Source of the DNA: an uncultured Alphaproteobacteria bacterium
GTDB taxonomy: Bacteria; Pseudomonadota; Alphaproteobacteria; Rhizobiales; Hyphomicrobiaceae
NCBI GenBank assembly: GCA_963819775.1
Contig: CAWFXM010000012.1
Coordinates: 391,319-455,318 of the forward strand
Direction: 5' to 3'
Length of the DNA: 64,000 bases
The number at the start of each line of letters is the position of its first letter. Positions within the stretch are counted from its first letter, which is position 1. The notes below the pieces were generated by a model that was not told where the DNA came from, did no database searches, and worked only from the letters and a program-made list of their open reading frames with translations. Made by a program: the position numbers and the translations under genes. Positions 1-64,000 of this stretch are shown here, one piece after another.

Positions 1-2740
1 GCCCGCCGCCGCGTTCACCGTCAGCGTCGTGTCTTCGGCGGTCGATCCCGTCTCGTCGTCCGCCACCGGCGCGTCGTTGACGGCGGTGACCGCGATGGTC
101 AGCGTGCCGGTGTCGGTGCCGCCGTTGCCGTCGGCGACGGTGTAGGTCGCAACGGGAACAGCGCCGTTGAAGTTCGCCGCCGGGACGAACGTGTACGTGC
201 CGTCGGCAAAGATGGTCAGATCGCCGGATGCGAGGTTCGCCGTGACGCCCGCCGCATACGTCGTGCCGCCGACCACGAACTGCGTGACCGCGAGCGCATC
301 GCCGTCGAGATCGGTGTCGCCGACGAGCAGCCCGGCCGCCGCATTCACCGTCAGCGTCGTGTCTTCGGCGGTCGATCCGGTCTCGTCGTCCGCCACCGGC
401 GCGTCGTTGACCGCGGTGACCGCGATGGTCAGCGTGCCGGTGTCGCTGCCGCCGTTGCCGTCGCTGACGGTGTAGGTCGCAACGGGAACCGCGCCGTTGA
501 AGTTCGCCGCCGGGACGAACGTATACGCTGCCGTCGCCGATGATGGTCAGATCGCCGGATGCGAGGTTCGCGGTGGCGCCCGCCGCATACGTCGTGCCGC
601 CGACCACGAACTGCGTCACCGAGAGCGCATCGCCGTCGAGATCGCGTATCGCCGACCAGCAAGCCCGCCGCCGCATTCACCGTCAGCGTCGTGTCTTCCG
701 CCGTCGATCCCGTCTCGTCGTCCGCCACCGGCGCGTCGTTGACCGCGGTGACCGCAATGGTCAGCGTGCCGGTGTCGGTGCCGCCGTTGCCGTCGGCGAC
801 GGTGTAGGTCGCGACCGGAACCGCGCCGTTGAAGTTCGCAGCCGGGACGAACGTGTAGCGAGCCATCGCCGAAGATGGTCAGATCGCCGGCTGCGAGGTT
901 GGCCGTGACGCCCGCCGCATACGTCGTGCCGCCGACCACGAACTGCGTCACCGACTGAGCGCATCGCCGTCGAGATCGCTATCGCCGACGAGCAAGCCCG
1001 CCGCCGCGTTCACCGTCAGCGTCGTGTCTTCGGCGGTCGATCCCGTCTCGTCGTCCGCCACCGGCGCGTCGTTGACGGCGGTGACCGCGATCGTCAGCGT
1101 GCCGGTGTCGCTGCCGCCGTTGCCGTCGCTCACGGTGTAGGTCGCGACCGGCACCGCGCCGTTGAAGTTCGCCGCCGGGACGAACGTGTACGAGCCATCG
1201 CCGATGATGGTCAGATCGCCGGCTGCGAGGTTCGCGGTGGCGCCCGCCGCATACGTCGTGCCGCCGACCACGAACTGCGTCACGCTGAGCGCATCGCCGT
1301 CGAGATCGGTATCGCCGACGAGCAAGCCCGCCGCCGCATTCACCGTCAGCGTCGTGTCTTCGGCGGTCGATCCCGTCTCGTCGTCCGCCACCGGCGCGTC
1401 GTTGACCGCGGTGACCGCGATGGTCAGCGTGCCGGTGTCGCTGCCGCCGTTGCCGTCGGCGACGGTGTAGGTCGCGACGGGAACAGCGCCGTTGAAGTTC
1501 GCCGCCGGGACGAACGTGTACGGCCGTCGCCGTTGATGGTCAGATCGCCGGCTGCGAGGTTCGCGGTGGCGCCCGCCGCATACGTCGTGCCGCCGACCAC
1601 GAACTGCGTCACGCTGAGCGCATCGCCGTCGAGATCGGTATCGCCGACGAGCAGGCCCGCCGCCGCGTTCACCGTCAGCGTCGTGTCTTCCGCCGTCGAG
1701 CCCGTCTCGTCGTCCGCCACCGGCGCGTCGTTGACCGCGGTGACCGCGATGGTCAGCGTGCCGGTGTCGCTGCCGCCGTTGCCGTCGGCGACGGTGTAGG
1801 TCGCGACGGGAACCGCGCCGTTGAAGTTCGCCGCCGGGACGAACGTATAGCTGCCATCGCCGATGATGGTCAGATCGCCCGATGCGAGGTTCGCGGTGGC
1901 GCCCGCCGCATACGTCGTGCCGCCGACCACGAACTGGGTCACCTGAAGCGCATCGCCGTCGAGATCGGTATCGCCGACGAGCAGGCCCGCCGCCGCGTTC
2001 ACCGTCAGCGTCGCGTCTTCCGCGGTCGATCCCGTCTCGTCGTCCGCCACCGGCGCGTCGTTGACCGCGGTGACCGCGATGGTCAGCGTGCCGGTGTCGG
2101 TGCCGCCGTTGCCGTCGGCGACGGTGTAGGTCGCGACGGGAACAGCGCCGTTGAAGTTCGCCGCCGGGACGAACGTGTACGAGCCATCGGCGAAGATGGT
2201 CAGATCGCCCGCTGCGAGGTTCGCGGTGGCGCCCGCCGCATACGTCGTGCCGCCGACCACGAACTGCGTGACCGACAGCGCATCGCCGTCGAGATCGGTA
2301 TCGCCGACCAGCAAGCCCGCCGCCGCATTCACCGTCAGCGTCGCGTCTTCCGCCGTCGATCCCGTCTCGTCGTCCGCCACCGGCGCGTCGTTGACCGCGG
2401 TGACTGCGATCGTCAGCGTGCCGGTGTCGCTGCCGCCGTTGCCGTCGGCGACGGTGTAGGTCGCGACCGGCACCGCGCCGTTGAAGTTCGAGCCGGGACG
2501 AACGTGTACGAGCCATCGCCATTGATGGTCAGATCGCCGGCTGCGAGGTTCGCGGTGGCGCCCGCCGCATACGTCGTGCCGCCGACCACGAACTGCGTCA
2601 CGCTGAGCGCATCGCCGTCGAGATCGGTATCGCCGACCAGCAAGCCCGCCGCCGCATTACCGTCAGCGTCGTGTCTTCCGCCGTCGATCCCGTCTCGTCG
2701 TCCGCCACCGGCGCGTCGTTGACCGCGGTGACGTTGAACG
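1..2740. repeat. Tandem ~330-bp coding repeat, at least 8 copies, near-identical at DNA level
   Basis: The landmark gttgaagttcgccgccgggacgaacgt (minor variants) recurs at ~167, 497, 828, 1162, 1491, 1822, 2151 and 2481. The unit encodes [109 protein letters not shown]. Confidence 0.9.
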
Positions 2741-5700
2741 TGATGGTATTCGGCGTCTGGTCGGTATCCTGGCCGCTGTTCGCCGTTCCGCCATCGTCCC
2801 GGACCTGGAACGTGAAGCTCGAGAGCGGGGTCCCGCTGGCGTTGGGCGCCGGCGTGAACACGAGCCACCCCAAGGCGATGTCCGCCGCGCTGACCGTCTG
2901 GCCGGCGATCACCGCCGCGCCGTTGTTCGTCAGCGTGCCGTTCGCCGGCAACGTCGTGATGATCACGGAATGGAAAGCGTCGGGCACGATCTCGTAGGCA
3001 TCGCTGAAGCCGAAATCGGCTGCCGAGAACGCGTAGACGACATCCTCGCCGATGGTGATGGCCTTGTCGGTACCCGCCGGCGCATTGTTGTTGTTGTCTC
3101 GGAAGAGAAGATCCTGCGCCATCGGAACGGCGTTGGAGCCCGAGGCGTTCAGGCGCGGATCACCGAGGAGATTGAGGGTCGTGGCGGTCCGATTTTCGTC
3201 GTTGGCATCGAAGCCGTCGTTGGCATTGGAGCCTTCGAAGATGTCGAGCAGGCCGTCACTGTCGGTATCGGCCGTCGACGTGATGGACGTGGGCTGGCCG
3301 TCGCCGCGCTCGCCAATGTCGGCGACACCGTCGTTGTCGCTATCGGCATCGAGATAATCGGCGGCATCGGCGCCATCGGTGTTGACCGGCGTCAGGCCGT
3401 TCGAGCCGGACGCGCCCGTGGACGGCGTCGCGTCGTAGGCGTTATCGAGTCCATCGAGGTCGGTGTCGGAGCCCGACGGCGCGACGTAGCCCGCGGTCGT
3501 CTGCGCCTCGACATTGTCGGTGATGCCGTCGTTGTCCGAGTCGATATCGACGCGGTTGACGATCCCGTCTCCATCGGTATCGACATCCTGGTAGGTCTGC
3601 AATGCGTAGGTGATCGGCAGCGTCGTGAAGCACGAACCGCGTGACCTGATCCAGCGGACGCCGACGACGTCGGTGCCGAAGACCAGGAACGTGCTCGTCG
3701 GCGTATCGAACGTGAAGGTGGCGCGGTAATTGTCCTGCTGCGTTCGATTGGGGTTGAGGATGACCGGGCTTACAGCGCCTTGCGCGCGAAGATCGGCAAA
3801 GCTGACCGTTTCTCCGGTGGCGGTCGTCGCCGCTGCCTCACCTGCGGCGTTGTTCGAGTAGGCGACCAGGAAATCGGTACCGTTCGCATTGGTCAGATTG
3901 CTCCACGTGCCGGCGACGTTCAGCGCCAGGGCGTCGACGTAACTGGGTCTGATCGAAGTCGTCGAGATCGAGGAACTGAAGCCCATTGATCAGCACGGTG
4001 CCGGCTGGCGACGTTGCGGTGATGCGCACGGACTCCGCGGTCCCGGAGCTGCGTCAGTGGTGACGGTGCTGCCCGAGATGGTCGCCCCGAGATTGTTGGA
4101 GATCGTCACAGTGACGGTGCCATCGGTCAGGATGATCGACAGGCTGGCCGTTGACCTGCGGGGCGGCTGCCGAGGCCGCGGCGTCATAGGTCAGCGAGGA
4201 CGTGACGGTCGCGGATGTCACGAGTACTCTGCTCCTGCTGATCGACGATGCCGTCGTTGTCGTCGTCGATGTCGGTCTGATCGATCACGCTGTCGGCATC
4301 CGAATCGAGCGAGACCGCGATCGCGGACGTCACTGCTGTCGAGTTGCTCGAGCCGTCGTTGACGACGACGCTGACAAGTCGGGTCGCGTTCACGGTCGAC
4401 ATGCGACGAGAACCCGATCTGCTCGATCGCGGCCTCGTAACTCGCCTTCGAGGCGACGCCCGTCAACGTCAGCACGCCGGTCGCCGAGTTATAGCTCGAA
4501 GCCGCGATGCCGGCCGGCAGGCTGCCACCGATGATGCTGAGCAGGTCGCCCGACTGGTGGTTGGTCAGGGTGATCGTCGCCGACGAGACGTTGGTGCTAT
4601 CGGCATCGATGATCCCGACGTTGGTGCTGGCGACCGCCACCGGCGCGGCATTCGTGACGTAGCTCGTCGTGTAGCTCGGCGCGTTGGTCGTGATCGAGAT
4701 ATCGTCGAAGTAGACGAAGTCGCCGTTGCCGAGATTGTTCGACGTCACGAAGCGGATGGTCGTTCCGCTCGCAATGTAGGCCGAAATATCCAGCGACAGG
4801 GACTGATATGCGGCATCGTTCGTCGGTCCGGCGATACGGCCGATCTCGGTGAATGTGCCGCCGGCCGACGTGGACGCCTGGATGGCCACATAGTCGTTGG
4901 CGTCATCGAGCGCGGCGCGCCGGTACGACAGGTTCAATGTGGCCGTCGTCGCTGCCGTCAGATTGGTAGTGCGGGCGACCTGAAGACCATCGTCGCCCAT
5001 CCGCAGGGAAATGTCGCCGATGTCGGTCACAAGTGCCGCGTCGCCGGCCGCCGCGCCACCCGTCGTGCTGACCTGCCACGCGCCGGTCCACCCGGTGCCA
5101 CCGGTCAAGTTGTTCGACTGGAAGTCGTCCGTCGCGCCGCCGTTCGCCGGCAGGCTGGCCGTGTTCAGATCGATCGTCGGCGGGGCCAGCAAGCCCATCC
5201 AGTCCGTCGCCGAAATCGACGTCGCCGCGATGTCGCCGAGTTCGGTCTCCAGATCCCAGTCGCCGCCCAGATCCGCGTGCCCCGTCGCGTCCGTCGATGC
5301 GGCGATATCCGCGCCGGTGATCGAGCCGAGCAGAATGGCGGCCTCGAGCCCGTCATCGCCGCCGGTGAAGTCACAGCCGTAAAGCAGAATATCGCCATTC
5401 GCCGAAAGCGCCTGGCCGATGGCGGTCAACTCGTCGAGATGCTGACCCTGCATCGAGGCGGCGTCGAGCACAGCCGTGCCCAGAAAGAGCCGGCCCTGCT
5501 GGCCATGCGACACGATGTGGATGGCGTCGAGATCGCTGCGGCCCTCGACGGCGGCGGCGATCTGCTCGACGCCGTCGCGGTTGGGATCGAGAAGCACCAC
5601 TTCCGCGCCATCCGGAATGGACGCCGAAATCTGGTCCGTATCGGTGACGGCGCTGTCGATGAACACGATGATGCGCGATTGGCCCGCCGCACTCGGCTCC

Positions 5701-6005
5701 AGCGCAGCCGTCATGAGGTCGTCCATGCCGGCTTCGGCCGCCGCTGCCGGCTCGATTGCGGCTGCCGCATCGTCGGCGGGCGCCGTGCTCGCTGCCGTGT
5801 CGGCCGCCGTATCATCCGCCGGAGGGGCGGCCTTCGCGGTGTCGTTGATGTCGGTCACGGTCGCGGCCATTGCGCCGTCGAAGGCGATGCGGGCCTCGAG
5901 TGCGCGATAGGCGATGGATGAACGCAGCATATCGGTCGCCGCTGCGGATCCGGCCTTGACGGGCTTTTCCGGGGCAAATGCGGACGGACGCAGGATCTTG
6001 TTCAT
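1..6005 (-). CDS. Giant repeat adhesin-like protein with its 3' end beyond the window. It has an N-terminal DUF4347-like domain, a lectin-like domain, Asp-rich Ca-binding-type repeats and at least 8 tandem 110-aa cadherin/VCBS-like repeats. The frame is broken at least 7 times.
   Basis: Minus-strand ORF pieces join into one protein if single-base shifts are allowed: 4218-6005 (MNKILRP..., with block [20 protein letters not shown]), 4184-4402, 3990-4187, 2598-3986 ([23 protein letters not shown] type repeats), 1424-2473, 948-2522 and 429-866. An AT-rich upstream region lies at 6006-6260. Confidence 0.7.
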
Positions 6006-6437
6006 CTTGATGATCTCATCCCGACAGAATACGGAGCTGGGCTAAACACCCAACTCGAGCTATGAGCAATTTGGTCTTTCTCTATTTCTAAAGCGTCAAT
6101 TGCAGCGCCCGGATTGTATTGTTTCGGGAGAAAATCAACGTTTCAATGGCAGCAAATCTATTAATGGTCGCATGGGTTATGGGGCTGCCGTTACCATTTC
6201 GAAACATTCGCAGCCAGAAACGCCGCCGATTAATTGTCGCGCTCTCTCCATTCCTGATGCGTGAAATCGCGGTCAAATCCCGGCCATGCGGGTCCGCCGC
6301 GGCGTCCGGACGGCCCTCCGGCAAAGGCCCTGCTCGAAGATTTGATCGCGTTGGCCCGGACCTTGCTTTTGCCGGAATTGCGGGCGCACGCTGAGGTTGT
6401 GATGCGCCTCACGCGTATCACAGGAGTACATCCAGTC

Positions 6438-6839
6438 ATGCTTGGAGCGGCTTTGTCTCTCGGCGTCCTCGCGGCGGCGTCGTTTACCGATTATCCCGCG
6501 TTCGTTCGTCCGGGCGTGCGCGTCGAAGCCGTCGTCGATCGCGGCCCGATCCGGGAATTGATCGTGCGCTGCCGAAACGGAACCGGCATTCTGTCCTATT
6601 CGAAGATCGAACGGACGTACTGCACGCCGGATTGGCGTTGCGCGCCAGGAACTCGACAGGGCGATCAGCCGCCTTTGCCGCTGAGGCGGCAGGTGCAAGT
6701 ACAATATCCGATCGGACGCCATCGCAGCGACGATCGACCGATCGGATGGAATTGCTTGGGAGCTACTTGTCGAGAGCCTCTTTATCGGACGGGCTTATCG
6801 CGATTGCATTTCCGTCATGTCCGACAACAAGTCCGGTGA
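6438..6839 (+). CDS. Hypothetical small exported protein (weak call)
   Basis: An internal ATG of ORF 6261-6839 is preceded by aggag at 6422-6426. The N-terminus MLGAALSLGVLAAASF is signal-like, but the C-terminal half is Arg-rich and may be out of frame. Confidence 0.2.
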   Translation: MLGAALSLGVLAAASFTDYPAFVRPGVRVEAVVDRGPIRELIVRCRNGTGILSYSKIERTYCTPDWRCAPGTRQGDQPPLPLRRQVQVQYPIGRHRSDDRPIGWNCLGATCREPLYRTGLSRLHFRHVRQQVR

Positions 6840-6869
6840 CGTGCGGGATCGAATTCAGCTTCGGCCGTT

Positions 6870-9047
6870 TCAGATGCCGCTCTCGCGGACCAGCACCTTC
6901 AGCGTCTGCCGCCACATGCGCTCCAGCAGGCTTTCCGGCCGGCCATCGAGGTGGATGACCCCGCGCTCGGACTTGTGCAGCGGCGCCGCCTCGTCGGTGA
7001 CGTCGAACACGGTCAGATAGCTGGCCGCCAGCGGTACGAGCTGCCTGGGTCCGTGCGCTTCTGCTTTCGGCCTGACCGCCAGCGGACCGCCGTGCTGCGA
7101 GGCCAGCTCCGCGATCTCGATCGTCGCCGAGGCCGAACTGGCCACGCTGGCGAGCTTCAGTTGCCGGCGGGCCAGCTGCGGGTCGTCGGGCGCGAACCAT
7201 CCGCCGTCACTCTTCACACCGCCAGTCGTGCCCCCGGTGCCATCCAACCGCGCCAGATCATGCTCCGACAGATAGCCGCGCGCGATCAGTGTGCCGCCGC
7301 CGCGGATCAGCGCGATCGGCTCGGCGCGTCCAATCGTGCGGCCCGGCTGCACCTCGAGATTGAGCTCCGCCACATCGCCCGCAATCGGGGTCCGCACCAC
7401 CAGCTCGGCGCGTTCCGCTTCGAGCCCCGCGAGCTGGCTGCGTAACGCCGCGCGCTCGCGCTCCAGCGACAGGCTGGCCGTCCGGTCCTGCTCGTCCGTT
7501 CCGCGCCGCGCCAGCCGCAACTCGACCAGCGCCAGCCGCCGCGACGCCAGCGTGATCCGGTGGACCAGCTCGGGCGAGCGCAAGGTGACGATCGGGTCGC
7601 CCGCGCCGACTTCCTGGCCCTGCCGGACATGCACCTCGGCCACCTCGGCCGGCCGCGGCGGAAACAGCCGCGTCAGCGATTTCGCCTCGACGATCGCCGG
7701 CAATTCGATCCGCGTCGACCACGGCACACTCGCGACCAGCAGCAGCGCCAGTGTCGCGCCGGCTGTCGTCCAGGCCCGCCGCCGCGTCCTGATCACCGCG
7801 CCCTGCCGCCACCACGTCCGCACTTCCGTCGCCGCCGGCCACAGCACGAAGTAGACGATCTCGACCAGAAACAGCGCAATGCCGAGCACCTTGAATGCGA
7901 GGTGATAGACCATCAACGCGATGCCGGTGAACAGCACCAGCCGGTACAGCCACACGGCCCATGCGTACCCGGCGAGGAAGCGCCGCGTGTTCCGCGGCAG
8001 CGGCTCCGGTGGCGGTGCGCCGAGACCGAACAGCACCTCGCGCATCCGCCACTTGCCGAACTCGAAGGCGCGGCTCTGCAGATTATCGATGCCGGCCATA
8101 TCCGACAGCAGATAGTAGCCGTCGAACCGCATCAGCGGATTGAGGTTCACCGCCAGACTGAGCACCCAGCCGACGGTGGCGATGGTGAACGCCACGCTAC
8201 GCAGAATGCCATCGGGCAGAAAGGCCCACAGCGCGGTGGCGATGCACGCCAGCGCCAGCTCGACCAGCATGCCCGCCGCGTCGATGGCGATCCGCTGCCG
8301 CCGCGATCTGAGCCGCCAGGCGTCGGTCACGTCCGTATACAACATCGGCATCAGCACCATCAGCGCGACGCCCATCGACGGCACCCGGCAGCCATAGCGC
8401 GTCGCCGTGTAGGCGTGGCCGAGCTCGTGCAGGCTCTTCACGACGATGAGCGCGAGGCCATAGATCACGGCCCCCTCCCACGAGAACAGGTGCAGGAACG
8501 TGCTCGTGAACGCATCCCACTGGCGCGAGACCAGATACAGCCCGGCGAGCCCCGTCGCCGCGATCGCCAGCCAGAACCCGCGCGTGAAGAACACCGCCGT
8601 CAGCGGCGCGGTGCGATCGAGGAACCGCTGCGGCTTGAACAGCGGCATCTTGACATAGAGGTAGTTGTGGATCGCCCACTTGATCCAGCCGTGGTCCTGC
8701 GCGCGGGCCACGTCCGCATAGGGCTTCCAGCCACCGAGCCGCGGCTCGACGGTCAACCGGTTGGCTTCGAGAAACTGCGCGAGATCTTCGATCTGGCCCT
8801 TGTCGACGGCCAGCCCGAAGCGTTCCGACACCGCCTGCGCCAGCGCCTCGCCGGTCATCTCCGGCGACCACATCGACAACACCTGGAAGGCGGTGCCGTC
8901 GATCTGAATATAGCGGTTCGACACCGGGTCGATCACCAGCCACGTCGGCGCGCCCGTCGCCGTGTCGGCGCCGCGTTCCAGCCGCAGCTCCTGTCGCAGC
9001 TCGGGGAGGGGCTTCGGCTCGGCGGGTTTCATCACAAGCCCGCCCAT
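6870..9047 (-). CDS. Site-2 protease (M50) family membrane metalloprotease fused to a C-terminal HlyD-like adaptor domain, with a possible PqqD-like N-terminal peptide-binding domain
   Basis: 725-aa ORF with an HELGH zinc motif inside a multi-TM region. The C-terminal half has HlyD-like coiled-coil/barrel segments (GDPIVTLRSPEL..., PIAGDVAELN). An alternative start at 9032 overlaps the upstream stop by 1 nt. Confidence 0.8.
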   Translation of the reverse strand: MGGLVMKPAEPKPLPELRQELRLERGADTATGAPTWLVIDPVSNRYIQIDGTAFQVLSMWSPEMTGEALAQAVSERFGLAVDKGQIEDLAQFLEANRLTVEPRLGGWKPYADVARAQDHGWIKWAIHNYLYVKMPLFKPQRFLDRTAPLTAVFFTRGFWLAIAATGLAGLYLVSRQWDAFTSTFLHLFSWEGAVIYGLALIVVKSLHELGHAYTATRYGCRVPSMGVALMVLMPMLYTDVTDAWRLRSRRQRIAIDAAGMLVELALACIATALWAFLPDGILRSVAFTIATVGWVLSLAVNLNPLMRFDGYYLLSDMAGIDNLQSRAFEFGKWRMREVLFGLGAPPPEPLPRNTRRFLAGYAWAVWLYRLVLFTGIALMVYHLAFKVLGIALFLVEIVYFVLWPAATEVRTWWRQGAVIRTRRRAWTTAGATLALLLVASVPWSTRIELPAIVEAKSLTRLFPPRPAEVAEVHVRQGQEVGAGDPIVTLRSPELVHRITLASRRLALVELRLARRGTDEQDRTASLSLERERAALRSQLAGLEAERAELVVRTPIAGDVAELNLEVQPGRTIGRAEPIALIRGGGTLIARGYLSEHDLARLDGTGGTTGGVKSDGGWFAPDDPQLARRQLKLASVASSASATIEIAELASQHGGPLAVRPKAEAHGPRQLVPLAASYLTVFDVTDEAAPLHKSERGVIHLDGRPESLLERMWRQTLKVLVRESGI

Positions 9048-10569
9048 TTCCGCGCCGCCGCGATAGGCCGGCGGAACAGGAAGAACCCGAGCGGCACGTC
9101 GTCGCCCGAAATCTGCGCCGTGCCGCGCACGCCCAGGCGCGGGGGCGGGCGGTTGCCGCTGGCCAACGTCGCGATGACGCGGAACGCGGCCACGTCGCCT
9201 TCGCCCGGCCGCGCCTTGTAGTCCGAACGGTCGATCTTACCGGCGAACGGCCGCAAGGGATCTGAATCGAGGAACGCCATGACGCGCGCGCCGGGCGTCA
9301 GCGCGATGGCATCCGCCACCGGCAGCTCGATCTTGAGTTCGATGGCCGCCGGATCGGCGATCTCCATGATGCGCTCGCCGACCGCCACCGGCTTGCCGGT
9401 CAGCTCACGCTTGTCGGCGAACACCGCGATGCCGCTGCGGGTGGCGCGCACCGCCGATTGCTCGAGCATGTCGCGCGCGTAGTTGCGTTCCGCCATCTTC
9501 AGCGCCAGTTCGGCGCGGGCGATGCCGAGCTCGTGCAGACCACGCGCGTCGGAAAACGCCATCTGCGTCGATTGCTTCAGCCGCGCGTCGGCCACCGTCA
9601 CCTCGCGCTCGGCGATTTCGAGGCGGTTCTTCAGCGTCGTGTCCGCCAGCCTCAACAGCACGTCGCCGGCCTTGACCGGCTGGTTCGGCTCCACGGCGAC
9701 GGTTTCGATCACGCCGTCGATCGGCGTTGCGACGACCAGCGCGCCGCGCGCGACGACCTCGGCCGGCGCCAGTGCGGTCAACGGCACCGGCACCAGCGCG
9801 AGCGCGCCCAGCACCACCGCCGTCGCCGCCGCATGCCGTTTCGACCATCGCTGCCAAGGTCGCGCCAGCTTGGGCGCCGCCAGCGCCGACCATGCGTGCG
9901 CATAGGCCCCGGCCAGCCGCTTGCCGACCACCAGATCCTGCTCGATCCACGCCGTCTCACGCGCGACCACCACCGCGCCGAGCATCGTGCCAGAGCGATG
10001 CCGCAGCGGCAGCGCGATGAGCGCGCGGAACGGATAGGCGGCGCCCGGGCCGCCACCCCCGTTGCTGTGCCCGCCGTCGTCCCCGGACTGCGGGTCGAGC
10101 GTCACCGCATCCGCCGCTTCGCCGGTCGCCAGTGCGGCGTTGACCATCGCTTCGATCCAGCCGACCAGCGGCGCGGTGCGATCGACGGCGGCGAGGCTCG
10201 ATACCGCCGTCACCTGCATCGCGCCCGGCCGGCCGGCCAGCACGAACACCTGGCGGGAGCGGACCAGCTTGCGCGTTTCGTTGGCGATCAAGTAGGCGAG
10301 ATCGCGCTCGCTCGCTGCCGCGCGCACCTCGGCTTCCACCCTGAGCAGCGCCACGAGGCCGGATTGCGCGTCCGCCGCGGCGACGGCCGGCCGTGCCGGT
10401 GCCGACGCCGACGCCGTTGACGCGGCCGCGCTTGCCTCTGGACTTGCCGCGGGGTTGGCCGCTGCCGCGTTGGCATTCGTCCGGTTTGGCCCGCCGCCGC
10501 CGCGTCCGTGGCGGGTCGCGGCGCCTGCGCACCTGTCGGCTTGCGAATGCGGCTGCTGATCACCGTCAT
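9032..10569 (-). CDS. HlyD-family periplasmic adaptor with a cytoplasmic GAF-like N-terminal domain; probable frameshift near 10490
   Basis: The C-terminal 300 aa of ORF 9032-11107 are HlyD-like (ATPIDGVIETVAVEPNQPVKAGDVLLRLAD...). An ATG at 10569 (ORF 10288-10569, MTVISSRIRKP) sits 7 nt after the upstream stop but in another frame. The span is 3n+2. Confidence 0.65.
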
Positions 10570-10575
10570 GGCGGG

Positions 10576-11361
10576 TTATCCGTTGGCCGGCTTGAAAAAC
10601 GCCGAGCCGCTCATCCCGGGCAGGATCTCGTCGGCGTCGCGCGTCTTCACGGCGATCACCTTGATCATCTGGCTGACCGGATCGACGGTTGCGGCGAGGC
10701 GCGACAGGGTCATCGGGTAGCTGCGCCCGGTTTCGTCGATGGCGAAGGTGAAGGCGTCGCCGGTCTTCAGCCACGTCAGCCACGACGACGGCACGATCAG
10801 CTCGATCTCGAGCCGGTCGGCGCCGACGATAGACAGGAACGGCTTGCCGGGGCCGGGCACTTCGTGCGCCTGCACGCCGAGCAAGGCGACGCGGCCGTCG
10901 AACGGCGCAACGACGACGCACTGGTCGAGCCGGGCCTTCAGCGCTTCGGCTTCCGCCGCGGCTTTGGCCACGCGGGCCTTCGAAATTTCCACGTCGTGGC
11001 GGCCGATGGCCTGATGCTTTTCGAGGAGTTTGTTGCTGTCGAGCGTCAGCTGCATCTCGCGATGCACCGCCTCGGCGCTGGCCGCTTCGGCGCGCGGCTT
11101 GCGGCAATCGAACTCGATCAGCGGCTGGCCGGCCTTGAAGCGCTCGCCCTCGCGAAAGTGAACCGACGTCACGCGGGCGCCGAGATCGGTCGAAAACGCC
11201 GCCTGATCGACAGCCCGCACCACGCCGCGGATCGGGATGGCATCGCCGTCCTGGCGCGTGTCTCCAGCCACCACCGGATTGCTCCCGGTCGCCGCCACGG
11301 CCCAGATGATCGTGCCCAGCAGTCCTGAACCCAGAACGCGGGTAATAGGTGAGGTACGCAT
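10576..11361 (-). CDS. HlyD/RND-type periplasmic adaptor (short form)
   Basis: 261-aa ORF with an N-terminal signal anchor, a lipoyl-like hairpin (IRGVVRAVDQAAFSTDLGARVTSVHFREGERFKAGQPLIEFD ... VVAPFDGRVA) and a coiled coil between its halves. Confidence 0.75.
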   Translation of the reverse strand: MRTSPITRVLGSGLLGTIIWAVAATGSNPVVAGDTRQDGDAIPIRGVVRAVDQAAFSTDLGARVTSVHFREGERFKAGQPLIEFDCRKPRAEAASAEAVHREMQLTLDSNKLLEKHQAIGRHDVEISKARVAKAAAEAEALKARLDQCVVVAPFDGRVALLGVQAHEVPGPGKPFLSIVGADRLEIELIVPSSWLTWLKTGDAFTFAIDETGRSYPMTLSRLAATVDPVSQMIKVIAVKTRDADEILPGMSGSAFFKPANG

Positions 11362-11684
11362 GTCACTCGTCCGAACCGGTCACGCCAGAGCCGACAACGG
11401 CTCCGGCAAAGCGCAGTATTCGGATAAAATGGCTTATGGAGCGTTAAGAGATTACAAGACAATTGACGTACCAAGTCACGGAATTCACGCCGTTTCTCTA
11501 CACGTCACTCGAGCATGATCGTTTGCGATGGAATCGCACCGCGATCCCATCTCAAACGTGAATCATGCTCTAATTCATAGCGTAGGAGTGCGATTCACGA
11601 TCTTGATTGTCGCGCCCCGCGCTTCAATCAAGAACGATCGCACTCCATGCGGCCCCCAGGCCAAGGTGACCCTCACGGTGGCCC

Positions 11685-13208
11685 TCACGGTGCCGCCGCC
11701 ATCCGCTTGTTCCAGCCGGCGCTGATGTCGCCACGCTCGAGCCACAGATCGCGCAGTTGCGCCGAAAGATCCGAGACGCTCTGGTCGCGATCGATCTCCC
11801 AGGCATAAGGGTCGAGGCCCATCGACGAGAACAGGTTGGCGTAGGCGTTCTGCAGCGTTGCATAGGCGATGTCGTGCTTGGCCTCGGCGACGAGCGTGTT
11901 CATCTCCTCGCGGATCAGCGTCTGCTTGCTGACCCGGTCGGCGGCCGCCTCGGCCCGCATCTGCCCGACCAGCCGCGACTGCACGTCGAGGAATTCGACC
12001 GACGTCGCCAGCTCCTTCTTGGAGTGCAGGAAGCGGACGCGGCTGACGTGGACCTGCGTCATGACGGCCATGGTCAGCGCCAGTCCTCGCGTCTTGAGCA
12101 GGTCCTCCTGCCGCTCCACCACCTTGCGGCGGGCGGGATAGTTGAACACCTTGATCAGGTTCCAACTGGCCTTGGCGCCCCAGTTCACCCACTCGTTGTG
12201 CAGCAGGAATTCGTTGCTGTCGTAGTTCGTGCCCGCATACATCTGCAGGCCCGGCAGCAATTCGAGCAGCGCTGCGTCGGCCTCGTGCTCGTTGATCCGC
12301 ACCCGATACTGCAGCTCGCGCAGCTCCGGCCGGTTGTAGATCGCCGTGGACATCATGTCCTTCAGATCGGCCTGCAGCTCGAGCTTGCCGTCCTTGCGCG
12401 CTTCCGCCGCCAGCTTGAACGGCGTGCCGGGGGCAATGTTCATCAGCGCGGCCAGCTGCGCCTTCGCCGTGTTCAGCTCGCGCTGGATCTCGCCGATCTT
12501 GACCTTGATCTCGACCAGCTCGCGCTCATACGTCAGCGCGGTGATCGGCGAGGTCTGCTTGCTCTTATAGAGTGCGCGAGTCTCCTGCAGTGCCGATCGC
12601 GTCTCGCCTTCCAGCTTGCCCAGCCGCTGCATCAGACGTTCGGCGCTGATCGTCCGCCAATAGGCGCTGCGCACGTCCTCGACGATGCGATGCATCACCT
12701 TGCGGCGCATTTCCTCCTGCACCAGCACCTTGTCGGCGGACTGGCGGGCGCGCACCAGCGACAGGCCGAAGTCGAGCATATTCCAGGTGAAGCCGATGTC
12801 GGCGACCGAGATCTTGCGCTCCTGCGAGGTCGAGTCGGCGAAATTCTGCGTGTTGGTGGTCAGATTGTAGCTCGACGCGGCGTTGTCGTTGTCACGGGCC
12901 GCATAGCCGCTGTTGACCACGGCGTTGGGCAGCAAACTGAAATGCGCCAGATCGAGCTCGCGCAGGCGCAGCGATTGCTCGGCGATTTCGACGCGATGAT
13001 CGAGATTGTATTTCAGCGCCCGCGCCATCGCCTCGTAGAGGTCGATCGCGCCGCCGATCGCTTCCTGGTCCGCCGTCACCTGCTGCTGATGCGTCGTCGA
13101 GGCCACGGTCAGGGCTTCGGTGGTCAGCGGCTGCGGCTTCACCACGCAGCCGGCCAGCAGCAGCGCCGCCGTCGATATCGACAAATGTCTCCGGAGTTTC
13201 GGCAGCAT
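11685..13208 (-). CDS. TolC-family outer-membrane efflux lipoprotein
   Basis: ORF 11685-13298. The internal start MLPKLRRHLSISTAALLLAGC carries a lipobox. The sequence is TolC-like throughout (LYEAMARALKYNLDHRV..., two repeated halves). Confidence 0.8.
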   Translation of the reverse strand: MLPKLRRHLSISTAALLLAGCVVKPQPLTTEALTVASTTHQQQVTADQEAIGGAIDLYEAMARALKYNLDHRVEIAEQSLRLRELDLAHFSLLPNAVVNSGYAARDNDNAASSYNLTTNTQNFADSTSQERKISVADIGFTWNMLDFGLSLVRARQSADKVLVQEEMRRKVMHRIVEDVRSAYWRTISAERLMQRLGKLEGETRSALQETRALYKSKQTSPITALTYERELVEIKVKIGEIQRELNTAKAQLAALMNIAPGTPFKLAAEARKDGKLELQADLKDMMSTAIYNRPELRELQYRVRINEHEADAALLELLPGLQMYAGTNYDSNEFLLHNEWVNWGAKASWNLIKVFNYPARRKVVERQEDLLKTRGLALTMAVMTQVHVSRVRFLHSKKELATSVEFLDVQSRLVGQMRAEAAADRVSKQTLIREEMNTLVAEAKHDIAYATLQNAYANLFSSMGLDPYAWEIDRDQSVSDLSAQLRDLWLERGDISAGWNKRMAAAP

Positions 13209-14033
13209 AGCTCGCCTGCTTTGGTGTTGAGGCAACACAAAACGCGACAAGCACAAATTCGGGGATGTGGCAGCCCGTCGGGCCGATTCTGCGAGCACAA
13301 TTCCAGTCTAAGACAACGACTTGACCGGCTCTCACTCACTGCGTGCGTACGCAATCCGACGAGGCCCATCGACAAGCTTCAAATCACGACCCTGGTGTTG
13401 TCGCAGGTCCGAAGTGGCGGAAACACGCAGGTTTCAGAAACACATCTACTTCCCTGATCCGGCATTCGAATCACTCAGCAGACGTATGAGATGCTGCTCA
13501 ACAAACATTAACCGGTCGTTACCTTTATCTGGTCGGCGATCCTGCCGTTGCCGCCGTCGCTGCCTGCCATGTTTCGGGCCATCCTCCGCCGCGTTGCCGC
13601 GCCACCTCGACGTTAAGAAAAATAGTGCGACCTAGACTTAACTCCGACGCGCGTGGGTTGCAGTCGCCGAACCGTTCGGCGATAGTGACGCAGTAAGTTT
13701 TCGATGTTCATTTTCACGCGCCATCGCAATCAGACGTTGATCATATTGATCATAATGCGTGGGATGCGAGCCAACTCGAGGCGCAACAAGCCGGTCGGAC
13801 TTCGTTGCAGTGCATGCGGGCGGTACGGGGCAGGGGCGGGTTCAGCAAGGGGAGGTTGTATTCGGGGCGTCGGTGAAGGGCCGTCCCGAATATAGTTGCC
13901 GAAGAAATAGTTGCCGAAGCAGAGGCGTCGTCGCCCGGCCGTTCGCCGGTCGGCCAGCTTGTCGTGTCCAGTCTCCTGTCGTGTCCAATCTATCGCGTGT
14001 GACCAGCCCTTCGCGTGTGAGTAGCGTTCCGGA

Positions 14034-16868
14034 ATGTTCAAAGCACCGAATACCCGACCCGACGTGGACCCGGCGCCCGAAGCCGGAACCCCGTATGCCG
14101 CCACCGCTCCGCGGCCCATCGCGCGCCTCGTCCCGCACTCGGGCATCCAGATCATCGATCTCGAGTTGCCGGCGACCGTGCTGGCGCAGGTGCTGCACTC
14201 CTTCGCCGAGCATCGCTACGCCACGGGCGGCAGCTTCCGCACCATCCTGATGCCGCTCGACCGCGCCGGCAGCGGCGACGTCGTCTGGCACCCGGTCTCC
14301 CACCGCGCGCTCGCGCCCGACGAAATCATGTCGATCTCCGGTCAGTCCGCCATCGATTCGTTCGCCGGCCGCTGGGTGCCGCTGCCCTATCTGCGCTTTC
14401 TCGGACGCGACGAGGCGGGCCAACCGTCGTTCGATGCCGGCCCCGAGAACTGGGCGCGCGTGTTCATCGCGGCACCGTCGCCATCCGGCGGCAATTCGTC
14501 CGGCGGCGACGCCGGCGACGCGGCGGTCTACCGTCTGGCGCTCGCCTTCGACACCCGTCTCGACGCGGCCGATCGCAGTGGCGAACGCCGCTATCTCGCG
14601 CCCAATTCCGACGACGCCTTGCTCGGCGCGTCGTTCAAGCTGGCGACCGGCGCGGGCGATCTCGCGCGCTTCGCCAGCCGGCCGTGGATCGACGGCTGGC
14701 TGCGACAGGGCCTCGATGCCTACCGCGCGCGGCCCGGCGGTGGCGGATCGCGGTCGCCGTTCGAACTCGAGCACGTCGCCCGCTATCTGGTCCTGGCCGA
14801 GGTCTTGGGCCGCTACTGCGCGATGCCGGAGATCCGCTTCCTCGATACGCTGAGCAAGCGGTGGCCGGTGCCCATCACCGGCGTCGATCTCGTGCTCGAC
14901 ATGACCGCCTCCGATACCGCCGCCCTGCTGGTCGATCGCGATACCGGCGACGGCGGCGCGCCGCTGGCGTCCGCCGCCCCTCTGGCGCTCCGCGACTTGA
15001 CCAACCCCACTGCCCAGTTCTCAGGGCCGATCCCGACCCAGGTCGAGTTCGCTCTGCCGCCCTTTGGTGATGCCGGCCTGTCGCGCCGCAGTGGCCGTCC
15101 CGATGCCTTCCTCTGGCCGAGCCTCGCCCGCGTCGGGCAGGAGGCGGTCGCGCTGTCGCTCCGCGCCACGGCGACTGTGGGCGTCACCGGTCAATCCGAC
15201 TTGCCCGCACTGATGACCGAGACCGGTGCAGCCGACGACATCTGGCGAATAGGCGTCGATGGCGCCGGCGGCGGCATCGGCCCGGTCGTGTCGGGCGCCT
15301 TGCTCGCCCATGTCGCCGAGGACGGCACCCCGTTGTCCGCCGCCGATGCCGGGCGCGCGCCTGCCGTCCGGCCGCGCTTCGCGCTGTCGTCGCTGATGAC
15401 GTTCTTCCTGGCCGAGCTGCTGCTCCACGCCATCGCCGCCGTCAATGCCGTCGCCACCGCCGAAGATCCGCGCCGCCCCACCGGCGTGCGGCAGTTGCGC
15501 CGCATCGTCGTCACCGTCGCCGCCGGCATGCCGTACGACGAGCGCGCCGGCACCCTCGCCCACGTCGACCGGGCCATCGATCTGGTCTGGCGCGCCCTCG
15601 GCTGGGACGGAGCGCGGGAGATCGGCGCGCCGCCGCGACCCGAGACCAGCCTCGGCGCAGGCACCGAGCTGGCCAGCCAGCTCTATCAGTTCCGGCGTGA
15701 AATCGCGGCGCGCTACGGCAATGATTTCGGCCCGCTGATCGGCGCGCGCGACGGTGCCGACGGCGGCAGCGCGATGGTCGCCGTCCATGGTCCGCGCGGC
15801 CCCCATGTCGTCCGCGTCGCCAGCGTCGAGCTCGGCGGTCCGCTCACCGGCGCCATCGTCACCGACTACGCCGTCGCCGGCGATGGAATGCTGATGCCGC
15901 TGCAAGCCGTCACCGAGCGCTGGGCCGAGGGCGACACCGGCATCGGCGGCGCGATGGCCGAGCGGTTCATCCTCTCCGCCCTCACCACCGCGCTGGCCGA
16001 TCACGGCATCGGCGCGCCCGGCGTGTTCCTCTCCCGCACCCTCGACACCACCACGGCGCGGGCCAGCACCGAGCGCAATCTCGCCCGCCGCCTGCAGTCG
16101 AAAATCGTCCGCCCCGCCGCCGCAGCCCTGTTGCAGATCGCGCGCGAGTTGCCGCCGCGCATCGCCAGCGGGCAGCGCATCCAGTCGCTTCGCGGCCTCG
16201 TCGAGCGCGGCGGCGGACGCTTCGATCCCCATGCCGCCGAGTTCGACGCGCTGGCGCAGCGCGAGGGCGCGGCCGCATTCCGCCTCGACCGCGTCGAGAT
16301 CCGCTTCAGCCAGCGCCAGCTCGATCTGGCCATCCGCGCCGCCGCCGCCGAGGCGATCCGCCGCGCCGCCGATCTCGTCGCGCGTCAGCATTGCGATTTC
16401 GTCCTGATGTCGGGCAGTCTGACTGCAATCAGCGCCATCGCCGACGATGTCGTCGCCGCGCTCCCGCTCGAGCCCGGCCGCATCGTCATGCCCGCGCGCG
16501 GCGCCGAAGCCCGTGCGTCCGCCGAGCCCGGCGCCGGCCTCGCCGCGCTCACGCCCGTGCGGTTCGCCGGTCTCGCAGGCGCCTATCTCGCCGGCCGTGC
16601 CATGCCGGGCTTCGAAGCGTTCGACCGCGTGGTGCGCTCAATCGGCCGCGACGCGTCGACCTTGATGCCCGCGCCGCCGATGCTGTCGCTGCCCGGTGCC
16701 TCCGGCTCGAATTCGCCCGCGCCGGGAGCCGGCCTGGTGATCGACGTCCTGCCCCGCATGCTGTCGGCCTCGGCCGCGACAGCCACCAGCGCCACCGCCA
16801 CTGGCGAACGCGCCACCTTTGCCGAGCGCCCCACCCTTGCCGAGCGTGCCGGGAGCGTCGAGCCATGA
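14034..16868 (+). CDS. srfB: SrfB-like protein (virulence factor SrfB family)
   Basis: 944-aa ORF. The N-terminal blocks HSGIQIIDLELP and GRWVPLPYLRF...GPENWARVFI match my memory of SrfB family signatures. It is followed by an srfC-like gene with an ATGA overlap. Confidence 0.7.
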   Translation: MFKAPNTRPDVDPAPEAGTPYAATAPRPIARLVPHSGIQIIDLELPATVLAQVLHSFAEHRYATGGSFRTILMPLDRAGSGDVVWHPVSHRALAPDEIMSISGQSAIDSFAGRWVPLPYLRFLGRDEAGQPSFDAGPENWARVFIAAPSPSGGNSSGGDAGDAAVYRLALAFDTRLDAADRSGERRYLAPNSDDALLGASFKLATGAGDLARFASRPWIDGWLRQGLDAYRARPGGGGSRSPFELEHVARYLVLAEVLGRYCAMPEIRFLDTLSKRWPVPITGVDLVLDMTASDTAALLVDRDTGDGGAPLASAAPLALRDLTNPTAQFSGPIPTQVEFALPPFGDAGLSRRSGRPDAFLWPSLARVGQEAVALSLRATATVGVTGQSDLPALMTETGAADDIWRIGVDGAGGGIGPVVSGALLAHVAEDGTPLSAADAGRAPAVRPRFALSSLMTFFLAELLLHAIAAVNAVATAEDPRRPTGVRQLRRIVVTVAAGMPYDERAGTLAHVDRAIDLVWRALGWDGAREIGAPPRPETSLGAGTELASQLYQFRREIAARYGNDFGPLIGARDGADGGSAMVAVHGPRGPHVVRVASVELGGPLTGAIVTDYAVAGDGMLMPLQAVTERWAEGDTGIGGAMAERFILSALTTALADHGIGAPGVFLSRTLDTTTARASTERNLARRLQSKIVRPAAAALLQIARELPPRIASGQRIQSLRGLVERGGGRFDPHAAEFDALAQREGAAAFRLDRVEIRFSQRQLDLAIRAAAAEAIRRAADLVARQHCDFVLMSGSLTAISAIADDVVAALPLEPGRIVMPARGAEARASAEPGAGLAALTPVRFAGLAGAYLAGRAMPGFEAFDRVVRSIGRDASTLMPAPPMLSLPGASGSNSPAPGAGLVIDVLPRMLSASAATATSATATGERATFAERPTLAERAGSVEP

Positions 16869-19469
16869 CGCCAGCGCAACGCCTCACGCTGTCGGCCCGT
16901 CAGGCGGCCGAGCAGGCACAGCGGCTGCTGTCGTGGTTGCAGCACAGCAAGGACGACCGGCCGGAAATCGCCGGGCTCATCGACGAGATCGAAAGCATCT
17001 CCGGCGAGGTCGGGCGGGTCATCGACGCCATCGACACGCGGCCGACCATCGGCATCGCCGGCGGTTACGACTCGGGCAAAACCGCGCTGCTCGCCGCCCT
17101 GTCCGGCTCCGCCGATCAGCCGTTGCGCGCCGAATTCTCCAACCGCGAGGCCAGCCTCGACGTGCTCTCCAGCGTGCTGCCCAATCGCGGCGGCGCGCGA
17201 TCGTCGGCTGCCGTGCGCCTGTCGAAGCAGGATCTGCCCGCCGCGCCGCGCGGGTTTCCGGTGCGCGTCCGCATCCTCGGTCAGCTCGATCTGATCAAGC
17301 TCGTATTCCGCGCGCACGCCAGTCACATCGGCGCCGCCGCTGGTCAGGCGCCGTCGGCCCGCGCCGTCGCCAATCTGTTCACCGAGGCCGAGCGGCAGCT
17401 GCAGCCGCGCGCCGTGGCGGGCTTGTCCGCCCGCGATATCGTCGAGCTGCGCGAGGACGTGCATGGCTTCGATCCCTATTCGCCGTTGCTGCGCGTGCTC
17501 GCCGCCGCCGGCTACTGGGATCGCCTCGCGCTGACCGTCGCCCATCTGCCCGAAGTCGAGCGCACGCGGCTCGTCGCGCTGCTGTGGAACGAGGAGCCGG
17601 TCCTCACCGCCATCTATTCCGTGCTCAACAGCGCCATCGACAAGCTCGGCCACGCCACCGAGGTGTTCTGCGAGCTCGGCGCCATCGTCACGCGGGAGCC
17701 GGCCACCGGCTGGATGGTGCCGCATCGCGCCAGCATCGTCGCCGCCGACACGCTGGCCGGCCTCGCTCATGCGCTGGGCGCTGTGCCGGCCTCGACGGTG
17801 CAGGTTTCGGGCCGCTTCGGCGGTTCCATCGCGCTCGACCGCGCGGTGATGGCGACGCTCGCGGCCGAGCTGCCGTTGACCTTGCAGAGCGCGCCCATCG
17901 CCGGGCTCGCCGAAACCGACGTGGTCACGTTCCCTGGCGCGCCGCCGGTCGTCGAACTGGTCCGCTCCGATCCCGCTGCAGCGCTCGCCGCCGGCGGCGA
18001 GGTCCGTGGCGGCCTCGGCGTCGAGGCGGCGGTGTCGATCCTCGCCCAGGCCAAGAGCGTGTTCCTGCTCGAACGCGCCGCCCGCCGCCATCAGCTGGCG
18101 AGCCTCGTCGTCTGCCTCGATCCGGCCGAGCCGCCCGACGACGTGCTCGCCAGCGCCATCGGCGACTGGATCGCCACCGAGCAGGGCGTCGAGCCGCATC
18201 ACCGCGAGCGCGTCCGCACCGGCCTGTTCGTCGTCGTCACCCGCCCGCTCGGCGGCGGCGATAGCGTCAGCCGGGTCGAGCCGTGGCGTGCCGCCGCCGC
18301 AGACGACGCGGTCGTCCGCTCGGTGTCCGAAGGCATCGGCGTCGATCAGGACTGGCCGGGCGAATGGACGCCCAACCACCACTTCGACAACTACTTTGCG
18401 TTCCACCGGGCGGTGCGCGGGTCGGGCGCGCGAACCGGCGAAACCCAGCTCCGCCTCGTCAACGGCTCGGCCGCGAACACGGCCCCGGCGTCCAGCGGTG
18501 CCGACAGCCTCGTCCGCGCCCTCGCGGTGGTCGCCGTTCGCGTCAAGCGGCAACGCCTGCTCGGCCTGCATCTCGGCGGGCTGCGGCGGCGGCTGCGGTC
18601 GCGCGTGCTCCGCCATCATCTGTCGAACGATCCGATGGAAATCGCCGAATGGCGGCGTCAGGTCGCCAACGTCGCCGTCAATCGCCTGCGCCGTCCGATG
18701 CCGGGCGCACGATCAGGCAGTGTCAGCGCGGGCACGCTCGTCGCCGCATTGTCCGTCTCCGACGCCGAGCTGGCCGCCGCCATCGACACATCGCTGCGTT
18801 CGGATGTGCGTTCGGATGAGCGTTCTGGCCTTCGATCCGGACCCGCGCGCCGCCGCCGATGCCGCCACGGCCTTCGAAAATCCATCGTTCGGCCATGACT
18901 CCGCCGCAGCCGCCGTCGCCTATTGGTTGCGGGCCATGCGTCAGTCTGGACGCTCTGCCCGGTTCTGCCGGCACTTGGGGGTACCGCAAACCGTGTTGCA
19001 ACATGTGATCGACGAGCTGGCGATCGGCGCCGTTCGCACGGGTGTCGTCGCCGAGACGACAGCCGCCTTCGCCCGCTTGCCGCCGGCCATGTCGTCGTCG
19101 CCCGCCGCGCCCGTTCACCTTGCTGCTACCCCCGTTCACCTTGCTGCTACCGCAGTGCGGATCATCGAGGCCTACCTTGCTAGTATCCCCCGGACGGTCG
19201 CCGATCCTGCTGTCCGCGCGGGGCCGTCGCCGTCTCACGACGTCGTGCCGTCCCCGGCTGCCGGCCGGCACGTCGATGCCGCCGGTCCGCACCGCGCGCA
19301 ATCCCGCGCCGGTGCCTTCGGTGGTCCCGCCTGGACCAGCGCCGTCGCCGCACTGGTCGAAGCCAATATCGCGGCGGTCTCGGGTTTGGTCGATGCGGCG
19401 GAACGCGATCGGGAGCTCGGTGAATTGTTGACGGGATTCGCCTCCAGTCCATTCGAGGTCGAGCTGTGA
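16865..19469 (+). CDS. srfC: SrfC-like P-loop protein (putative bacterial virulence factor family); frame change near 18820
   Basis: The start MTPAQRLTLSARQ at 16865 overlaps the srfB stop. It has a P-loop IGIAGGYDSGKTALLAAL. ORF 16391-18898 continues in ORF 18006-19469 (..AFDPDPRAAADAATAFENPSFG..AYWLRAMRQSG..). The span is 3n+1. Confidence 0.65.
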
Positions 19470-20827
19470 GCGAAGTCACGATCGAAGTCGTCGAGGATGC
19501 CGAGCATCCCGAAGGTGGCCATGCCGTCATCCGTTTGAACGGCCTCTGGCTGCTGCCGGCCAATGCCACGTTCCGCATCGAACCACTCGACGACAGCAAC
19601 CCCGACCTGCTGCCGCCCGATTGGCCGCGCGGTGATCGCTCTCCCGTCGCCACGCGCCTGACGCCGCAGGGCGTCGAGATCGTCGTCGGGCCGGACATCG
19701 TCGATGCTTCGCCGCTGTTGCCGGGCACGCCGGTCGCCGTTTCGGTTCCGGCGGCGTTCGTCCGCGCCGAGGTGTTGTGGCCAGACCTGCCGGTCTCCGC
19801 CCCCGCCGCCGCCGCCCCCGTCGTCTTGACCGCCGCCGAGCTTGCGGCCGAGCTCGATGCCGTCGCCCTCGCCAACCGGCAGCGGGAGGAGGCCGAAGCC
19901 CTACAGCAATTGCGCCAGCAGATGAACGGCGCCGAAAAGGGCCATGACGCCGCCGACGTTGATTTGCGCGGGTTGTCGGAGTTGCGTCTGCGCCCGGCGT
20001 CCGCCGCCGCAGCGGACTCCGCCATCGACCTCTCGCCGGTCATGCCTGCCGCCGCCGACGGCGCGCAGAAGTCGTCGCGCGACGCAGCCATAGCGGCGTT
20101 CGTCACGCAGTCGGGGTCGTCCGCCACACCCAGTTCTCTGCCATCCTCGCAATCCGCCACGCAAGCCGCATCTGGCACTGCGCTGCAAGCCGACCCTGGC
20201 CGCTCGCGCGCGCTGGTGCCGGTCGGCGCGTCCTTCCGGCCGTCGCTGCGGCGGCCGCTCGGCATGGGCGTGCCGTTCGCGGTCGGCTTCGCCATCGCCG
20301 CGCTGTTGACGGGGCTGTTCGCCTGGCGGCAGGCCGGCACGCCGTCGTCACGCGGCATCGATGCCGCCGCTCCCGCCGCATCGCTCGCCGATCTGCTCGC
20401 GGTCGCTGTCGTCAGCCCGCGCGGCCGATCCGCCGCCGAGGTCGATTTGCCGACCGCCTTGAAGCTCGCCGACGAGAGCCTGCACGCCACGGCCGGCGGT
20501 GCCGACCGCCCCGAGGCGTCGTTCTGGCTGCGCAAGTCGCTCGCGCTGTCGGTCGGCACCCAGCAACTGTCGTGGACGTTGACACAGCTCGGCACCCTTT
20601 ACGCTCAACCCGCCGCCGGCGCGCCCGACTACGGCAAGGCGCGGCTGTTGTGGGAGTTGGCCGGGGCGAGCGGCGATGCCACCGCGCTCTGTTTCCTCGG
20701 CGCGCTGCACGAGCATGGGCTGGGCATCCCCAAAAGCCCGCGTCAGGCGCTCGGCCTCTATCAGCGTGCCAAGGCGCAAGGCGGTTGCAACGATGTCGAT
20801 GACGCGATCGCACGGGTGAGGAACTGA
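19466..20827 (+). CDS. Single-pass membrane protein with C-terminal Sel1-like repeats
   Basis: 453-aa ORF whose GTG start overlaps the srfC stop (GTGA). It has a TM segment MGVPFAVGFAIAALLTGLFAW. The Sel1 signature is ARLLWELAGASGDATALCFLGALHEHGLGIPKSPRQALGLYQRAKAQG. Confidence 0.7.
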   Translation: MSEVTIEVVEDAEHPEGGHAVIRLNGLWLLPANATFRIEPLDDSNPDLLPPDWPRGDRSPVATRLTPQGVEIVVGPDIVDASPLLPGTPVAVSVPAAFVRAEVLWPDLPVSAPAAAAPVVLTAAELAAELDAVALANRQREEAEALQQLRQQMNGAEKGHDAADVDLRGLSELRLRPASAAAADSAIDLSPVMPAAADGAQKSSRDAAIAAFVTQSGSSATPSSLPSSQSATQAASGTALQADPGRSRALVPVGASFRPSLRRPLGMGVPFAVGFAIAALLTGLFAWRQAGTPSSRGIDAAAPAASLADLLAVAVVSPRGRSAAEVDLPTALKLADESLHATAGGADRPEASFWLRKSLALSVGTQQLSWTLTQLGTLYAQPAAGAPDYGKARLLWELAGASGDATALCFLGALHEHGLGIPKSPRQALGLYQRAKAQGGCNDVDDAIARVRN

Positions 20828-20830
20828 CGC

Positions 20831-22305
20831 ATGGCCCGTTCCCGCCCCATTCCGCGCCCCGCACCCATGTTCGGGCCCATTTTCAGGCGCGAGGTCAAGA
20901 CCGGCGCCGCACTCGCGCTCGCCATTTGTGCGGCGGTCGCTTCTGCGCCGCAACCCGCGCTGGCGCAACGCGCCACGCCGCCGGCGTTCGTCGACGAGCG
21001 TCGCTTGCCGCCGACCGATGCCGAGATCAAGTCGAAGGCCGAGGAGCAGAAGCGTCAGGCCGCCGAAGCCGAAGTCAAACAGAAGGCCGAGGAGCAGCGC
21101 CGTCAATCCGCCGAAACCGAAGCCAAACAGAAGGCCGAGGAGCAGCGCCGTCAAGCCGCCGAAGCCGAAGCCAAGCAGAAAGCCGAGGAACAGCGCCGTC
21201 AGGCCGCCGAGGCCGAAGCCAAGCAGAAGGCGGAGGAACAGCGCCGTCAGGCCGCCGAAGCCGAAGCCAAGCAGAAGGCCGAGGAACAGCGCCGTCAGGC
21301 CGCCGAGGCCGAAGCCAAGCAGAAGGCCGAGGATGACGCCGTCAGGCCGCCGAAGCCGAAGCCAAGCGAAGGCGGAGGCAACGCCGTCAGGCCGCCGAAG
21401 CCGAAGCCAAGCAGAAGGCCGAGGAACAACGCCGTCAGGCCGCCGAAGCCGAAGCCAAGCAGAAGGCCGAGGAACAACGCCGTCAGGCCGCCGAAGCCGA
21501 AGCCAAACAGAAGGCCGCGAAGCCGCCGGCACCAGCCGCCCCGACGCCGACCCCCGCCGTCCGCGCCGCCGCAGACTGCAGCGCCGATCGCATCTCCGCC
21601 CGCGCCATCAGCGGTGGCCGCGTCCAGATCGAAATCGAGACGCCGTGCCGGCCCGGCCAGAAGGTCGCCCTCCGCTATGGCGCGTTCGACCTCCAGCGGC
21701 AGCTCGACGGGGCCGGCCGCGGCACCATCATCCTCGATCTGTTCCAGGGCAAGTCGCCCGCCGTTAGCCTTCAGATCGGCTCCGGGCCGCCGCAGTCCGT
21801 CTCGCTGGAGGCGGTCGATATGGCCGGCCTCTCCAAGGTCGCCGTCATTTGGCAAGCGCCGGTCAATCTCGATCTCCACGTCTACGAGTACGCCGCGCGT
21901 CACGGCGAGAGTGGACACGTCTGGCCCGGCGCGCCCTCGTCAGCCGATGCCGCCGAGGCGGAAACCCGCGCGTCAAAACGCGGGCGCGGTTTCCTCAGCA
22001 CCAGCGACGACGGCCGTGGTGACGGCGACAAGGTCGAGGTCTATACGTTCTGGCATCATGCCGAGCAGCGCTCGGGGCTGGTCGCCACTGCGCTCGACTA
22101 CGAAACGCGCGGCGCGTCGCCCAATGCCGACACCTGCGGGTCGGGCGTGCACGCCTCCGTGGTCTACGAGACGTTCATTCTCGATCCGCGCGGTCAGCTG
22201 AGCCGCGAGCGCGGCGCGATTGCACCGGCGACGTGCGGCTCGCAATTGACCGGCGCCGGCCGATACATGGAAGACGCAGTGCCTGACCTGAGCGCGATGC
22301 CTTGA
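20831..22305 (+). CDS. Secreted protein with a 16-aa KQKAEEQRRQAAEAEA tandem repeat coiled coil and a globular C-terminal domain; a 1-nt deletion lies near 21336
   Basis: Signal peptide AALALAICAAVASAPQPALA. ORF 20831-22201 leaves the repeat frame at 21336. The frame of ORF 21820-22305 is open back to there and continues the repeat (RRQAAEAEAKQKAEEQ), then runs into ..ADCSADRISARAISGGRVQIEIETPC... Confidence 0.6.
21040..21510. repeat. 48-bp tandem coding repeat, about 10 copies
   Basis: Repeated unit gccgaagccaagcagaaggccgaggaacagcgccgtcaggccgccgaa with minor variants. Confidence 0.85.
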
Positions 22306-22369
22306 GCCTGCCTGTCAAGAAATCATCGCGCCAATAAACAACACGACCTGAAACGGGGAGAGACGCGAC

Positions 22370-23992
22370 ATGACGGGCTGGACGTGGAGAAGGCCGGCAC
22401 GATGGACGGCTGCACGCGCGATCGGTTCCGCGGCAGCATTCGCCGTCGTGGCGGCTGGTGCGGGTGCGGTTCGGGCGGCGGAAATCACGCTGCAGATGAA
22501 AGGCGGCGGTTTCACCGTCCAGGGTGAGCTCAAATCCTACGACGGCGCGCGCTACGTCATCGAAAGCAAGGCGCTCGGCACCATGACGCTCGACGGCGGG
22601 CGTTTCGAATGCTCAGGCCCCGGCTGTCCGACCGCGCCCGTGACGGCGGCTCCGCCGAAGGGCGCCAATCTCGGCACCGCCACGTTCATGGGCGGCAGCG
22701 CGCAAGGCACCGCCGTGATGCCGAAGCTGGTCCAGGCCTACGCCAAGACCATCGGCGCCACCGTGATCCGCTCGGTCGGCAGTGATCCGAAAAACCTCGA
22801 GTTCAAGCTCACCGATGCGGCGGGCAAGGAGATCGGCAACTTCATCGTCGCCCGCCAGGGTGTGCCCGCCGGCCTCGCCGGGTTGCTCGCCCGCACCGTC
22901 GACGTGTTCTGGTCGGCGCGCCCGATCACCGCCGAGGAGCAGGCCCGCGCGCAGGCCCTGGGCTTCGGCAATCTGCGCGCGCCCGGCAACGAGAACGTCT
23001 ACGCCCTGAACGCCATCGCCATGGTGGTCGCGGCCGAAAACCCCGTCGTCTCGATCTCGATCGAAAATATCGCGAAGATCTACGCTGGCCAGATCAACGA
23101 CTGGTCCGAACTCGGCCTGCCGCCGGGCAAGATCAACGTCTACGCCATGGTCGAAAGCTCCGGCGTGTGGGGCTCCTTCGAGGATCTGGTGATGAAGCCG
23201 CGCAATCTCAAGGCGCGCCCCGACATCATCCGTATCGACGCGGCGACCGACTGGTCCGACAAGGTCGCGCAGGACAAGAGCGGCATCGGCATCACCAACA
23301 TCGGCATCGTCCGCAATTCCAAGGCGCTCAATGTCGAAGCGTCGTGCGGATTGATCGTGCGGCCCTCGAACTTCGCAGCCAAGACCGAGGAATATCCGCT
23401 GATGCACCGCCTGCATCTCTACACCTCCGGCGTGCCGAAGGTGCCGTTGGCGCGCGAGCTGCTCGCCTTCGCCATGTCGCCCGCCATGCAGCCTGTGCTG
23501 AAGGAGGCGAACTTCGTCGACCAGTCGCTCGAGGCCCTGGACTTCCAGGCCCAGACCGCGCGCATCGCCTACGCGCTCAATGCGCAGACCGAGGACTTCG
23601 ACATCAACATGATGCGCACCATGATCGGTGAGCTGAAAGGCTCGAGCCGGTTGTCGACCACGTTCCGCTTCGGCACCGCCGACGCCACGCTCGACAGCCG
23701 CGCCAACGCCGACATCCAGCGTCTCGCCGATCTGCTGAAGTCGGCCGACTACCGCAACAAGCAGGTCACGATCATCGGCTTCGCCGACGCCATCGGCAGC
23801 TTCGCGTCGAACCTCAAGCTGTCCGAGCGCCGCGCCGCCGCCGTGCTGCGCGCACTGACAGTGTCCGCCGGCATCGGCGTGCGCTCGCAAGTCACCAGTC
23901 GCGCCTATGGCGAGCTTGCGCCTGTCGCCTGCAACGACACGCCCGAGGCGCGCAACTACAACCGCCGCGTCGAAGTGTGGGTCAAGAACTGA
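22370..23992 (+). CDS. Periplasmic PstS-like (phosphate-binding-protein fold) domain fused to a C-terminal OmpA-like peptidoglycan-binding domain
   Basis: 540-aa ORF with an RBS ggggagag upstream. The OmpA_C signature is TFRFGTADATLDSRANADIQRLADLL..VTIIGFADAIGSFASNLKLSERRAAAV..RRVEVWV. Confidence 0.8.
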   Translation: MTGWTWRRPARWTAARAIGSAAAFAVVAAGAGAVRAAEITLQMKGGGFTVQGELKSYDGARYVIESKALGTMTLDGGRFECSGPGCPTAPVTAAPPKGANLGTATFMGGSAQGTAVMPKLVQAYAKTIGATVIRSVGSDPKNLEFKLTDAAGKEIGNFIVARQGVPAGLAGLLARTVDVFWSARPITAEEQARAQALGFGNLRAPGNENVYALNAIAMVVAAENPVVSISIENIAKIYAGQINDWSELGLPPGKINVYAMVESSGVWGSFEDLVMKPRNLKARPDIIRIDAATDWSDKVAQDKSGIGITNIGIVRNSKALNVEASCGLIVRPSNFAAKTEEYPLMHRLHLYTSGVPKVPLARELLAFAMSPAMQPVLKEANFVDQSLEALDFQAQTARIAYALNAQTEDFDINMMRTMIGELKGSSRLSTTFRFGTADATLDSRANADIQRLADLLKSADYRNKQVTIIGFADAIGSFASNLKLSERRAAAVLRALTVSAGIGVRSQVTSRAYGELAPVACNDTPEARNYNRRVEVWVKN

Positions 23993-24038
23993 CGCGGTCC
24001 AGCGAACAGCAAGGCGATCGCGTTTGGCGCGTTTCCCA

Positions 24039-24071
24039 CTCTCCCCGTTCGTCCTTTACGAATGGGGAGAG
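24039..24071 (+). terminator. Stem-loop (REP-like hairpin) closing the srfB operon
   Basis: ctctcccc at 24039-24046 pairs with ggggagag at 24064-24071, with further pairing inside (ccgttcgt / acgaatgg). It lies 47 nt after the stop at 23992. Confidence 0.5.
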
Positions 24072-24174
24072 GGTCGGTGTGAGGGGATCAGGGCCAAACG
24101 CAACTGCCCTGCAGCCGACCGTGACTGCCGCGCGCCGCATTCCGGCTTCTGCCGCTTTCGAGAAAGGTACGCCC

Positions 24175-25344
24175 ATGACACGAGCCGCATCTGGCCGAGC
24201 GTCGGGCCTCACCATTGGGCGAGGGTTCGCCTCCGCCGTGCTGATGGCGCTGATGACGGCGAGCATCGCGGCCGCTTGGCCCGTCGCCGCCCAGACCCGG
24301 CTCGCACAGGTCGCGCCCGCGCCGCCGCCAGCCGCGCCAGCTGCAAAATCGGCAGCCCCTAAGCCCGCCGCGGCGCCCGGGGCGCCCAAGGCAGTCGCGC
24401 CGGCAGCTCCCAAGGCAGCGGCCCCCGCGCCGGCCGCCGCCTGGCAACCCTCCAAGCCGATCGAGTTCGTGGTCATGGCCGGCCCCGGCGGCGGCGCCGA
24501 TCAGGCCGTCCGCTTCCTCGTCGACGTCATCGCCAAGCAGGGCCTCGCCAAGGTGCCGTTCACCGTCGTCAATGAGCCGGGCCGCTCGGGCGGCGACGCG
24601 CTGACCAAGCTGCAGGCCCGCGCCGGCGACGATCACGTCATTCTGTTCACGTTGAACAGCTTCTACACGACGCCGCTCGACATGCCCGACCTCAAGATCG
24701 ACGTCGCGCGCTTCACGCCTATTGCTCGGTTGGCGGAAGATGTGTTCCTGCTGTGGGTCAACAGCGAGCGCGCCGACATCAAGACCATCGACGACTTCGT
24801 CAAGGCCGCCAAGGCCAAGGGCAAGGGCTGGGTGATGGCCGGCACCGGCAAGGGCGCCGAAGATCAATTGCTGACCGAGTTCCTCAACGCCACCTATGGC
24901 CTCGACATGACCTACAAGTCGTTCGGCGGCGGTGGCGAGGTGGCCAAGGAGCTGGCCGAAAAGCGCGCCAATTCGACCGTCAACAATCCCTCCGAGCAGA
25001 ACAATTTTTATCCCAAGGGCATGACCAAGCCGATCGTCGCCTTCACGCCCGCCCGGCTGCCGGCCTACATCACCACGCCGACGCTGCGCGAGACCGGCAT
25101 GGACTTCACCTATTTCATGCAGCGCTCGGTGGTCGGCGCGCCGCGCATGAGCCCCGGCGCCGCGGCGTGGTACGACAAGCTGTTCCGGTCCCTGTTCGAC
25201 AGTCCGCAGTGGAAAGACTACGCCACCAAGAACAGCCTCGGCGGCGCACTTCTCACCGGCCAAAGCCTCATGGGCTATTGGGTTCAAGAGCGGGAAAAGC
25301 ACGCCCGCTGGAAAATGGCCATCGAGCTGATGAAGCCGCAATAA
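24175..25344 (+). CDS. Tripartite tricarboxylate transporter substrate-binding protein (TctC/Bug family) with an Ala/Pro-rich linker
   Basis: In-frame ATG at 24175 within ORF 23977-25344, with RBS gaaagg. It has a signal peptide, then APAPPPAAPAAKSAAPKPAAAP..., then Bug-like core motifs (PIEFVVMAGPGGGADQ, SFGGGGEV). Confidence 0.8.
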   Translation: MTRAASGRASGLTIGRGFASAVLMALMTASIAAAWPVAAQTRLAQVAPAPPPAAPAAKSAAPKPAAAPGAPKAVAPAAPKAAAPAPAAAWQPSKPIEFVVMAGPGGGADQAVRFLVDVIAKQGLAKVPFTVVNEPGRSGGDALTKLQARAGDDHVILFTLNSFYTTPLDMPDLKIDVARFTPIARLAEDVFLLWVNSERADIKTIDDFVKAAKAKGKGWVMAGTGKGAEDQLLTEFLNATYGLDMTYKSFGGGGEVAKELAEKRANSTVNNPSEQNNFYPKGMTKPIVAFTPARLPAYITTPTLRETGMDFTYFMQRSVVGAPRMSPGAAAWYDKLFRSLFDSPQWKDYATKNSLGGALLTGQSLMGYWVQEREKHARWKMAIELMKPQ

Positions 25345-25404
25345 GCGCGGATGCGTGTCGGCATCCGAAGCGCCAGGAGAACTCTTCGCGGGTGCGAGCC
25401 CGGT

Positions 25405-25575
25405 TGCTTGTTTTCTGCCGCTCCGGCGCAAGCGCCGACGCGGTATGGGCAACCGAAGCGCCCACAACTTCACCAACCTCGGCGGGTCTCGTGATGTCTC
25501 CGCTGGCCGGCGCGGTTGCTGGTGGCCAACCGAAGCGCCCGGCGCGGATGCCGTGTGGGCAACCGAAGCGCCCAC
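25405..25575. repeat. REP-like intergenic repeat cluster (locus A)
   Basis: gccgctccggcgcaagcgccgacgcgg plus three copies of (g)gcaaccgaagcgccc. It is the reverse complement of the cluster at 31634-31756. Confidence 0.6.
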
Positions 25576-26270
25576 TAAGAGAGCCTTCCGCCGAGCGCCG
25601 TAATGCCGCCGAGCACGATCGCCGCCGCCGCGACGAGGCACACGAGCGCGCGCAATACCGGACGGCCGACGATCTCGGCCTCCGCTTCGTCCTCGTAGCG
25701 CGCCGCGGGTTTCCGCCCCGTCACCATCGCCGCGATCAGCGGGTCCTTCTTCAGCAGCGCGTACAGCACATTCGCCGTGATGTGGAGCCCGATCGCCGGC
25801 AGAAGGAACCAATAGATCGACCGCCGGTGCCAGCGCGACGCCAGCTTCTGCGTCTCCTCGTCGACGAGCCGGTACAGCGGCCCCGCCGCCAGATCGTTGT
25901 GCTCGACGGTGAACAGCCCGAGCAGCGCCTGCCCGCCGACCAGCACCAGCAGCGCCAGCACCATCAGCGCACCGAGCGGGTTGTGGCCGAGGTAGTGCCG
26001 CGACTGGCCGCGCGCCAGCGCCGACGCATAGCCGATAGCCGCGCCGGGACCGCGCACGAAGCTCGTGAACCGCGATGTCGACGATCCGAAAAACCCCCAC
26101 AGCAATCGCCACACGATGAGGATCAGCACCGCGTATCCCGTGCGGCGGTGGATGACCAGCCGCGGGTCGCCGATCAGCGACGAGAACTGGAACGACGCCC
26201 ACGACACCGCGATGAGCGTCACCAGCACCCAATGGAATACGCGCGTAGGCAGGTCCCACGCGCGCACCAT
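25575..26270 (-). CDS. Cytochrome b561 family membrane protein (Ni/Fe-hydrogenase b-type cytochrome-like)
   Basis: C-terminal 231 aa of ORF 25575-26846 starting MVRAWDLPTRVFHWVLV. It has four TM helices with conserved His (FHW, HRRTGY, LGHNPLG). Confidence 0.75.
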   Translation of the reverse strand: MVRAWDLPTRVFHWVLVTLIAVSWASFQFSSLIGDPRLVIHRRTGYAVLILIVWRLLWGFFGSSTSRFTSFVRGPGAAIGYASALARGQSRHYLGHNPLGALMVLALLVLVGGQALLGLFTVEHNDLAAGPLYRLVDEETQKLASRWHRRSIYWFLLPAIGLHITANVLYALLKKDPLIAAMVTGRKPAARYEDEAEAEIVGRPVLRALVCLVAAAAIVLGGITALGGRLS

Positions 26271-26317
26271 GGCCTTCGTCGGGGCCTTCGTCGAAACCGC
26301 GTCCACGGACACCCCGT

Positions 26318-26758
26318 TTATTGCGGCTTGCGATATATCTTGTGGCAGGCGCCGCAGTTGTCGCCGAGCAGCTTCGGCCACGTCTCCTGGAACCCGATCT
26401 CGTCGCTGATCTTGGCCTCGGCCGCCTTGCTTTCGGCCGCGAGCTTCTTGTAGCGATCGACCAGATCGGCCTTCTTCTCCCAGATGATCGGCAGCGCCTC
26501 GGTTTCGCCGCCCGTCTTGCTGTCGTCTGGGAACAGGTCGGGCAGTTTTGCGGCGCCGGCCTGGAACGTCTTCAACGCGGCCTGCACCTTGGCCATGTCG
26601 AACTTCGCCTCGCCCTTGATCATCGCGCCGGGTTCCTTGGCAGCGGCGCCGAAGCCCTTGAGCGTTTCCTTGCGGGCCTTGATGACGTCGAGGTTCTGGG
26701 CGGCGACTGCGGTCGCGCCAACGGCGATCAATGCAGCGACAGAGAGAATGCGGAGCAT
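26318..26758 (-). CDS. Class II cytochrome c (cytochrome c' / c-556 family)
   Basis: The start MLRILSVAALIAVGATAVAA is a signal peptide. The haem site CGACHKIYR lies at the extreme C-terminus, which is typical of class II c-type cytochromes. Confidence 0.8.
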   Translation of the reverse strand: MLRILSVAALIAVGATAVAAQNLDVIKARKETLKGFGAAAKEPGAMIKGEAKFDMAKVQAALKTFQAGAAKLPDLFPDDSKTGGETEALPIIWEKKADLVDRYKKLAAESKAAEAKISDEIGFQETWPKLLGDNCGACHKIYRKPQ

Positions 26759-26819
26759 AGGGGACCTTCTCCGTGGTTGTTTCTGACCATTCAGTTTCGG
26801 CACGCCGTGCTGGCAGCGC

Positions 26820-26961
26820 ATCTCCGACACGTCCTGCCAGAAGCACGTCTTCGACACGCTGTTCCGGAAGCGTGTCTTCGACACACCGTTCTGTCGGCGC
26901 GTCGTCGACACGCCGCTAGTTGCGTGTCTTCGACACGACATGTTAGGCGCGTCTTCGACAC
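26820..26961. promoter_or_regulatory. Array of six gtcttcgacac-type dyad motifs at 25-27-bp spacing between the divergent cytochrome c and FAH genes
   Basis: Copies lie at 26820, 26847, 26874, 26901, 26926 and 26951. The best copies read cgtgtc-ttc-gacacg (inverted repeat). Confidence 0.5.
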
Positions 26962-27152
26962 GACCACAGCGGCCCGATGAAGACTATTGCCTCAATCCAG
27001 CAGGCGCGGCAATCCGCACGCGCCACAATCAAACGTGAAACGCTTGAGCCTTGCGCCATGCTGTGTGAGGTTCAACGTCCAATTCTACAGAACCTTCCAC
27101 ACCAACGTCTGACACCTTGGTCCGAAGGATCGCGATCAACAGGGAGTGATGC

Positions 27153-28002
27153 ATGAAGCTCGTGCGCTTTGGACCGATGGGAAGCGAAAAGCCCGGCCTC
27201 GTCGATGGCGGCGGCGTGGTGCGCGATCTCTCTGCGATCATTCCTGATGTGACCGGCGACACCCTCGGCCCCGATACGCTGGCCCGCCTCCGCGCCCTCG
27301 ATCCCGCGTCGCTGCCTGCGGCGCCCACGGGCGTGCGTCTCGGCGCGCCGGTCGGCCGGGTGTGGAACTTCATCGCCGTCGGGCTCAACTTCTCCGACCA
27401 CGCCGCCGAGACCGGCTCGCCGATTCCCTCCGAGCCCATTCTGTTCAACAAGCTCGGCAACTCCATCGTCGGCCCCAACGACGACATCATGGTGCCGCGC
27501 GGCTCCTTGAAGCTCGACTACGAGGTCGAGATCGCCTTCGTCATCGGCACCCGCGCCCGCTACGTCGACGAGGCCGACGCACTCCGCCACATCGCCGGCT
27601 ACACCATCTGCAACGACGTGTCCGAGCGCCACTTCCAGGTCGAGCGCAAGGGCCAGTGGATGAAAGGCAAGTGCTTCGAGACGCGCGGGTCCGCTCGGGC
27701 CGTGGCTGGTCACGCCCGACGAGATCGCCGATCCCGGCAAGCTCGCCATGTGGCTCGACGTCAACGGCGCGCGGCGGCAGTCGGGCACCACCGCCAACAT
27801 GATCTTCCAGATCCCCTACCTGCTCTCCTACATCAGCCAGTTCATGGTGCTCGAGCCGGGCGACGTGGTGACCACGGGCACGCCCGCCGGTGTCGCACTC
27901 GGGATGAAGCCGCCGGTGTGGCTCGTGCCCGGCGATGTCGTCAGCCTCGGCATCGATGGCCTCGGTGCGCAACGCCAGACCATCGTGCCGTTCAAGATGT
28001 GA
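27153..28002 (+). CDS. Fumarylacetoacetate hydrolase (FAH) family protein; 1-nt frame break near 27686
   Basis: ORF 27153-28286 (MKLVRFGPMGSEKPGLVDGGG...KLDYEVEIAFVIG) continues in ORF 27748-28002 via GPLGPWLVTPDEIADPGKLAMWLDVNG. The span is 3n+1. Confidence 0.8.
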
Positions 28003-28031
28003 TGCGATCCACTCACGCACGCCACAACGAC

Positions 28032-28065
28032 AAAGCCCGGAGCGAGTGCTCCGGGCTTTGTTCGT
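28032..28065. terminator. Bidirectional stem-loop between convergent genes
   Basis: aaagcccggag (28032-28042), loop cgagtg, ctccgggcttt (28049-28059), followed by gttcgtt. Confidence 0.6.
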
Positions 28066-28087
28066 TGCAGAACGTGTGTGCAAGCTC

Positions 28088-31000
28088 TCAGGCGCGCCGC
28101 TCGTTCGGCGCCGGCGACAGCCGCGCCTCCCGCAGCGTGTCCTCGAGTTGCTGCTCGACGCGGGCCCAATCGCTCTCCGACGATCGCGCGCCCGAGCGCA
28201 GGCTCGCCCGCACCGCCTTGGTCGCGATCAGCAGCATGCGCTCGTGCGGCTGCAATTCGCCTTCCGCCGCGCGCGGCTCGAGCTGATGGATGAGGTTGTC
28301 GATGACCTGATCGTACGGGCCATCCGGCAGCAGCATCAGCACATCCCAATTGTCTTCGACTTCCTTTTGCGCGTGCTGCAGGGCCCAGTGGCTCTCCGAC
28401 GGCAGCTTCTTCAGCAGGTTCTCGGACTGCCGCTGCAGCGAGCCGCGCACCTCGTCCTCGCGCATCGCCAGCGCGTCGTCGAACATCGCGTTCATCATCC
28501 GCGCGCGATTGAACAAATCGGCAGCCGGCAGCGCCGCCGAAAACGCCTCGGACGACATCGAAGCATAGGCCACCGCATCGACGCCGATGGCATTGATCAG
28601 CGACTCGAGGATCAGCCGCAGCACCTCGGCGTTCGACGATTGCGGCGTCGCTCCGGGTTCGCCAGCCGATGCCGGTGCCGCTGCTGGTGGCGCAACCGGC
28701 GACGCGATGGCCTTCTGCGGCTTGGCCGCTGCAAGTCGCGGATCGGCGCCCGACAATGCGCCGCCGTCGCGAATGGCTCCCGCCTGCGGTCCGGCAATCT
28801 GCGGCCGGCCATAACCTCCGCCAGCCATGCTGCGGGCGCGGATGCGCGCCAGCGTCTTGTACAGATCGGCGTGCACGATGTAGCGCGGCGGCGGGCTGTC
28901 CTTGCGGTCGAAGCGATGCACCAGCTGATACGTCGAGCCGGCGTTCAGCACGTTGCGCACGATGCGCTTGTGATCCTCGTCGACCTCGCTCAGCAGCACC
29001 TCGGACGCAAATCCGGGGAAGCCCTTCTCCTCCGAGATCGGATGGAAGTGGCCGAGCACCACGTCCGCGCTCGCGCCCACATCCGGCAGCAGCGCCACCG
29101 CGATCATCTTTTCCAGCTCGATGGCCTTCACCGACTGCTCGACATTCTCGGTGAACTTGCCGCGGTTCTTGTCGTAGGCGCGCTTGGCGACGATGGCTAG
29201 GAACTGCATCAGCTCCTCGCGCACCATGTACCGCCCGTCCTCGCGCTTCACCGCGCCGATGGTGGCGCCCGCCGACAACACCTCGCGCAACCGGCCCGCG
29301 GTCTCGGGGTCGAGATCGCGCGTATCGACCTCGGCCACGTAGCCCTCGGTATTGGTGATCGGATGCAGCGCGCCGAGCACCATCTTGGCGTTGGCGAAGG
29401 TGTCGGGCAGCAGCGCGTTCTCGATGATCGCCTCCAGCTGCTGCGCCGAGCGGGCCTTCGAGGTCGGCACGTCCGACAGCGGCGAGCGGGTGGCGTTGGC
29501 AGCGAAAAGTCCCGACATGAAGATGAGGCTGTCGATGGCGATGGCGATGGCGAGCGCGAGGTAGGCGAGGCGGTTGCCGTCGCCGAACGCATTCCACGTC
29601 ACCACGAAGCGATGCGCCTTGTCGTCGCGATTGAGCTCGATGAAGTTGATCTTGGTGCGAAGTTTCTCGGTCTCCTTCGACGGCAGTCCGCTGTCGGCGA
29701 GGCACTTCCTCGCAAAGCCGAACAGCCCGTCGGCGGTGGTGTGCTCGGCCAGCCGGTCGCCGCCCGCACAGGACTTGGCAAAGGTCTCGTTGCCGGCGTT
29801 GAGCGCGAACACCAGCGCCGCGGCCTCCGCCGCCTGCTTTGGGTCACAGTCGAGGCCGGCCACCTTCTTCTTGGTCTCCGGCGTCGCCGTCGCCATCGCG
29901 GTATAGATCTGCCCGCAGGTCTGCTGCAGCTTCGAAAGCCGCTCGGCGGTCGGGTCCTGGCGGAAGTCGGAGCGCGCGGTCTCGAACAGCGGCACCAGCC
30001 GCGACGGGTCGAGCTTGGTCTTGGGGTCGGTCAGCGCGGTCTCCTGCGCCAGCTTGATGCGGCTCTCCGCCGTCTCCGTCTCACCTTTATACTTCGCGAG
30101 GTCGCCATCCACCGCCGCCAGCTCGCGCTTCAGCTGGGCGATGCGCGTCTCCGTGGCGTCGAGGCGCTTCTTGGAATCCTTGACCCGCTCCTCGCCGACT
30201 TTGATGTAGTCCTGCAGTTTTCCAAGCTCGTCCATGCGCTGGCGGAAGAATTGCCCGCGGCCCACTTTGCCGGTGCCCTCGACGCCCTTCTCCTCGGCCA
30301 TCGCTTCCACGCGCTTGGCATCCACTTCCTTGGCGCGCGCGTCGAGCGCCGTCTTCTTCTCCGCATAGTCGGCCGACAGCGCCGGGCGATCCGCCTCCAG
30401 CCGCGACAGCTCGTCGGTCAGCGACAGCTTGCGGCTCTGCAGCCCGGCCTGGCTCGACACCGCCGTGGTGATGCGCTCCTGCTGCTGCTTGATCGCGCGG
30501 TTCTTGTCCTCGACCATGGCGTTGAAATAGGTCTCGATCTCCGCGCCCGATCCCTGCGCGGCCTTGGCCAGCGCCGACAATCCCTCGTCATAGGCGCGCC
30601 AGCCGTCGCTGGTGAACAGCGTCTCGGCCTCGCTGCAGCCGCTTCTCGGAAATGCTGTGGCCGATGTCGCCGACGATGCCCGCGACCTGGTTCTGCGCGC
30701 GGATCTCGGCGGCGCGCACGCGCTCCGACTGCGGGAAGATCGCCGTGAACAAGCTGTCGAAGGAGAAGAACACGCTGGTCGCCATGCAGGCGAGGAACAT
30801 CACCCACAGCACCGCATTCTTGACGATCACCCGCGCGCTCTGCACATACGAGCCGCCGATGTCGCTCTTGGTCATGGCGATGATCAACGCGAAGATCATC
30901 GCCGTCACCGCGCCGTAAAGCGCGAAGCTCTGGATGGTGCGCGCGGCTGAGCTATCGAACCAGTTGCTGCTGGCGACCGCCGCGGCCGTGCCGCCCTGGC

Positions 31001-31445
31001 CCGCCCACACCGTCACCGCGACGAGCGCGAGGATGGCGAACAAACCGGTGGCGAGCAGATCCCAGCCGCCCGAGCCCTGCGCGCCCTTCTGGTTCATGCC
31101 GGTGGCGAAGCTCTCGCCGATCAGCCACGCGACGATCAGCATCACGCCCTGGATGCCGAAGGTGATCATCCCCGACAGCACCGGCTCGCCGGTGAAGTTC
31201 CGCATGCCGTCCCACGTCGTGTAGCCCGACGCCAGCGACAGCACGATGCCCGTCGATCCGAGCAGCGCCAACTGCCAGTTGGTGAAGAACGTCTCTTCGA
31301 TGGCGCGCCAGACCCGCTTCGCCGGACCCGAGGTCAGCACCAGCCCGATGCCGGCGAACACCAGAACCCCGAACAGCAGCGACGAGCCGTTGGTCAGGAC
31401 CCAGTCGACGAGCGCTTTCAAATCCATACCCAACCCTCTCAGCAA
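28088..31445 (-). CDS. Orphan large membrane protein: about 6 TM helices, a long coiled coil, a further TM helix and a duplicated C-terminal module. It is one gene split by a 1-nt shift near 30595.
   Basis: ORF 30588-31445 (TM-rich) joins ORF 28088-30580 through ..SISEKRLQ/AEAETLFTSDGWRAYDEGLSALAKAAQ. The span is 3n+1. I recognise no family. Confidence 0.6.
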
Positions 31446-31633
31446 CCCTCTCAGCGCCGCACCCCGGCCATCTGCCGCGGCGTTCGTTCGCGCTCACGCG
31501 CGCATCCCGGGCAAAATGTGTGCAAAGCCGCTGCAACACAACACCAGCCGCGCAATCTCTGGTCAAGATTGCGGCCAATGTGCGTATCATCACGATTGTG
31601 ACGTGAATGTAACCTGAAGGCTGTGGATTGCAG

Positions 31634-31756
31634 CCCGCGTCGGCGCCTGCGCCGGAGCGGCAAACAAAACCGCGTCGGCGCCTGCGCCGGAGCGGCAACA
31701 GATCGGCTAAGCTCGTCGCGCTTCGGTTGCCCACCAGCAACCGCGCCTGCGCCGCT
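31634..31756. repeat. REP-like intergenic repeat cluster (locus B), inverted relative to locus A
   Basis: ccgcgtcggcgcctgcgccggagcggcaa occurs twice (31635 and 31670), followed by gcgcttcggttgcccaccagcaaccgcgcc. The reverse complement matches 25412-25540. Confidence 0.6.
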
Positions 31757-32933
31757 ATTGCGGAACGGCTTCGAACAGCGCCGCCAGCCCCATTCCGCCC
31801 ATCGTGCCGAGCGCCGCCAGCCCGTGCGTCGGACGCCGCACACTGCCGTGCCCCTCGCCGCCGCGCACCATGTGCGTGAACAGCCGCACCGCCAGCACTG
31901 CGCCGGCGGCGCCATAGGGATGCCCGCGCACCACCGCGCCGCCATCGGGGTTGATCAGGTCGCCGTCGAGCCCGAACTCGCTCGCGAACGCCAGCGCCTG
32001 CGCCGCCGAGCTCTCGCTCAGTTCCACCACGCCGATCCGGCCTGCATCGAAATCGCCGAGCCGCGCCAACAGCTTCTTCGCCGCCTCGGCCGGTGCGCCA
32101 CCCTCGCGGTCAGGCGATACGCCCTGTGCCGCGCTGCCGATGAGCCGCAGTGCCGGCGGACGGCCCAGCCGCTGCCACTCGGCTTCCGACACCACCACTG
32201 CGAACGCTGCGCCATCGTGCATCGCGCTGGTGTTGCCCGGCGTCAGCGTCCCGTTCGGCGGCAGAAACGGCGTCAGCTTCTCGAGATCCTCGAGCCCCGG
32301 CTCGATCGCGCTCTGGTCGCGCGCCTCGTCGGCGTTGGCGCGCATCGGCACGATCTCGCCGACGAACCGCCGCCGCTCGCGCGCCGCCCCTGCTTTCATG
32401 TGTGATTTCAGCGCCCATGCGTCCTGCTGCCCGCGCGACAGGCCGAGCTTGCGCGACAGCGCCTCCGACGCCTCGAACAGTTGCGGCTCCTCGGCCTGAT
32501 CGGCGGTGCCCGGCTCGATGCGCAGGAAATGCGGGGTCTGATACAGCGTCTTCGGCTTGGCCAGCCGCCACGGCGCGGTCGACAGCGATTCCGCGCCGCC
32601 CGCCACCACCACGCCGGCCTCGCCGCAGGCGATCAGGCGGATGGCGTTGAGGATGGCTTCGAGACCCGAGCCGCACTGCCGGTCCACGGTCGATGCCGCG
32701 CAGGTTTCGCTCATTCCGGCGCTGAGCGCGATCAGCCGCGCCGGGTTGCCGCCTTCGCTGGCGTTGCCGACGATCACCTCGTCCACCGCCCGCGCCTTGA
32801 TGCCGCAATCGGCCAGCGCGGCCGCGATCACCGGCGCCGCCAGTTCCTCGACCCGCCGCGATTTGTGCAGGCCGCCGATACGGCCGAGGGCGGAACGGCG
32901 GGCGGCGACGATGTAGGCGGGGGCGGGGGGCAT
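31755..32933 (-). CDS. Acetyl-CoA C-acyl/acetyltransferase (thiolase)
   Basis: Internal start MPPAPAYIVAARRSALGRIGG. Thiolase motifs are present: VDRQCGSGLEAI (active Cys), NPDGGAVVRGHPYGAAG and GGMGLAALFE. Confidence 0.85.
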   Translation of the reverse strand: MPPAPAYIVAARRSALGRIGGLHKSRRVEELAAPVIAAALADCGIKARAVDEVIVGNASEGGNPARLIALSAGMSETCAASTVDRQCGSGLEAILNAIRLIACGEAGVVVAGGAESLSTAPWRLAKPKTLYQTPHFLRIEPGTADQAEEPQLFEASEALSRKLGLSRGQQDAWALKSHMKAGAARERRRFVGEIVPMRANADEARDQSAIEPGLEDLEKLTPFLPPNGTLTPGNTSAMHDGAAFAVVVSEAEWQRLGRPPALRLIGSAAQGVSPDREGGAPAEAAKKLLARLGDFDAGRIGVVELSESSAAQALAFASEFGLDGDLINPDGGAVVRGHPYGAAGAVLAVRLFTHMVRGGEGHGSVRRPTHGLAALGTMGGMGLAALFEAVPQ

Positions 32934-33420
32934 GGGTACGCACACTGAGGGGTTGGCGGATGTCCTGGCGCCGGCCGCACTGGCCGCGCCGCGCCGCAAG
33001 TCTCCGGCGCCAAGCTGGAAGACCATGCAATGAAGGCAAAAGAGCGAAGTTCCGGCGACGGTCGCGTGCTGAAATTTCGTGCAGCCCGGCACGAGCCCGG
33101 CCTCCCCTGCCGCTCGAGCTTGGTCCCGGCCAGCCTTGGCCTCCACAACCGCCAATCAATTCTCGCCGATCGCACCTTCGCACCGTGTAGGTTGGGTCAA
33201 GCTTTCGCGCGACCCAACATGGCTGGCACCGCTCGACGATGTCGGGTCGCGCGACTGGGCGTCCAAGCTCCGCATGGACGGCTTGACCCACCCTAATGTG
33301 CGCCGGTACGACTGATGGCCCGGCGGCCGTCCCGGCACACCACTCCAGACGTTGCCACACCGCGCATTCGACGTGCTATAGCTGTGCCCTGCCGCGCCGC
33401 CCCCAGGTTCCGGATCACGC

Positions 33421-34032
33421 ATGCCAGACACGCAATCCAAGCTACTCTTTCCGCCGCCGGGCCCCCACAACGCCCGCCGTGTCGAACAGGCCATGAAGCG
33501 CGCCGAGGCGATCTTCGACGAGAAGAGCCTGCGCTTCACCAAGCTCCGCCAGCAGGTGTTCGAGGAAATCGTTGCCGCCCACGGCTCGGTCGGGGCCTAC
33601 GACATCCTCGGCCGCATCGCCGACCGCGGCACCCGGCTCGCGCCGATCTCGGTCTACCGCGCGCTCGACGCGCTGCTCGAAGCCGGCGTCATCCACCGCC
33701 TCGAAAGCAAGAACGCGTTCTTCGCCTGCCGCCGGCTGCATTCGGACGATTTCGTCACCGGCCGCCGGCCGCTGTTCCTCAGCTGCGAAAAATGCGGCGC
33801 CGTCGCCGAGGTCGACAGCGAGGGCATTTTCGACATCGTCGAAAAGGTCGCCAAATCCGCCCAGTTCAAGCCGCGCGTCAAGTTCGTCGAGGTGACGGGC
33901 ACCTGCCCGCGCTGCGCCGAAGCCGAAGCCGCCGCAGCAGCGGCCGGCGCGCACGCCGACAGCGCCACCAAGCCGGCCGCCGAGCGCGGCAAATCCGGCC
34001 AGGCTGCCAAATCCAGGCCGGCTGCACGGTGA
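33421..34032 (+). CDS. zur: Zinc uptake regulator, Fur family
   Basis: 203-aa ORF with a Fur-like winged helix (SVYRALDALLEAGVIHRLE) and Cys pairs (CEKCG, CPRC). It lies directly upstream of znuC and znuB. Confidence 0.8.
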   Translation: MPDTQSKLLFPPPGPHNARRVEQAMKRAEAIFDEKSLRFTKLRQQVFEEIVAAHGSVGAYDILGRIADRGTRLAPISVYRALDALLEAGVIHRLESKNAFFACRRLHSDDFVTGRRPLFLSCEKCGAVAEVDSEGIFDIVEKVAKSAQFKPRVKFVEVTGTCPRCAEAEAAAAAAGAHADSATKPAAERGKSGQAAKSRPAAR

Positions 34033-35021
34033 TGCCGCCCCCCGTCCGCGCCGATCACGTCAACGACGGCCACGTCCACGACGGCTGTTGCGGTCACGAC
34101 CATGCACATGGCCATCACCACCACGGGCCCGCGTCCGTCGATACCGTTCTGCCGGAGGCGCGCGTCGACCCGACCGCGCTGCTCTCTGGCCGCGGTCTCG
34201 CCATCGAGCGCGGCGGCCGCCGCATCCTGACCGGCGTCGACATCGACATCCGCCCGCGCGAGATCGTCACCGTCATCGGCCCCAACGGTGCTGGCAAAAC
34301 GACGCTGGTCCGCCTGCTGCTCGGCCTCGACGCGCCCGACCGCGGCACGGTGCATCGCCGCGCCGATCTCGTCATCGGCTACGCGCCGCAGCGCTTCGAC
34401 ATCGACCGCGCGCTGCCGATGACCGTCGATCGCTTCCTCCGGCTCGGCCAGTCCTGGTCCGGCGGCTCCATATCCGGGCCCCAGGTCCGCGACGCCCTCG
34501 CCGAGGTCGGCGCGTCGCATGTCGCAGCCCAGCAGATGACCAGCCTGTCGGGCGGCGAATTGCAGCGCGTCGTGCTCGCCCGCGCCCTGCTGCGCTCACC
34601 CAATCTTCTTGTTCTTGATGAGCCCGTTCGCGGCGTCGATTATGCCGGCGAGGCCGAGCTCTACACGCTGATCGGCACGCTGCGCGACGCACGCGGTCTC
34701 GGCGTGCTGCTGGTCAGCCACGACCTCCACGTCGTCATGGCGGCGAGCAACCGCGTCGTCTGCCTCAATCGCCACGTCTGCTGCTCCGGCGTGCCCGAGA
34801 CCGTCGCCCAGCACCCCGAGTATGTCCGCCTGTTCGGCGCCGAGGCCGCCCGCGCCATCGCCGTCTATCATCACAACCACGATCACCGGCACGATCTCGG
34901 CGGCGATCCAACGCCGGACCCGGGCGTAACAAAAAGCCTTCCGGACCCGGGCGTAACAAAAAGCCTTCCGGACCCGGGCATGGCCACCGGTTCAGCCGAC
35001 ACCGGCGAGGGGCCGCGCTGA
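34032..35021 (+). CDS. znuC: Zinc ABC transporter ATP-binding protein with His/Cys-rich N- and C-terminal tails
   Basis: The ATG overlaps the zur stop. Motifs: Walker A GPNGAGKTT, signature LSGGELQR and Walker B LLVLDEP. The tails are HVNDGHVHDGCCGHDHAHGHHHHG and YHHNHDHRHD. Confidence 0.85.
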   Translation: MPPPVRADHVNDGHVHDGCCGHDHAHGHHHHGPASVDTVLPEARVDPTALLSGRGLAIERGGRRILTGVDIDIRPREIVTVIGPNGAGKTTLVRLLLGLDAPDRGTVHRRADLVIGYAPQRFDIDRALPMTVDRFLRLGQSWSGGSISGPQVRDALAEVGASHVAAQQMTSLSGGELQRVVLARALLRSPNLLVLDEPVRGVDYAGEAELYTLIGTLRDARGLGVLLVSHDLHVVMAASNRVVCLNRHVCCSGVPETVAQHPEYVRLFGAEAARAIAVYHHNHDHRHDLGGDPTPDPGVTKSLPDPGVTKSLPDPGMATGSADTGEGPR

Positions 35022-35818
35022 TGGAACCCTATCTGTTGCGCGCGCTCGCGGCCGGCATCGGCCTCGCCATCGTCGCCGCGCCGCTCGGCTGCTTCGTGGT
35101 CTGGAACCGCATGGCCTACTTCGGCGAGACCGTCGCGCAAGCCAGCCTGCTCGGCGTCGCGCTCGGCCTCATGTTCCAGCTCGATCTGACCATCAGCGTG
35201 CTCCTCGTCGCTCTCGTCGTCGCCGGGCTGCTGATCCTCGCCGGACGCCAGAAGGCGGTGCCGGTCGATTCGATCCTCGGCCTCATGCATTTCGGCGCGC
35301 TCGCCGCCGGCGTCATCGCCACCGCTCTCGTGCGCGGCCCCTCGGTCGATCTGATGGGCTACCTGTTCGGCGACGTGTTCGCCGTCACCGGCGTCGATCT
35401 CGTCTGGGTCTACGGCGGCGGCGCGCTGGCGCTCGCGGCCATGGCCTGGCTGTGGTCGTCGCTGCTCCGCCTCGCCGTGCACGAGGAGCTGGCCACCGCC
35501 GAGGGCGTCGATCGCGACCGCGTGCGCATCGCCTTCACGCTGATCCTCGCACTGACCATCGCCATCGGCATGAAGATCGTCGGCATCCTGCTGGTCATCG
35601 CGTTTCTCATCGTGCCGTCCGTCGCCGCGCGGCCGTTCTCGGCAACGCCCGAACGTATGGTCGTGCTCTCGGCGCTCGCCGGCATCGCCAGCACGCTGCT
35701 CGGTCTCGGCCTGTCGCTCTCCACCGACGCCCCCGGCGGCCCGTCGATCGTTCTGGTCATGGCCATCCTCGCGGCACTGTCGCTGGCGCTCGGCACCACA
35801 TCTCGCCGCGCGCGCTGA
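35021..35818 (+). CDS. znuB: Zinc ABC transporter permease (ABC-3 family)
   Basis: 265-aa ORF with an ATGA overlap with znuC. It is multi-TM and ZnuB-like (MEPYLLRALAAGIGLAIVAAPLGCFVVWNRMAYFGE). Confidence 0.85.
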   Translation: MEPYLLRALAAGIGLAIVAAPLGCFVVWNRMAYFGETVAQASLLGVALGLMFQLDLTISVLLVALVVAGLLILAGRQKAVPVDSILGLMHFGALAAGVIATALVRGPSVDLMGYLFGDVFAVTGVDLVWVYGGGALALAAMAWLWSSLLRLAVHEELATAEGVDRDRVRIAFTLILALTIAIGMKIVGILLVIAFLIVPSVAARPFSATPERMVVLSALAGIASTLLGLGLSLSTDAPGGPSIVLVMAILAALSLALGTTSRRAR

Positions 35819-35916
35819 CCCGCCCGTTCACCGTCCGTCCGCTGCCGGGTGCTCTCGGCCAAGAAATCGGGCATGATCGCTCAGCCGCGACGCCATCGGT
35901 CCAGTTCCGGAGCCAC

Positions 35917-36636
35917 ATGCATCTCGATGTCGAAACCGTGCGCGACTTCTACGCCACCCCGCTCGGCCAGGTGGTCCGCCGCCTGCTCGGCCATCAGGTC
36001 CGCGCGCGCTGGCAGAGCGTCAAGGGCCAGACCGTCATGGGCCTCGGCTATCCGACGCCCTATCTCGGCATCTACCGCACCGAAGCGCGGCGCGTCGGCG
36101 CCATGATGCCGGCCGCCCAGGGCGCGCTGGTGTGGCCATCCAGCGGCCTCGTCCGCAGCGTGCTCGTCGAGGAGACGCACCTGCCGCTGCCCGACAACAC
36201 CGTCGATCGCCTGCTCGCCGTCCACTGCCTCGAACAGGCCGAGCGGCCGGGGCCACTGTTGCGCGAGATCTGGCGCGTGCTCGCTCCCGAAGGCTCGCTG
36301 GTGCTGATCGTGCCCAACCGGCGCGGCGTCTGGGCCCGGCTCGATCGCACGCCCTTCGGCCATGGCCGGCCCTACAGCCGTGGCCAGCTGCAGCAGTTGC
36401 TCACCGACGCTTTGTTCACACCGGTCGCGTGGAGCAACGCACTGCACATTCCGCCGGTCGATCACCGCTTCATCCTGCATCGCTCCGCCGGTGCCTGGGA
36501 GCGGCTCGCGGGCCGGGTCTCGCCGAGCTTCGGCGGCGTCATCATCGTCGAAGCCAAAAAGGAAATGATGGCCCCCATCGGCAAAGTCGTCCGCGCCCGC
36601 GCCATCCGCGGCCTAGCCCCGGTGAAAGGCGGGTGA
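35917..36636 (+). CDS. Class I SAM-dependent methyltransferase family protein
   Basis: In-frame start MHLDVETVRDFY within ORF 35452-36636, with a Methyltransf_11-like core (VDRLLAVHCLEQAERPGPLLREIWRVLAPEGSLVLIVPN). Confidence 0.65.
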   Translation: MHLDVETVRDFYATPLGQVVRRLLGHQVRARWQSVKGQTVMGLGYPTPYLGIYRTEARRVGAMMPAAQGALVWPSSGLVRSVLVEETHLPLPDNTVDRLLAVHCLEQAERPGPLLREIWRVLAPEGSLVLIVPNRRGVWARLDRTPFGHGRPYSRGQLQQLLTDALFTPVAWSNALHIPPVDHRFILHRSAGAWERLAGRVSPSFGGVIIVEAKKEMMAPIGKVVRARAIRGLAPVKGG

Positions 36637-36732
36637 AGCGGCGCAATGGTCATGGCCCTGTGCCGCGATCCCCCGCCACCCTGTCACCTGCAAGCCCTGT
36701 CACCGATAACCGGCGCCTTCCCGCCCTTCCCC

Positions 36733-37173
36733 TCACGGCTTCTCGATGAAGGTGCTGGCGATCATCGAGCACAGTCGCGTCATGACGACGAAGCCCGACT
36801 GCGGGTGCCGGCCGAGCACCTCGAGCAGCGCGTCGCCGTTGATCGACAGCAGTTTGCAGTCCTCGAGACATTTGGCGTTGCCCAGCCGCTTCGGATGCTC
36901 GGGCACCAGCGCTGCCCAGCCGAAAATCATGTGCCGCTTCATCAGCGTCTCGACGTGCAGGTGTCCGACCCCCGACTTGGTGGTGAAGCTGACGAGCCCC
37001 TTCACCAGCACGTACATGTCGAGCGCCTGGTCGCCCGCCTCGTAGATGCTCTCGCCCCGCTTGCCGTCGCGCTCGACGACGACGCGCGCGATGCCGGCGA
37101 GTGCTTCGGGCGAGCATCCCGCGAATAGCGGAATCTCGTTCAGCATTTCTTTGATGTGAACCTGGTCGAGCAT
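36733..37173 (-). CDS. Cyclic nucleotide-binding domain protein (single domain)
   Basis: The start is MLDQVHIKEMLNEIPLFAGCSPEAL. It has a cNMP-binding beta-roll pattern (GESIYEAGDQALDMYVLVKGLV...FGWAALV). Confidence 0.7.
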   Translation of the reverse strand: MLDQVHIKEMLNEIPLFAGCSPEALAGIARVVVERDGKRGESIYEAGDQALDMYVLVKGLVSFTTKSGVGHLHVETLMKRHMIFGWAALVPEHPKRLGNAKCLEDCKLLSINGDALLEVLGRHPQSGFVVMTRLCSMIASTFIEKP

Positions 37174-37565
37174 GGCGGAGCGCTCCGGGCTGGGCGGTCG
37201 GGTGATGGGCTGCCCAATACTTGTGCGCCCGCAGTCGCCGCGCATCCAATCGACGCCGCCAATGGGGAGTAAGCGACAGGCTGGCCGCGCTCGCACCATC
37301 CGTGATCGCTTGTGGTGGTCGTATGCGGCCCGATCGTCATGCGCTTCGCCTCGGCGCGGCCTTCATGTCGTGTCGCGCACGTGCGGGTGAACATCGCAAG
37401 CGAGCAATTTCAATGACTTACAAAACGGAGTTATCCACGCCGAACATGCCGGGCCGCAAGGGTGAACAACCTCCGCGCGCAGCCAAGTGCGGCCGCTGGG
37501 TCAGCACGTCCTGCCATCCAGAGTTGCAGTTTTGAATGCGGAAATGGGCGCCGGTTCCGCGCGGC

Positions 37566-38426
37566 TCAGCTCGCCGGGCCGACGGTGAAGGCGTGGCGCC
37601 ACTCGGCGCCGTCGCTGTCCTTCATCGTCACGTCGAGCTTGTCCGCGCCGCCGGCCGGGAAATCGAACTCGATCGTCGGGTTCTCGCTCAGTGTGATGCT
37701 GCCGTCCATCTCGAGCACGCGGTCGTCGCCCTTGCGCACTTCGAGCCTGGAGACCACGCGCAGCGGAATATAGAGCAGCGTCATCTGATCGAGCGCCATG
37801 CCGGTGTGGTTGGGATGGCGGATGTCGAGACGGACGCGCTGGTCGATCTGCGTCGCCGCAACCGAGGTCGGCGCGGGCGCGAGCTTCATCTTGCCCATGT
37901 TGGCGGCGATCTCGGCCGGGTCGCCCGTCGGCGGAGCCGAGCACGCCGACTGGCCGCCGGCGAATTTGACGAGCGTCGAGACCATGCTGAGGCGGCCCTG
38001 GCCGTCCTCGACGATGGCGCGGATGAAGCTTTCCTGGTTGAGCCGTATTTTGGTGGACAGGCTGACGTGGCTGCGGTCGCCGCCGAGTTTGAATGCGGCT
38101 GCGACGGGCGACGGATTCTCGTCGACGACCAGCGTTACGGCGCGGATGCTGCGGCCATCGGGCAAACGGGCCTCGATCGACACCGGCACGGCGCGCACGT
38201 CGTCGGGCCGATACGGGGCTTTGATGCTGATGATGCCGGCGCCGTCTTCGATCGGGCGGGTTCCGAACACTTCACTCCGTAAGCCGTTCCACGTCGAGCC
38301 AGCCGAGGCCGGGCTCGACGGCACGAGCGCGACCATGGCCAGCGCACCGAGAACCGCGGTCTTCCACGTCTTGGCTCGAAATCTCGGCACGGCAAATTCT
38401 CCCGGAAAGGGGCGCAATTTCTCCAC
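37566..38426 (-). CDS. SoxY/SoxZ-like fused sulfur-carrier-type periplasmic protein
   Basis: 286-aa ORF with a signal peptide. The SoxY-like half ends in FAGGQSACSAP. The SoxZ-like half has VRLDIRHPNHTGMALDQ. Confidence 0.55.
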   Translation of the reverse strand: MEKLRPFPGEFAVPRFRAKTWKTAVLGALAMVALVPSSPASAGSTWNGLRSEVFGTRPIEDGAGIISIKAPYRPDDVRAVPVSIEARLPDGRSIRAVTLVVDENPSPVAAAFKLGGDRSHVSLSTKIRLNQESFIRAIVEDGQGRLSMVSTLVKFAGGQSACSAPPTGDPAEIAANMGKMKLAPAPTSVAATQIDQRVRLDIRHPNHTGMALDQMTLLYIPLRVVSRLEVRKGDDRVLEMDGSITLSENPTIEFDFPAGGADKLDVTMKDSDGAEWRHAFTVGPAS

Positions 38427-38512
38427 GAATGCTCATGGCAGTCGGCCGGGAAGTCAAGCGCCGACCGGCTGCCGTCCGATCACATCTCCTTGTCGAGGCT
38501 AATGGGTCGAGG

Positions 38513-39232
38513 CTAATGGGTCATCGCCGGTCGCCAGCCGGCGGCCAATGCGTCGGCCTCGGTGCAGAACCAGCGCTCGCCGCGCCCGATGTCGACCTTG
38601 ACCCGGCTGTACCAGGGGCTCCACGGCAGATGATAGATGTGGCCCTTGTTCGAGACGTTGCCCTTGATCGCACAACCTTCAGGTGCGTCGGGCGCGGCGC
38701 TCGTCCACCTGTGCTCGCGGAAAACCCACGGCGGATCGGCCTCTCCCTGCCACACGCCTGCGGCCGTCGCGCGGGCCTCGGCCTCGACCGCGACGAACAA
38801 GGTCGAGTACTTCACGAATGCCCAGGCAAAGCCCCGGCGCACCATCTCGGAGTTGAGATCGATCGCGCCGGCGCGGCACAGACCGAGTGTCCGGCCATAT
38901 TTGTCGGTGCCGCTCGGCGTGCAATCGACCGTTTGATTTCCGATCATCTTTTCAAGGGCGTTGGAGGCGGCGCTGCCGCAGTTCCAGGTGCCGCCGCCGC
39001 GCTGTCCGCAGCTCTGGCCCAACTCCGGCGCATCGATGCCTTCGAGCCGGACCCGCACGCTGCCGACGTCGATCGTGTCGCCATCGATGACCCGCGCCGG
39101 GCCGATGATCGGATCGGATTGCGATCGCGCAGCCTCGGAGCGAGGGATGGAATGGAGGGTGAAAAAAAGGGTGCCGACCAGCGCCAACGCCACCGATGAG
39201 CACACCGACTTTACGATTACAAATTCACTCAT
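38513..39232 (-). CDS. Secreted thermonuclease (staphylococcal nuclease family) with a C-terminal Cys/Trp-containing small domain
   Basis: SNase motifs VIDGDTIDVGSVRVRLEGIDAPE and DKYGRTLG..NSEMVRRGFAW. The tail is CAIKGNVSNKGHIYHLPWSPWYSRVKVDIGRGERWFCTEADALAAGWRPA. Confidence 0.8.
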   Translation of the reverse strand: MSEFVIVKSVCSSVALALVGTLFFTLHSIPRSEAARSQSDPIIGPARVIDGDTIDVGSVRVRLEGIDAPELGQSCGQRGGGTWNCGSAASNALEKMIGNQTVDCTPSGTDKYGRTLGLCRAGAIDLNSEMVRRGFAWAFVKYSTLFVAVEAEARATAAGVWQGEADPPWVFREHRWTSAAPDAPEGCAIKGNVSNKGHIYHLPWSPWYSRVKVDIGRGERWFCTEADALAAGWRPAMTH

Positions 39233-39372
39233 AAATTGAATCTGAACGATTCGTGTGGCGCAACCTAGGCGGAAATATGAATGCGTTATACAACCTTAAT
39301 AGAGTCTTGAGCGTGGCTATACTGCGCCATTTTCGAGTCGCCGCGCCAGCCAGCGCGTCGGCTGAATGCGAC

Positions 39373-40446
39373 CTAACATAATGATATGGATGTTGTTTTT
39401 TTCGCTACCGGGTCACTTCTGGTGCTGCGGGCAGCTCCGGCTGCGCCGCGCTCGAACTCCAGCAGCTCTGGCGGTTGATTGAGTTCCCGGCTCGCGAAAA
39501 GTGGCCTGAAGCCGATGACCTGGGCCTGTTGCTGGACGGTCTGTCGCATGACCGGATCGTCGCCGTATTCGACGACGAAGACGGGTAAGCCGGCCGCGCT
39601 GGCGCGTCCTAGCGCTGCCTCCGCGGCCGCCACATCGTCGGGCTTGTTCGGCTTGCCGTCGCCGGCAATGCCGAAATACAGGTCTTCCTTGGTGACCGCG
39701 TCGATTTTGGCGAGGTAGCTCGCATCGAGCAAAAGCTCTTCGGCATTTTGCGGCACGATCAGAAAACCCGGCTTGCGCCTGCGAGCATAGTCGGCGATCG
39801 CGCCCACAAAACGAACCATATCGCCGGCCGCGTCCGGCCGTTCAGCGGTCCAGTCCTCGTAGGCGTCGACCTTGTCGAGAAAGACGCCATCGAATCCGGC
39901 CGCGAGAATGCGGTCGAGGTAGGAATCGGCGGCGAACGACGGAAACCAACGCGCGAGAACACGAGCAACGAGGTCCGGCGCAGAATCAAAGATCAGTTTC
40001 TGCCAACCCGGTTCCCAGTACCGCACGGCATAGTTGCCCCGCCATGCCGCGTTCTCGGCGCCGAGCCATGACGGCCGGCTGATGCGCCAATGGTGATGCC
40101 AATATCCGCGGTAGGTCTCGGCTTCGCCGATCGAGAGGTAAGCCAGTACGATCCGCGCTTTGCCGTCCGAGCGGTGACGCAACGCGTCGACTTCGGCCGC
40201 GGTCCACGCTCCAGCCGCGGTGCCATCGCGCGAGTAGTCGGTGATCAGCAGATCGACAGCGTCGGGGATCGTCGAGGGGGTGACGCGCTGAAGCTGATAG
40301 CCCCAAGCCACGACCTCGTTCAACGCCGGCCCCACTCGTGGCGGCAAGCTCGCACGGTCGAGCGGGGTTTGCGATGCGAACAGCGCCGCCGCCGCCGTGG
40401 ATGCGGCGAGGACGAGGACGATCAAGAGCCTGCTCAAGCGTCGCAT
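39373..40446 (-). CDS. Secreted GH114-type glycoside hydrolase (TM1410/MJ1477 family, endo-alpha-1,4-polygalactosaminidase-like)
   Basis: Signal peptide, then family blocks WGYQLQ, LLITDYSRDG, IVLAYLSIGEAETYRGYW, SWLGAENAAWRGNYAVRYWEPGWQ and GFDGVFLDKVDAYEDW. Confidence 0.8.
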   Translation of the reverse strand: MRRLSRLLIVLVLAASTAAAALFASQTPLDRASLPPRVGPALNEVVAWGYQLQRVTPSTIPDAVDLLITDYSRDGTAAGAWTAAEVDALRHRSDGKARIVLAYLSIGEAETYRGYWHHHWRISRPSWLGAENAAWRGNYAVRYWEPGWQKLIFDSAPDLVARVLARWFPSFAADSYLDRILAAGFDGVFLDKVDAYEDWTAERPDAAGDMVRFVGAIADYARRRKPGFLIVPQNAEELLLDASYLAKIDAVTKEDLYFGIAGDGKPNKPDDVAAAEAALGRASAAGLPVFVVEYGDDPVMRQTVQQQAQVIGFRPLFASRELNQPPELLEFERGAAGAARSTRSDPVAKKTTSISLC

Positions 40447-40683
40447 CGGTGCTACTCGTAACCGGGGCCTAGTGTGATGTTCGAGAAGTCCGTTTCATTG
40501 TCGTCGCAACGAAGCGAATCGGGATCCAGCATCAAAGCTAACACGCTCCAAACAGCCGGGGGCAACGGCGGCAAGGGGTGCGCCCGCCCAGACGATATGG
40601 CGGTTGGGCCGGGGTGTTTCAATCGGCAGAAAGGCATTTTCCGCCAGATGGATAGCCCAATAGTTCAGCAGGGTAGAACCGAT

Positions 40684-41331
40684 ATGGATCGCGCCCGCGA
40701 CCTGGCCGTGACTGCGGTGCTGCTGGCGGCGGGGGCGTCGACGCGCTTCGGGGCCGGCAACAAGCTCTTGGCCGAGGTCGGCGGCGAGGCCGTGGTGGCG
40801 CGGGTGGCGCGGGCGCTGCTGCGGAGCCAAGTCGGCGCGATCCTCGTCGTGACGCCTCCGGATAGCAGCTCCATAGCCACGGCACTCGGCACTGTGCAGG
40901 ACGGCGGCCGTCTCTCGCTGATCGCCAACCCCGATCCAAGCCGCGGCATCGCGAGCTCGATCGCGACCGGCATCCGCGCCGTCGATGCAACCTCCGCGGG
41001 CGCCATGATCGTCCCCGGCGATATGCCCGATCTCGATGCCGCCGACTTCGATAGGCTGCTTGCGGCGTTCGTTGCGGAAGGCGGCGACGCTCTGGTTCAT
41101 GCGGCGACGGCGGACGGCCGGCAACGCAATCCCGTGGTCTGGCCGCGGCGGCTGTTCGGCGCACTGGCTGCACTGCAGGGCGATATCGGCGGCAAGCCGC
41201 TCATCGCCGCGGAGCGCGCTGTGCGACCCGATCGCGTGGTCGCGGTCGCCTTTGCCGATGAAGCGGTCCTGCGCGATGTCGACCGGCCTGAAGATCTCGC
41301 GCGCCGAAGGCGGCCGCTATCGCGATCATGA
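40684..41331 (+). CDS. MobA-like NTP transferase (molybdenum cofactor cytidylyl/guanylyltransferase family)
   Basis: In-frame start MDRARDLAVTAVLLAAGASTRFG (LLAAGxSxRxG motif) and a DVDRPEDL end motif. Confidence 0.7.
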   Translation: MDRARDLAVTAVLLAAGASTRFGAGNKLLAEVGGEAVVARVARALLRSQVGAILVVTPPDSSSIATALGTVQDGGRLSLIANPDPSRGIASSIATGIRAVDATSAGAMIVPGDMPDLDAADFDRLLAAFVAEGGDALVHAATADGRQRNPVVWPRRLFGALAALQGDIGGKPLIAAERAVRPDRVVAVAFADEAVLRDVDRPEDLARRRRPLSRS

Positions 41332-41419
41332 CCGGGCATCGAAGTGGCAGTGCCGCAAGTGGGACGACCGCTGCGACGACGGCGAGAAGTGGGCGTGCCG
41401 CAAGCTCCGCAACCAGTGA
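41276..41419 (+). CDS. Possible 47-codon Cys/Trp-rich small ORF overlapping the mocA-like 3' end (weak call)
   Basis: It encodes MSTGLKISRAEGGRYRDHDRASKWQCRKWDDRCDDGEKWACRKLRNQ. The tail is paralogous to the C-terminus encoded at 62471-62590 (minus strand). I see no clear RBS. Confidence 0.2.
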   Translation: MSTGLKISRAEGGRYRDHDRASKWQCRKWDDRCDDGEKWACRKLRNQ

Positions 41420-41493
41420 TGACATCGCGGCGCCGGGCGGATTGAACGCATGATACCGTCATTCGGATATGCGCCCGGACCACTGACACGATC

Positions 41494-41530
41494 ATCCCCG
41501 CTGTCGTGCGAGACAGCGGGGATTTTCATT
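41494..41530 (+). terminator. Rho-independent-type terminator
   Basis: atccccgctgtc (41494-41505), loop gtgcga, gacagcggggat (41512-41523), then tttcatt. Confidence 0.6.
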
Positions 41531-41569
41531 CCTGATCTGATCGACGGCTGATGCGGCCCAGGTCCGCGA

Positions 41570-42238
41570 TCATTCGGCCAGGAAACAATAGAACAGCCCC
41601 GCGCCGCCGGTGGCCTTGAGCGCTTCCTGGCCGCACCCGCGCGTGCCGTGCGAGGAGTTCCACGAGGTCATGTGCCGTGTCGCCTTGAGTCCTATGCGGT
41701 CGTGGTGGCCGACGATGGCGGAGCCTTCACCGCTTTTCGACCAGTTGCCGCATGTGGTGTCGCCGCCCGCGGTCGAATAGTTACCCTGCGGGTCCGAGCC
41801 GGTCAGGATGTCATGGGTATTGACGGCGTCGCTGCGGCCACTGACTTTCTCGCCCTTCTCCGTCAGCGCGGTATCCTTGGTCAGGTTGTTCTTGTCCGAG
41901 TGCAGCGCGTCGACCGTTTGGGCGATCACCTCGCCCTTGGCATTCTTCCACGGGCCTTTGCCGATGCGATCACGCGCGTTGACCCCCGCCTCGCCGCCCG
42001 GAAGCGACGTGCTGAGGTAGGCGCGCCATGCCTGCGCCGCAGAGCCGGCGGATTTGGCGAGTGCGAGACAATGCGCGTCGGCACCCTCGATCCCGCCGAG
42101 ATCGGCGCCAGCGCCTTTGCCGGCGCTGGTGACGAAAAACGACAAATCCGACTGCTGCGCCGATGCCGGCGCGATGCTGCTGAGACTGATAACGGCGCCG
42201 ATGACGACGACGAGTGCACTGGTGCTGCTGATTGACAT
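41570..42238 (-). CDS. Secreted four-Cys protein with an endostatin-like (C-type-lectin-fold) sequence pattern
   Basis: The start is MSISSTSALVVVIGAVISLSSIAPASA. The block LGGIEGADAHCLALAKSAG..WRAYLS resembles human endostatin [29 protein letters not shown]. It has four Cys, including a C-terminal ..GLFYCF. Confidence 0.5.
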   Translation of the reverse strand: MSISSTSALVVVIGAVISLSSIAPASAQQSDLSFFVTSAGKGAGADLGGIEGADAHCLALAKSAGSAAQAWRAYLSTSLPGGEAGVNARDRIGKGPWKNAKGEVIAQTVDALHSDKNNLTKDTALTEKGEKVSGRSDAVNTHDILTGSDPQGNYSTAGGDTTCGNWSKSGEGSAIVGHHDRIGLKATRHMTSWNSSHGTRGCGQEALKATGGAGLFYCFLAE

Positions 42239-42409
42239 GGCCGACCTCGCTGATCTCCAGAACTCTACATGAGGCGATATCTGCAGCCATGAAGGCCGCG
42301 CCATCAGGTTACTCCGTGCCTTCGAGCGCGGCGAGTGCCAACGCGATTGGCCGGCGGTGACGAGGCGTCGCCCGGCGCGGTGGTTTCGCCTGCGGCGGCG
42401 CGGGATCGG

Positions 42410-43681
42410 TTAAGCCAAAGTGATCATGCCGACGATCGCGGCGGAGAGAAGGCTGGCCAGGAAACCGGCCACGACAGAGCGCGGCGCAAGCTCGGCGATC
42501 TCGGTCCGCCGCTCCGGGGCCATCGCAGCGAGTCCGCCGATCAGGATGCCGAGCGATCCGAGATTGGCGAAGCTGCACATGGCGTAGGTGAGGATCACGC
42601 GCGACCGCTCCGTGAGCACGCCGGGCGGGGTCTTGGCCAGCTCGAGATAAGCGAGGAACTCGTTGAGCACGACTTTCTGGCCGAGCAGCGCGCCCGCCGT
42701 TCCGGTTTCCGCCCACGGGATGCCGATCATCCAGGCCAGCGGCGTGCAAAGCGCCCCGAGCAGGCTTTGCAGCGTGACGGTGACGCCGAACGGGCCGCCT
42801 GCGAACGCGAGCATGGAATTGATCAGCGCAACCAGCGATACGATGACGATCAGCAGTGCGGCGACCGTCGCGACGAGGCGCAATCCTTCGACCGTGCCCT
42901 GCGCGACCGCATCCATCGCCGAGCGGCTCACTTCGCCATCGCCCATCACGGCGGTGTCCGGCCCGCCTTCGAAGTCGCGCGGCACCATCAGGCGCGCGAT
43001 CATCAGGGCAGCGGGCACGTTCATGAGCGACGCGGCCAGCAGGTGTCCCGCGGCGCCCGGCACCAGTGGCGACAGGATCGAGGCATACAGCGCCATGACC
43101 GTGCCGGCGACCGTCGCCATCGCCACGCACATGGTGGCGAAGAACGCGCCGCGGCCCATGCCCGACAGATAAGGCCGGATCATCAGCGGCGCTTCGATGA
43201 TGCCGAGGAAGATGCTGGCGGCGGAGACGGTGGACAGCGGACCGCCGGTGCCGAGCGAGCGGCGCAACAGGTAGGCGAAGCCGGCCACCACTTTTTGCAG
43301 CACGCCCCAGTAGTAAAGTAGCCGCACGATCGCCGACAGCACGAGGATCATCGGGAAAACGCGGGCGGCGAGAACGAAGCTGTGTTCGGGCTTCGTCATG
43401 TCGAAGGGCGCGGGCGCTCCGGCCAGGTATCCGAACACGAGCTGGGCGCCATTGTCGGTGGCATTCTGGATGGCGAGCACACCTTGGCTGAGCCCGTCGA
43501 AGACGAGGCGCGAGGCCGGCACCTTGAGCAGGATCAGCGCGATGACGATCTGGACGGCGATAGCGCCGGCGATGATGCGCAGAGCTTTTGCCGCAGGCAG
43601 AAGCCGGCGCTCTTCCGACAGCGCCAACGCGATGGCCGGCACTGCGAGAATGCCGACGACACTTTGCAGCGCCAGCCACAT
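42410..43681 (-). CDS. nupC: NupC-family (CNT) nucleoside transporter
   Basis: 423 aa from MWLALQSVVGILAVP. CNT blocks present include GAQLVFGYL, IFLGIIEAPLMIRPYL, VLNEFLAYLEL and MCSFANLGSLGILIGGL. Confidence 0.85.
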   Translation of the reverse strand: MWLALQSVVGILAVPAIALALSEERRLLPAAKALRIIAGAIAVQIVIALILLKVPASRLVFDGLSQGVLAIQNATDNGAQLVFGYLAGAPAPFDMTKPEHSFVLAARVFPMILVLSAIVRLLYYWGVLQKVVAGFAYLLRRSLGTGGPLSTVSAASIFLGIIEAPLMIRPYLSGMGRGAFFATMCVAMATVAGTVMALYASILSPLVPGAAGHLLAASLMNVPAALMIARLMVPRDFEGGPDTAVMGDGEVSRSAMDAVAQGTVEGLRLVATVAALLIVIVSLVALINSMLAFAGGPFGVTVTLQSLLGALCTPLAWMIGIPWAETGTAGALLGQKVVLNEFLAYLELAKTPPGVLTERSRVILTYAMCSFANLGSLGILIGGLAAMAPERRTEIAELAPRSVVAGFLASLLSAAIVGMITLA

Positions 43682-44015
43682 GATATGCCCCCAAAACTGT
43701 TCCCCGCCGCGACAGTAGCTGGTCAAGAGCTGCGAGGCCAACAGCCCGATAGGTCCAAGTGCCGCAACTACCGTGGAAAATCGCCGCTTCCGGCTGGCGC
43801 GGATGGTCGGGGCGGTGACATAATTCGATCTTAAGACTTCGCGCAGAGCGACGCGCTGGATTGGCCGGGGTGGGCGGGCAGTGCAGCGACAGCCGAGCGA
43901 ACCGGGCCGCAGCGGATGTCGCGTGCGCCCGGCAACCGGCGTATCAGCAATCGCCGGCATTGGCAGCGACCATGATCCGCCAATCCTTCACTGCACCGAT
44001 CGAGGCCCGAAACCG

Positions 44016-46436
44016 ATGACCGAGCGCCGCCCACCCCAGAAGCCACCGCTTGGTCCGCTGCCGCCCCTCGACGCCTATCGACCGACGGCGGAGCATCGCA
44101 GCGCGCCGCCTCCGATGCGGCCGCCGCAAAAGTTTCCGCCTCGCCCTTTGCCGCCGGGCGCGCAGCAGCGCCGTCGCGATGACAGAACCGGGTATGGCCG
44201 GAAGGACCCCGACGACGGCTGGGGCATTGCCGCCTACGCCGGCTTTGCGTTGCTCGGGGTGGTGCTGATCGGTGCCGCGGGCGTCGGCTATCTCGTGGTG
44301 AGCCCGCCGGTGGAGTTGATCCGCTCCGAGGTGATCGCGCAGGTCAAGGCGAAGACCGGGCGAGACTTGAAGATCGGCGGGCCGACCAGGTTCACGGTCT
44401 ATCCGTCGATCGGCGTGTCGATGGCCAATGTGGAGCTGTCGCCGCCGCCGGGCATGAGCGGGCGGCCGCTGGCGACGATGGCCAGCCTCGATATCAATGT
44501 CGGCCTGTGGCCGCTGCTGAGCCGCCGGATCGAGGTCGAACGCCTCGTGCTGCGCGAGCCGGTGATCGAATTGAGGACAGATGCGGCGGGCCGCAAGAGC
44601 TGGGACATGCGCCGCACCGCTGATGCGTCAGGCATGTTCGTGCGCCGGATCGAGCTGGCGCAGGCGGCAACGCCCAACCGCGCGACGGACGCGAGTCCGG
44701 CTGCGGTCACGGCAGGCGAGGCGGCCAACGCGCTCGCGGGCATCGAGCAGATTTCGCTGAAGGACGTGCGGATCGAAAACGGCACCGTGGTCTGGCACGA
44801 CGAGCGCTCCGGCAATCGCGAGACCGTGTCGGCCGTCAATATCGAAGTCGGTATGCCGTCGATCGACAATCCGCTCGAGATCAAGGGCAACCTCGTGGTG
44901 AAGGGCGAGCGGCTCGACGTCACAGGCACACTCGCGTCGCTGAAGGCGATGCTCGACGCGCGGCCGACCAAGGTCGCGCTCAACGCGACCAACAAGTTCG
45001 GCAGCATCGGGTTCGATGGCGCGCTCGCCGCCAACATGGACGCCGATGGCAAGCTCGATCTCAAGTCGTCGAACGTGCGCAGCCTCGCGGCGCTGGCGGG
45101 CGTCGATCTCGCGCCGGGCGCGGGCTTTGGTCCGGCATCGTTGACGGGGCGGCTCAAAGCGGCGGGAGCGCGCATGACGCTCGACGACGCCACGCTGTCG
45201 CTCGACGGGACAAAGGCGACCGGCACGCTCGGCTTGGATGCCAGTGGTGCGAGGCCGCGGGTGTCGGCCAATCTCAAGGTCGGTGAACTGAACCTCAATC
45301 CCTACCTCGCAGCGCCCGACGGCATGGCGGCATCACCATCAGCGCCAGCCGCGAAATATGCGCCTGCTGCCAAGTCTCCTGCGGCGGGCTCGAACCAGCC
45401 GAATTCGATCGACGATCTCCTGAGCCGGCCCGATGCAAAGGGATCGGCGCCGAAGGCGGCTGGTCCGCAGGTGCGCGGCTTCACGCAGCGCGCGGGTTGG
45501 AGCGAGGAGCCGATCCAGCTGGCTGCGCTCAACGCAATCGACGCGGACGTGAAGCTGCAGATCGCCAAGGTCCGCTATCGCGAGATCAAGGTCGGGCAGA
45601 CGCGCGTCACGGCGGCGCTGGCGGGCGGCGTCTTGAAGACCGTGTTCGACGATGTCGAACTTTATGAAGGCCGCGGCCGTGGCGCCATCACGCTCGATGC
45701 CACGGGCGCGGTCCCGCGCTTCGGCGCCAACATCGCCGCCGACGGCGTGTCGGCGCTGCCGCTGATGAAGGACGCCGGTGGCAATGTATGGCTCGCGGGC
45801 ACGGCGAAGGTCTCGCTGGCGGTGACCGGCGAGGGCGGCAACCAGAAGGCGATGATGGATAGCCTCGCAGGCAAGGCCGACGTGACGTTCAACAACGGCG
45901 CGATCGTCGGCTGGAACCTGGCGCAGATCATTCGCGGGTTGAAGCAGGGACAGCTTTCGGGGTTCGAGCGGGTCGAGACGGCCAAGACCGATTTCAGCGA
46001 AATGAGTTCGACCTGGGCCATCGCCAATGGCGTGGCGCAGAACCAGGATTTGAAGTTGAACTCGCCTCTGATGCGCGTGACCGGCGCGGGACAGGTGGCG
46101 CTCGGCGCGCGTCAGATCGACTATCAGCTGAAGCCCAAGCTGGTGGCGAGCCTCGATGGTCAAGGCGCGGCGCAGGGTCTTGCCGGGCTGGAGATCCCGC
46201 TCAAGGTGCGCGGCCCTTGGGAGAAGCCCGAGATCGTGCCGGAGATCGGCGGCATTCTGAAGGATCCCGAGAAGACGATCGGCGCCATCAAGGAGATCGG
46301 CAAACAGTTCAAGGGCAAGAACGCCAACGAGGTCGTGGACAAGGTTCTGAGCGACAATCCCGATGCGGCGAAGAAGGCCAACGAACTGTTGAACAAGTGG
46401 CTGAAGCCGAAGAAGCAGGCGGCGCCGGTGGAGTAG
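44016..46436 (+). CDS. AsmA-family outer-membrane biogenesis protein
   Basis: The start is MTERRPPQKPP. It has one TM segment (IAAYAGFALLGVVLIGAAGVGYLVV), then a long beta-rich AsmA-like body (KIGGPTRFTVYPSIGVSMANVEL..., C-terminal LKVRGPWEKPEI). Confidence 0.8.
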   Translation: MTERRPPQKPPLGPLPPLDAYRPTAEHRSAPPPMRPPQKFPPRPLPPGAQQRRRDDRTGYGRKDPDDGWGIAAYAGFALLGVVLIGAAGVGYLVVSPPVELIRSEVIAQVKAKTGRDLKIGGPTRFTVYPSIGVSMANVELSPPPGMSGRPLATMASLDINVGLWPLLSRRIEVERLVLREPVIELRTDAAGRKSWDMRRTADASGMFVRRIELAQAATPNRATDASPAAVTAGEAANALAGIEQISLKDVRIENGTVVWHDERSGNRETVSAVNIEVGMPSIDNPLEIKGNLVVKGERLDVTGTLASLKAMLDARPTKVALNATNKFGSIGFDGALAANMDADGKLDLKSSNVRSLAALAGVDLAPGAGFGPASLTGRLKAAGARMTLDDATLSLDGTKATGTLGLDASGARPRVSANLKVGELNLNPYLAAPDGMAASPSAPAAKYAPAAKSPAAGSNQPNSIDDLLSRPDAKGSAPKAAGPQVRGFTQRAGWSEEPIQLAALNAIDADVKLQIAKVRYREIKVGQTRVTAALAGGVLKTVFDDVELYEGRGRGAITLDATGAVPRFGANIAADGVSALPLMKDAGGNVWLAGTAKVSLAVTGEGGNQKAMMDSLAGKADVTFNNGAIVGWNLAQIIRGLKQGQLSGFERVETAKTDFSEMSSTWAIANGVAQNQDLKLNSPLMRVTGAGQVALGARQIDYQLKPKLVASLDGQGAAQGLAGLEIPLKVRGPWEKPEIVPEIGGILKDPEKTIGAIKEIGKQFKGKNANEVVDKVLSDNPDAAKKANELLNKWLKPKKQAAPVE

Positions 46437-46516
46437 CCGGTTCACCGAAGAAATTGCAGATCGGGAACGATGGCCGGCGCGAGACGTTACACCTCCAACA
46501 TCAATTGGAGGCGAAC

Positions 46517-46894
46517 ATGCCACGTTTTCCGACCTTGGCGGCCCTGATCCTCGGCGTCGTCTGCGGCGCAGCAGGCCAGGCCGGTGCCGCGGATCTCGAT
46601 GGCGAGGCGCTGTTCAACACGCACTGCCGCAACTGCCATTCGTCGGCCAAGGACGACCACCGTCTCGGTCCGTCGTTGCACGGCATCGTCGGCAAACAGG
46701 CCGGTGCGGCCGCGGGCTTTGCGGCGTATTCCGGCTCGCTGAAGGGTTTTGCGTGGGACCCGTCGACGCTCGACAAGTTCATGGCCAGCCCGACGTCGGT
46801 CGCGCCGAACACGAGCATGATCTATCCGCCCGTCGAAGACCCGGCGCAGCGCGCGGCGATCATCGATTTCATCAAGAAGAAGTCGGCGGAATAA
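46517..46894 (+). CDS. Monohaem c-type cytochrome (class I)
   Basis: RBS ggagg at 46507-46511, a signal peptide, the CRNCH haem motif and a distal Met region (NTSMIYP). Confidence 0.8.
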   Translation: MPRFPTLAALILGVVCGAAGQAGAADLDGEALFNTHCRNCHSSAKDDHRLGPSLHGIVGKQAGAAAGFAAYSGSLKGFAWDPSTLDKFMASPTSVAPNTSMIYPPVEDPAQRAAIIDFIKKKSAE

Positions 46895-46938
46895 GTTTGA
46901 CCGTAGGGCCACGAGTCGGCGGCGGCTAAGGGCGATCT

Positions 46939-47632
46939 TCAATTGAGCACGCGACGATAGAGAAACCGCTTTCGATCGCCGAGGCGAATGCGCGCTGCGA
47001 GCGCGCGCACCGGTTTGCCCGTCGCATTGAGCGCCAGTGCGCGTGTGCGCTCGGGACGTACAGCCGTAGTGCCACGCGCAATCAGATGCGGTCCAAGCAG
47101 CGTCACGAGGCGTTCGATGCGCCGCTCACGGATGCCGAGGATGGCCAGATGGCACGCCGTGTTCAGCACGTAGTCGAGGTTGAACCCCGTCAATCCCTTG
47201 GCCTTGCGGACCAGACGAACTTGAAGCGGGAGGGCCAGATCGCCGGCGAAGGCCGGATGGGCGCGCTCGGCGATGAAGGTCATGGCGCTGACTTCGGCGT
47301 GATCGGTATCGAGAAGCGTGATCGGTAAATGGGCTTCGCGGTAGACGCCAGTGACGAGCTCTCGCGTGCGGATGTAACGGCGGACCGTCGAGGCGTCGTC
47401 GTGCGATACGCGAAACGCGACGCCTTCGCAGGCGCCGCCGCGATCGAGCCCGAGGATGATGCCGGGGCGCGCAGCGGTGCCGCGATAGTGCATCGAGTAG
47501 ATGCAGAAGGCGCGGTGGTAGCCGGTGAGCCGCGCGGGCACCGCTTCGACGAATTCTGAAGCCGGGGTTCCACATCAGCGAGCCGTAGCCGAATACCCAG
47601 AGATCCGTTTCGGTCCGTTCCGCGTCCGGCAT
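46939..47632 (-). CDS. chaC: ChaC-family gamma-glutamylcyclotransferase; 1-nt frame break near 47557
   Basis: The N-terminus MPDAERTETDLWVFGYGSLMWNPGF (frame of ORF 47126-48661) joins EFVEAVPARLTGYHRAFCIYS (ORF 46939-47541). The span is 3n+1. Confidence 0.75.
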
Positions 47633-47652
47633 GGCGCGCTCCCGTGCGACGA

Positions 47653-48633
47653 TCAGCGTTTCGGCGGTTCGGCGGCGTCGGCCGGGCGGTTGCGACCGAA
47701 GTCGGGAGCTGCCGTGTCCTGGCCGGCCTGGATGATACCGCGGCGGATCGCGCGGGCGTCGGCGAACATCTTTGCGAGCGTGTCGCCATCGCCGAAACGA
47801 ATGGCGCGCTGCAGCACCGTCAGATCCTCGGAGAAGCGGCCGAGCATTTCGAGCACGGCGTCCTTGTTGTTGAGGAACACGTCGCGCCACATGACAGGGT
47901 CCGACGCGGCGATGCGCGTGAAGTCGCGGAAGCCGCCAGCCGAAAATTTGATCACTTCGCTGTCGGTCACACGTTCGAGGTGGGCCGCGGTGTTGACGAT
48001 GTTGAAGGCGATCAAGTGCGGCACGTGACTGGTGATGGCCAGCACCATGTCGTGGTGCGCGGCGTCCATGATCTCGACGTGCGAGCCGAGCTTCTCCCAG
48101 AAGTGCTTGAGTTTGGCGGTGGCGGCCGGATCGGCGTCGGCGGCGGGCGTGAGAATGCACCAGCGGTTGTCGTAGAGCTCGGCAAAGCCGGACTCTGGTC
48201 CCGACTGCTCGGTGCCGGCGATCGGATGGCCGGGGATGAAGTGCACGCCCTCGGGGATATGCGGGGCGACATCGCGCATGACAGCCGCCTTGACCGAGCC
48301 GACGTCGGTGACGATCGCGCCGGGCGCAAGATGCGGACCGATGGCGGCAGCGATTGCCGCATAGACACCGACCGGCGCGCACAGGATGACGAGGTCGGCG
48401 CCCTTCACGGCGTCGGCGGGATTGTCGTAGGCTTGAGCGATCAGACCCAGTTCGAGCGCCTTTTGCCGGGTCGTGGCGGTGGCCGAGCTGCCGACGATCT
48501 CGGTTGCAAGGTTGGCGCGGCGGCAGGCATGGCTGATCGACGAGCCGATCAACCCGATGCCGATCAGCGCGATGCGCTTGAACATCGGCGCGGTGGGTCG
48601 AGCTTGGGGCGCGCTGGCCTTGGCGGCGCTCAT
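47653..48633 (-). CDS. tyrC: Prephenate/arogenate (cyclohexadienyl) dehydrogenase
   Basis: The start MSAAKAS at 48633 forms an ATGA overlap with the hisC stop. Motifs: Rossmann [12 protein letters not shown], and [15 protein letters not shown] and [14 protein letters not shown]. Confidence 0.85.
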
Positions 48634-49757
48634 GCCGGGGACTTTCCGAGAAATGCCGCAAGCGCCGCGACCACGGCGCGATTCTCCGGCTCGGTGCCGA
48701 TGGTCAGGCGAAGTGCATCGGGCAAGCCGTAGCCGGCGACGCGGCGGAGGATGATGCCGCGCCCGCGCAGGAACTCGTCGGCGGCGACCGCTGTCTTGCC
48801 GTCGCGTCCGTCGAAATGCATCAGCAGGAAGTTGGCGACGCTCGGCGTGACGCGAAGCCCGAGCTTTTCGATCTCGGCCGTCAGCCACGCGAGCCAGCGC
48901 TCGTTGTGGACGATCGCCGCCTCCTCGTGGGCGCGGTCCTCGATGGCGGCGACGCCCGCTGCGATCGAGGGCGACGACAGATTGAACGGTCCGCGGATGC
49001 GATTGAGCACGCCCGCGATCTGTTCCGGGCAATAAGCCCAGCCGATGCGCAGCGATGCAAGTCCGTGGATCTTCGAGAACGTGCGCGTCATCACGGTGTT
49101 GGTCGTCGTCGCCACCAGCTCGAGCCCGGCTTCATAGTCGTTGCGGCGCACGTATTCCGAATAGGCCGCATCGAGCACCAGCAGCACTTGTCCCGGCAGC
49201 CCGGCGCGCAGCCGCCGCACCTCGTCGATCGGAATGTAGGTTCCGGTCGGGTTGTTGGGGTTGGCGAGGAACACGACTTTGGTGCGCGGCGTCACCGCGG
49301 CGAGGATCGCGTCGACGTCGGTCTTGAGGTTTTTTTCCGGCGCGATGACAGGGACAGCCCCGCAGGCGAGAATGGCGATGCGGTATACGAGGAAGCCGTG
49401 CGTCGTGTAGATGCCTTCGTCGCCGGGGCCGAGGTAGGCGTGCGCCAGCATGGTCAGCAGTTCGTCCGAGCCCGCGCCGCAGACGATGCGGTCGGCGTCG
49501 AGGCCATAGCGGCGGGCGATGGCCGTGCGCAAGGCCGTGGCTTGGCCGTCGGGGTAGCGCTCCAGATCCTTGGCGGCAGCCTTGTAAGCCTCGATCGCGC
49601 GCGGGCTGGGTCCGAGCGGTGTCTCGTTGGACGAGAGCTTGATCGGCTTCATGCCGCCCGCGATCTTGCTTTCGCCGGGGACGTAGATGTCGATGTCGAG
49701 AATGCCGGGGCGCGGGATGGGCGCGGGCGAGGTCGATGTGGACACGGTCATTTCCAT
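48630..49757 (-). CDS. hisC: Histidinol-phosphate aminotransferase
   Basis: The start is MEMTVSTST. HisC blocks present include [23 protein letters not shown] and a [18 protein letters not shown]-Lys motif. Confidence 0.9.
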
Positions 49758-49894
49758 GGTTCGAGACGCCCGATTTCTAGGACCGCTTTTTAGGACCGGG
49801 CCCCCCTCAAAGCAAAGGAAAGATTGATGCTTACCCGAGCATGCCGCACCCGCCCCTTGACCCCGGCGTCCCGCTTCCGATATTGCATCGGGAA

Positions 49895-49948
49895 CTCGTG
49901 GTGATTTGGCCGGCCGGCTTGCAGCCACGTTAAACAATTCGCTAAACA
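49895..49948 (+). promoter_or_regulatory. SAM-II (metA-type) riboswitch in the metX leader
   Basis: The sequence is cgtggtgatttggccggccggcttgcagccacgttaaacaattcgctaaa. H-type pseudoknot: CGUGG (49897-49901) pairs with CCACG (49925-49929), and UUUGGC (49905-49910) pairs with GCUAAA (49941-49946). It lies about 50 nt upstream of metX. Confidence 0.65.
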
Positions 49949-49999
49949 GGCCGCGCGCTGCCCGAGCGTCCGGCCTCGTATGTGTGAGCCCGCGCCCGA

Positions 50000-51268
50000 A
50001 TGGCAGATTTCGACATCGGACCTGACACCGACCAGATGGCCGCCGAGACGACGGCCGCTGCGGCCCAAGCTGCGGCACAGGCCGCTGCTTCGCTCGCCGA
50101 AGTGCATCGGCCCACAAGTCTCGTCGCGTCCTTCGCCGAAAGCGAGGCGCTGACGCTCGACAGCGGCCAGACGCTGGGGCCGTTCCAGATCGCATACCAG
50201 ACCTACGGCACGCTCAACGCCGAGAAATCCAACGCCATCCTGATCTGTCACGCGCTGACCGGCGACCAGCACGTCGCCAACCGGCACCCCGTCACCGGCA
50301 AAGCCGGCTGGTGGGAAATCCTGGTCGGGCCGGGCAAACCGATCGACACCGACCGCTTTTTCGTCATCTGCCCGAATATCATCGGCGGTTGCATGGGCTC
50401 GACCGGCCCGGCGTCGATCAACCCCAGGACCGGCAAACCCTACGCGCTCGACTTTCCCGTCATCACCATCGGCGACATGGTCGATGCGCAGGTGCGATTG
50501 ATCGATCACCTGGGAATCCGCGAACTGTTCTCGGTGGTTGGCGGATCGATGGGCGGCATGCAGGTGCTGGAGTGGGCGTCGCGTCACCCCGAGCGCGTGG
50601 CGACCGCGATCCCCATTGCCACGGCGCCGTGGCATTCGGCTCAGAACATCGCGTTCCACGAGGTCGGCCGGCAGGCGGTGATGGCCGATCCGCAGTGGTG
50701 CGAAGGCAATTACATCGACCGCGGCACGCGCCCGGCGCGCGGTCTCGCCGTCGCTCGCATGGCCGCGCACATCACGTATCTCTCGGAGAAGGCACTGGAG
50801 GAAAAGTTCGGCCGCAACCTGCAGAACCGCGCGGCGCGCTCGTTCTCGTTCGACGCCGACTTCAAGATCGAGAGCTATCTGCGCCATCAGGGCTCGACCT
50901 TCGTCGATCGCTTCGACGCCAACAGCTATCTCTACATTACTCGCGCCATGGATTATTTCGACCTCGAAGCCGAGCACGGCGGCATGCTCGCCAACGCCTT
51001 CGCCGGCACCAGGACGCAGTTCTGCATCGTCTCGTTCACGTCCGACTGGCTCTATCCGACGCGCGACAGCAAGGACATCGTCAAGGCGCTCAACGCGGTT
51101 GCCGCCAACGTCTCGTTCGTCGAGATCGAGAGCAGCAAGGGGCACGACGCGTTCCTGCTCGAGGAGCCCGAGTTCTTCGACACCGTGCGCGGCTTCATCG
51201 ACGCGGCGGCGCGCAAGCGCGGCCTTGCCGCACGCGGCCCCGTTGCAGGCGGAAAGGGAGCAGGCTGA
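50000..51268 (+). CDS. metX: Homoserine O-acetyltransferase
   Basis: 422-aa ORF with blocks [16 protein letters not shown] and [12 protein letters not shown] (nucleophile Ser), followed by metW. Confidence 0.9.
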
Positions 51269-51919
51269 TGGCGGACGCGGTGGACCAGATTGCTGCGGCG
51301 GGCGGGCGTTCGCGGGTCGATCATCTGCTGATCGCCGAGATGGTGGCGACCGGGATCGCGCGTGCTCGACGTCGGCTGCGGCGATGGCGCGCTGCTGCAA
51401 CTGCTTACCGATACCAAGGCCGTCGATGGCCGCGGCATGGAATTGACGCGCGAAAAGGTCAATGCGTGCGTGAAGCGCGGACTGTCGGTGATCCAAGGGG
51501 ACGCCGACCGCGATCTTGCCGACTATCCCGATCAGGCGTTCGACTACGCTATTCTGTCGCTGACCATCCAGGCCACGCGCTATCCCAAGACGGTGCTCGA
51601 AAATCTGCTGCGCATCGGCCATCGCGCCATCGTCTCGTTCCCGAACTTCGGGCACTGGAAGATCCGCGGCCAGTTGCTGCTGACCGGCCGCATGCCGATG
51701 ACCGAGAACCTGCCCGAGCCGTGGTATCTGTCGCCCGACGGCCACCTCTGCACCATCAAGGATTTCGCCGATCTCGTGGCCATCGCCGGCGCCGAGGTCG
51801 AGGACGCAGTCGCCTTCAACAGCTCCGGCACGCGCATTCCGATCAAGAACGCATGGTCGATGCAGAACCTCTTGGGCGAGAAGGCCGTGTTCCTGCTGAG
51901 GCGGCGCGACGGGCGTTGA
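51268..51919 (+). CDS. metW: Methionine biosynthesis protein MetW; 1-nt insertion near 51351
   Basis: The ATG at 51268 overlaps the metX stop ([29 protein letters not shown]) and then shifts into ORF 51362-51919 (VLDVGCGDGALL...GHWKIRGQLLLTGRMP). The span is 3n+1. Confidence 0.8.
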
Positions 51920-52000
51920 GTGCTCTCTTGCCTGCGCCTTCGGTTGCCCAGCCGTGCTGGAAGCAAGCCCGCCTCCGGCAGGACCAACCGGCGCGCGCCC

Positions 52001-53122
52001 TCAACCGAGCTGCAAGGCTTCGAGCGGATCTGTGTAGGTCGTGCCGACGGCTTCGGCGACGCTTTGGTGCACGACGCGGCCGCCGTGGACGTTGAGCCCG
52101 GCGCGTAGGTGCGGATCGTCGATCAGAGCTTTGCTCGCACCCTTGCCGGCCAGGGCCATGATGAACGGCAGCGTTGCGTTATTGAGTGCGAAAGTCGAGG
52201 TGCGCGCCACCGCACCCGGCATGTTGGTGACGCAGTAGTGGACGACGCCATCGACGACGTAGGTCGGCGCGGCGTGCGTCGTCGGCTTCGATGTCTCCGA
52301 GCAGCCGCCCTGGTCGATGGCGATATCGACGATGACCGAGCCGCGCGGCATCGCCGCCACCATCTCGCGCGTGATCAGCTTCGGCGCCGCCGCGCCGGGA
52401 ACGAGAACGGCGCCGATGACGAGGTCGGACGCGAGCACGTGTTCCTCCACCGCCGCGCGGGTCGAGAACACGGTATCGACCGAGGCGCCGAACTGCTGGT
52501 CGATCGCGTAGAGCCGCGCCGCGTCGATATCGAGCACGGTGACGCGCGCCTCGAGCCCGATCGCCATGCGCACGGCGTTGATGCCGGCGACGCCGCCGCC
52601 GAGCACGGTGACCTTGGCGGCGGCCACGCCTGCGACGCCACCCAGAAGCACACCACGTCCGCCCTGCTCCATCTCCAGGCAATGCGCGCCGGCCTGCACC
52701 GCCATGCGGCCCGCGACCTCACTCATCGGTGCGAGCAACGGCAGCCCGCCGCGCGCCGAGGTAACCGTCTCATAGGCGATGGCGGTCGCGCCGGACTTGA
52801 TCAGCGCCTTGGCCTGCTTGGGGTCGGCGGCGAGATGGAGATAGGTGAAGAGCGTCTGGCCGGGGCGCAGCATCTTGCACTCGGCGGGCTGCGGCTCCTT
52901 CACCTTGACGATGAGATCGGCGGCCGCGAAAATCTCCTCGGCAGTATCGGCGATGGTCGCGCCGGCCTTGACGTACTCGGCGTCGGAGATGCCTTGCCGC
53001 GCGGCGGCGTCCTTTTCGACCACGACCTCGTGCCCGCGCGCCGTCGCCTCGCGCACCGACGCCGGCGTCATGCCGACGCGATACTCGTGGACCTTGATCT
53101 CCTTCGGCACGCCGATGCGCAT
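52001..53122 (-). CDS. ald: Alanine dehydrogenase
   Basis: The start is MRIGVPKEIKVHEYRVGMTP, with an NAD site VTVLGGGVAGINA. The sequence is Ald-like throughout. Confidence 0.9.
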   Translation of the reverse strand: MRIGVPKEIKVHEYRVGMTPASVREATARGHEVVVEKDAAARQGISDAEYVKAGATIADTAEEIFAAADLIVKVKEPQPAECKMLRPGQTLFTYLHLAADPKQAKALIKSGATAIAYETVTSARGGLPLLAPMSEVAGRMAVQAGAHCLEMEQGGRGVLLGGVAGVAAAKVTVLGGGVAGINAVRMAIGLEARVTVLDIDAARLYAIDQQFGASVDTVFSTRAAVEEHVLASDLVIGAVLVPGAAAPKLITREMVAAMPRGSVIVDIAIDQGGCSETSKPTTHAAPTYVVDGVVHYCVTNMPGAVARTSTFALNNATLPFIMALAGKGASKALIDDPHLRAGLNVHGGRVVHQSVAEAVGTTYTDPLEALQLG

Positions 53123-53312
53123 CTGTCGTCCTCCTTCGCTGGTCCCCGAGAGTTGGGCCGAGTGCGGACGGGATGCAAGTGCTGCGGCAGGCGAGGATTG
53201 GGTTGAAATCACCTGAAGCGAAGGCCAAGGGCCTTCATGTCGAAGACATGCCTTCAGCATGGCCCCCTGAACCCCATGACAAGGCGCGCGATCTGAGGCC
53301 AAACCCGCCGCT

Positions 53313-53402
53313 GTCATCCCGGCATTTATTGCCGGGATCCATCGTGTAGCTGGCAACGGCGTGCGCGGCACGATGGATCCTGGGCATGAAGCCCGGGATG
53401 AC
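53313..53402. repeat. Palindromic pair of REP-like elements
   Basis: gtcatcccggcatttattgccgggatccatcgtg (53313-53346) faces cacgatggatcctgggcatgaagcccgggatgac (53369-53402). Confidence 0.6.
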
Positions 53403-53426
53403 TAAGGGAGGCGAACGGCGGCGCAC

Positions 53427-56165
53427 TCAGAACCGCTTCAGCAGCCGCTCCAGATAGTCGAGCTCGACGGGCGGGCGGGTGGCTTCGCCGGAGCGGCGGC
53501 GGAGCTCTTCGAGGATTTCGCGGGCGCGCTGCATGTCGATGGCGTCGGGCACCTTGACGGAGGTGCCAGGGATCGGGGCCCTCCGAACGCTGCGGCCGGC
53601 CCATCGGATCGCGCGGGCTGTCGCCGTTCTGGCCGTAGCGCTGCGGCATGTTCTTCATCATCTCTTGCGCCATCGACTGCGCGCCCTGGCGCATCTGGTC
53701 GAGCGCGCGGCCCTGCTCCTCGGTCGCTTCCGACAGGTCGCCCTCTTGTAAGGCGCGCTCGGCGCTTTCCATGGCTTCGCGCGCATCCTCGAGCTGCTGG
53801 CTGTCGCCCATGCCGAGATCGCGCATGTCGCGCTGCAGCTTGCCGAGCTTGTCGCGTAGACCGCTTTGGCGCTGACCGAGCTGGCCCTTCGAGCCGGGCG
53901 TCCGCTGGCCCTGGCCCTGTTGGCCTTCGCCCTGCTGCTGGCCTTGACCCTGCTGCCCTTGCTGCTGGCCCTGGCCGCGCTGTCCCTGTTGACCCTTCTG
54001 GCCTTGTTGCCCCTGCTGTTGGCCGCGTTGCTGGCCTTGGCCCTGCTTGGGCTGGCCTTGCTGCTGGCCGCGCTGCTGACCTTGTCCGCGCTGTTGGCCC
54101 TGCTGATCCTGCTCGCGCATTTCGCTGAAGGTGTCGTCCATCAGCTTCTGCTGCTCGCCGACCATGTTGCCGAGTTCGTCCATCTTCTGCATGGCTTCGC
54201 GGTTCTGCTTCTGCTGCTCCTTGGCCATGCGGCCCGATTGCATGCGCTCCATCAGGTCGCGCATCTCCGACAGCATCTGCTGCGCCTGCTCGCGCGCGCC
54301 GCTCTTGGCCATGTCCTCGATGTTCTTCATCATCCGCTCGAGGTCTTGCTGCGACAGCGTCTGATTGTTCGGGTCGGACCCTTCGGGCATCTCCGACTGG
54401 TTGGCGGCGGCCTCCTTCTGCAGCTCGCGCATGTAGTCGTTCAACGCCTGCTTCATCTCCTGCATGAGCTGGCGGATCTCGTCCTCGGACGCACCGTTTT
54501 CCAGCGCCTTCGACAGCTTCTCCTGCGCGTCCTTGAGGCGCTTCTCGGCGTCGGACAGGTCGCCGTCTTCGATCTTGAGTGCGATGTGCCAAAGCTGCTC
54601 GATGACGCTCTTGCGCCCGGCGCGGGTATTATCGCGCGCGAGGCGATGCTGCGCCGAACGCATCAGCAGGTAGATTTTGGGCTCGACGCCGAAATCCTCG
54701 GGCCCCAATGACAGCGCGGCGAGCGCCTTCAGGACCTCGCCGCGATAGCGCGGATCGTCGACGAGCCTGCGCCGCTGTTCGACGATGGCGCGCGCCAATG
54801 GCTTCTCGAAGCGGCGCTCGGGCATGATGAGTTCAATGGGCGAGCTGAGGCCGGTCTGGCCGGCCACGTCTTTGGCTTCGAGCCGCATGGCGACGCGCAA
54901 TCCCGCCCAAGGATGCTGGCCAAGTTCGAGGTAGGAGTTGCCCTCGACCTCCTTGGCGTTCGGCTTCGGCAGCCGCAGCGCCATGACCGGCGGGCGCTCC
55001 AGCGGCGGGCGCGGGCCCTTCAGAACGTCGCGGCGCGCCCATGCCTTTTTCGGATCGGCGGCGGCGGCCTTGACCTTCTCGAAGCGGGCGGCGGCGGCGG
55101 CCACGCCATAGTCGTCGGTGGCCTTGAAATGCGATCTTCATCGAGCCGCGGGCGGTGCGTTCGAGATCCTTGGTCAGGGTGATGGCGGGTGGCGCGTCGG
55201 GGATCATGGAGAATGTCCACGCCGCGAGTTCCGCGCCGGAGCCCAGCACGCGCAGTTTGCCGCCGCTCTTGAGTTCATAACGGATTTCGGAAACGCCCGA
55301 CGTGCCCGGCAGCTCTGCCGCCTCGCGGCGTTCGGGGCGCGTGCGGTCTGCAGTCTGGGCGCCTTCTGGCGTGATTTCGAGGGCCAGCCGCGAGCGCGGT
55401 CGCGCCGCTCGATCGCACGATCAGAACGCTGCGCTCCGGCGCCTCGATCACGCCGGCCGTGTTGACGACGCCTTGCGCGCCGGGCTTCGAGCCGTCGGCC
55501 AGCATCATCGGCGGGCGCAGCGTGTAGGCGGGCGGTGTGATCCAGGCGTCGAGACGGGCTTCGGCAATCGTGCCGCGCGTGTCGAAGCGGAAAGCCGAGT
55601 GGATGCGGTCGGTCGCGCTGTCGCCAGCAAGCGCGAGCAGCGCTGCGACGCCGAGCAGCATCAGCGGCGCGCAACGCCAAGGGATCATGGCGGTCGGTAG
55701 CGCGGCTCGGGCGGGCCGACGCGGAGCCGCGCCAGCATGTCGGACAGGCGCGCGGCGATGTGCCTGCCAGATCGCCATCGTTTCGGGATTGGTGCGTCCG
55801 GCCGACAGCGTGTCCTCGTAGGACGATGCCGGACGATGCGCGACGCCGGAGCGGCGCTCGATGCGGCGGATGGCTTCCTCGCGCGACGGCCACGGGATGC
55901 GCGCGGCATTGATCAGCGCGGCGATCAGCGCGGTGGCGAAGGCGGCGAGAACGATTTTGTGGGTCAGTGCGCCGAGGTGCGGCCAGATGCCAGCCAGAGA
56001 GACCAAGATAAACAGGCCGATGACGCCGAGGACGAGCCATAGCCGCGGCCACAGCCGCTCGAACGCCAGCGCCCAGGAGCTGAGCTGTGCCTTGCGTTCG
56101 AAGGCGAGGTCGCGTCCCGCGCGCTCAATGTCGCGGCCCGCCCGGCGTATCGTCTCGTCGGTCAT
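53427..56165 (-). CDS. Alphaproteobacterial low-complexity membrane protein (TIGR02302/DUF4175-like, from memory), fragmented by several frame breaks
   Basis: The N-terminal piece is 55275-56210 (MTDETIRRAG.., TM helices). Other pieces lie in 55204-56052 and 55685-55909. The body is 53326-55104 with a Gln/Gly-rich run (QGQQRGQQQGQ...). The true C-terminus ..VELDYLERLLKRF is in a third frame and ends at 53427. Confidence 0.6.
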
Positions 56166-56227
56166 GTTCGACACCCTATCATGGCCTCGCACCGGTAGCG
56201 TAGACCACAACAGATGGATCGATCACG

Positions 56228-57544
56228 TTAACTTGCTGAAAGGATGGCGGGATGCCGGGTGCGCGCCGTCAGGGCTTGGCCAGCCAGCGCGGGCAGCCGG
56301 TCGAGCCCGATCAGGTCGTCGTAGGTGGGGCGCGGGCGGACCACGGCGTACTCCGCGCCATGGACGAGGATTTCGGGGATCAGCAACCGGGAATTGTAGG
56401 TCGATGACATCGCCGCGCCATAGGCCCCCGCCGTCATGACGGCGATGAGTTCGCCGGGCTCGAAGGGGGGCAGCGAGCGGTCGAGCGCCAGATAGTCGCC
56501 GGTCTCGCACACCGGGCCGACGATGTCCTGCGCGACAGGCGGGATCTCGTCCTTCGCCGCGGCCACCGGCCAGATGTCGTGATGGGCCTCGTAGAGGGTC
56601 GGGCGGATCAGGTCGTTCATGGCGGCGTCGACGATGGTGAACGTCTTATCGACGCCCTCCTTGGTGTAGATGACGCGCGTGACCAGGATGCCGGCGTTGC
56701 CGACGATCATGCGGCCGGGCTCGAGCACGATTTTCAAGCCGAGATCGCCGAGCGTCTCGCGGACCACAGCTGCGTAGTCGGCGGGCGACGGCGGCACGTC
56801 GGTCGTGCCGCGATAGGGCACGCCGAGACCGCCGCCGATATCGAGGTGGGCAAGCGTGTGGCCGTCGCGGCGGAGATCGAGCGCGAGCTCGCGCATCAGC
56901 CGGAACGCGTCGCGGAATGGCCCGAGATCGGTGATCTGGCTGCCGATGTGCATGTGGATGCCGGCGACCTCGATGCCCGGCAGCGCCGCGGCCTTGGCGT
57001 AGAGGCGGCGGGCATCGCGGTAAGGAATGCCGAACTTGTTTTCCGACTTGCCGGTCGAGATCTTGGCGTGGGTCTTGGCGTCGACGTCTGGATTGACGCG
57101 GATTGCGATGCGCGCTCGTGTGCCGAGGCTCGACGCGACCTCGGAGAGCTGCGTGAGTTCGGGTTCGCTCTCGACATTGAAGCCGTGAATGCCCTGGCCT
57201 ATGGCGTAAGCCATCTCGTCGCGCGTCTTGCCGACGCCGGCGAAAATGATGCGGCTGGCGGGGACGCCAGCGGCACGCGCCCGGCGCAGCTCGCCCTCCG
57301 ACACCACGTCCATGCCGGCGCCGAGCCGCGCCATGGTGGCGAGTACGGCCTGGTTCGAGTTGGCTTTGACCGCGAAGCAGATCAGCGCGTCGAGCCCGGC
57401 GAACGCCTCGCCGAGTACGCGGTAGTGGCGTTCGAGTGTGGCGGTGGAATAGCAATAGAACGGCGTGCCGACCGCGGCGGCCAAGCGCGCGAGGCTGACA
57501 TCCTCGGCGTGGAGGACGCCGTCCTTGTAGTGGAAATGGTGCAT
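56228..57544 (-). CDS. lysA: Diaminopimelate decarboxylase
   Basis: 438-aa ORF with blocks TPFYCYS, FAVKANSN (PLP Lys), GGGLGVPY and CETGD. Confidence 0.9.
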   Translation of the reverse strand: MHHFHYKDGVLHAEDVSLARLAAAVGTPFYCYSTATLERHYRVLGEAFAGLDALICFAVKANSNQAVLATMARLGAGMDVVSEGELRRARAAGVPASRIIFAGVGKTRDEMAYAIGQGIHGFNVESEPELTQLSEVASSLGTRARIAIRVNPDVDAKTHAKISTGKSENKFGIPYRDARRLYAKAAALPGIEVAGIHMHIGSQITDLGPFRDAFRLMRELALDLRRDGHTLAHLDIGGGLGVPYRGTTDVPPSPADYAAVVRETLGDLGLKIVLEPGRMIVGNAGILVTRVIYTKEGVDKTFTIVDAAMNDLIRPTLYEAHHDIWPVAAAKDEIPPVAQDIVGPVCETGDYLALDRSLPPFEPGELIAVMTAGAYGAAMSSTYNSRLLIPEILVHGAEYAVVRPRPTYDDLIGLDRLPALAGQALTARTRHPAILSAS

Positions 57545-57653
57545 GGATCGAACTGGATCGGTCGAGAGGGATCGAACGGGGCTGGGGCGGTCAGGCGGGC
57601 GGCGAGGAACGAATTTCGCCCTGCTGTCGTATTAGTCCGGCTGGCGCATCAGT

Positions 57654-57860
57654 TTAGCGCACGAGCCCGTCGAGGACGAAACCGCGATGCGGTTTGGGCG
57701 CGGCCGCGGAGTTCGGGCCCGACGCTGCCGCTTCGGCGGACGTCGCCTTGCCTTCGGCCTTGGCTTCGACCGGGGCCTCGAGCGAGCCACGCACGCCGCA
57801 GCCCGACAGCGCGAGAGCCATCAGACCAAGTGCCAGGTAGTGAGCGAGGCCGAGACGCAT
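57654..57860 (-). CDS. Small lipoprotein (LptM/YifL-like position between argH and lysA)
   Basis: Internal start MRLGLAHYLALGLMALALSGCG with a lipobox, then an Ala/Pro-rich tail. 68 aa. Confidence 0.55.
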   Translation of the reverse strand: MRLGLAHYLALGLMALALSGCGVRGSLEAPVEAKAEGKATSAEAAASGPNSAAAPKPHRGFVLDGLVR

Positions 57861-57923
57861 CCAGTATCCCAACGTGCCAATTTTCCGAGCCGGCGGAGCA
57901 AGTGCCCAAGCCAATGTGGATAC

Positions 57924-59346
57924 TTAGCCGGTCTTACCGGCCTTTTCCAACCGCTTCAGCCAACTGCGCGCCATTTTGCGGACATTCTGTGGCGCAGTTC
58001 CCCCATGGCTGACCCGGCTTTTCACGGAATTCTCAACAGATAGAACGGAGTAGACGTCTTTCGAGATGCGCGGCTCGATGGCCCGCATGGCGTCGAGCGG
58101 CAACTGATCGAGGTCTAGGCCCTGCTGCTCGGCCGCTTTGACGATCGAGCCGGTGACGTGGTGCGCGTCGCGGAACGGCAGTTTCAGCTCGCGCACCAGC
58201 CAGTCGGCGAGGTCGGTCGCCGTCGAATAGCCGCGCCCGGCCGACGCCCGCATATTGGCTTCGTTGGGGCTCATGTCCTCGACCATGCGCGTCATCGCGG
58301 TGACGGCGAGGGCCAGGCTCGACAGCGCGTCGAGGGTGACTTCCTTGTCCTCCTGCATGTCCTTCGAATAGGCCAGCGGCAGTCCCTTCATGACGATGAC
58401 GAGGCTCTGGAACGCGCCTGCGATGCGCCCGACCTTGGCCCGGCTCAGCTCGGCGGCGTCGGGGTTGCGCTTCTGCGGCATGATCGAGGAGCCGGTGGTG
58501 AGCCCGTCGCTGAGCTTGATGAAGCCGAACTGCGGCGTCATCCACAGCACGATTTCCTCGGCGAAGCGTGACAGGTGCACGCCGCAGATGGTCGCCGCCG
58601 CCAGCGTCTCGAGCACGAAATCGCGGTCCGATACGCTGTCGAGCGAGTTCGAGGTGGGGCGGTCGAAGCCGAGCGCGGTCGGCGGTCATGTGGCGGTCGA
58701 TCGGAAACGACGTGCCGGCGAGCGCGGCCGCGCCGAGCGGGCATTCGTTGAGCCGTTTGCGGGCGTCGGCGAAGCGCGAGCGGTCGCGGGCGAACATCTC
58801 GACATAGGCCATCAGATGATGGCCGAAGGTGACCGGCTGGGCGGGCTGCAGGTGCGTGAAGCCCGGCATGACCGTGGCGGCGTGCGTTTCGGCCTTGCTC
58901 GCCAGCGCGCCGAGCAGCGCGGCCAGCGCGCCGTCGAACTCGTCGAGGCGGTCGCGGATATAGAGCCGGAAATCGAGCGCCACCTGATCGTTGCGCGAGC
59001 GCGCGGTGTGCAATCGACCGGCTGCCGGGCCGACGATTTCGCGCAGCCGGTTCTCGACGTTCATGTGTACGTCCTCGAGCGCTCGCGAGAACTTGAACGC
59101 GCCAGCCTCGATCTCGTCGAGCACCTGTGTCAGACCCTTGATGATCTCACGCGCGTCGGTCTTCGAGATGATGCCCTGCTCGGCGAGCATGGCGGCGTGC
59201 GCCTTCGAGCCGCGGATGTCTTGCGGCGCCAGCACCTTGTCGAAGCCGATGGAGGCATTTATCTCCTCCATGATCTCGGCGGGCGGCGCCGAGAAGCGTC
59301 CGCCCCACATCTTGTTGGCATTGGCGGAATCGTCGGATTTGGACAC
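57924..59346 (-). CDS. argH: Argininosuccinate lyase; 1-nt insertion near 58680
   Basis: The N-terminal ORF 58033-59346 (MWGGRFS..., good to ..[12 protein letters not shown]) continues in ORF 57924-58616 via [35 protein letters not shown] is present. The span is 3n+1. Confidence 0.9.
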
Positions 59347-59403
59347 GGATCATGCTCCAGAGGGCGGGCCGGACGTCGGATGATCGGAAAAGAGACCAAG
59401 AGA

Positions 59404-60066
59404 ATGGCACGACGCGAACAGACGCCGGAGACGAATTTCAGAACGTTGCTCGGCGTTGGCGCTGTCGCGGCGATCATCGGGTTCGGCGCGGTGTACGTCA
59501 CCATCGGCCGCTCTGACAAGGTGCAGACGCAGGCCGGGGCCGCCACGACCGTTGCGGCAACCGCTTCCACACCTGCTGCTCAGGCCGGATCGGTTGCGGG
59601 GTTGAGCGTCGGCCAGATGACCGCGTTCGTTTTCAAGAAGACGCCCGAGCCGCTGCCCGAAATCAGTTTCACCGATGCCGCGGGCAAGGCCATGACGCTC
59701 GCTGATTTCAAGGGCCGCACGGTGCTGCTGAACCTGTGGGCGACGTGGTGCGCGCCGTGCCGCAAGGAGATGCCCGATCTCGACAAGCTGCAGAAGGAGC
59801 TCGGCTCAGCGTCTTTCGAGGTGGTGGCGCTGAGTGTCGACAGGCAAGGTGCTGATGCAGCAAAGAAATTTCTCGACGGCATCAAGGTTGAAAACCTCAA
59901 GCTCTACATCGATCCGACGGCGCGGGCGGCGACGACGCTGCGCGCGGTGGGCATGCCGACGACGATCCTGATCGACAAGCAGGGCCGCGAGGTCGGTCGA
60001 TTGGTCGGCCCCGCCGAATGGCACTCGGGCGATGCGAAGCGGCTGATCGAGGCGAGCCTGAAATAA
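59404..60066 (+). CDS. tlpA: Thiol:disulfide interchange protein TlpA (membrane-anchored thioredoxin-like)
   Basis: The start is MARREQTPETNF. It has a TM anchor, a WATWCAPCRKEMP active site and GMPTTILID. It is divergent from argH, as in Bradyrhizobium. Confidence 0.8.
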   Translation: MARREQTPETNFRTLLGVGAVAAIIGFGAVYVTIGRSDKVQTQAGAATTVAATASTPAAQAGSVAGLSVGQMTAFVFKKTPEPLPEISFTDAAGKAMTLADFKGRTVLLNLWATWCAPCRKEMPDLDKLQKELGSASFEVVALSVDRQGADAAKKFLDGIKVENLKLYIDPTARAATTLRAVGMPTTILIDKQGREVGRLVGPAEWHSGDAKRLIEASLK

Positions 60067-60099
60067 CAGCGGCCGTCCGGAGGGTGCGGACGGCCGCTG
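60067..60099. terminator. Bidirectional stem-loop between convergent genes
   Basis: cagcggccgtccg (60067-60079), loop gagggtg, cggacggccgctg (60087-60099). Confidence 0.6.
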
Positions 60100-60134
60100 G
60101 CGTCTTGGCGCGCTGGGAGGCGCCGGGCGACGCC

Positions 60135-60383
60135 CTATTTTTTCTTCTGGGTCAGGGCCGATGCGGCGGCCGACTTGGCGTCTTTCGAGGCCTTGGGGTC
60201 CTTCAGCACCTTGGCGGCGGCGCTGGCCACTGTCTTGCCGGTCTTTTCGGTCGAACCCTTCTGCGTCAGCGCCGATGCCGCGACCGACTTCTCGGCCTTC
60301 GACGCCGTCTTGCTCTTCATCACCCGCGCGGCGGCCGACGCCGCGGTTTTTCCGGTGCTTTCGGACTTGGGCTTGGCAGCCAT
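60135..60383 (-). CDS. Small Lys/Ala/Ser-rich repeat protein, hypothetical
   Basis: The start MAAKPKSESTGK is preceded by RBS aggagac. It has an internal repeat KS.AASALTQK x2. 82 aa. Confidence 0.4.
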   Translation of the reverse strand: MAAKPKSESTGKTAASAAARVMKSKTASKAEKSVAASALTQKGSTEKTGKTVASAAAKVLKDPKASKDAKSAAASALTQKKK

Positions 60384-60640
60384 GGAATTTGTCTCCTGTC
60401 GAAGCTGTTGCGTCGAACGCCGCACGAATCACACGAACAGCGTAGATCGCCAGGGCGCACGTACAAGTCTCGGCATACATGGCGACGGTGGATGGCGGTG
60501 CAATTCGCGGTCCGCTGTGGCGCGCGCGGGCAGACGGGGCGGCGTTGACTTTTTGCGGCCACGCACGCCAATAGGCGCCTTCGCATCCGATATCGTTCTC
60601 CGCCCGATGCCTGTTTGAAGCCCGCACCAAGGATCAATCC

Positions 60641-61502
60641 ATGGCCCACGCCGACCTCAAGACGACGATCGAAGCTGCCTGGGAGGCGCGCGACGGCGTC
60701 AAGACCGACACCAAGGGCGCCGTGCGCGACGCGGTGGAGACCGCGCTCGATCTGTTGGACAAGGGCAAGGCGCGCGTGGCTGAGAAGGGCGCGGACGGCA
60801 AATGGGTCGTCAACCAGTGGCTGAAGAAGGCCGTGCTGCTGTCGTTCCGGCTCAGTGACAACCAGATCATGCCGTTCCAGAAGAGCGGCACCTATGCGAG
60901 CCGAGCTCAGGGCTACGACAAGGTTCCTTTGAAGTATGCCGACTGGTCGGCCGACCAGTTCAAAGCCGCGGGTTTCCGCGCGGTGCCGGGCGCCATCGTG
61001 CGCCACTCGGCCTTACATCGCGCCGGGCGCCATCCTGATGCCGTCGTTCGTCAACCTCGGCGCCTATGTCGATACGGGCACCATGGTCGACACCTGGGTC
61101 ACCGTCGGCTCGTGCGCGCAGATCGGCAAGAACGTGCATCTGTCGGGCGGCGTCGGCATCGGCGGCGTGCTGGAGCCGATGCAGGCCGGGCCGACCATCA
61201 TCGAGGACAACTGCTTCATCGGCGCGCGCTCGGAGGTCGTCGAGGGCGTCGTCGTCGGCGAGGGCTCGGTACTGTCGATGGGTGTGTTCATCGGCTCGTC
61301 CACGACGATCATCGACCGCGCCACGGGCGAGCGCTTCATGGGCCGCGTGCCGCCGTACTCGGTCGTGGTGTCGGGGTCGCTGCCGGGCAAGCCGCTGCCC
61401 GATGGCTCGCCCGGCCCGTCGCTCTATTGCGCGGTGATCGTCAAGCGCGTCGACGAGAAGACGCGGTCCAAGACCTCGATCAACGAGCTGCTTCGGGATT
61501 GA
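60641..61502 (+). CDS. dapD: Tetrahydrodipicolinate N-succinyltransferase; 1-nt insertion near 61013
   Basis: ORF 60641-61510 ([18 protein letters not shown]...[14 protein letters not shown]) shifts at VRHSA into ORF 60936-61502 ([20 protein letters not shown]..., hexapeptide repeats). The span is 3n+1. Confidence 0.9.
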
Positions 61503-61619
61503 TGGGTTGACCGATTGGCCGTGGGCTCGTCCTGCGCCGCCCGGCAGATCCAGCCTCTCGTCTTGGTTCGACCATCCGCTCCCTGCATGCTACGCTCAAC
61601 TGCAAGTGTGGAGGTCCTC

Positions 61620-61847
61620 ATGGCTTTTGTAACCGCTGATGTCGTCCCTGATCCCGGCAATGATCCCCCGTTCAAGGTGGTGTTCATGCAGGGCAAGACC
61701 GTGATTGCGGAATGGCCCGTCGAGTTGGCCAAGGAGGGCGAGGAACAGATCCTCGAATTCATCAAGTCGGCGTTCGAAGAAGAGGATGATGAAGAAGAGG
61801 AGACGAAGACGACGGCGGCGACGCCGTCGGCGGCAGTCCGCAAGTAG
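61620..61847 (+). CDS. Small acidic hypothetical protein
   Basis: RBS ggagg at 61609-61613. It reads MAFVTADVVPDPGNDPPFKVVFMQGKTVIAEWPV...EEEDDEEEE. 75 aa. Confidence 0.4.
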   Translation: MAFVTADVVPDPGNDPPFKVVFMQGKTVIAEWPVELAKEGEEQILEFIKSAFEEEDDEEEETKTTAATPSAAVRK

Positions 61848-62001
61848 GCTGCCCGCGGCGTGAGTTCCGCATTCGGCGCGTCGGATGCAGCGCCCGGGGT
61901 GTTGCATCCGCCCTCGCCGGTCTCGAGGCTGCCGTATCACGCGACGAGCAGGGTGAGACAGGTCGACATGACCTGTGTGCAACGATGGACGGGCATCCGC
62001 A

Positions 62002-62415
62002 ATGAGAAGTCTGCCGACAGCATTGCGTGTGTTGCCGAAGGTGCGTGTCCTGGCCTTGGGTATGGCTATGGTTGGCGCCGTGGCGCAGCCGGCCGGCGCA
62101 TTCTTCTGCTTCAATTTTTCGTTTGGCTTCGGTCCGAGTCAGGCGTGGGGTCCAGCAGGACCAGCATACTCGCCGTGGCCGGGGGGCGTCCGCCGATGGC
62201 GATGTCGGGCCCGCCCCTCGTGCCCGGTCCTTATGGGCAAGCCTACCCTTATGGGCAAGCTTTCCATGCTCCCGGTCAGCGTGGACTCCGCGGGCACGCC
62301 TGGACTCACTGCTCAGCCCTGGGGTCAGGCGTCGCCGGCATGGCGGCCGATCGCGCCGCCCCGCCAGTTCCAGCCGCCACTCCCGGTTCAACGGTTTTGG
62401 GGGCCGCCGCGCTGA
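62002..62415 (+). CDS. Possible secreted Pro/Gly/Trp-rich small protein, frame uncertain
   Basis: A signal-like MRSLPTALRVLPKVRVLALGMAMVGAVAQPAGA lies within ORF 61975-62415. The overlapping frame 61860-62576 carries PPLVPGPYGQAYPYGQAF. Confidence 0.25.
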   Translation: MRSLPTALRVLPKVRVLALGMAMVGAVAQPAGAFFCFNFSFGFGPSQAWGPAGPAYSPWPGGVRRWRCRARPSCPVLMGKPTLMGKLSMLPVSVDSAGTPGLTAQPWGQASPAWRPIAPPRQFQPPLPVQRFWGPPR

Positions 62416-62470
62416 TTGACGCGACGGCACCGGCAAATTTCACGGCGGGAAGCTTTCGCCGGCAGGCGCC

Positions 62471-62748
62471 TCAGCAGTTATTGTCGTACTTGCGGCATGC
62501 CCACCGCTCACCCTCGTCGTTACAGAGGCGCCGCCAGCGCCGGCAGGTGCGGTCGTGCCCATCGTCCGACTCGTAGCGGCGGCCGTGTCTTCCGCTTTCG
62601 CCGCCTCGTTCAGGATGATGCCGGTGGCCAAGGCCGCACCGACGCCGATGGCGATGTTGCGCCCGGTGTGGTTCTTCTTGGCGTCGGCCTGCCCTGCGCT
62701 TCCCAGCATCAAAACTGCTGCGAGCACTGCTGCAATAACCTTAGTCAT
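62471..62748 (-). CDS. Small secreted glycine-zipper protein with a Cys/Trp-rich C-terminal tail; a 1-nt deletion lies near 62590
   Basis: ORF 62440-62748 begins MTKVIAAVLAAVLMLGSAGQADA..NIAIGVGAALATGIILNEAA. After a shift the tail reads GRRYESDDGHDRTCRRWRRLCNDEGERWACRKYDNNC and stops at 62471. The span is 3n+2. Confidence 0.4.
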
Positions 62749-62934
62749 GTCAAATAGCTCCCCGCTAGGGTTCAGTAGTCGTCACTGGCATTCTGGGACG
62801 GATCTGATGTTGGTTCAATAGAAGAGACGAGTGGGTCTTTCGAAATCCCTTATTGCAATGAATGCAGGCGACGGACTGCCGCGTTTTCAGGCGCTCCATT
62901 GACGCCCTTGCCGCTCCCCGGCACAACGTCAACC

Positions 62935-63720
62935 ATGTACCGCACCCTTGACGCCGACCGCATCATTGCGACGATCGCGACGCTCGAGCAGCGCATCGCC
63001 GCGCGCTTTCCGGATGCCGGGCTCCGCAAAGTCTGCAACGAGCTGCTCGAGGTTGCCCGCGACAGCAAACTGCGCGCCGCCACAGCCGCACGCCCCAACC
63101 GCGGCTTGCGCCTTGGAGTTGCGGCGTTGCTCGGGCTCGGTCTGCTGTTGCTCGCCTACGTCGCGTCGATCATCGAGGTGAAGCGCGACGCCGAAAATCT
63201 CTACGGCGTGCTGCAGGGGATCGATGCGGCAATGAACATTCTCGTGCTGATGGGCGCGGGGGTGCTGTTCCTGCTCACGGTGGAGGCGCGGTCGAACCGG
63301 GCCCGCGCGCTCGCCGAGCTCAACGAGTTGCGCTCGATCGTCCACGTCATCGACATGCATCAGCTGACCAAGGATCCGAGCGCGCACGCCACCGTCGGTA
63401 CCGGGACCCCGGTCTCGCCGCAACGCCAGCTCACGCCGTTCGAACTCGTGCGCTATCTCGACTATTGCTCGGAGATGTTGTCGCTCGCGGCCAAGGTGGC
63501 GGCGCTCTATGCCCAGGAGACGCGCGACCCCGTGGTGATCGAAACCGAAAGCGATCTGGTGCAGATCACCTCCAACCTCTCGAACAAGATCTGGCAAAAG
63601 ATCACCATCGTGCAGTACCACTTGGCCGCCGACGATGCCGCCAAGGCCGGTTCCGCCGGATTGCCGCCGGTCGCCACTGCAATTCCCGTCCAACCCAGTC
63701 GCCAGGTCCTCGAGCCGTGA
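62935..63720 (+). CDS. Conserved-looking hypothetical membrane protein (two TM helices)
   Basis: ATG at 62935 within ORF 62899-63720. TM segments are [23 protein letters not shown] and [17 protein letters not shown]. Confidence 0.5.
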
Positions 63721-63725
63721 AGCCA

Positions 63726-64000
63726 ATGACCCTCGCCGATACCCCGCTCGCAACTGATCCGGTTGCGCTGGCGCAGGCGTTGATCCGCTGCCGCAGCGTG
63801 ACCCCTGACGAAGGCGGCGCGCTGACGCTGCTGCAGAGCGTGCTCGAGCCGTTGGGCTTCGTCTGCCATCGCATGACGTTTTCGGAGCCCGGCACGCCCG
63901 ACGTCGAGAACCTGTATGCGCGGCGCGGCACGGCGGGGCCGAACCTCTGCTTCGCTGGTCACACCGATGTCGTGCCAGTCGGCGACGCGGCAGCCTGGAC
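63726..64000 (+). CDS. dapE: Succinyl-diaminopimelate desuccinylase, 5' part (runs off the window)
   Basis: Manual translation gives [87 protein letters not shown]. Confidence 0.85.

Follow-up and report, generated by a model that had tools for sequence, protein, structure and literature searches.

A TolC/HlyD cassette with an adaptor-fused M50 protease and a neighbouring giant gene looks like an undescribed, pump-free route for giant adhesin processing and export

A cassette of four genes, coding for a TolC-like outer-membrane factor, two periplasmic adaptors and an intramembrane protease fused to a third adaptor, probably forms one conserved module together with the giant gene located downstream. 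The role of this module would be to process and to export or display a giant adhesin-like surface protein, a reading to which we assign a probability of about 0.6. The genes were found in a 64,000-nucleotide stretch of DNA from an uncultured alphaproteobacterium (hereafter the window), and taken together they look like an undescribed route for the processing and export of giant adhesins that works without the usual transporter pump. No description of such a module was found in the literature searched. The original prediction for this DNA had proposed that cleavage is coupled to export and that the protease is the sole candidate for an inner-membrane component. This idea fits the architecture and the absence of a pump. 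The substrate, however, does not look like some small peptide yet to be found: it is the adjoining giant protein, with its leader, its DUF4347 and its adhesin-like repeats, that accompanies the cassette as its conserved partner. While no convincing precursor had been recognized nearby, the giant DUF4347 gene starts at position 6005 on the same strand.

Gene content of the cassette

The four genes are co-directional, as had been predicted, and all of them are located on the minus strand. The gene at 11685-13208 codes for a TolC/NodT-like outer-membrane factor of 507 aa that is 81% identical over its full length to the ortholog in the related locus L001; its description as a lipoprotein of this family is borne out by the lipobox LLAGC and by a match to Pfam OEP in two repeats (108.9 bits, 3.4e-31). 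A gap of 323 nt separates this gene from the other three, which are tightly packed, just as described originally: the short adaptor gene ends 6 nt before the GAF-HlyD gene, and this one overlaps the M50-HlyD gene by 1-16 nt (the start of the latter is possibly 9035 or 9032). The short adaptor (10576-11361, 261 aa) has an N-terminal signal or anchor, and its identification as an HlyD protein was confirmed by the matches to HlyD_3 (1.7e-17) and to RND_mfp (TIGR01730, 102 bits vs a cut-off of 94.9).

The second adaptor (9032-10569) consists of a GAF-like N-terminal domain, predicted to be cytoplasmic, a single TM helix and a periplasmic HlyD part (HlyD_3 2.5e-15). Its start is the ATG at 10569, from which the translation (MTVISSRIRKP) agrees with the L001 ortholog. 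The frame opened there stops at 10288 and a second frame, the one ending at 9032, takes over around 10450-10480, which by comparison with L001 indicates one frameshift in the window copy. Of the two assignments made originally for this protein, the HlyD part stands, while the GAF-like half finds its support in the relatives: Pfam GAF was matched by 6 of 24 orthologous N-terminal domains (best 5.4e-07) and in the adaptor of a sister clade (4.1e-10), but not in the frameshifted window copy. No ABC, RND or MFS pump is encoded within ~10 kb upstream of the cassette in the window.

The protease-adaptor fusion

The fusion protein (6870-9047, 725 aa) starts with a PqqD-like domain (residues 22-95, 8763-8984) that is predicted to be cytoplasmic and that the AlphaFold model shows as three strands followed by three helices. 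When excised, this domain matched Pfam PqqD (PF05402) with an E-value of 0.0035 and 18.1 bits, under the cut-off of 23.4. The proposal of a PqqD-type domain is thus sustained by the excised match, by the topology and by the relatives, 12 of 24 of which match PqqD (best 2.4e-4), although the window copy itself stays below the Pfam threshold. The fusion of the sister clade exceeds it (24.1 bits), and a weak profile match was obtained to TfuB1 (E 0.89), a lasso-peptide recognition protein.

The following domain (7728-8630) is a membrane domain of the site-2-protease type with ~7 TM helices in the model. It contains the motifs HELGH (8415-8429, minus strand) and NLNPLMRFDG (residues 301-310), i.e., the HExxH and NxxPxxxxDG signatures of M50 placed within membrane helices, and Peptidase_M50 (PF02163) is matched at residues 198-288 above its gathering score (33.2 vs 27.2 bits). 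Residues H207, E208, H211, N301, P304, D309 and G310 are invariant among the 24 relatives and, judging by its sequence, the M50 domain of the fusion looks active. The C-terminal part (6873-7718) is a periplasmic adaptor domain in which an alpha-hairpin (residues 492-547) is combined with lipoyl and beta-barrel parts. Foldseek matched it to MacA, AcrA, MexA and EmrA (E 2.4e-12 to 1e-8) and HlyD_3 was detected in the fusion with 8.8e-08, so that a HELGH protease joined to an HlyD-like C-terminus had been correctly recognized.

Among the NCBIfam models, daptide_HExxH (NF041824) aligned with residues 40-401 at 9e-48, with a score of 163.2 vs a curated cut-off of 300, and the YydH/LiaK model (NF058609) gave 1.6e-08, 34.5 vs a cut-off of 225. 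At E<=1e-30 the fusion family comprises 3662 clusters; the best 150 of these were all collinear proteins of ~700-720 aa.

The giant partner gene

The candidate substrate gene starts at 6005, 865 nt downstream of the cassette and on the same strand, and its 5' part fills the window down to position 1, where it runs off. The encoded layout is a leader, DUF4347, a choice-of-anchor-like region and tandem cadherin-like/Big_9 repeats (matches to Cadherin_4/5 and Big_9). A frame map against the L001 ortholog revealed at least seven frame changes in this gene. Since frameshifts affect two of its genes, the copy of the module in the window may be inactive or mis-assembled.

The leader motif begins at L36, 35 residues past the start (residues 36-49, 5859-5900, minus strand), and is shared at the N terminus of the giant proteins, ahead of DUF4347, with the consensus LExRxxFD[AG]AxxAT. 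It was found in 40 distinct cassette-adjoining giant proteins, 30-40 residues past the start, and also in the Azospirillum and E. coli plasmid copies, where the giant gene is located upstream. The partner protein in Halomonas (L036) has the leader and no DUF4347 detectable by tblastn. The partner proteins of the sister clade carry the RefSeq name 'LEPR-XLL domain-containing protein', and motifs of the LEPRxLFSA and LESRLLLSA types are present in the DUF4347 alignment; the NCBIfam LEPR-XLL model gave no match at E<=10 to two leaders. No clear hydrophobic core is seen in the leader.

The domain that follows (residues 113-264, 5214-5669, minus strand) belongs to DUF4347 by its match to PF14252 (8.8e-49, 165.8 bits), its caspase/CPD-like fold, of the type of clan CD-like cysteine proteases (pLDDT above 90 in the structure model), and its His/Cys pair, the putative dyad H167 (5505-5507) and C211 (5373-5375). 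Among 62 sequences, H167, G168 and C211 do not vary. The closest Foldseek match of the model was Tce1 (9qpe_G, 4e-6), followed by caspases, and in the profile alignment H167/C211 correspond to His186/Cys240 of Tce1, whose proteolytic activity has itself only been proposed (PMC13323088). DUF4347 proteins are known as type VI effectors too (PMC13323088), and others exist with no cassette within 10 kb. The passenger domains differ between giant partners. RTX repeats (HemolysinCabind) were absent from six complete partner proteins, a result still compatible with a bare C-terminal signal.

Conservation of the module

At least 594 species genomes contain a relative, and the loci come from Alpha-, Beta- and Gammaproteobacteria, Nitrospira and other groups. 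The gene order TolC, short HlyD, GAF-HlyD, M50-HlyD is kept in 57 of 83 loci. Of the 36 informative loci, defined by 5.5 kb or more of sequence on each side, 31 have an open frame of 1000 aa or more no further than 2.5 kb from the cassette, and the other five could be accounted for; two of the 36 were viewed past 10 kb. In the annotated relatives, these neighbours are DUF4347/cadherin giants of >4000 to >5000 aa. A conserved small precursor or tailoring gene was not found beside the cassette in the annotated relatives of the window's clade. Between the M50-HlyD and giant genes there is a small Cys-rich ORF on the opposite strand, seen only in close Hyphomicrobium-like relatives.

An ABC or RND partner constantly adjacent in relatives would have spoken against the original prediction. 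We found instead that an ABC, RND or MFS pump is absent in 80 of 85 related loci, and also from a 69-kb plasmid of E. coli, annotated in full, that carries the module. The ABC signature appeared in five of the 85 loci, always in a stand-alone protein of ~370 aa and at scattered positions, and never downstream of the complete giant genes. The claim that no pump or ATPase is present holds for pumps in the vicinity, and there is no ATPase in cis in the window's clade, but the sister clade does encode one: in seven of its eight loci, the M50-HlyD gene is directly followed by a short SecA paralog (~660 aa, SecA_DEAD 1.3e-96). Neither the window nor loci L001-L094 contained a homolog of this paralog. 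The presence of a dedicated SecA paralog in the sister clade points to a SecA-type motor.

A possible mechanism and its alternatives

That the module binds the leader, cleaves it and exports the protein we infer from sequence and predicted structure only. The PqqD-like domain would bind the leader of the giant protein in the cytoplasm and the M50 active site would remove it, along the lines of RiPP leader peptidases and of the site-2 proteases that cleave signal peptides. A SecA-type ATPase could move the unfolded giant chain through the inner membrane, starting with its N terminus; since no ATPase is encoded in cis in the window's clade, this task would fall there to the housekeeping SecA, which is a guess. 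The adaptors and the TolC-like protein would be assembled into a closed conduit leading to the cell surface, and the repeats would fold there. The GAF-like domain may provide cytoplasmic control, and DUF4347 may cut itself or serve as a plug or anchor.

The alternative that survives best, although we regard it as rather unlikely, is that the module is a device for retention, release or quality control and that the adhesin is exported by the general Sec pathway or by a type I system not linked to the module. In that case the N terminus would be held at the envelope by the leader and DUF4347, and a GAF-controlled cut by the M50 domain would release or activate the adhesin, similarly to the action of LapD/LapG on LapA. 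A protease and a sensor-like cytoplasmic GAF domain suit regulated cleavage, but three adaptors and an outer-membrane factor appear costly for cleavage alone. Folded N-terminal domains are known to plug type I adhesins for retention, as in LapA and MpIBP, and the DUF4347 giants of cyanobacteria do have RTX repeats, with no cassette nearby; the partners of the cassette, however, lack such repeats in the six complete proteins, and an ABC exporter is missing from the E. coli plasmid and from the surroundings of 80 of the 85 loci. Neither the periplasmic cysteine protease LapG nor the c-di-GMP receptor LapD, whose genes in Lap-type retention stand beside a type I exporter, was found in the annotated relatives. 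No protein-conducting inner-membrane channel is identified within the module, which favours retention (M50 proteases are not known as protein conductors), but the SecA paralog inside the sister-clade operon argues for translocation.

It is improbable that the true substrate is a small ribosomal peptide encoded elsewhere, matured and exported by the cassette, with the giant gene as a neighbour for other reasons. The PqqD-like and M50 parts do resemble RiPP leader peptidases, as the daptide (9e-48) and YydH/LiaK (1.6e-08) matches indicate, but the scores are far under the curated cut-offs (163 vs 300). A radical SAM gene sits in the sister-clade operon, whereas the window's clade has no conserved small precursor or tailoring gene adjoining the cassette. 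The original prediction had recommended looking for a conserved small ORF near M50-HlyD fusions. The small Cys-rich ORF speaks for a peptide substrate, but its opposite strand and its narrow distribution count against it, and the leader-like motif is carried by the giant protein itself. Most improbable of all is a role in small-molecule efflux or envelope maintenance, with a housekeeping protease and an unlinked giant protein, since the database names and fold matches that make efflux adaptors of the adaptor-family proteins (all three by name) are opposed by the lack of a transporter partner, by a linkage to the giant gene that is nearly universal in the different phyla and holds for both gene orders, and by a conserved peptide-recognition domain and leader motif.

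Comparison with known systems

Type I systems for giant adhesins (LapA/LapBCE, SiiE/SiiCDF, MpIBP) likewise have an adaptor and a TolC-like factor encoded beside a giant repeat adhesin, and a one-step passage through a periplasmic duct is plausible. They depend, however, on an ABC transporter, absent here, and on a C-terminal signal, usually with RTX repeats, in place of which the giant partner would use its conserved N-terminal leader, and they use one adaptor instead of three types, one of them fused to an intramembrane protease. Peptidase-containing ABC transporters (double-glycine leaders, CvaAB-TolC) share the proposed logic, in that a built-in protease recognizes and removes an N-terminal leader ending in small residues, but this is a C39 enzyme in an ABC protein and not an M50 protease with PqqD-like recognition and no ABC domain, and their cargo has tens of residues as opposed to thousands. 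With the RiPP leader peptidases of NF041824 and NF058609, the fusion shares homology over the N-terminal 400 residues, a PqqD-like domain followed by the HExxH core; it differs in falling under the family cut-offs, in its fused adaptor and in its linkage to a giant protein, in a clade that has neither a small precursor nor tailoring genes.

The catalytic motifs and the membrane core are those of site-2 proteases like RseP, for which the clearance of signal peptides is a second function, the cutting of N-terminal targeting peptides being an established activity of this family; but the fusion has no PDZ domain or known site-1 step and adds a recognition domain and an adaptor. In GlyGly-CTERM/rhombosortase and PEP-CTERM/exosortase, too, a short conserved terminal motif on many surface proteins, often large ones, is linked genetically to a dedicated membrane protease; here, in contrast, the motif is N-terminal, and the enzyme, a metalloprotease, is joined to an adaptor and accompanied by a TolC-like protein. 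Accessory SecA2 systems resemble the sister clade in that one SecA paralog is dedicated to a particular group of substrates, but the short, ~660-aa paralog shares its operon with adaptors and M50, and the window's clade lacks it. DUF4347 shares its fold class and His/Cys pair with the cysteine protease domains of MARTX and TcdA/TcdB and with Tce1 (PA0256) (PMC13323088), and as in MARTX it sits inside a giant secreted protein. It differs in its position right after the N-terminal leader of adhesin-like proteins, and its activity is putative.

Tentatively, and with more doubt than we attach to the module itself, one may see here a new class of Gram-negative secretion system for giant surface proteins, composed of a LEPR-type leader, a PqqD-like reader, an adaptor-fused M50 protease, a SecA-type motor and an adaptor/TolC duct, with no ABC, RND, MFS or PET component. 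All known TolC-dependent machines rely on an inner-membrane transporter of one of these four kinds. A leader-reading intramembrane protease in place of the pump (plus SecA in the sister clade) would widen the range of known envelope-spanning machines and would tie RiPP-style leader recognition to protein secretion. If true, thousands of 'LEPR-XLL' and DUF4347 giants whose export has so far lacked an explanation would acquire a route. Giant repeat proteins with an N-terminal LEPR-type motif or a DUF4347 domain are frequent among environmental bacteria, bacteria associated with plants and some clinical ones. The IS-bracketed module on E. coli plasmids opens the question to ordinary genetics: the module is carried by 24 of 5426 complete E. 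coli genomes, mostly on plasmids, and in the 69-kb plasmid mentioned above IS elements flank the five genes.

The giant gene beside the cassette

The gene following the four-gene cassette was overlooked in the original prediction, which had found no convincing precursor nearby. It is a giant gene on the minus strand that starts at 6005, 865 nt downstream of the gene for the fused M50-HlyD protein, and runs off the start of the window; it encodes a DUF4347 domain (8.8e-49) and, behind it, tandem repeats of the cadherin-like and Big_9 types. We refer to the cassette and this adhesin-like partner together as the module.

The four cassette genes are co-directional, as had been predicted, and all lie on the minus strand. 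The TolC-type protein (11685-13208, 507 aa) carries a lipobox, LLAGC, and two OEP repeats (Pfam, 3.4e-31), and the short adaptor (10576-11361, 261 aa) matches HlyD_3 (1.7e-17) and exceeds the RND_mfp cut-off; both bear out the proposed TolC-like lipoprotein and short HlyD. The second adaptor, GAF-HlyD (9032-10569), matches HlyD_3 (2.5e-15) and has a long N-terminal extension. The 725 aa M50-HlyD protein (6870-9047) scores above the gathering score of Peptidase_M50 and has an HlyD part at its C-terminus, in agreement with the suggested fusion of a HELGH protease core to an HlyD-like end. GC is ~0.70 in the cassette region and elsewhere, with dips to 0.59-0.63 at 11001-14000 and 6001-7000 (the TolC gene and two intergenic regions). 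Promoter and terminator scans, which bear on co-transcription, gave sites no more frequent than in shuffled sequences, and an Rfam scan of 5800-14200 gave a single match at chance level.

Domains of the M50-HlyD and GAF-HlyD proteins

The HELGH and NLNPLMRFDG motifs of M50-HlyD show no variation among 24 relatives. Its AlphaFold model (mean pLDDT 82.6) has four parts, namely three strands followed by three helices (residues 22-95), about seven membrane helices, an alpha-hairpin (residues 492-547) and C-terminal beta-rich domains. MacA, AcrA, MexA and EmrA are fold matches of the C-terminal part (E down to 2.4e-12); when the whole model was searched, adaptors predominated and the top 50 contained neither a site-2 protease nor PqqD.

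The PqqD-like and GAF-like regions proposed for these proteins fared better in the relatives than in the window. The excised PqqD-like domain of M50-HlyD reached only 0.0035 against Pfam PqqD, under the cut-off, but PqqD was the sole family recurring in domain scans of the relatives (12 of 24), and the version from a more distant sister clade exceeds the cut-off; RefSeq names that protein a "PqqD family peptide modification chaperone". Similarly, the N-terminal domain of the window GAF-HlyD had no GAF match, but six of the 24 orthologous domains did (best 5.4e-07), as did the sister-clade protein (4e-10). Since relatives and sister clade match these families, both assignments were reasonable. 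A profile search of solved structures with the PqqD-like domain returned TfuB1 alone, as a weak match, and the NCBIfam model for the daptide intramembrane protease covers residues 40-401 of M50-HlyD (9e-48, under its cut-off).

Conservation of the module

The M50-HlyD family is large and uniform, with 3662 clusters at 50% identity (E<=1e-30), the best 150 of which are all ~700-720 aa and collinear. A relative is present in at least 594 species genomes, including Hyphomicrobium, Rhizobiaceae, Methylobacterium, Azospirillum, Nitrospira, Halomonas and Pseudomonas. Of 83 non-duplicate loci, 57 have the four genes in the same order, the others being mostly on short contigs. In three unrelated contexts the precomputed gene calls give a DUF4347/cadherin giant of >4000 to >5000 aa as the fifth gene. 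In 36 loci both flanks reach at least 5.5 kb, and in 31 of them an open frame of at least 1000 aa lies no more than 2.5 kb from the cassette; the five exceptions comprise a giant gene in fragments, a giant that lies one gene farther off, two leader proteins of shorter length, a repeat protein of 788 aa and a degenerate cassette. The giant gene may lie on either strand, downstream of M50-HlyD (as in the window) or upstream of the TolC gene, and the upstream giants of an Azospirillum argentinense plasmid and an Escherichia coli IncF plasmid likewise carry an N-terminal leader and DUF4347.

A few loci depart from this arrangement. In a Nitrospira locus (L046) one cassette is followed by two genes (13352-15634 and 16212-20516), both with leader and DUF4347, so a single machine may handle more than one substrate. 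In two reduced loci (L057 and L078) the giant gene is directly followed by GAF-HlyD and M50-HlyD, and neither the TolC gene nor the short HlyD gene was detected within the 20-kb locus, which hints that GAF-HlyD and M50-HlyD are the core proteins. In L087 (10001-20723) inserted transposase genes part a cadherin-repeat giant from a DUF4347 gene, and the 10 kb upstream lacks a cassette; this looks like a partner gene disrupted by an IS.

On a 69-kb E. coli plasmid ISKpn26 and IS1B flank the five genes, and the M50-HlyD gene occurs at 99% identity or more in 24 of 5426 complete E. coli genomes, mostly plasmid-borne. Because of this IS-flanked, near-identical occurrence, we infer that the module moves as one unit. 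E. coli plasmid NZ_CP081687.1 (L093) has a diguanylate cyclase gene and an EAL-domain gene fragment (8006-9388 and 43149-43319), the fragment just upstream of the IS element bordering the giant gene and the cyclase elsewhere on the plasmid; these may be left over from c-di-GMP control or be there by chance.

Leader and DUF4347 of the giant partner

Forty distinct partners have in common a leader motif 30-40 residues past the start, with the consensus [S][LY][RL][AS]-L-E-[PSQ]-R-[ILV]-[AMV]-F-D-[AG]-A-A-[AV]-A-T; in the window protein it spans L36 to T49. The leader is followed by a low-complexity linker, DUF4347 and then passengers that vary (cadherin types, Big_9, VWA, LapA domain, beta-helix, Laminin_G_3). 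RTX repeats were found in none of six complete partner proteins. Since the N-terminus is conserved while the cargo varies, it looks like a targeting module. The NCBIfam LEPR-XLL model did not match the two leaders compared with it.

Judging from sequence, the leader, rather than DUF4347, seems tied to the cassette, because cyanobacterial DUF4347 giants, which have RTX repeats and no leader, have no cassette nearby. The Halomonas partner (L036) has the leader, and DUF4347 was not found in it by tblastn. In the reverse test, starting from DUF4347 proteins, no cassette turned up within 10 kb in four loci; therefore DUF4347 alone is no predictor of the module.

The DUF4347 model, built on 62 sequences, has a pLDDT above 90 over residues 111-270. 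In a fold search Tce1 (PA0256) of Pseudomonas aeruginosa ranked first (E 4e-6), ahead of caspases 3, 6 and 7 and CED-3. H167, G168 and C211 are invariant, and the His/Cys pair aligns to His186 and Cys240 of Tce1, residues that the authors of that structure matched with the catalytic pair in TcdB's cysteine protease domain (PMC13323088). Because of this fold, the aligned pair and its TcdB counterpart, DUF4347 is a putative cysteine-protease-like domain for self-processing or anchoring.

Sister clade with a SecA paralog

The sister clade, found in Rhodobacterales, Mesorhizobium, Aminobacter and Roseibium, shares 27-30% identity with the window protein and has the order giant (8000-13000 aa, called LEPR-XLL in two records), DUF3467, GAF-HlyD, PqqD-M50-HlyD, SecA paralog and short HlyD. 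The SecA paralog (~660 aa, SecA_DEAD 1.3e-96, preprotein-binding domain present) occurs in seven of eight sister-clade loci and is absent from the window and 94 other loci; it is a clue to a possible motor in that clade. Pfam-annotated gene calls are available for four sister-clade loci, and three of these have a radical SAM gene just downstream; because a PqqD-like domain there adjoins a radical SAM enzyme the leader region of the giant protein might also be modified. In L100, L101 and L103 the short HlyD gene is followed by two unnamed genes (~245-270 and ~292 aa) and the radical SAM gene, with a SapC family gene also following in L101 and L103. In L098 (Pseudosulfitobacter plasmid NZ_CP085155.1), whose partner is a LEPR-XLL protein of 12,918 aa, a SapC family protein and a 674-aa "prepilin peptidase" replace the SecA paralog.

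Alternative readings and relation to known systems

The main rival to export of the giant by the cassette is that the module is a Lap-like release device and the adhesin is exported by another route. A signature scan of 85 loci revealed no conserved ABC transporter: the signature appeared in five, each time in a stand-alone protein of ~370 aa at a varying distance. Where the giant gene is complete, the genes that follow it have no relation to transport, and the full annotation of the 69-kb E. coli plasmid lists no ABC, RND, MFS or SecA gene.

Export of a small peptide, entertained in the original prediction, fits the synteny poorly, and no small precursor is conserved beyond close relatives. 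The search for one yielded only a Cys-rich ORF of ~80 aa on the opposite, plus strand (6438-6684), between the M50-HlyD and giant genes, with four Cys and a hydrophobic stretch at the N-terminus. A called gene in L001, the close relative used as ortholog reference, matches it at 89% identity; the ORF also occurs in L004/L005, L007, L009 and L012 and is absent from more distant loci. A plain efflux pump likewise fits the synteny poorly.

The module has duct parts in common with type I secretion but does not qualify as such a system by its defining features: it lacks an ABC transporter, the search for a C-terminal RTX signal found none, and what is conserved is a signal at the N-terminus. Peptidase-containing ABC exporters follow the same logic, and RiPP leader peptidases and site-2 proteases share the protease core. 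By NCBIfam cut-offs M50-HlyD falls outside curated families, and RefSeq names are generic ("HlyD family efflux transporter periplasmic adaptor subunit", "site-2 protease family protein", "Ig-like domain-containing protein"). The module is undescribed in the freely accessible full-text literature searched. We have filed it, on sequence grounds, as a putative new form among adaptor/TolC machines; it would merit its own class if export were confirmed.

Frame changes in the window

About 19 kb of the window holds at least 10 frame changes relative to orthologs (at 1-6005, 10450-10480, about 6650 and about 18800), the majority, at least seven, in the giant repeat gene. Single indels affect the GAF-HlyD gene, the small ORF, whose final 11 codons lie in a different frame, and probably srfC. 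GAF-HlyD starts at ATG 10569 with an N-terminus agreeing with the L001 ortholog (80% identical), and comparison with L001 places its frame shift near 10450-10480, so the gene is interrupted as it stands. None of the indels is in a homopolymer run. These changes could be errors of an unpolished long-read assembly or gene decay; the M50-HlyD, TolC, short HlyD and srfB genes are intact, with zero frame changes.

Divergent from the TolC gene, on the plus strand, are a SrfB gene (14034-16868, 1.5e-110) and a SrfC-like "Virul_Fac" gene (16391-19100, 2.2e-57). Among the other loci, the pair adjoins the cassette in L001 only. The SrfC match is divided between two frames near 18750-18877.

Follow-up and report, generated by a model that had tools for sequence, protein, structure and literature searches.

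The gene cluster described here, from a relative of Hyphomicrobium, is best explained if its products form a single assembly across the envelope, an SrfA-less version of the Srf system of Hyphomicrobium type; we put the probability of this reading at roughly 0.55. The analysis supports the original prediction of a trans-envelope system. The Srf system is already known yet uncharacterised, and what is new here is the Hyphomicrobium SrfA-less variant. The arrangement of the cluster is not a product of chance, as the whole of it is collinear with a Hyphomicrobium MAG at ~79% nucleotide identity, and it recurs where SrfB is only ~35% identical. To judge from the sequences compared, the link between SrfB/SrfC and the envelope genes is real.

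Gene content and reading frames of the cluster

Throughout, the window refers to the full 64,000-nucleotide stretch of DNA that was analysed. Among its open reading frames, the genes for SrfB, SrfC and three proteins here called g3, g4 and g5 are found head to tail on the forward strand, at positions that agree with the original prediction. These and the associated features are as follows.

14034–16868, forward strand: SrfB-like protein, 944 aa (PF07520, E 1.5e-110)
16865–19469, forward strand: SrfC-like protein (PF10139), about 868 aa after removal of a 1-nt insertion near 18846
19466–20827, forward strand: g3, predicted single-pass inner-membrane adaptor, 453 aa (N-domain, one predicted TM helix, Sel1)
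20831–22305, forward strand: g4, predicted periplasmic spacer protein, about 490 aa after frame correction (signal peptide, repeat helix)
21034–21517, forward strand: 48-nt tandem repeat array, 10.2 copies (TRF score 716, 92% matches)
22370–23992, forward strand: g5, PstS-like/OmpA fusion, 540 aa (PBP_like_2 57 bits, OmpA 62 bits)
24039–24071, forward strand: hairpin with a perfect 14-bp stem in the spacer between g5 and the TctC-like gene, the only such hairpin in the window
24175–25344, forward strand: TctC-like (Bug family) periplasmic binding protein (PF03401, 50.9 bits)

The five genes are spaced as predicted, with an ATGA overlap, a GTGA overlap, a 3-nt gap and a 64-nt gap; gaps of 3–4 nt or overlaps join genes both in the window and at the related locus L001. 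Family searches returned the expected SrfB, SrfC, Sel1, PBP-like and OmpA matches, with Sel1 in g3 falling just under its cut-off (30.3 against 30.7 bits).

The predicted spans of SrfB, g3 and g5 correspond to open reading frames, but the lengths given for SrfC (2605 nt) and g4 (1475 nt) cannot be divided by three. Each of these two genes contains a frameshift that the original prediction had overlooked. As deposited, SrfC occupies frame 2 from 16865 to 18898 and frame 0 up to 19469, and comparison of its translation with that of the intact relative P0154 (at least 90% identical) places the shift near 18846, as one surplus G in TCCGGACCCG. For g4, frame 2 extends to about 21334 and frame 1 resumes from 21337, with the shift at about 21333 lying inside the tandem array, in which units at about 21320–21400 are indel-damaged. 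Because argH (58053–59334) and dapD (60611–61490) are likewise split by frameshifts, and because the close relatives are intact (SrfC of 854 aa in L001 and 863 aa in P0154; g4 of 458 aa in L001), the shifts in SrfC and g4 are best read as assembly indels. A large adhesin gene in the window also switches frame repeatedly.

The cytoplasmic pair and the g3 adaptor

The AF2 model of SrfB (pLDDT 77.8, pTM 0.82) predicts an N-terminal beta domain and a nucleotide-binding fold of the Hsp70 (ASKHA) type that contains large inserts. When this model was compared to the PDB using Foldseek, the top matches were all Hsp70 nucleotide-binding domains (E about 1e-9, prob 1.0, TMt up to 0.63). The phosphate loops in the window protein, DMTASDTA and ELGGPLTG, are degenerate relative to the canonical DIGNSRTC and DIGGGTTD.

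SrfC matches PF10139 in both its N-terminal (E 9e-58) and C-terminal (4e-6) parts, and the predicted P-loop GGYDSGKT (Walker A) is indeed present. Canonical SrfC proteins carry the motifs GPSQxGKS (G1), TGLVTRF (G2), DLLDFPG (G3) and LTKFD (G4), in which we take GxxxxGKS, DxPG and TKxD to resemble the G1, G3 and G4 motifs of dynamin, and SrfC is probably a relative of the dynamin-type GTPases. In the window's SrfC the Walker A motif is kept and the dynamin-type G2, G3 and G4 are lost. The decay of nucleotide motifs in both proteins is confined to a monophyletic SrfA-less clade of Hyphomicrobiaceae with 17 tips. Since members of this clade have degenerate versions of G2, G3 and G4 in SrfC and of the two phosphate loops in SrfB, the P-loop, judged by its motif context, is no proof of an active NTPase.

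The third protein, g3, comprises an N-domain (residues 1–105), an Ala-rich linker, a TM helix at about residues 267–285 and then Sel1 repeats; hydropathy predicts that the N-domain is cytoplasmic and the repeats periplasmic. The N-domain gave no match in Pfam and defines an uncatalogued family of 270 representatives, with N-terminal placement in nearly all of the best 150 of these 270. A single TM helix follows it in 66 of 67 proteins, and Sel1 repeats were found in 61 of 80 relatives. It is encoded directly after SrfC in 54 of 57 loci from Alpha- and Gammaproteobacteria, including loci that bear SrfA. On this synteny g3 is a core Srf partner, and the original view of it as a recruited protein does not hold. 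The g3 and SrfA N-domains are different domains according to hhalign (prob 0.05%).

Periplasmic partners and their recurrence across loci

After its signal peptide, g4 has a charged AEAEAKQKAEEQRRQA repeat helix, whose 16-residue repeat is encoded by the 48-nt array, followed by a Pro-rich linker and, at the C-terminus, two beta-sandwich domains. No Pfam match was found for g4, and the AF2 model of the C-terminal region (pLDDT 92.6) has only generic Ig-like/adhesin structural matches (TM about 0.2). It adjoins g5 in every case in our locus survey. In g5, a signal peptide and an uncatalogued small beta domain (residues about 36–92) precede a PstS-like periplasmic binding domain and an OmpA-like peptidoglycan-binding domain. 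This fusion had been predicted, and both domains were matched in Pfam; in the PDB, g5 is related to PstS and to the OprF C-domain, and the score against TIGR02136 is 93 bits, under its cut-off of 206.6. The small beta domain also occurs at the periplasmic end of g3-type proteins (five g3-family representatives).

The hairpin beyond g5 had been proposed to close the operon. It is present with a perfect stem, but it is not a canonical intrinsic terminator: no U tract follows it, and the terminator scan did not call it. A search of related loci did not recover its arm sequence in exact form. The TctC-like protein has a signal peptide and an Ala/Pro-rich linker. The five genes of the predicted unit are all in place, but as the TctC-like gene always comes after g5 in this arrangement, the unit probably has six members.

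At least 11 loci have the order SrfB-SrfC-g3-g4-g5-TctC, with SrfB about 35% identical; the window-order loci L001, L003, L005, L008, L013, L087, L092, L093, L107 and L113 each have the TctC-like gene 3' of g5. A second order, g3-g4-g5-SrfB-SrfC-g3', is seen at L090, L105 and L106, with which L138 is also grouped. In addition, the g3 N-domain is fused to the envelope partners themselves, as g3N-TM-g4C in 11 representatives and as g3N-TM-g5N-PBP-OmpA in two, and such fusion proteins are encoded directly 3' of SrfC in L138 and L140. The predicted co-occurrence of SrfBC with envelope partners is therefore seen in at least two gene orders and in fusions to the g3 N-domain; the matches to SrfB and SrfC are strong, and the downstream genes are syntenic with SrfBC in other genomes.

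A profile HMM of SrfA, built from 31 homologues, gave no match at E≤10 either in the 64-kb window or in the loci from Hyphomicrobiaceae, which bears out the predicted absence of srfA. SrfA alone was present in 26 loci, g4/g5 alone in 19, neither in 40 and both in none, a pattern that fits the anticorrelation that had been anticipated. At L083–L085, L094, L095 and L103, g4-g5 occurs with no SrfBC within 10 kb, often with a TctC-like gene (3' of g5 in L094, L095 and L103), so the periplasmic pair may work alone or with distant partners. Conversely, seven Hyphomicrobiaceae SrfBC-g3 loci lack g4/g5 (L006, L009, L010, L014–L016 and L020), and most of these have a second Sel1 protein and an NMT1_3-type binding protein instead.

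Proposed assembly, alternatives and known systems

In the assembly that we propose, SrfB, with its Hsp70-like fold, and SrfC, as a dynamin-type GTPase relative, would lie at the cytoplasmic face of the inner membrane and dock on the N-terminal domain of g3, whose periplasmic Sel1 repeats would hold a periplasmic arm. This arm would be built from the long charged helix and two beta-sandwich domains of g4, and from the small beta domain, PstS-like Venus-flytrap domain and peptidoglycan-bound OmpA-like anchor of g5; the TctC-like binding protein probably belongs to it. Other lineages may couple the same cytoplasmic pair to different periplasmic ends via SrfA and g3-type adaptors. Because the ATP and GTP motifs have decayed in the window's clade, the assembly there most likely acts as a tether or sensor that connects the cell wall to a cytoplasmic SrfB-SrfC scaffold and depends on a ligand or a state, rather than as a motor. 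That these proteins form a physical complex is our inference, as are the direction of signalling and the biological role. For the Srf system, which is poorly understood, the cluster offers a layout that can be tested, running from cytoplasmic SrfB/SrfC through g3 to a wall-anchored periplasmic module.

An NTP-dependent conflict or defence system that monitors the envelope against phage or other invaders, with SrfB/SrfC as the switch and variable periplasmic domains as sensors, seems unlikely. Canonical relatives do have as many as three paralogues of SrfA, of which one is a fusion to a trypsin-like peptidase, along with a vWA protein, a MacB/Lol-like ABC ATPase plus FtsX permease, and an FGE-sulfatase protein, all domains often found in bacterial conflict systems; on a constant N-domain the periplasmic ends vary greatly, and there is a weak PADLOC match to LeoA (E 2e-4). 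However, no cluster protein has a meaningful PADLOC match, the window cluster contains no effector-like domain, its NTPase motifs are degenerate, and the chromosomal context is collinear with the 79%-identical relative, with no defence island. It is also unlikely that the cluster consists of two unrelated adjoining modules, a cytoplasmic and membrane unit of SrfB-SrfC-g3 and an autonomous periplasmic g4-g5-TctC group sharing a strand and no function. Loci in which either part occurs without the other would suit such a division, but g3N fusions to g4C and g5 directly 3' of SrfC, the g5 small domain on g3-type proteins, the persistence of the association in two gene orders and the tight gene junctions in the window and L001 all argue against it.

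Decay of the cluster in this genome, with SrfC and g4 as pseudogenes, would explain two frameshifts among five genes, yet we consider it very improbable: the frame breaks in the housekeeping genes argH and dapD and in the adhesin gene point to assembly indels, the frames 3' of both shifts are still open and conserved, and P0154 and L001 are intact. Least credible of all is a secreted multi-part cytotoxin, as suggested by the published cytotoxicity and insecticidal activity of Xenorhabdus stockiae SrfABC (PMC6950479). Here SrfA is missing, neither SrfB nor SrfC begins with a hydrophobic signal-like segment, both have decayed nucleotide motifs, their partners are cell-wall anchored, and the host is a Hyphomicrobium relative; moreover, a Salmonella srf mutant has a swarming phenotype (PMC4219756), and SrfA, modelled by AF3 as a platform for SrfB/SrfC, has been argued to be membrane-anchored (preprint 10.64898/2026.09.18.752743).

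Compared to known systems, the envelope-spanning assembly shares single elements with several. SrfB resembles the Hsp70 (DnaK) nucleotide-binding domain in predicted fold, although a sequence-level search against PDB Hsp70s gave no match; canonical SrfC motifs resemble those of dynamin-like proteins (LeoA, BDLP), although the searches with SrfC gave matches at the P-loop level only. Unlike either group, the window proteins lack most catalytic motifs. The Tol-Pal system has a comparable layout, with a protein anchored in the inner membrane, a long charged helix in the periplasm and attachment to peptidoglycan through an OmpA-like domain (g5 being like Pal), but the window cluster has no TolQ/TolR channel proteins or TolB, its cytoplasmic partners are SrfB/SrfC, and the match of g4 to TolA models (26 bits; cut-offs 59 and 213) reflects composition only.

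The extended Srf clusters of Acetobacteraceae (Roseomonas group) and Competibacteraceae likewise have SrfB-SrfC followed by a g3-type protein with the same N-domain. In contrast to the window, they retain between one and three paralogues of SrfA, and their Hsp70-type and dynamin-type motifs are intact. In place of g4/g5 they carry a vWA protein, ABC/FtsX and FGE-sulfatase, except that the Competibacteraceae clusters have an NMT1_3 binding protein together with a GGDEF-EAL protein. Extended clusters of Haemophilus and Xenorhabdus are described in the same preprint (10.64898/2026.09.18.752743). The srfABC genes of Salmonella, Xenorhabdus and Haemophilus, SsrB/FlhDC-regulated factors with a reported 'SrfABC toxin', also have SrfB (PF07520) adjacent to SrfC (PF10139) with overlapping stop and start codons, and include a protein that crosses the membrane once, with its N-domain in the cytoplasm and its C-domain in the periplasm. 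The window differs in lacking SrfA, in its degenerate nucleotide motifs, in the addition of g4, g5 and TctC, and in having g3 downstream, with another N-domain and a Sel1 end instead of a lipocalin-like domain. SrfA and g3 nonetheless have a common layout of N-domain, TM helix and periplasmic domain.

The SrfBC gene unit and its surroundings

The window has a high GC content (about 0.65-0.73), and reading of its ORFs agrees, in both positions and spacings, with the five-gene head-to-tail layout that had been described in the original prediction. A TctC-like gene follows g5 in every locus of this arrangement and is a probable sixth member of the unit.

Genes of the SrfBC unit in the window
14034-16868, + strand: SrfB (PF07520, E 1.5e-110)
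From 16865, + strand: SrfC (PF10139, E 9e-58), with an ATGA overlap with SrfB at 16865-16868
19466-20827, + strand: g3, a predicted adaptor with a borderline Sel1 repeat, with a GTGA overlap with SrfC
From 20831, + strand: g4, without a Pfam family, after a 3-nt gap
22370-23992, + strand: g5, with PBP_like_2 and OmpA domains, after a 64-nt gap
24175-25344, + strand: TctC-like gene (PF03401, 50.9 bits; gathering score 27)

For SrfC and g4 the predicted starts hold, but the predicted lengths do not, as neither is divisible by three and each gene contains a frameshift. SrfC passes from frame 2 to frame 0 inside a variable linker, and translated comparison with the homologue P0154, an intact SrfC of 863 aa that is at least 90% identical, indicates one extra G near 18846. 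The g4 gene leaves frame 2 for frame 1 at about 21333, within a tandem array of 10.2 copies of a 48-nt unit, the two central units of which hold several 1-nt deletions. Both orthologues are unbroken (SrfC 854 aa, g4 458 aa) in L001, a Hyphomicrobium sp. MAG contig (JALHOF010000005) that is collinear with window positions 3974-26834 at ~79% nucleotide identity. A coding-potential scan combined with Pfam searches reveals the same type of defect elsewhere in the window: argH (58053-59334, - strand) is split, with Lyase_1 profile positions 1-213 and 230-312 in different frames, dapD (60611-61490, + strand) has THDPS_N_2 and Hexapep in different frames, and, at the window's left end, a large gene for a cadherin-like adhesin shows several frame changes. 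Because these genes are also frame-split, the assembly seems to contain frequent indel errors, and SrfC and g4 were therefore treated as intact; a pseudogene reading of their frameshifts was rejected, as argH and dapD show the same defect. SrfC also carries an in-frame tandem duplication at 18795-18825 (12-nt unit, 2.6 copies), with four residues more than P0154, and a 21-nt unit present twice at 19110-19151, which encodes PVHLAAT twice, as does P0154.

Upstream of SrfB, the opposite strand (6870-13184, - strand) holds genes for an M50 peptidase fused to HlyD, for two further HlyD proteins and for a TolC-like OEP, which look like the secretion apparatus of the adjoining adhesins. Further left (1-6041, - strand), adjacent coding segments in several frames match Cadherin_4, Cadherin_5, Big_9 and DUF4347, and probably belong to one or two giant adhesin genes that frameshifts have split up. 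The original prediction placed an operon-closing hairpin after g5. There is indeed a 14-bp hairpin in the 180-nt spacer between g5 and the TctC-like gene, but it has no U tract, it is unique in the window and its exact arm was not recovered from related loci, so we rejected it both as a terminator and as a repeat element. ARAGORN calls an 80-nt tRNA-Ala(GGC) at 24286-24365 (- strand), within the part of the TctC-like gene that encodes its Ala/Pro-rich N-terminal region; this is probably a false positive, because Rfam has no tRNA there at its gathering threshold. Genes for cytochrome b561 and cytochrome c' follow the TctC-like gene on the opposite strand. At 28088-30580 (- strand) lies an 830-aa protein with a strong coding signal and only a weak DUF4407 match, and an alphaproteobacterial SAM riboswitch (RF00521, 81 bits) is found at 49888-49966 (+ strand), just upstream of a coding region that begins near 50000.

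The original prediction that SrfA is missing was borne out by a profile HMM built from 31 homologues in the fetched loci, starting from the annotated SrfA of an Ewingella plasmid: it gave no match at E<=10 among all ORFs of at least 50 aa in the 64-kb window. At this threshold the profile likewise has no match in the Hyphomicrobiaceae loci, and it detects SrfA in 26 other loci. Acetobacteraceae, Methylobacterium and Lichenihabitans have one to three SrfA paralogues in tandem, upstream of SrfB, with a trypsin-like peptidase fused to one of them, while in some Competibacteraceae the SrfA copies are downstream instead. The loci also fit the predicted anticorrelation between SrfA and g4/g5: SrfA without g4/g5 is seen in 26 loci, g4/g5 without SrfA in 19, both in none and neither in 40, as counts over kin-related loci rather than a statistical test.

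Predicted SrfB fold and nucleotide-binding motifs of SrfB and SrfC

Both family assignments are secure at the profile level, with SrfB scoring 371 bits against PF07520 (cut-off 27.1; residues 31-819) and the N-terminal part of SrfC scoring 196.7 bits against PF10139, above the gathering score. The C-terminal part of SrfC, in the other frame, matches profile positions 699-878 with 25.8 bits. NCBIfam has no family for SrfB, SrfC or g3.

The AF2 model of SrfB (pLDDT 77.8, pTM 0.82) resembles Hsp70 nucleotide-binding domains in Foldseek (Ssz1, DnaK and mortalin; E about 1e-9, probability 1.0, TMt up to 0.63), and its beta-hairpin loops at 290-294 and 599-605 are at the expected sites of the ASKHA phosphate-1 and phosphate-2 loops. 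SrfB is thus predicted to have an Hsp70-like fold, known only via the model and Foldseek, as an SrfB profile gave no match at E<=1 among PDB sequences. For SrfC, profile searches of PDB and Pfam at loose thresholds gave P-loop-level matches only (HflX, GBP, MMR_HSR1, AAA_16).

Outside the Hyphomicrobiaceae, the SrfB motifs D[IV]GN[SA]RTC and D[IV]GGGTTD are near-invariant in the sampled loci, with the single exception of locus L021. The SrfC motifs GPSQxGKS, TGLVTRF, DLLDFPG and LTKFD are likewise found outside the Hyphomicrobiaceae clade with almost no exceptions; of these, GPSQxGKS, DLLDFPG and LTKFD resemble dynamin-superfamily G1, G3 and G4 (GxxxxGKS, DxPG, TKxD). In the window, SrfB has DMTASDTA and ELGGPLTG in place of the Hsp70-type phosphate-1 and phosphate-2 loops. 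SrfC keeps G1 as GGYDSGKT, the P-loop already noticed in the original prediction, and has SAAVRLS, DVVTFPG and VTRPL at G2, G3 and G4, so that of all these motifs only the Walker A of SrfC is retained. The SrfA-less Hyphomicrobiaceae clade that includes the window is monophyletic in the SrfB tree (17 tips), and the nucleotide motifs of both proteins are degenerate throughout it. A second SrfA-less, g4/g5-linked clade (L090, L105, L138, L140) has near-intact motifs, indicating that linkage to g4/g5 is independent of motif decay. The SrfC of the Ewingella plasmid (L081, 10015-12411) keeps Walker A and TLVTRF, with LFPT for DFPG and TPFD for TKFD; as this is an enteric protein, deviation from the GTPase consensus is not limited to Hyphomicrobiaceae.

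The predicted g3 adaptor and its probable periplasmic partners

Residues 1-105 of g3 make up a domain that is uncatalogued and matches nothing in Pfam. It is found directly after SrfC in 54 of the 57 loci with enough downstream sequence, including SrfA-bearing Alpha- and Gammaproteobacteria. By this gene order, g3 is a core partner of SrfBC. The original prediction had counted g3, g4 and g5 as three recruited envelope proteins, which does not fit g3. An exhaustive search of 1.84 billion proteins returned 270 representatives of the g3 N-domain family, unlike a word-indexed search with the 115-aa domain, which returned only 2 matches. In nearly all of the best 150 of the 270 representatives the domain is N-terminal, and a single hydrophobic helix lies 60-250 residues past it in 66 of 67 cases. 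Because of this layout, g3-type proteins are predicted to be single-pass adaptors, in which a linker joins the N-domain in the cytoplasm to a TM helix and the periplasmic end varies. Of the domains originally expected in the unit, SrfB, SrfC, PBP_like_2 and OmpA were all recovered, and Sel1 (PF08238) in the window's g3 reaches 30.3 bits against a gathering score of 30.7; the L016 orthologue scores 52.8 bits, and 61 of 80 g3 N-domain family members match.

Downstream of g3, no Pfam family covers g4. Its C-terminal 261 residues are confidently predicted to form two beta-sandwich domains (pLDDT 92.6), for which Foldseek gave generic tandem Ig-like/adhesin matches only (TM about 0.2) and no functional lead. 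In g5, the OmpA domain (PF00691, 62.2 bits) keeps, in an alignment with the OprF C-domain, the peptidoglycan-binding motifs LSERRA and NRRVE. The g5 flytrap domain matches PBP_like_2 with 57 bits and TIGR02136 with 93 bits, below the cut-off of 206.6.

As predicted, the three downstream genes are syntenic with SrfBC elsewhere, and in two gene orders. The window's order, SrfB-SrfC-g3-g4-g5-TctC, recurs in loci L001, L003, L005, L008, L013, L087, L092, L093, L107 and L113 at an SrfB identity of about 35%, and g3-g4-g5-SrfB-SrfC followed by a second g3 copy is seen in L090, L105 and L106. Fusions connect the same parts: 11 members of the g3 N-domain family continue through a TM helix into the g4 C-domain, 2 continue through a TM helix into g5 (small domain, PBP_like_2, OmpA), and the g5 small domain terminates 5 family representatives. 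Locus L138 has g4-g5-SrfB-SrfC, a g3 N-domain/g4 C-domain fusion and a second g5 copy, L140 has SrfB-SrfC and a g3 N-domain/g5 fusion, and in L006 and L105 the g3 homologue has the g5 small domain at its end. The link is not obligate, as g4-g5, often with TctC, occurs without SrfBC within 10 kb in L083-L085, L094, L095 and L103, and g4/g5 are missing from seven SrfBC-g3 loci of Hyphomicrobiaceae, the majority of which have an additional Sel1 protein together with a binding protein of the NMT1_3 type instead.

In L009, L010, L014, L015, L016, L020 and Competibacteraceae without g4/g5, the g3-type gene is followed by one for an NMT1_3 (TAXI-like) periplasmic binding protein, about 320-350 aa long, which suggests that Srf clusters recurrently include a flytrap-type binding protein of some kind. 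In three Competibacteraceae loci (L053, L066, L070), a large dCache-HAMP-PAS-GGDEF-EAL signalling protein lies between SrfB and SrfC (about 13768-17217 in L070), a hint that Srf systems there may be tied to cyclic-di-GMP signalling.

A candidate envelope-spanning assembly and its relation to known systems

The best-supported reading is that the unit encodes one assembly that spans the envelope. In it, SrfB and SrfC would be seated on the cytoplasmic N-domain of g3, while the Sel1 end of g3, together with g4 and g5, would span out to the peptidoglycan. Flytrap-type domains would be the recurring periplasmic component, provided here by g5 and the TctC-like protein and in sister clusters by NMT1_3 proteins. 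A tether or sensor is favoured over a motor, because the nucleotide sites have decayed in this clade; which way signals would run, and what the biological role is, we can only infer.

Four other explanations were scored lower. Independent neighbouring modules would accommodate the stand-alone g4-g5 loci, and the fusions that join g3 N-domains to g4 and g5 speak against them. A secreted toxin would recall the cytotoxicity reported for Xenorhabdus SrfABC (PMC6950479). For a conflict or defence system there was no PADLOC-DB system match, just P-loop-level similarity to LeoA (E 2e-4) and ZorB matches from the OmpA domain. Pseudogene decay might explain broken frames in SrfC and g4, but not in argH and dapD.

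A broader reading goes beyond the single assembly, and we hold it to be rather unlikely: Srf systems overall may form a class of machines across the envelope that has gone unrecognised, and of which the Hyphomicrobium clade would be a pseudo-enzyme derivative. The single-pass adaptors (SrfA, g3) would be interchangeable targets of an Hsp70-like ATPase and of a dynamin-type GTPase, and their periplasmic ends would be swapped by lineage between lipocalin, Sel1, protease, beta-sandwich, and binding protein with OmpA anchor. The Hyphomicrobium derivative would then connect the cell wall passively with the cytoplasm, for sensing or positioning.

SrfB and SrfC, which are widespread, carry the label 'virulence factors' and have no accepted biochemical role. 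There is now a testable parts list, comprising the predicted Hsp70-like fold of SrfB, the dynamin-type motifs of canonical SrfC and the conserved, uncatalogued g3 N-domain, which comes after SrfC in almost all non-enteric loci and whose fusions name the periplasmic partners. The window's clade, with both nucleotide sites decayed and the proteins conserved, offers a natural contrast for the role of nucleotide hydrolysis. For annotation, these data argue against 'virulence factor' or 'toxin' labels for these genes in free-living Hyphomicrobiales. In the literature we found no paper on the SrfA-less arrangement of Hyphomicrobium, on the N-domain of g3 or the domain of g4, on fusions of PstS with OmpA or on the motif decay, and no SrfB/Hsp70 or SrfC/dynamin link for bacteria.

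Among the closest known systems is the Salmonella srfABC operon, which is FlhDC-controlled and whose mutants swarm poorly (PMC4219756). A 2026 preprint covers SrfA topology and Lol-like/vWA/FGE neighbours, and describes for SrfA the N-domain/TM/periplasmic layout that g3-type proteins also have, with SrfA-N as the SrfB/SrfC platform in an AF3 model (10.64898/2026.09.18.752743). We rejected g3 as a displaced SrfA homologue, as hhalign gave a probability of 0.05% for the g3 N-domain against SrfA-N; judged on sequence, g3 is a putative architectural analogue of SrfA and not a homologue. Resemblance of g4 to TolA is sub-threshold (about 26 bits against NCBIfam cut-offs of 213 and 59.45) and limited to the charged repeat region. 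The g5 flytrap domain aligns with PstS (PDB 4n13) but does not reach equivalog level, and several phosphate-binding Ser/Arg positions are replaced, GSSVG, SSR and RDSSSG becoming GVPAG, SAR and VESSG. The window's unit shares with the Salmonella-type operon an srfB gene followed directly by srfC on the same strand, and differs from it in having no SrfA gene.
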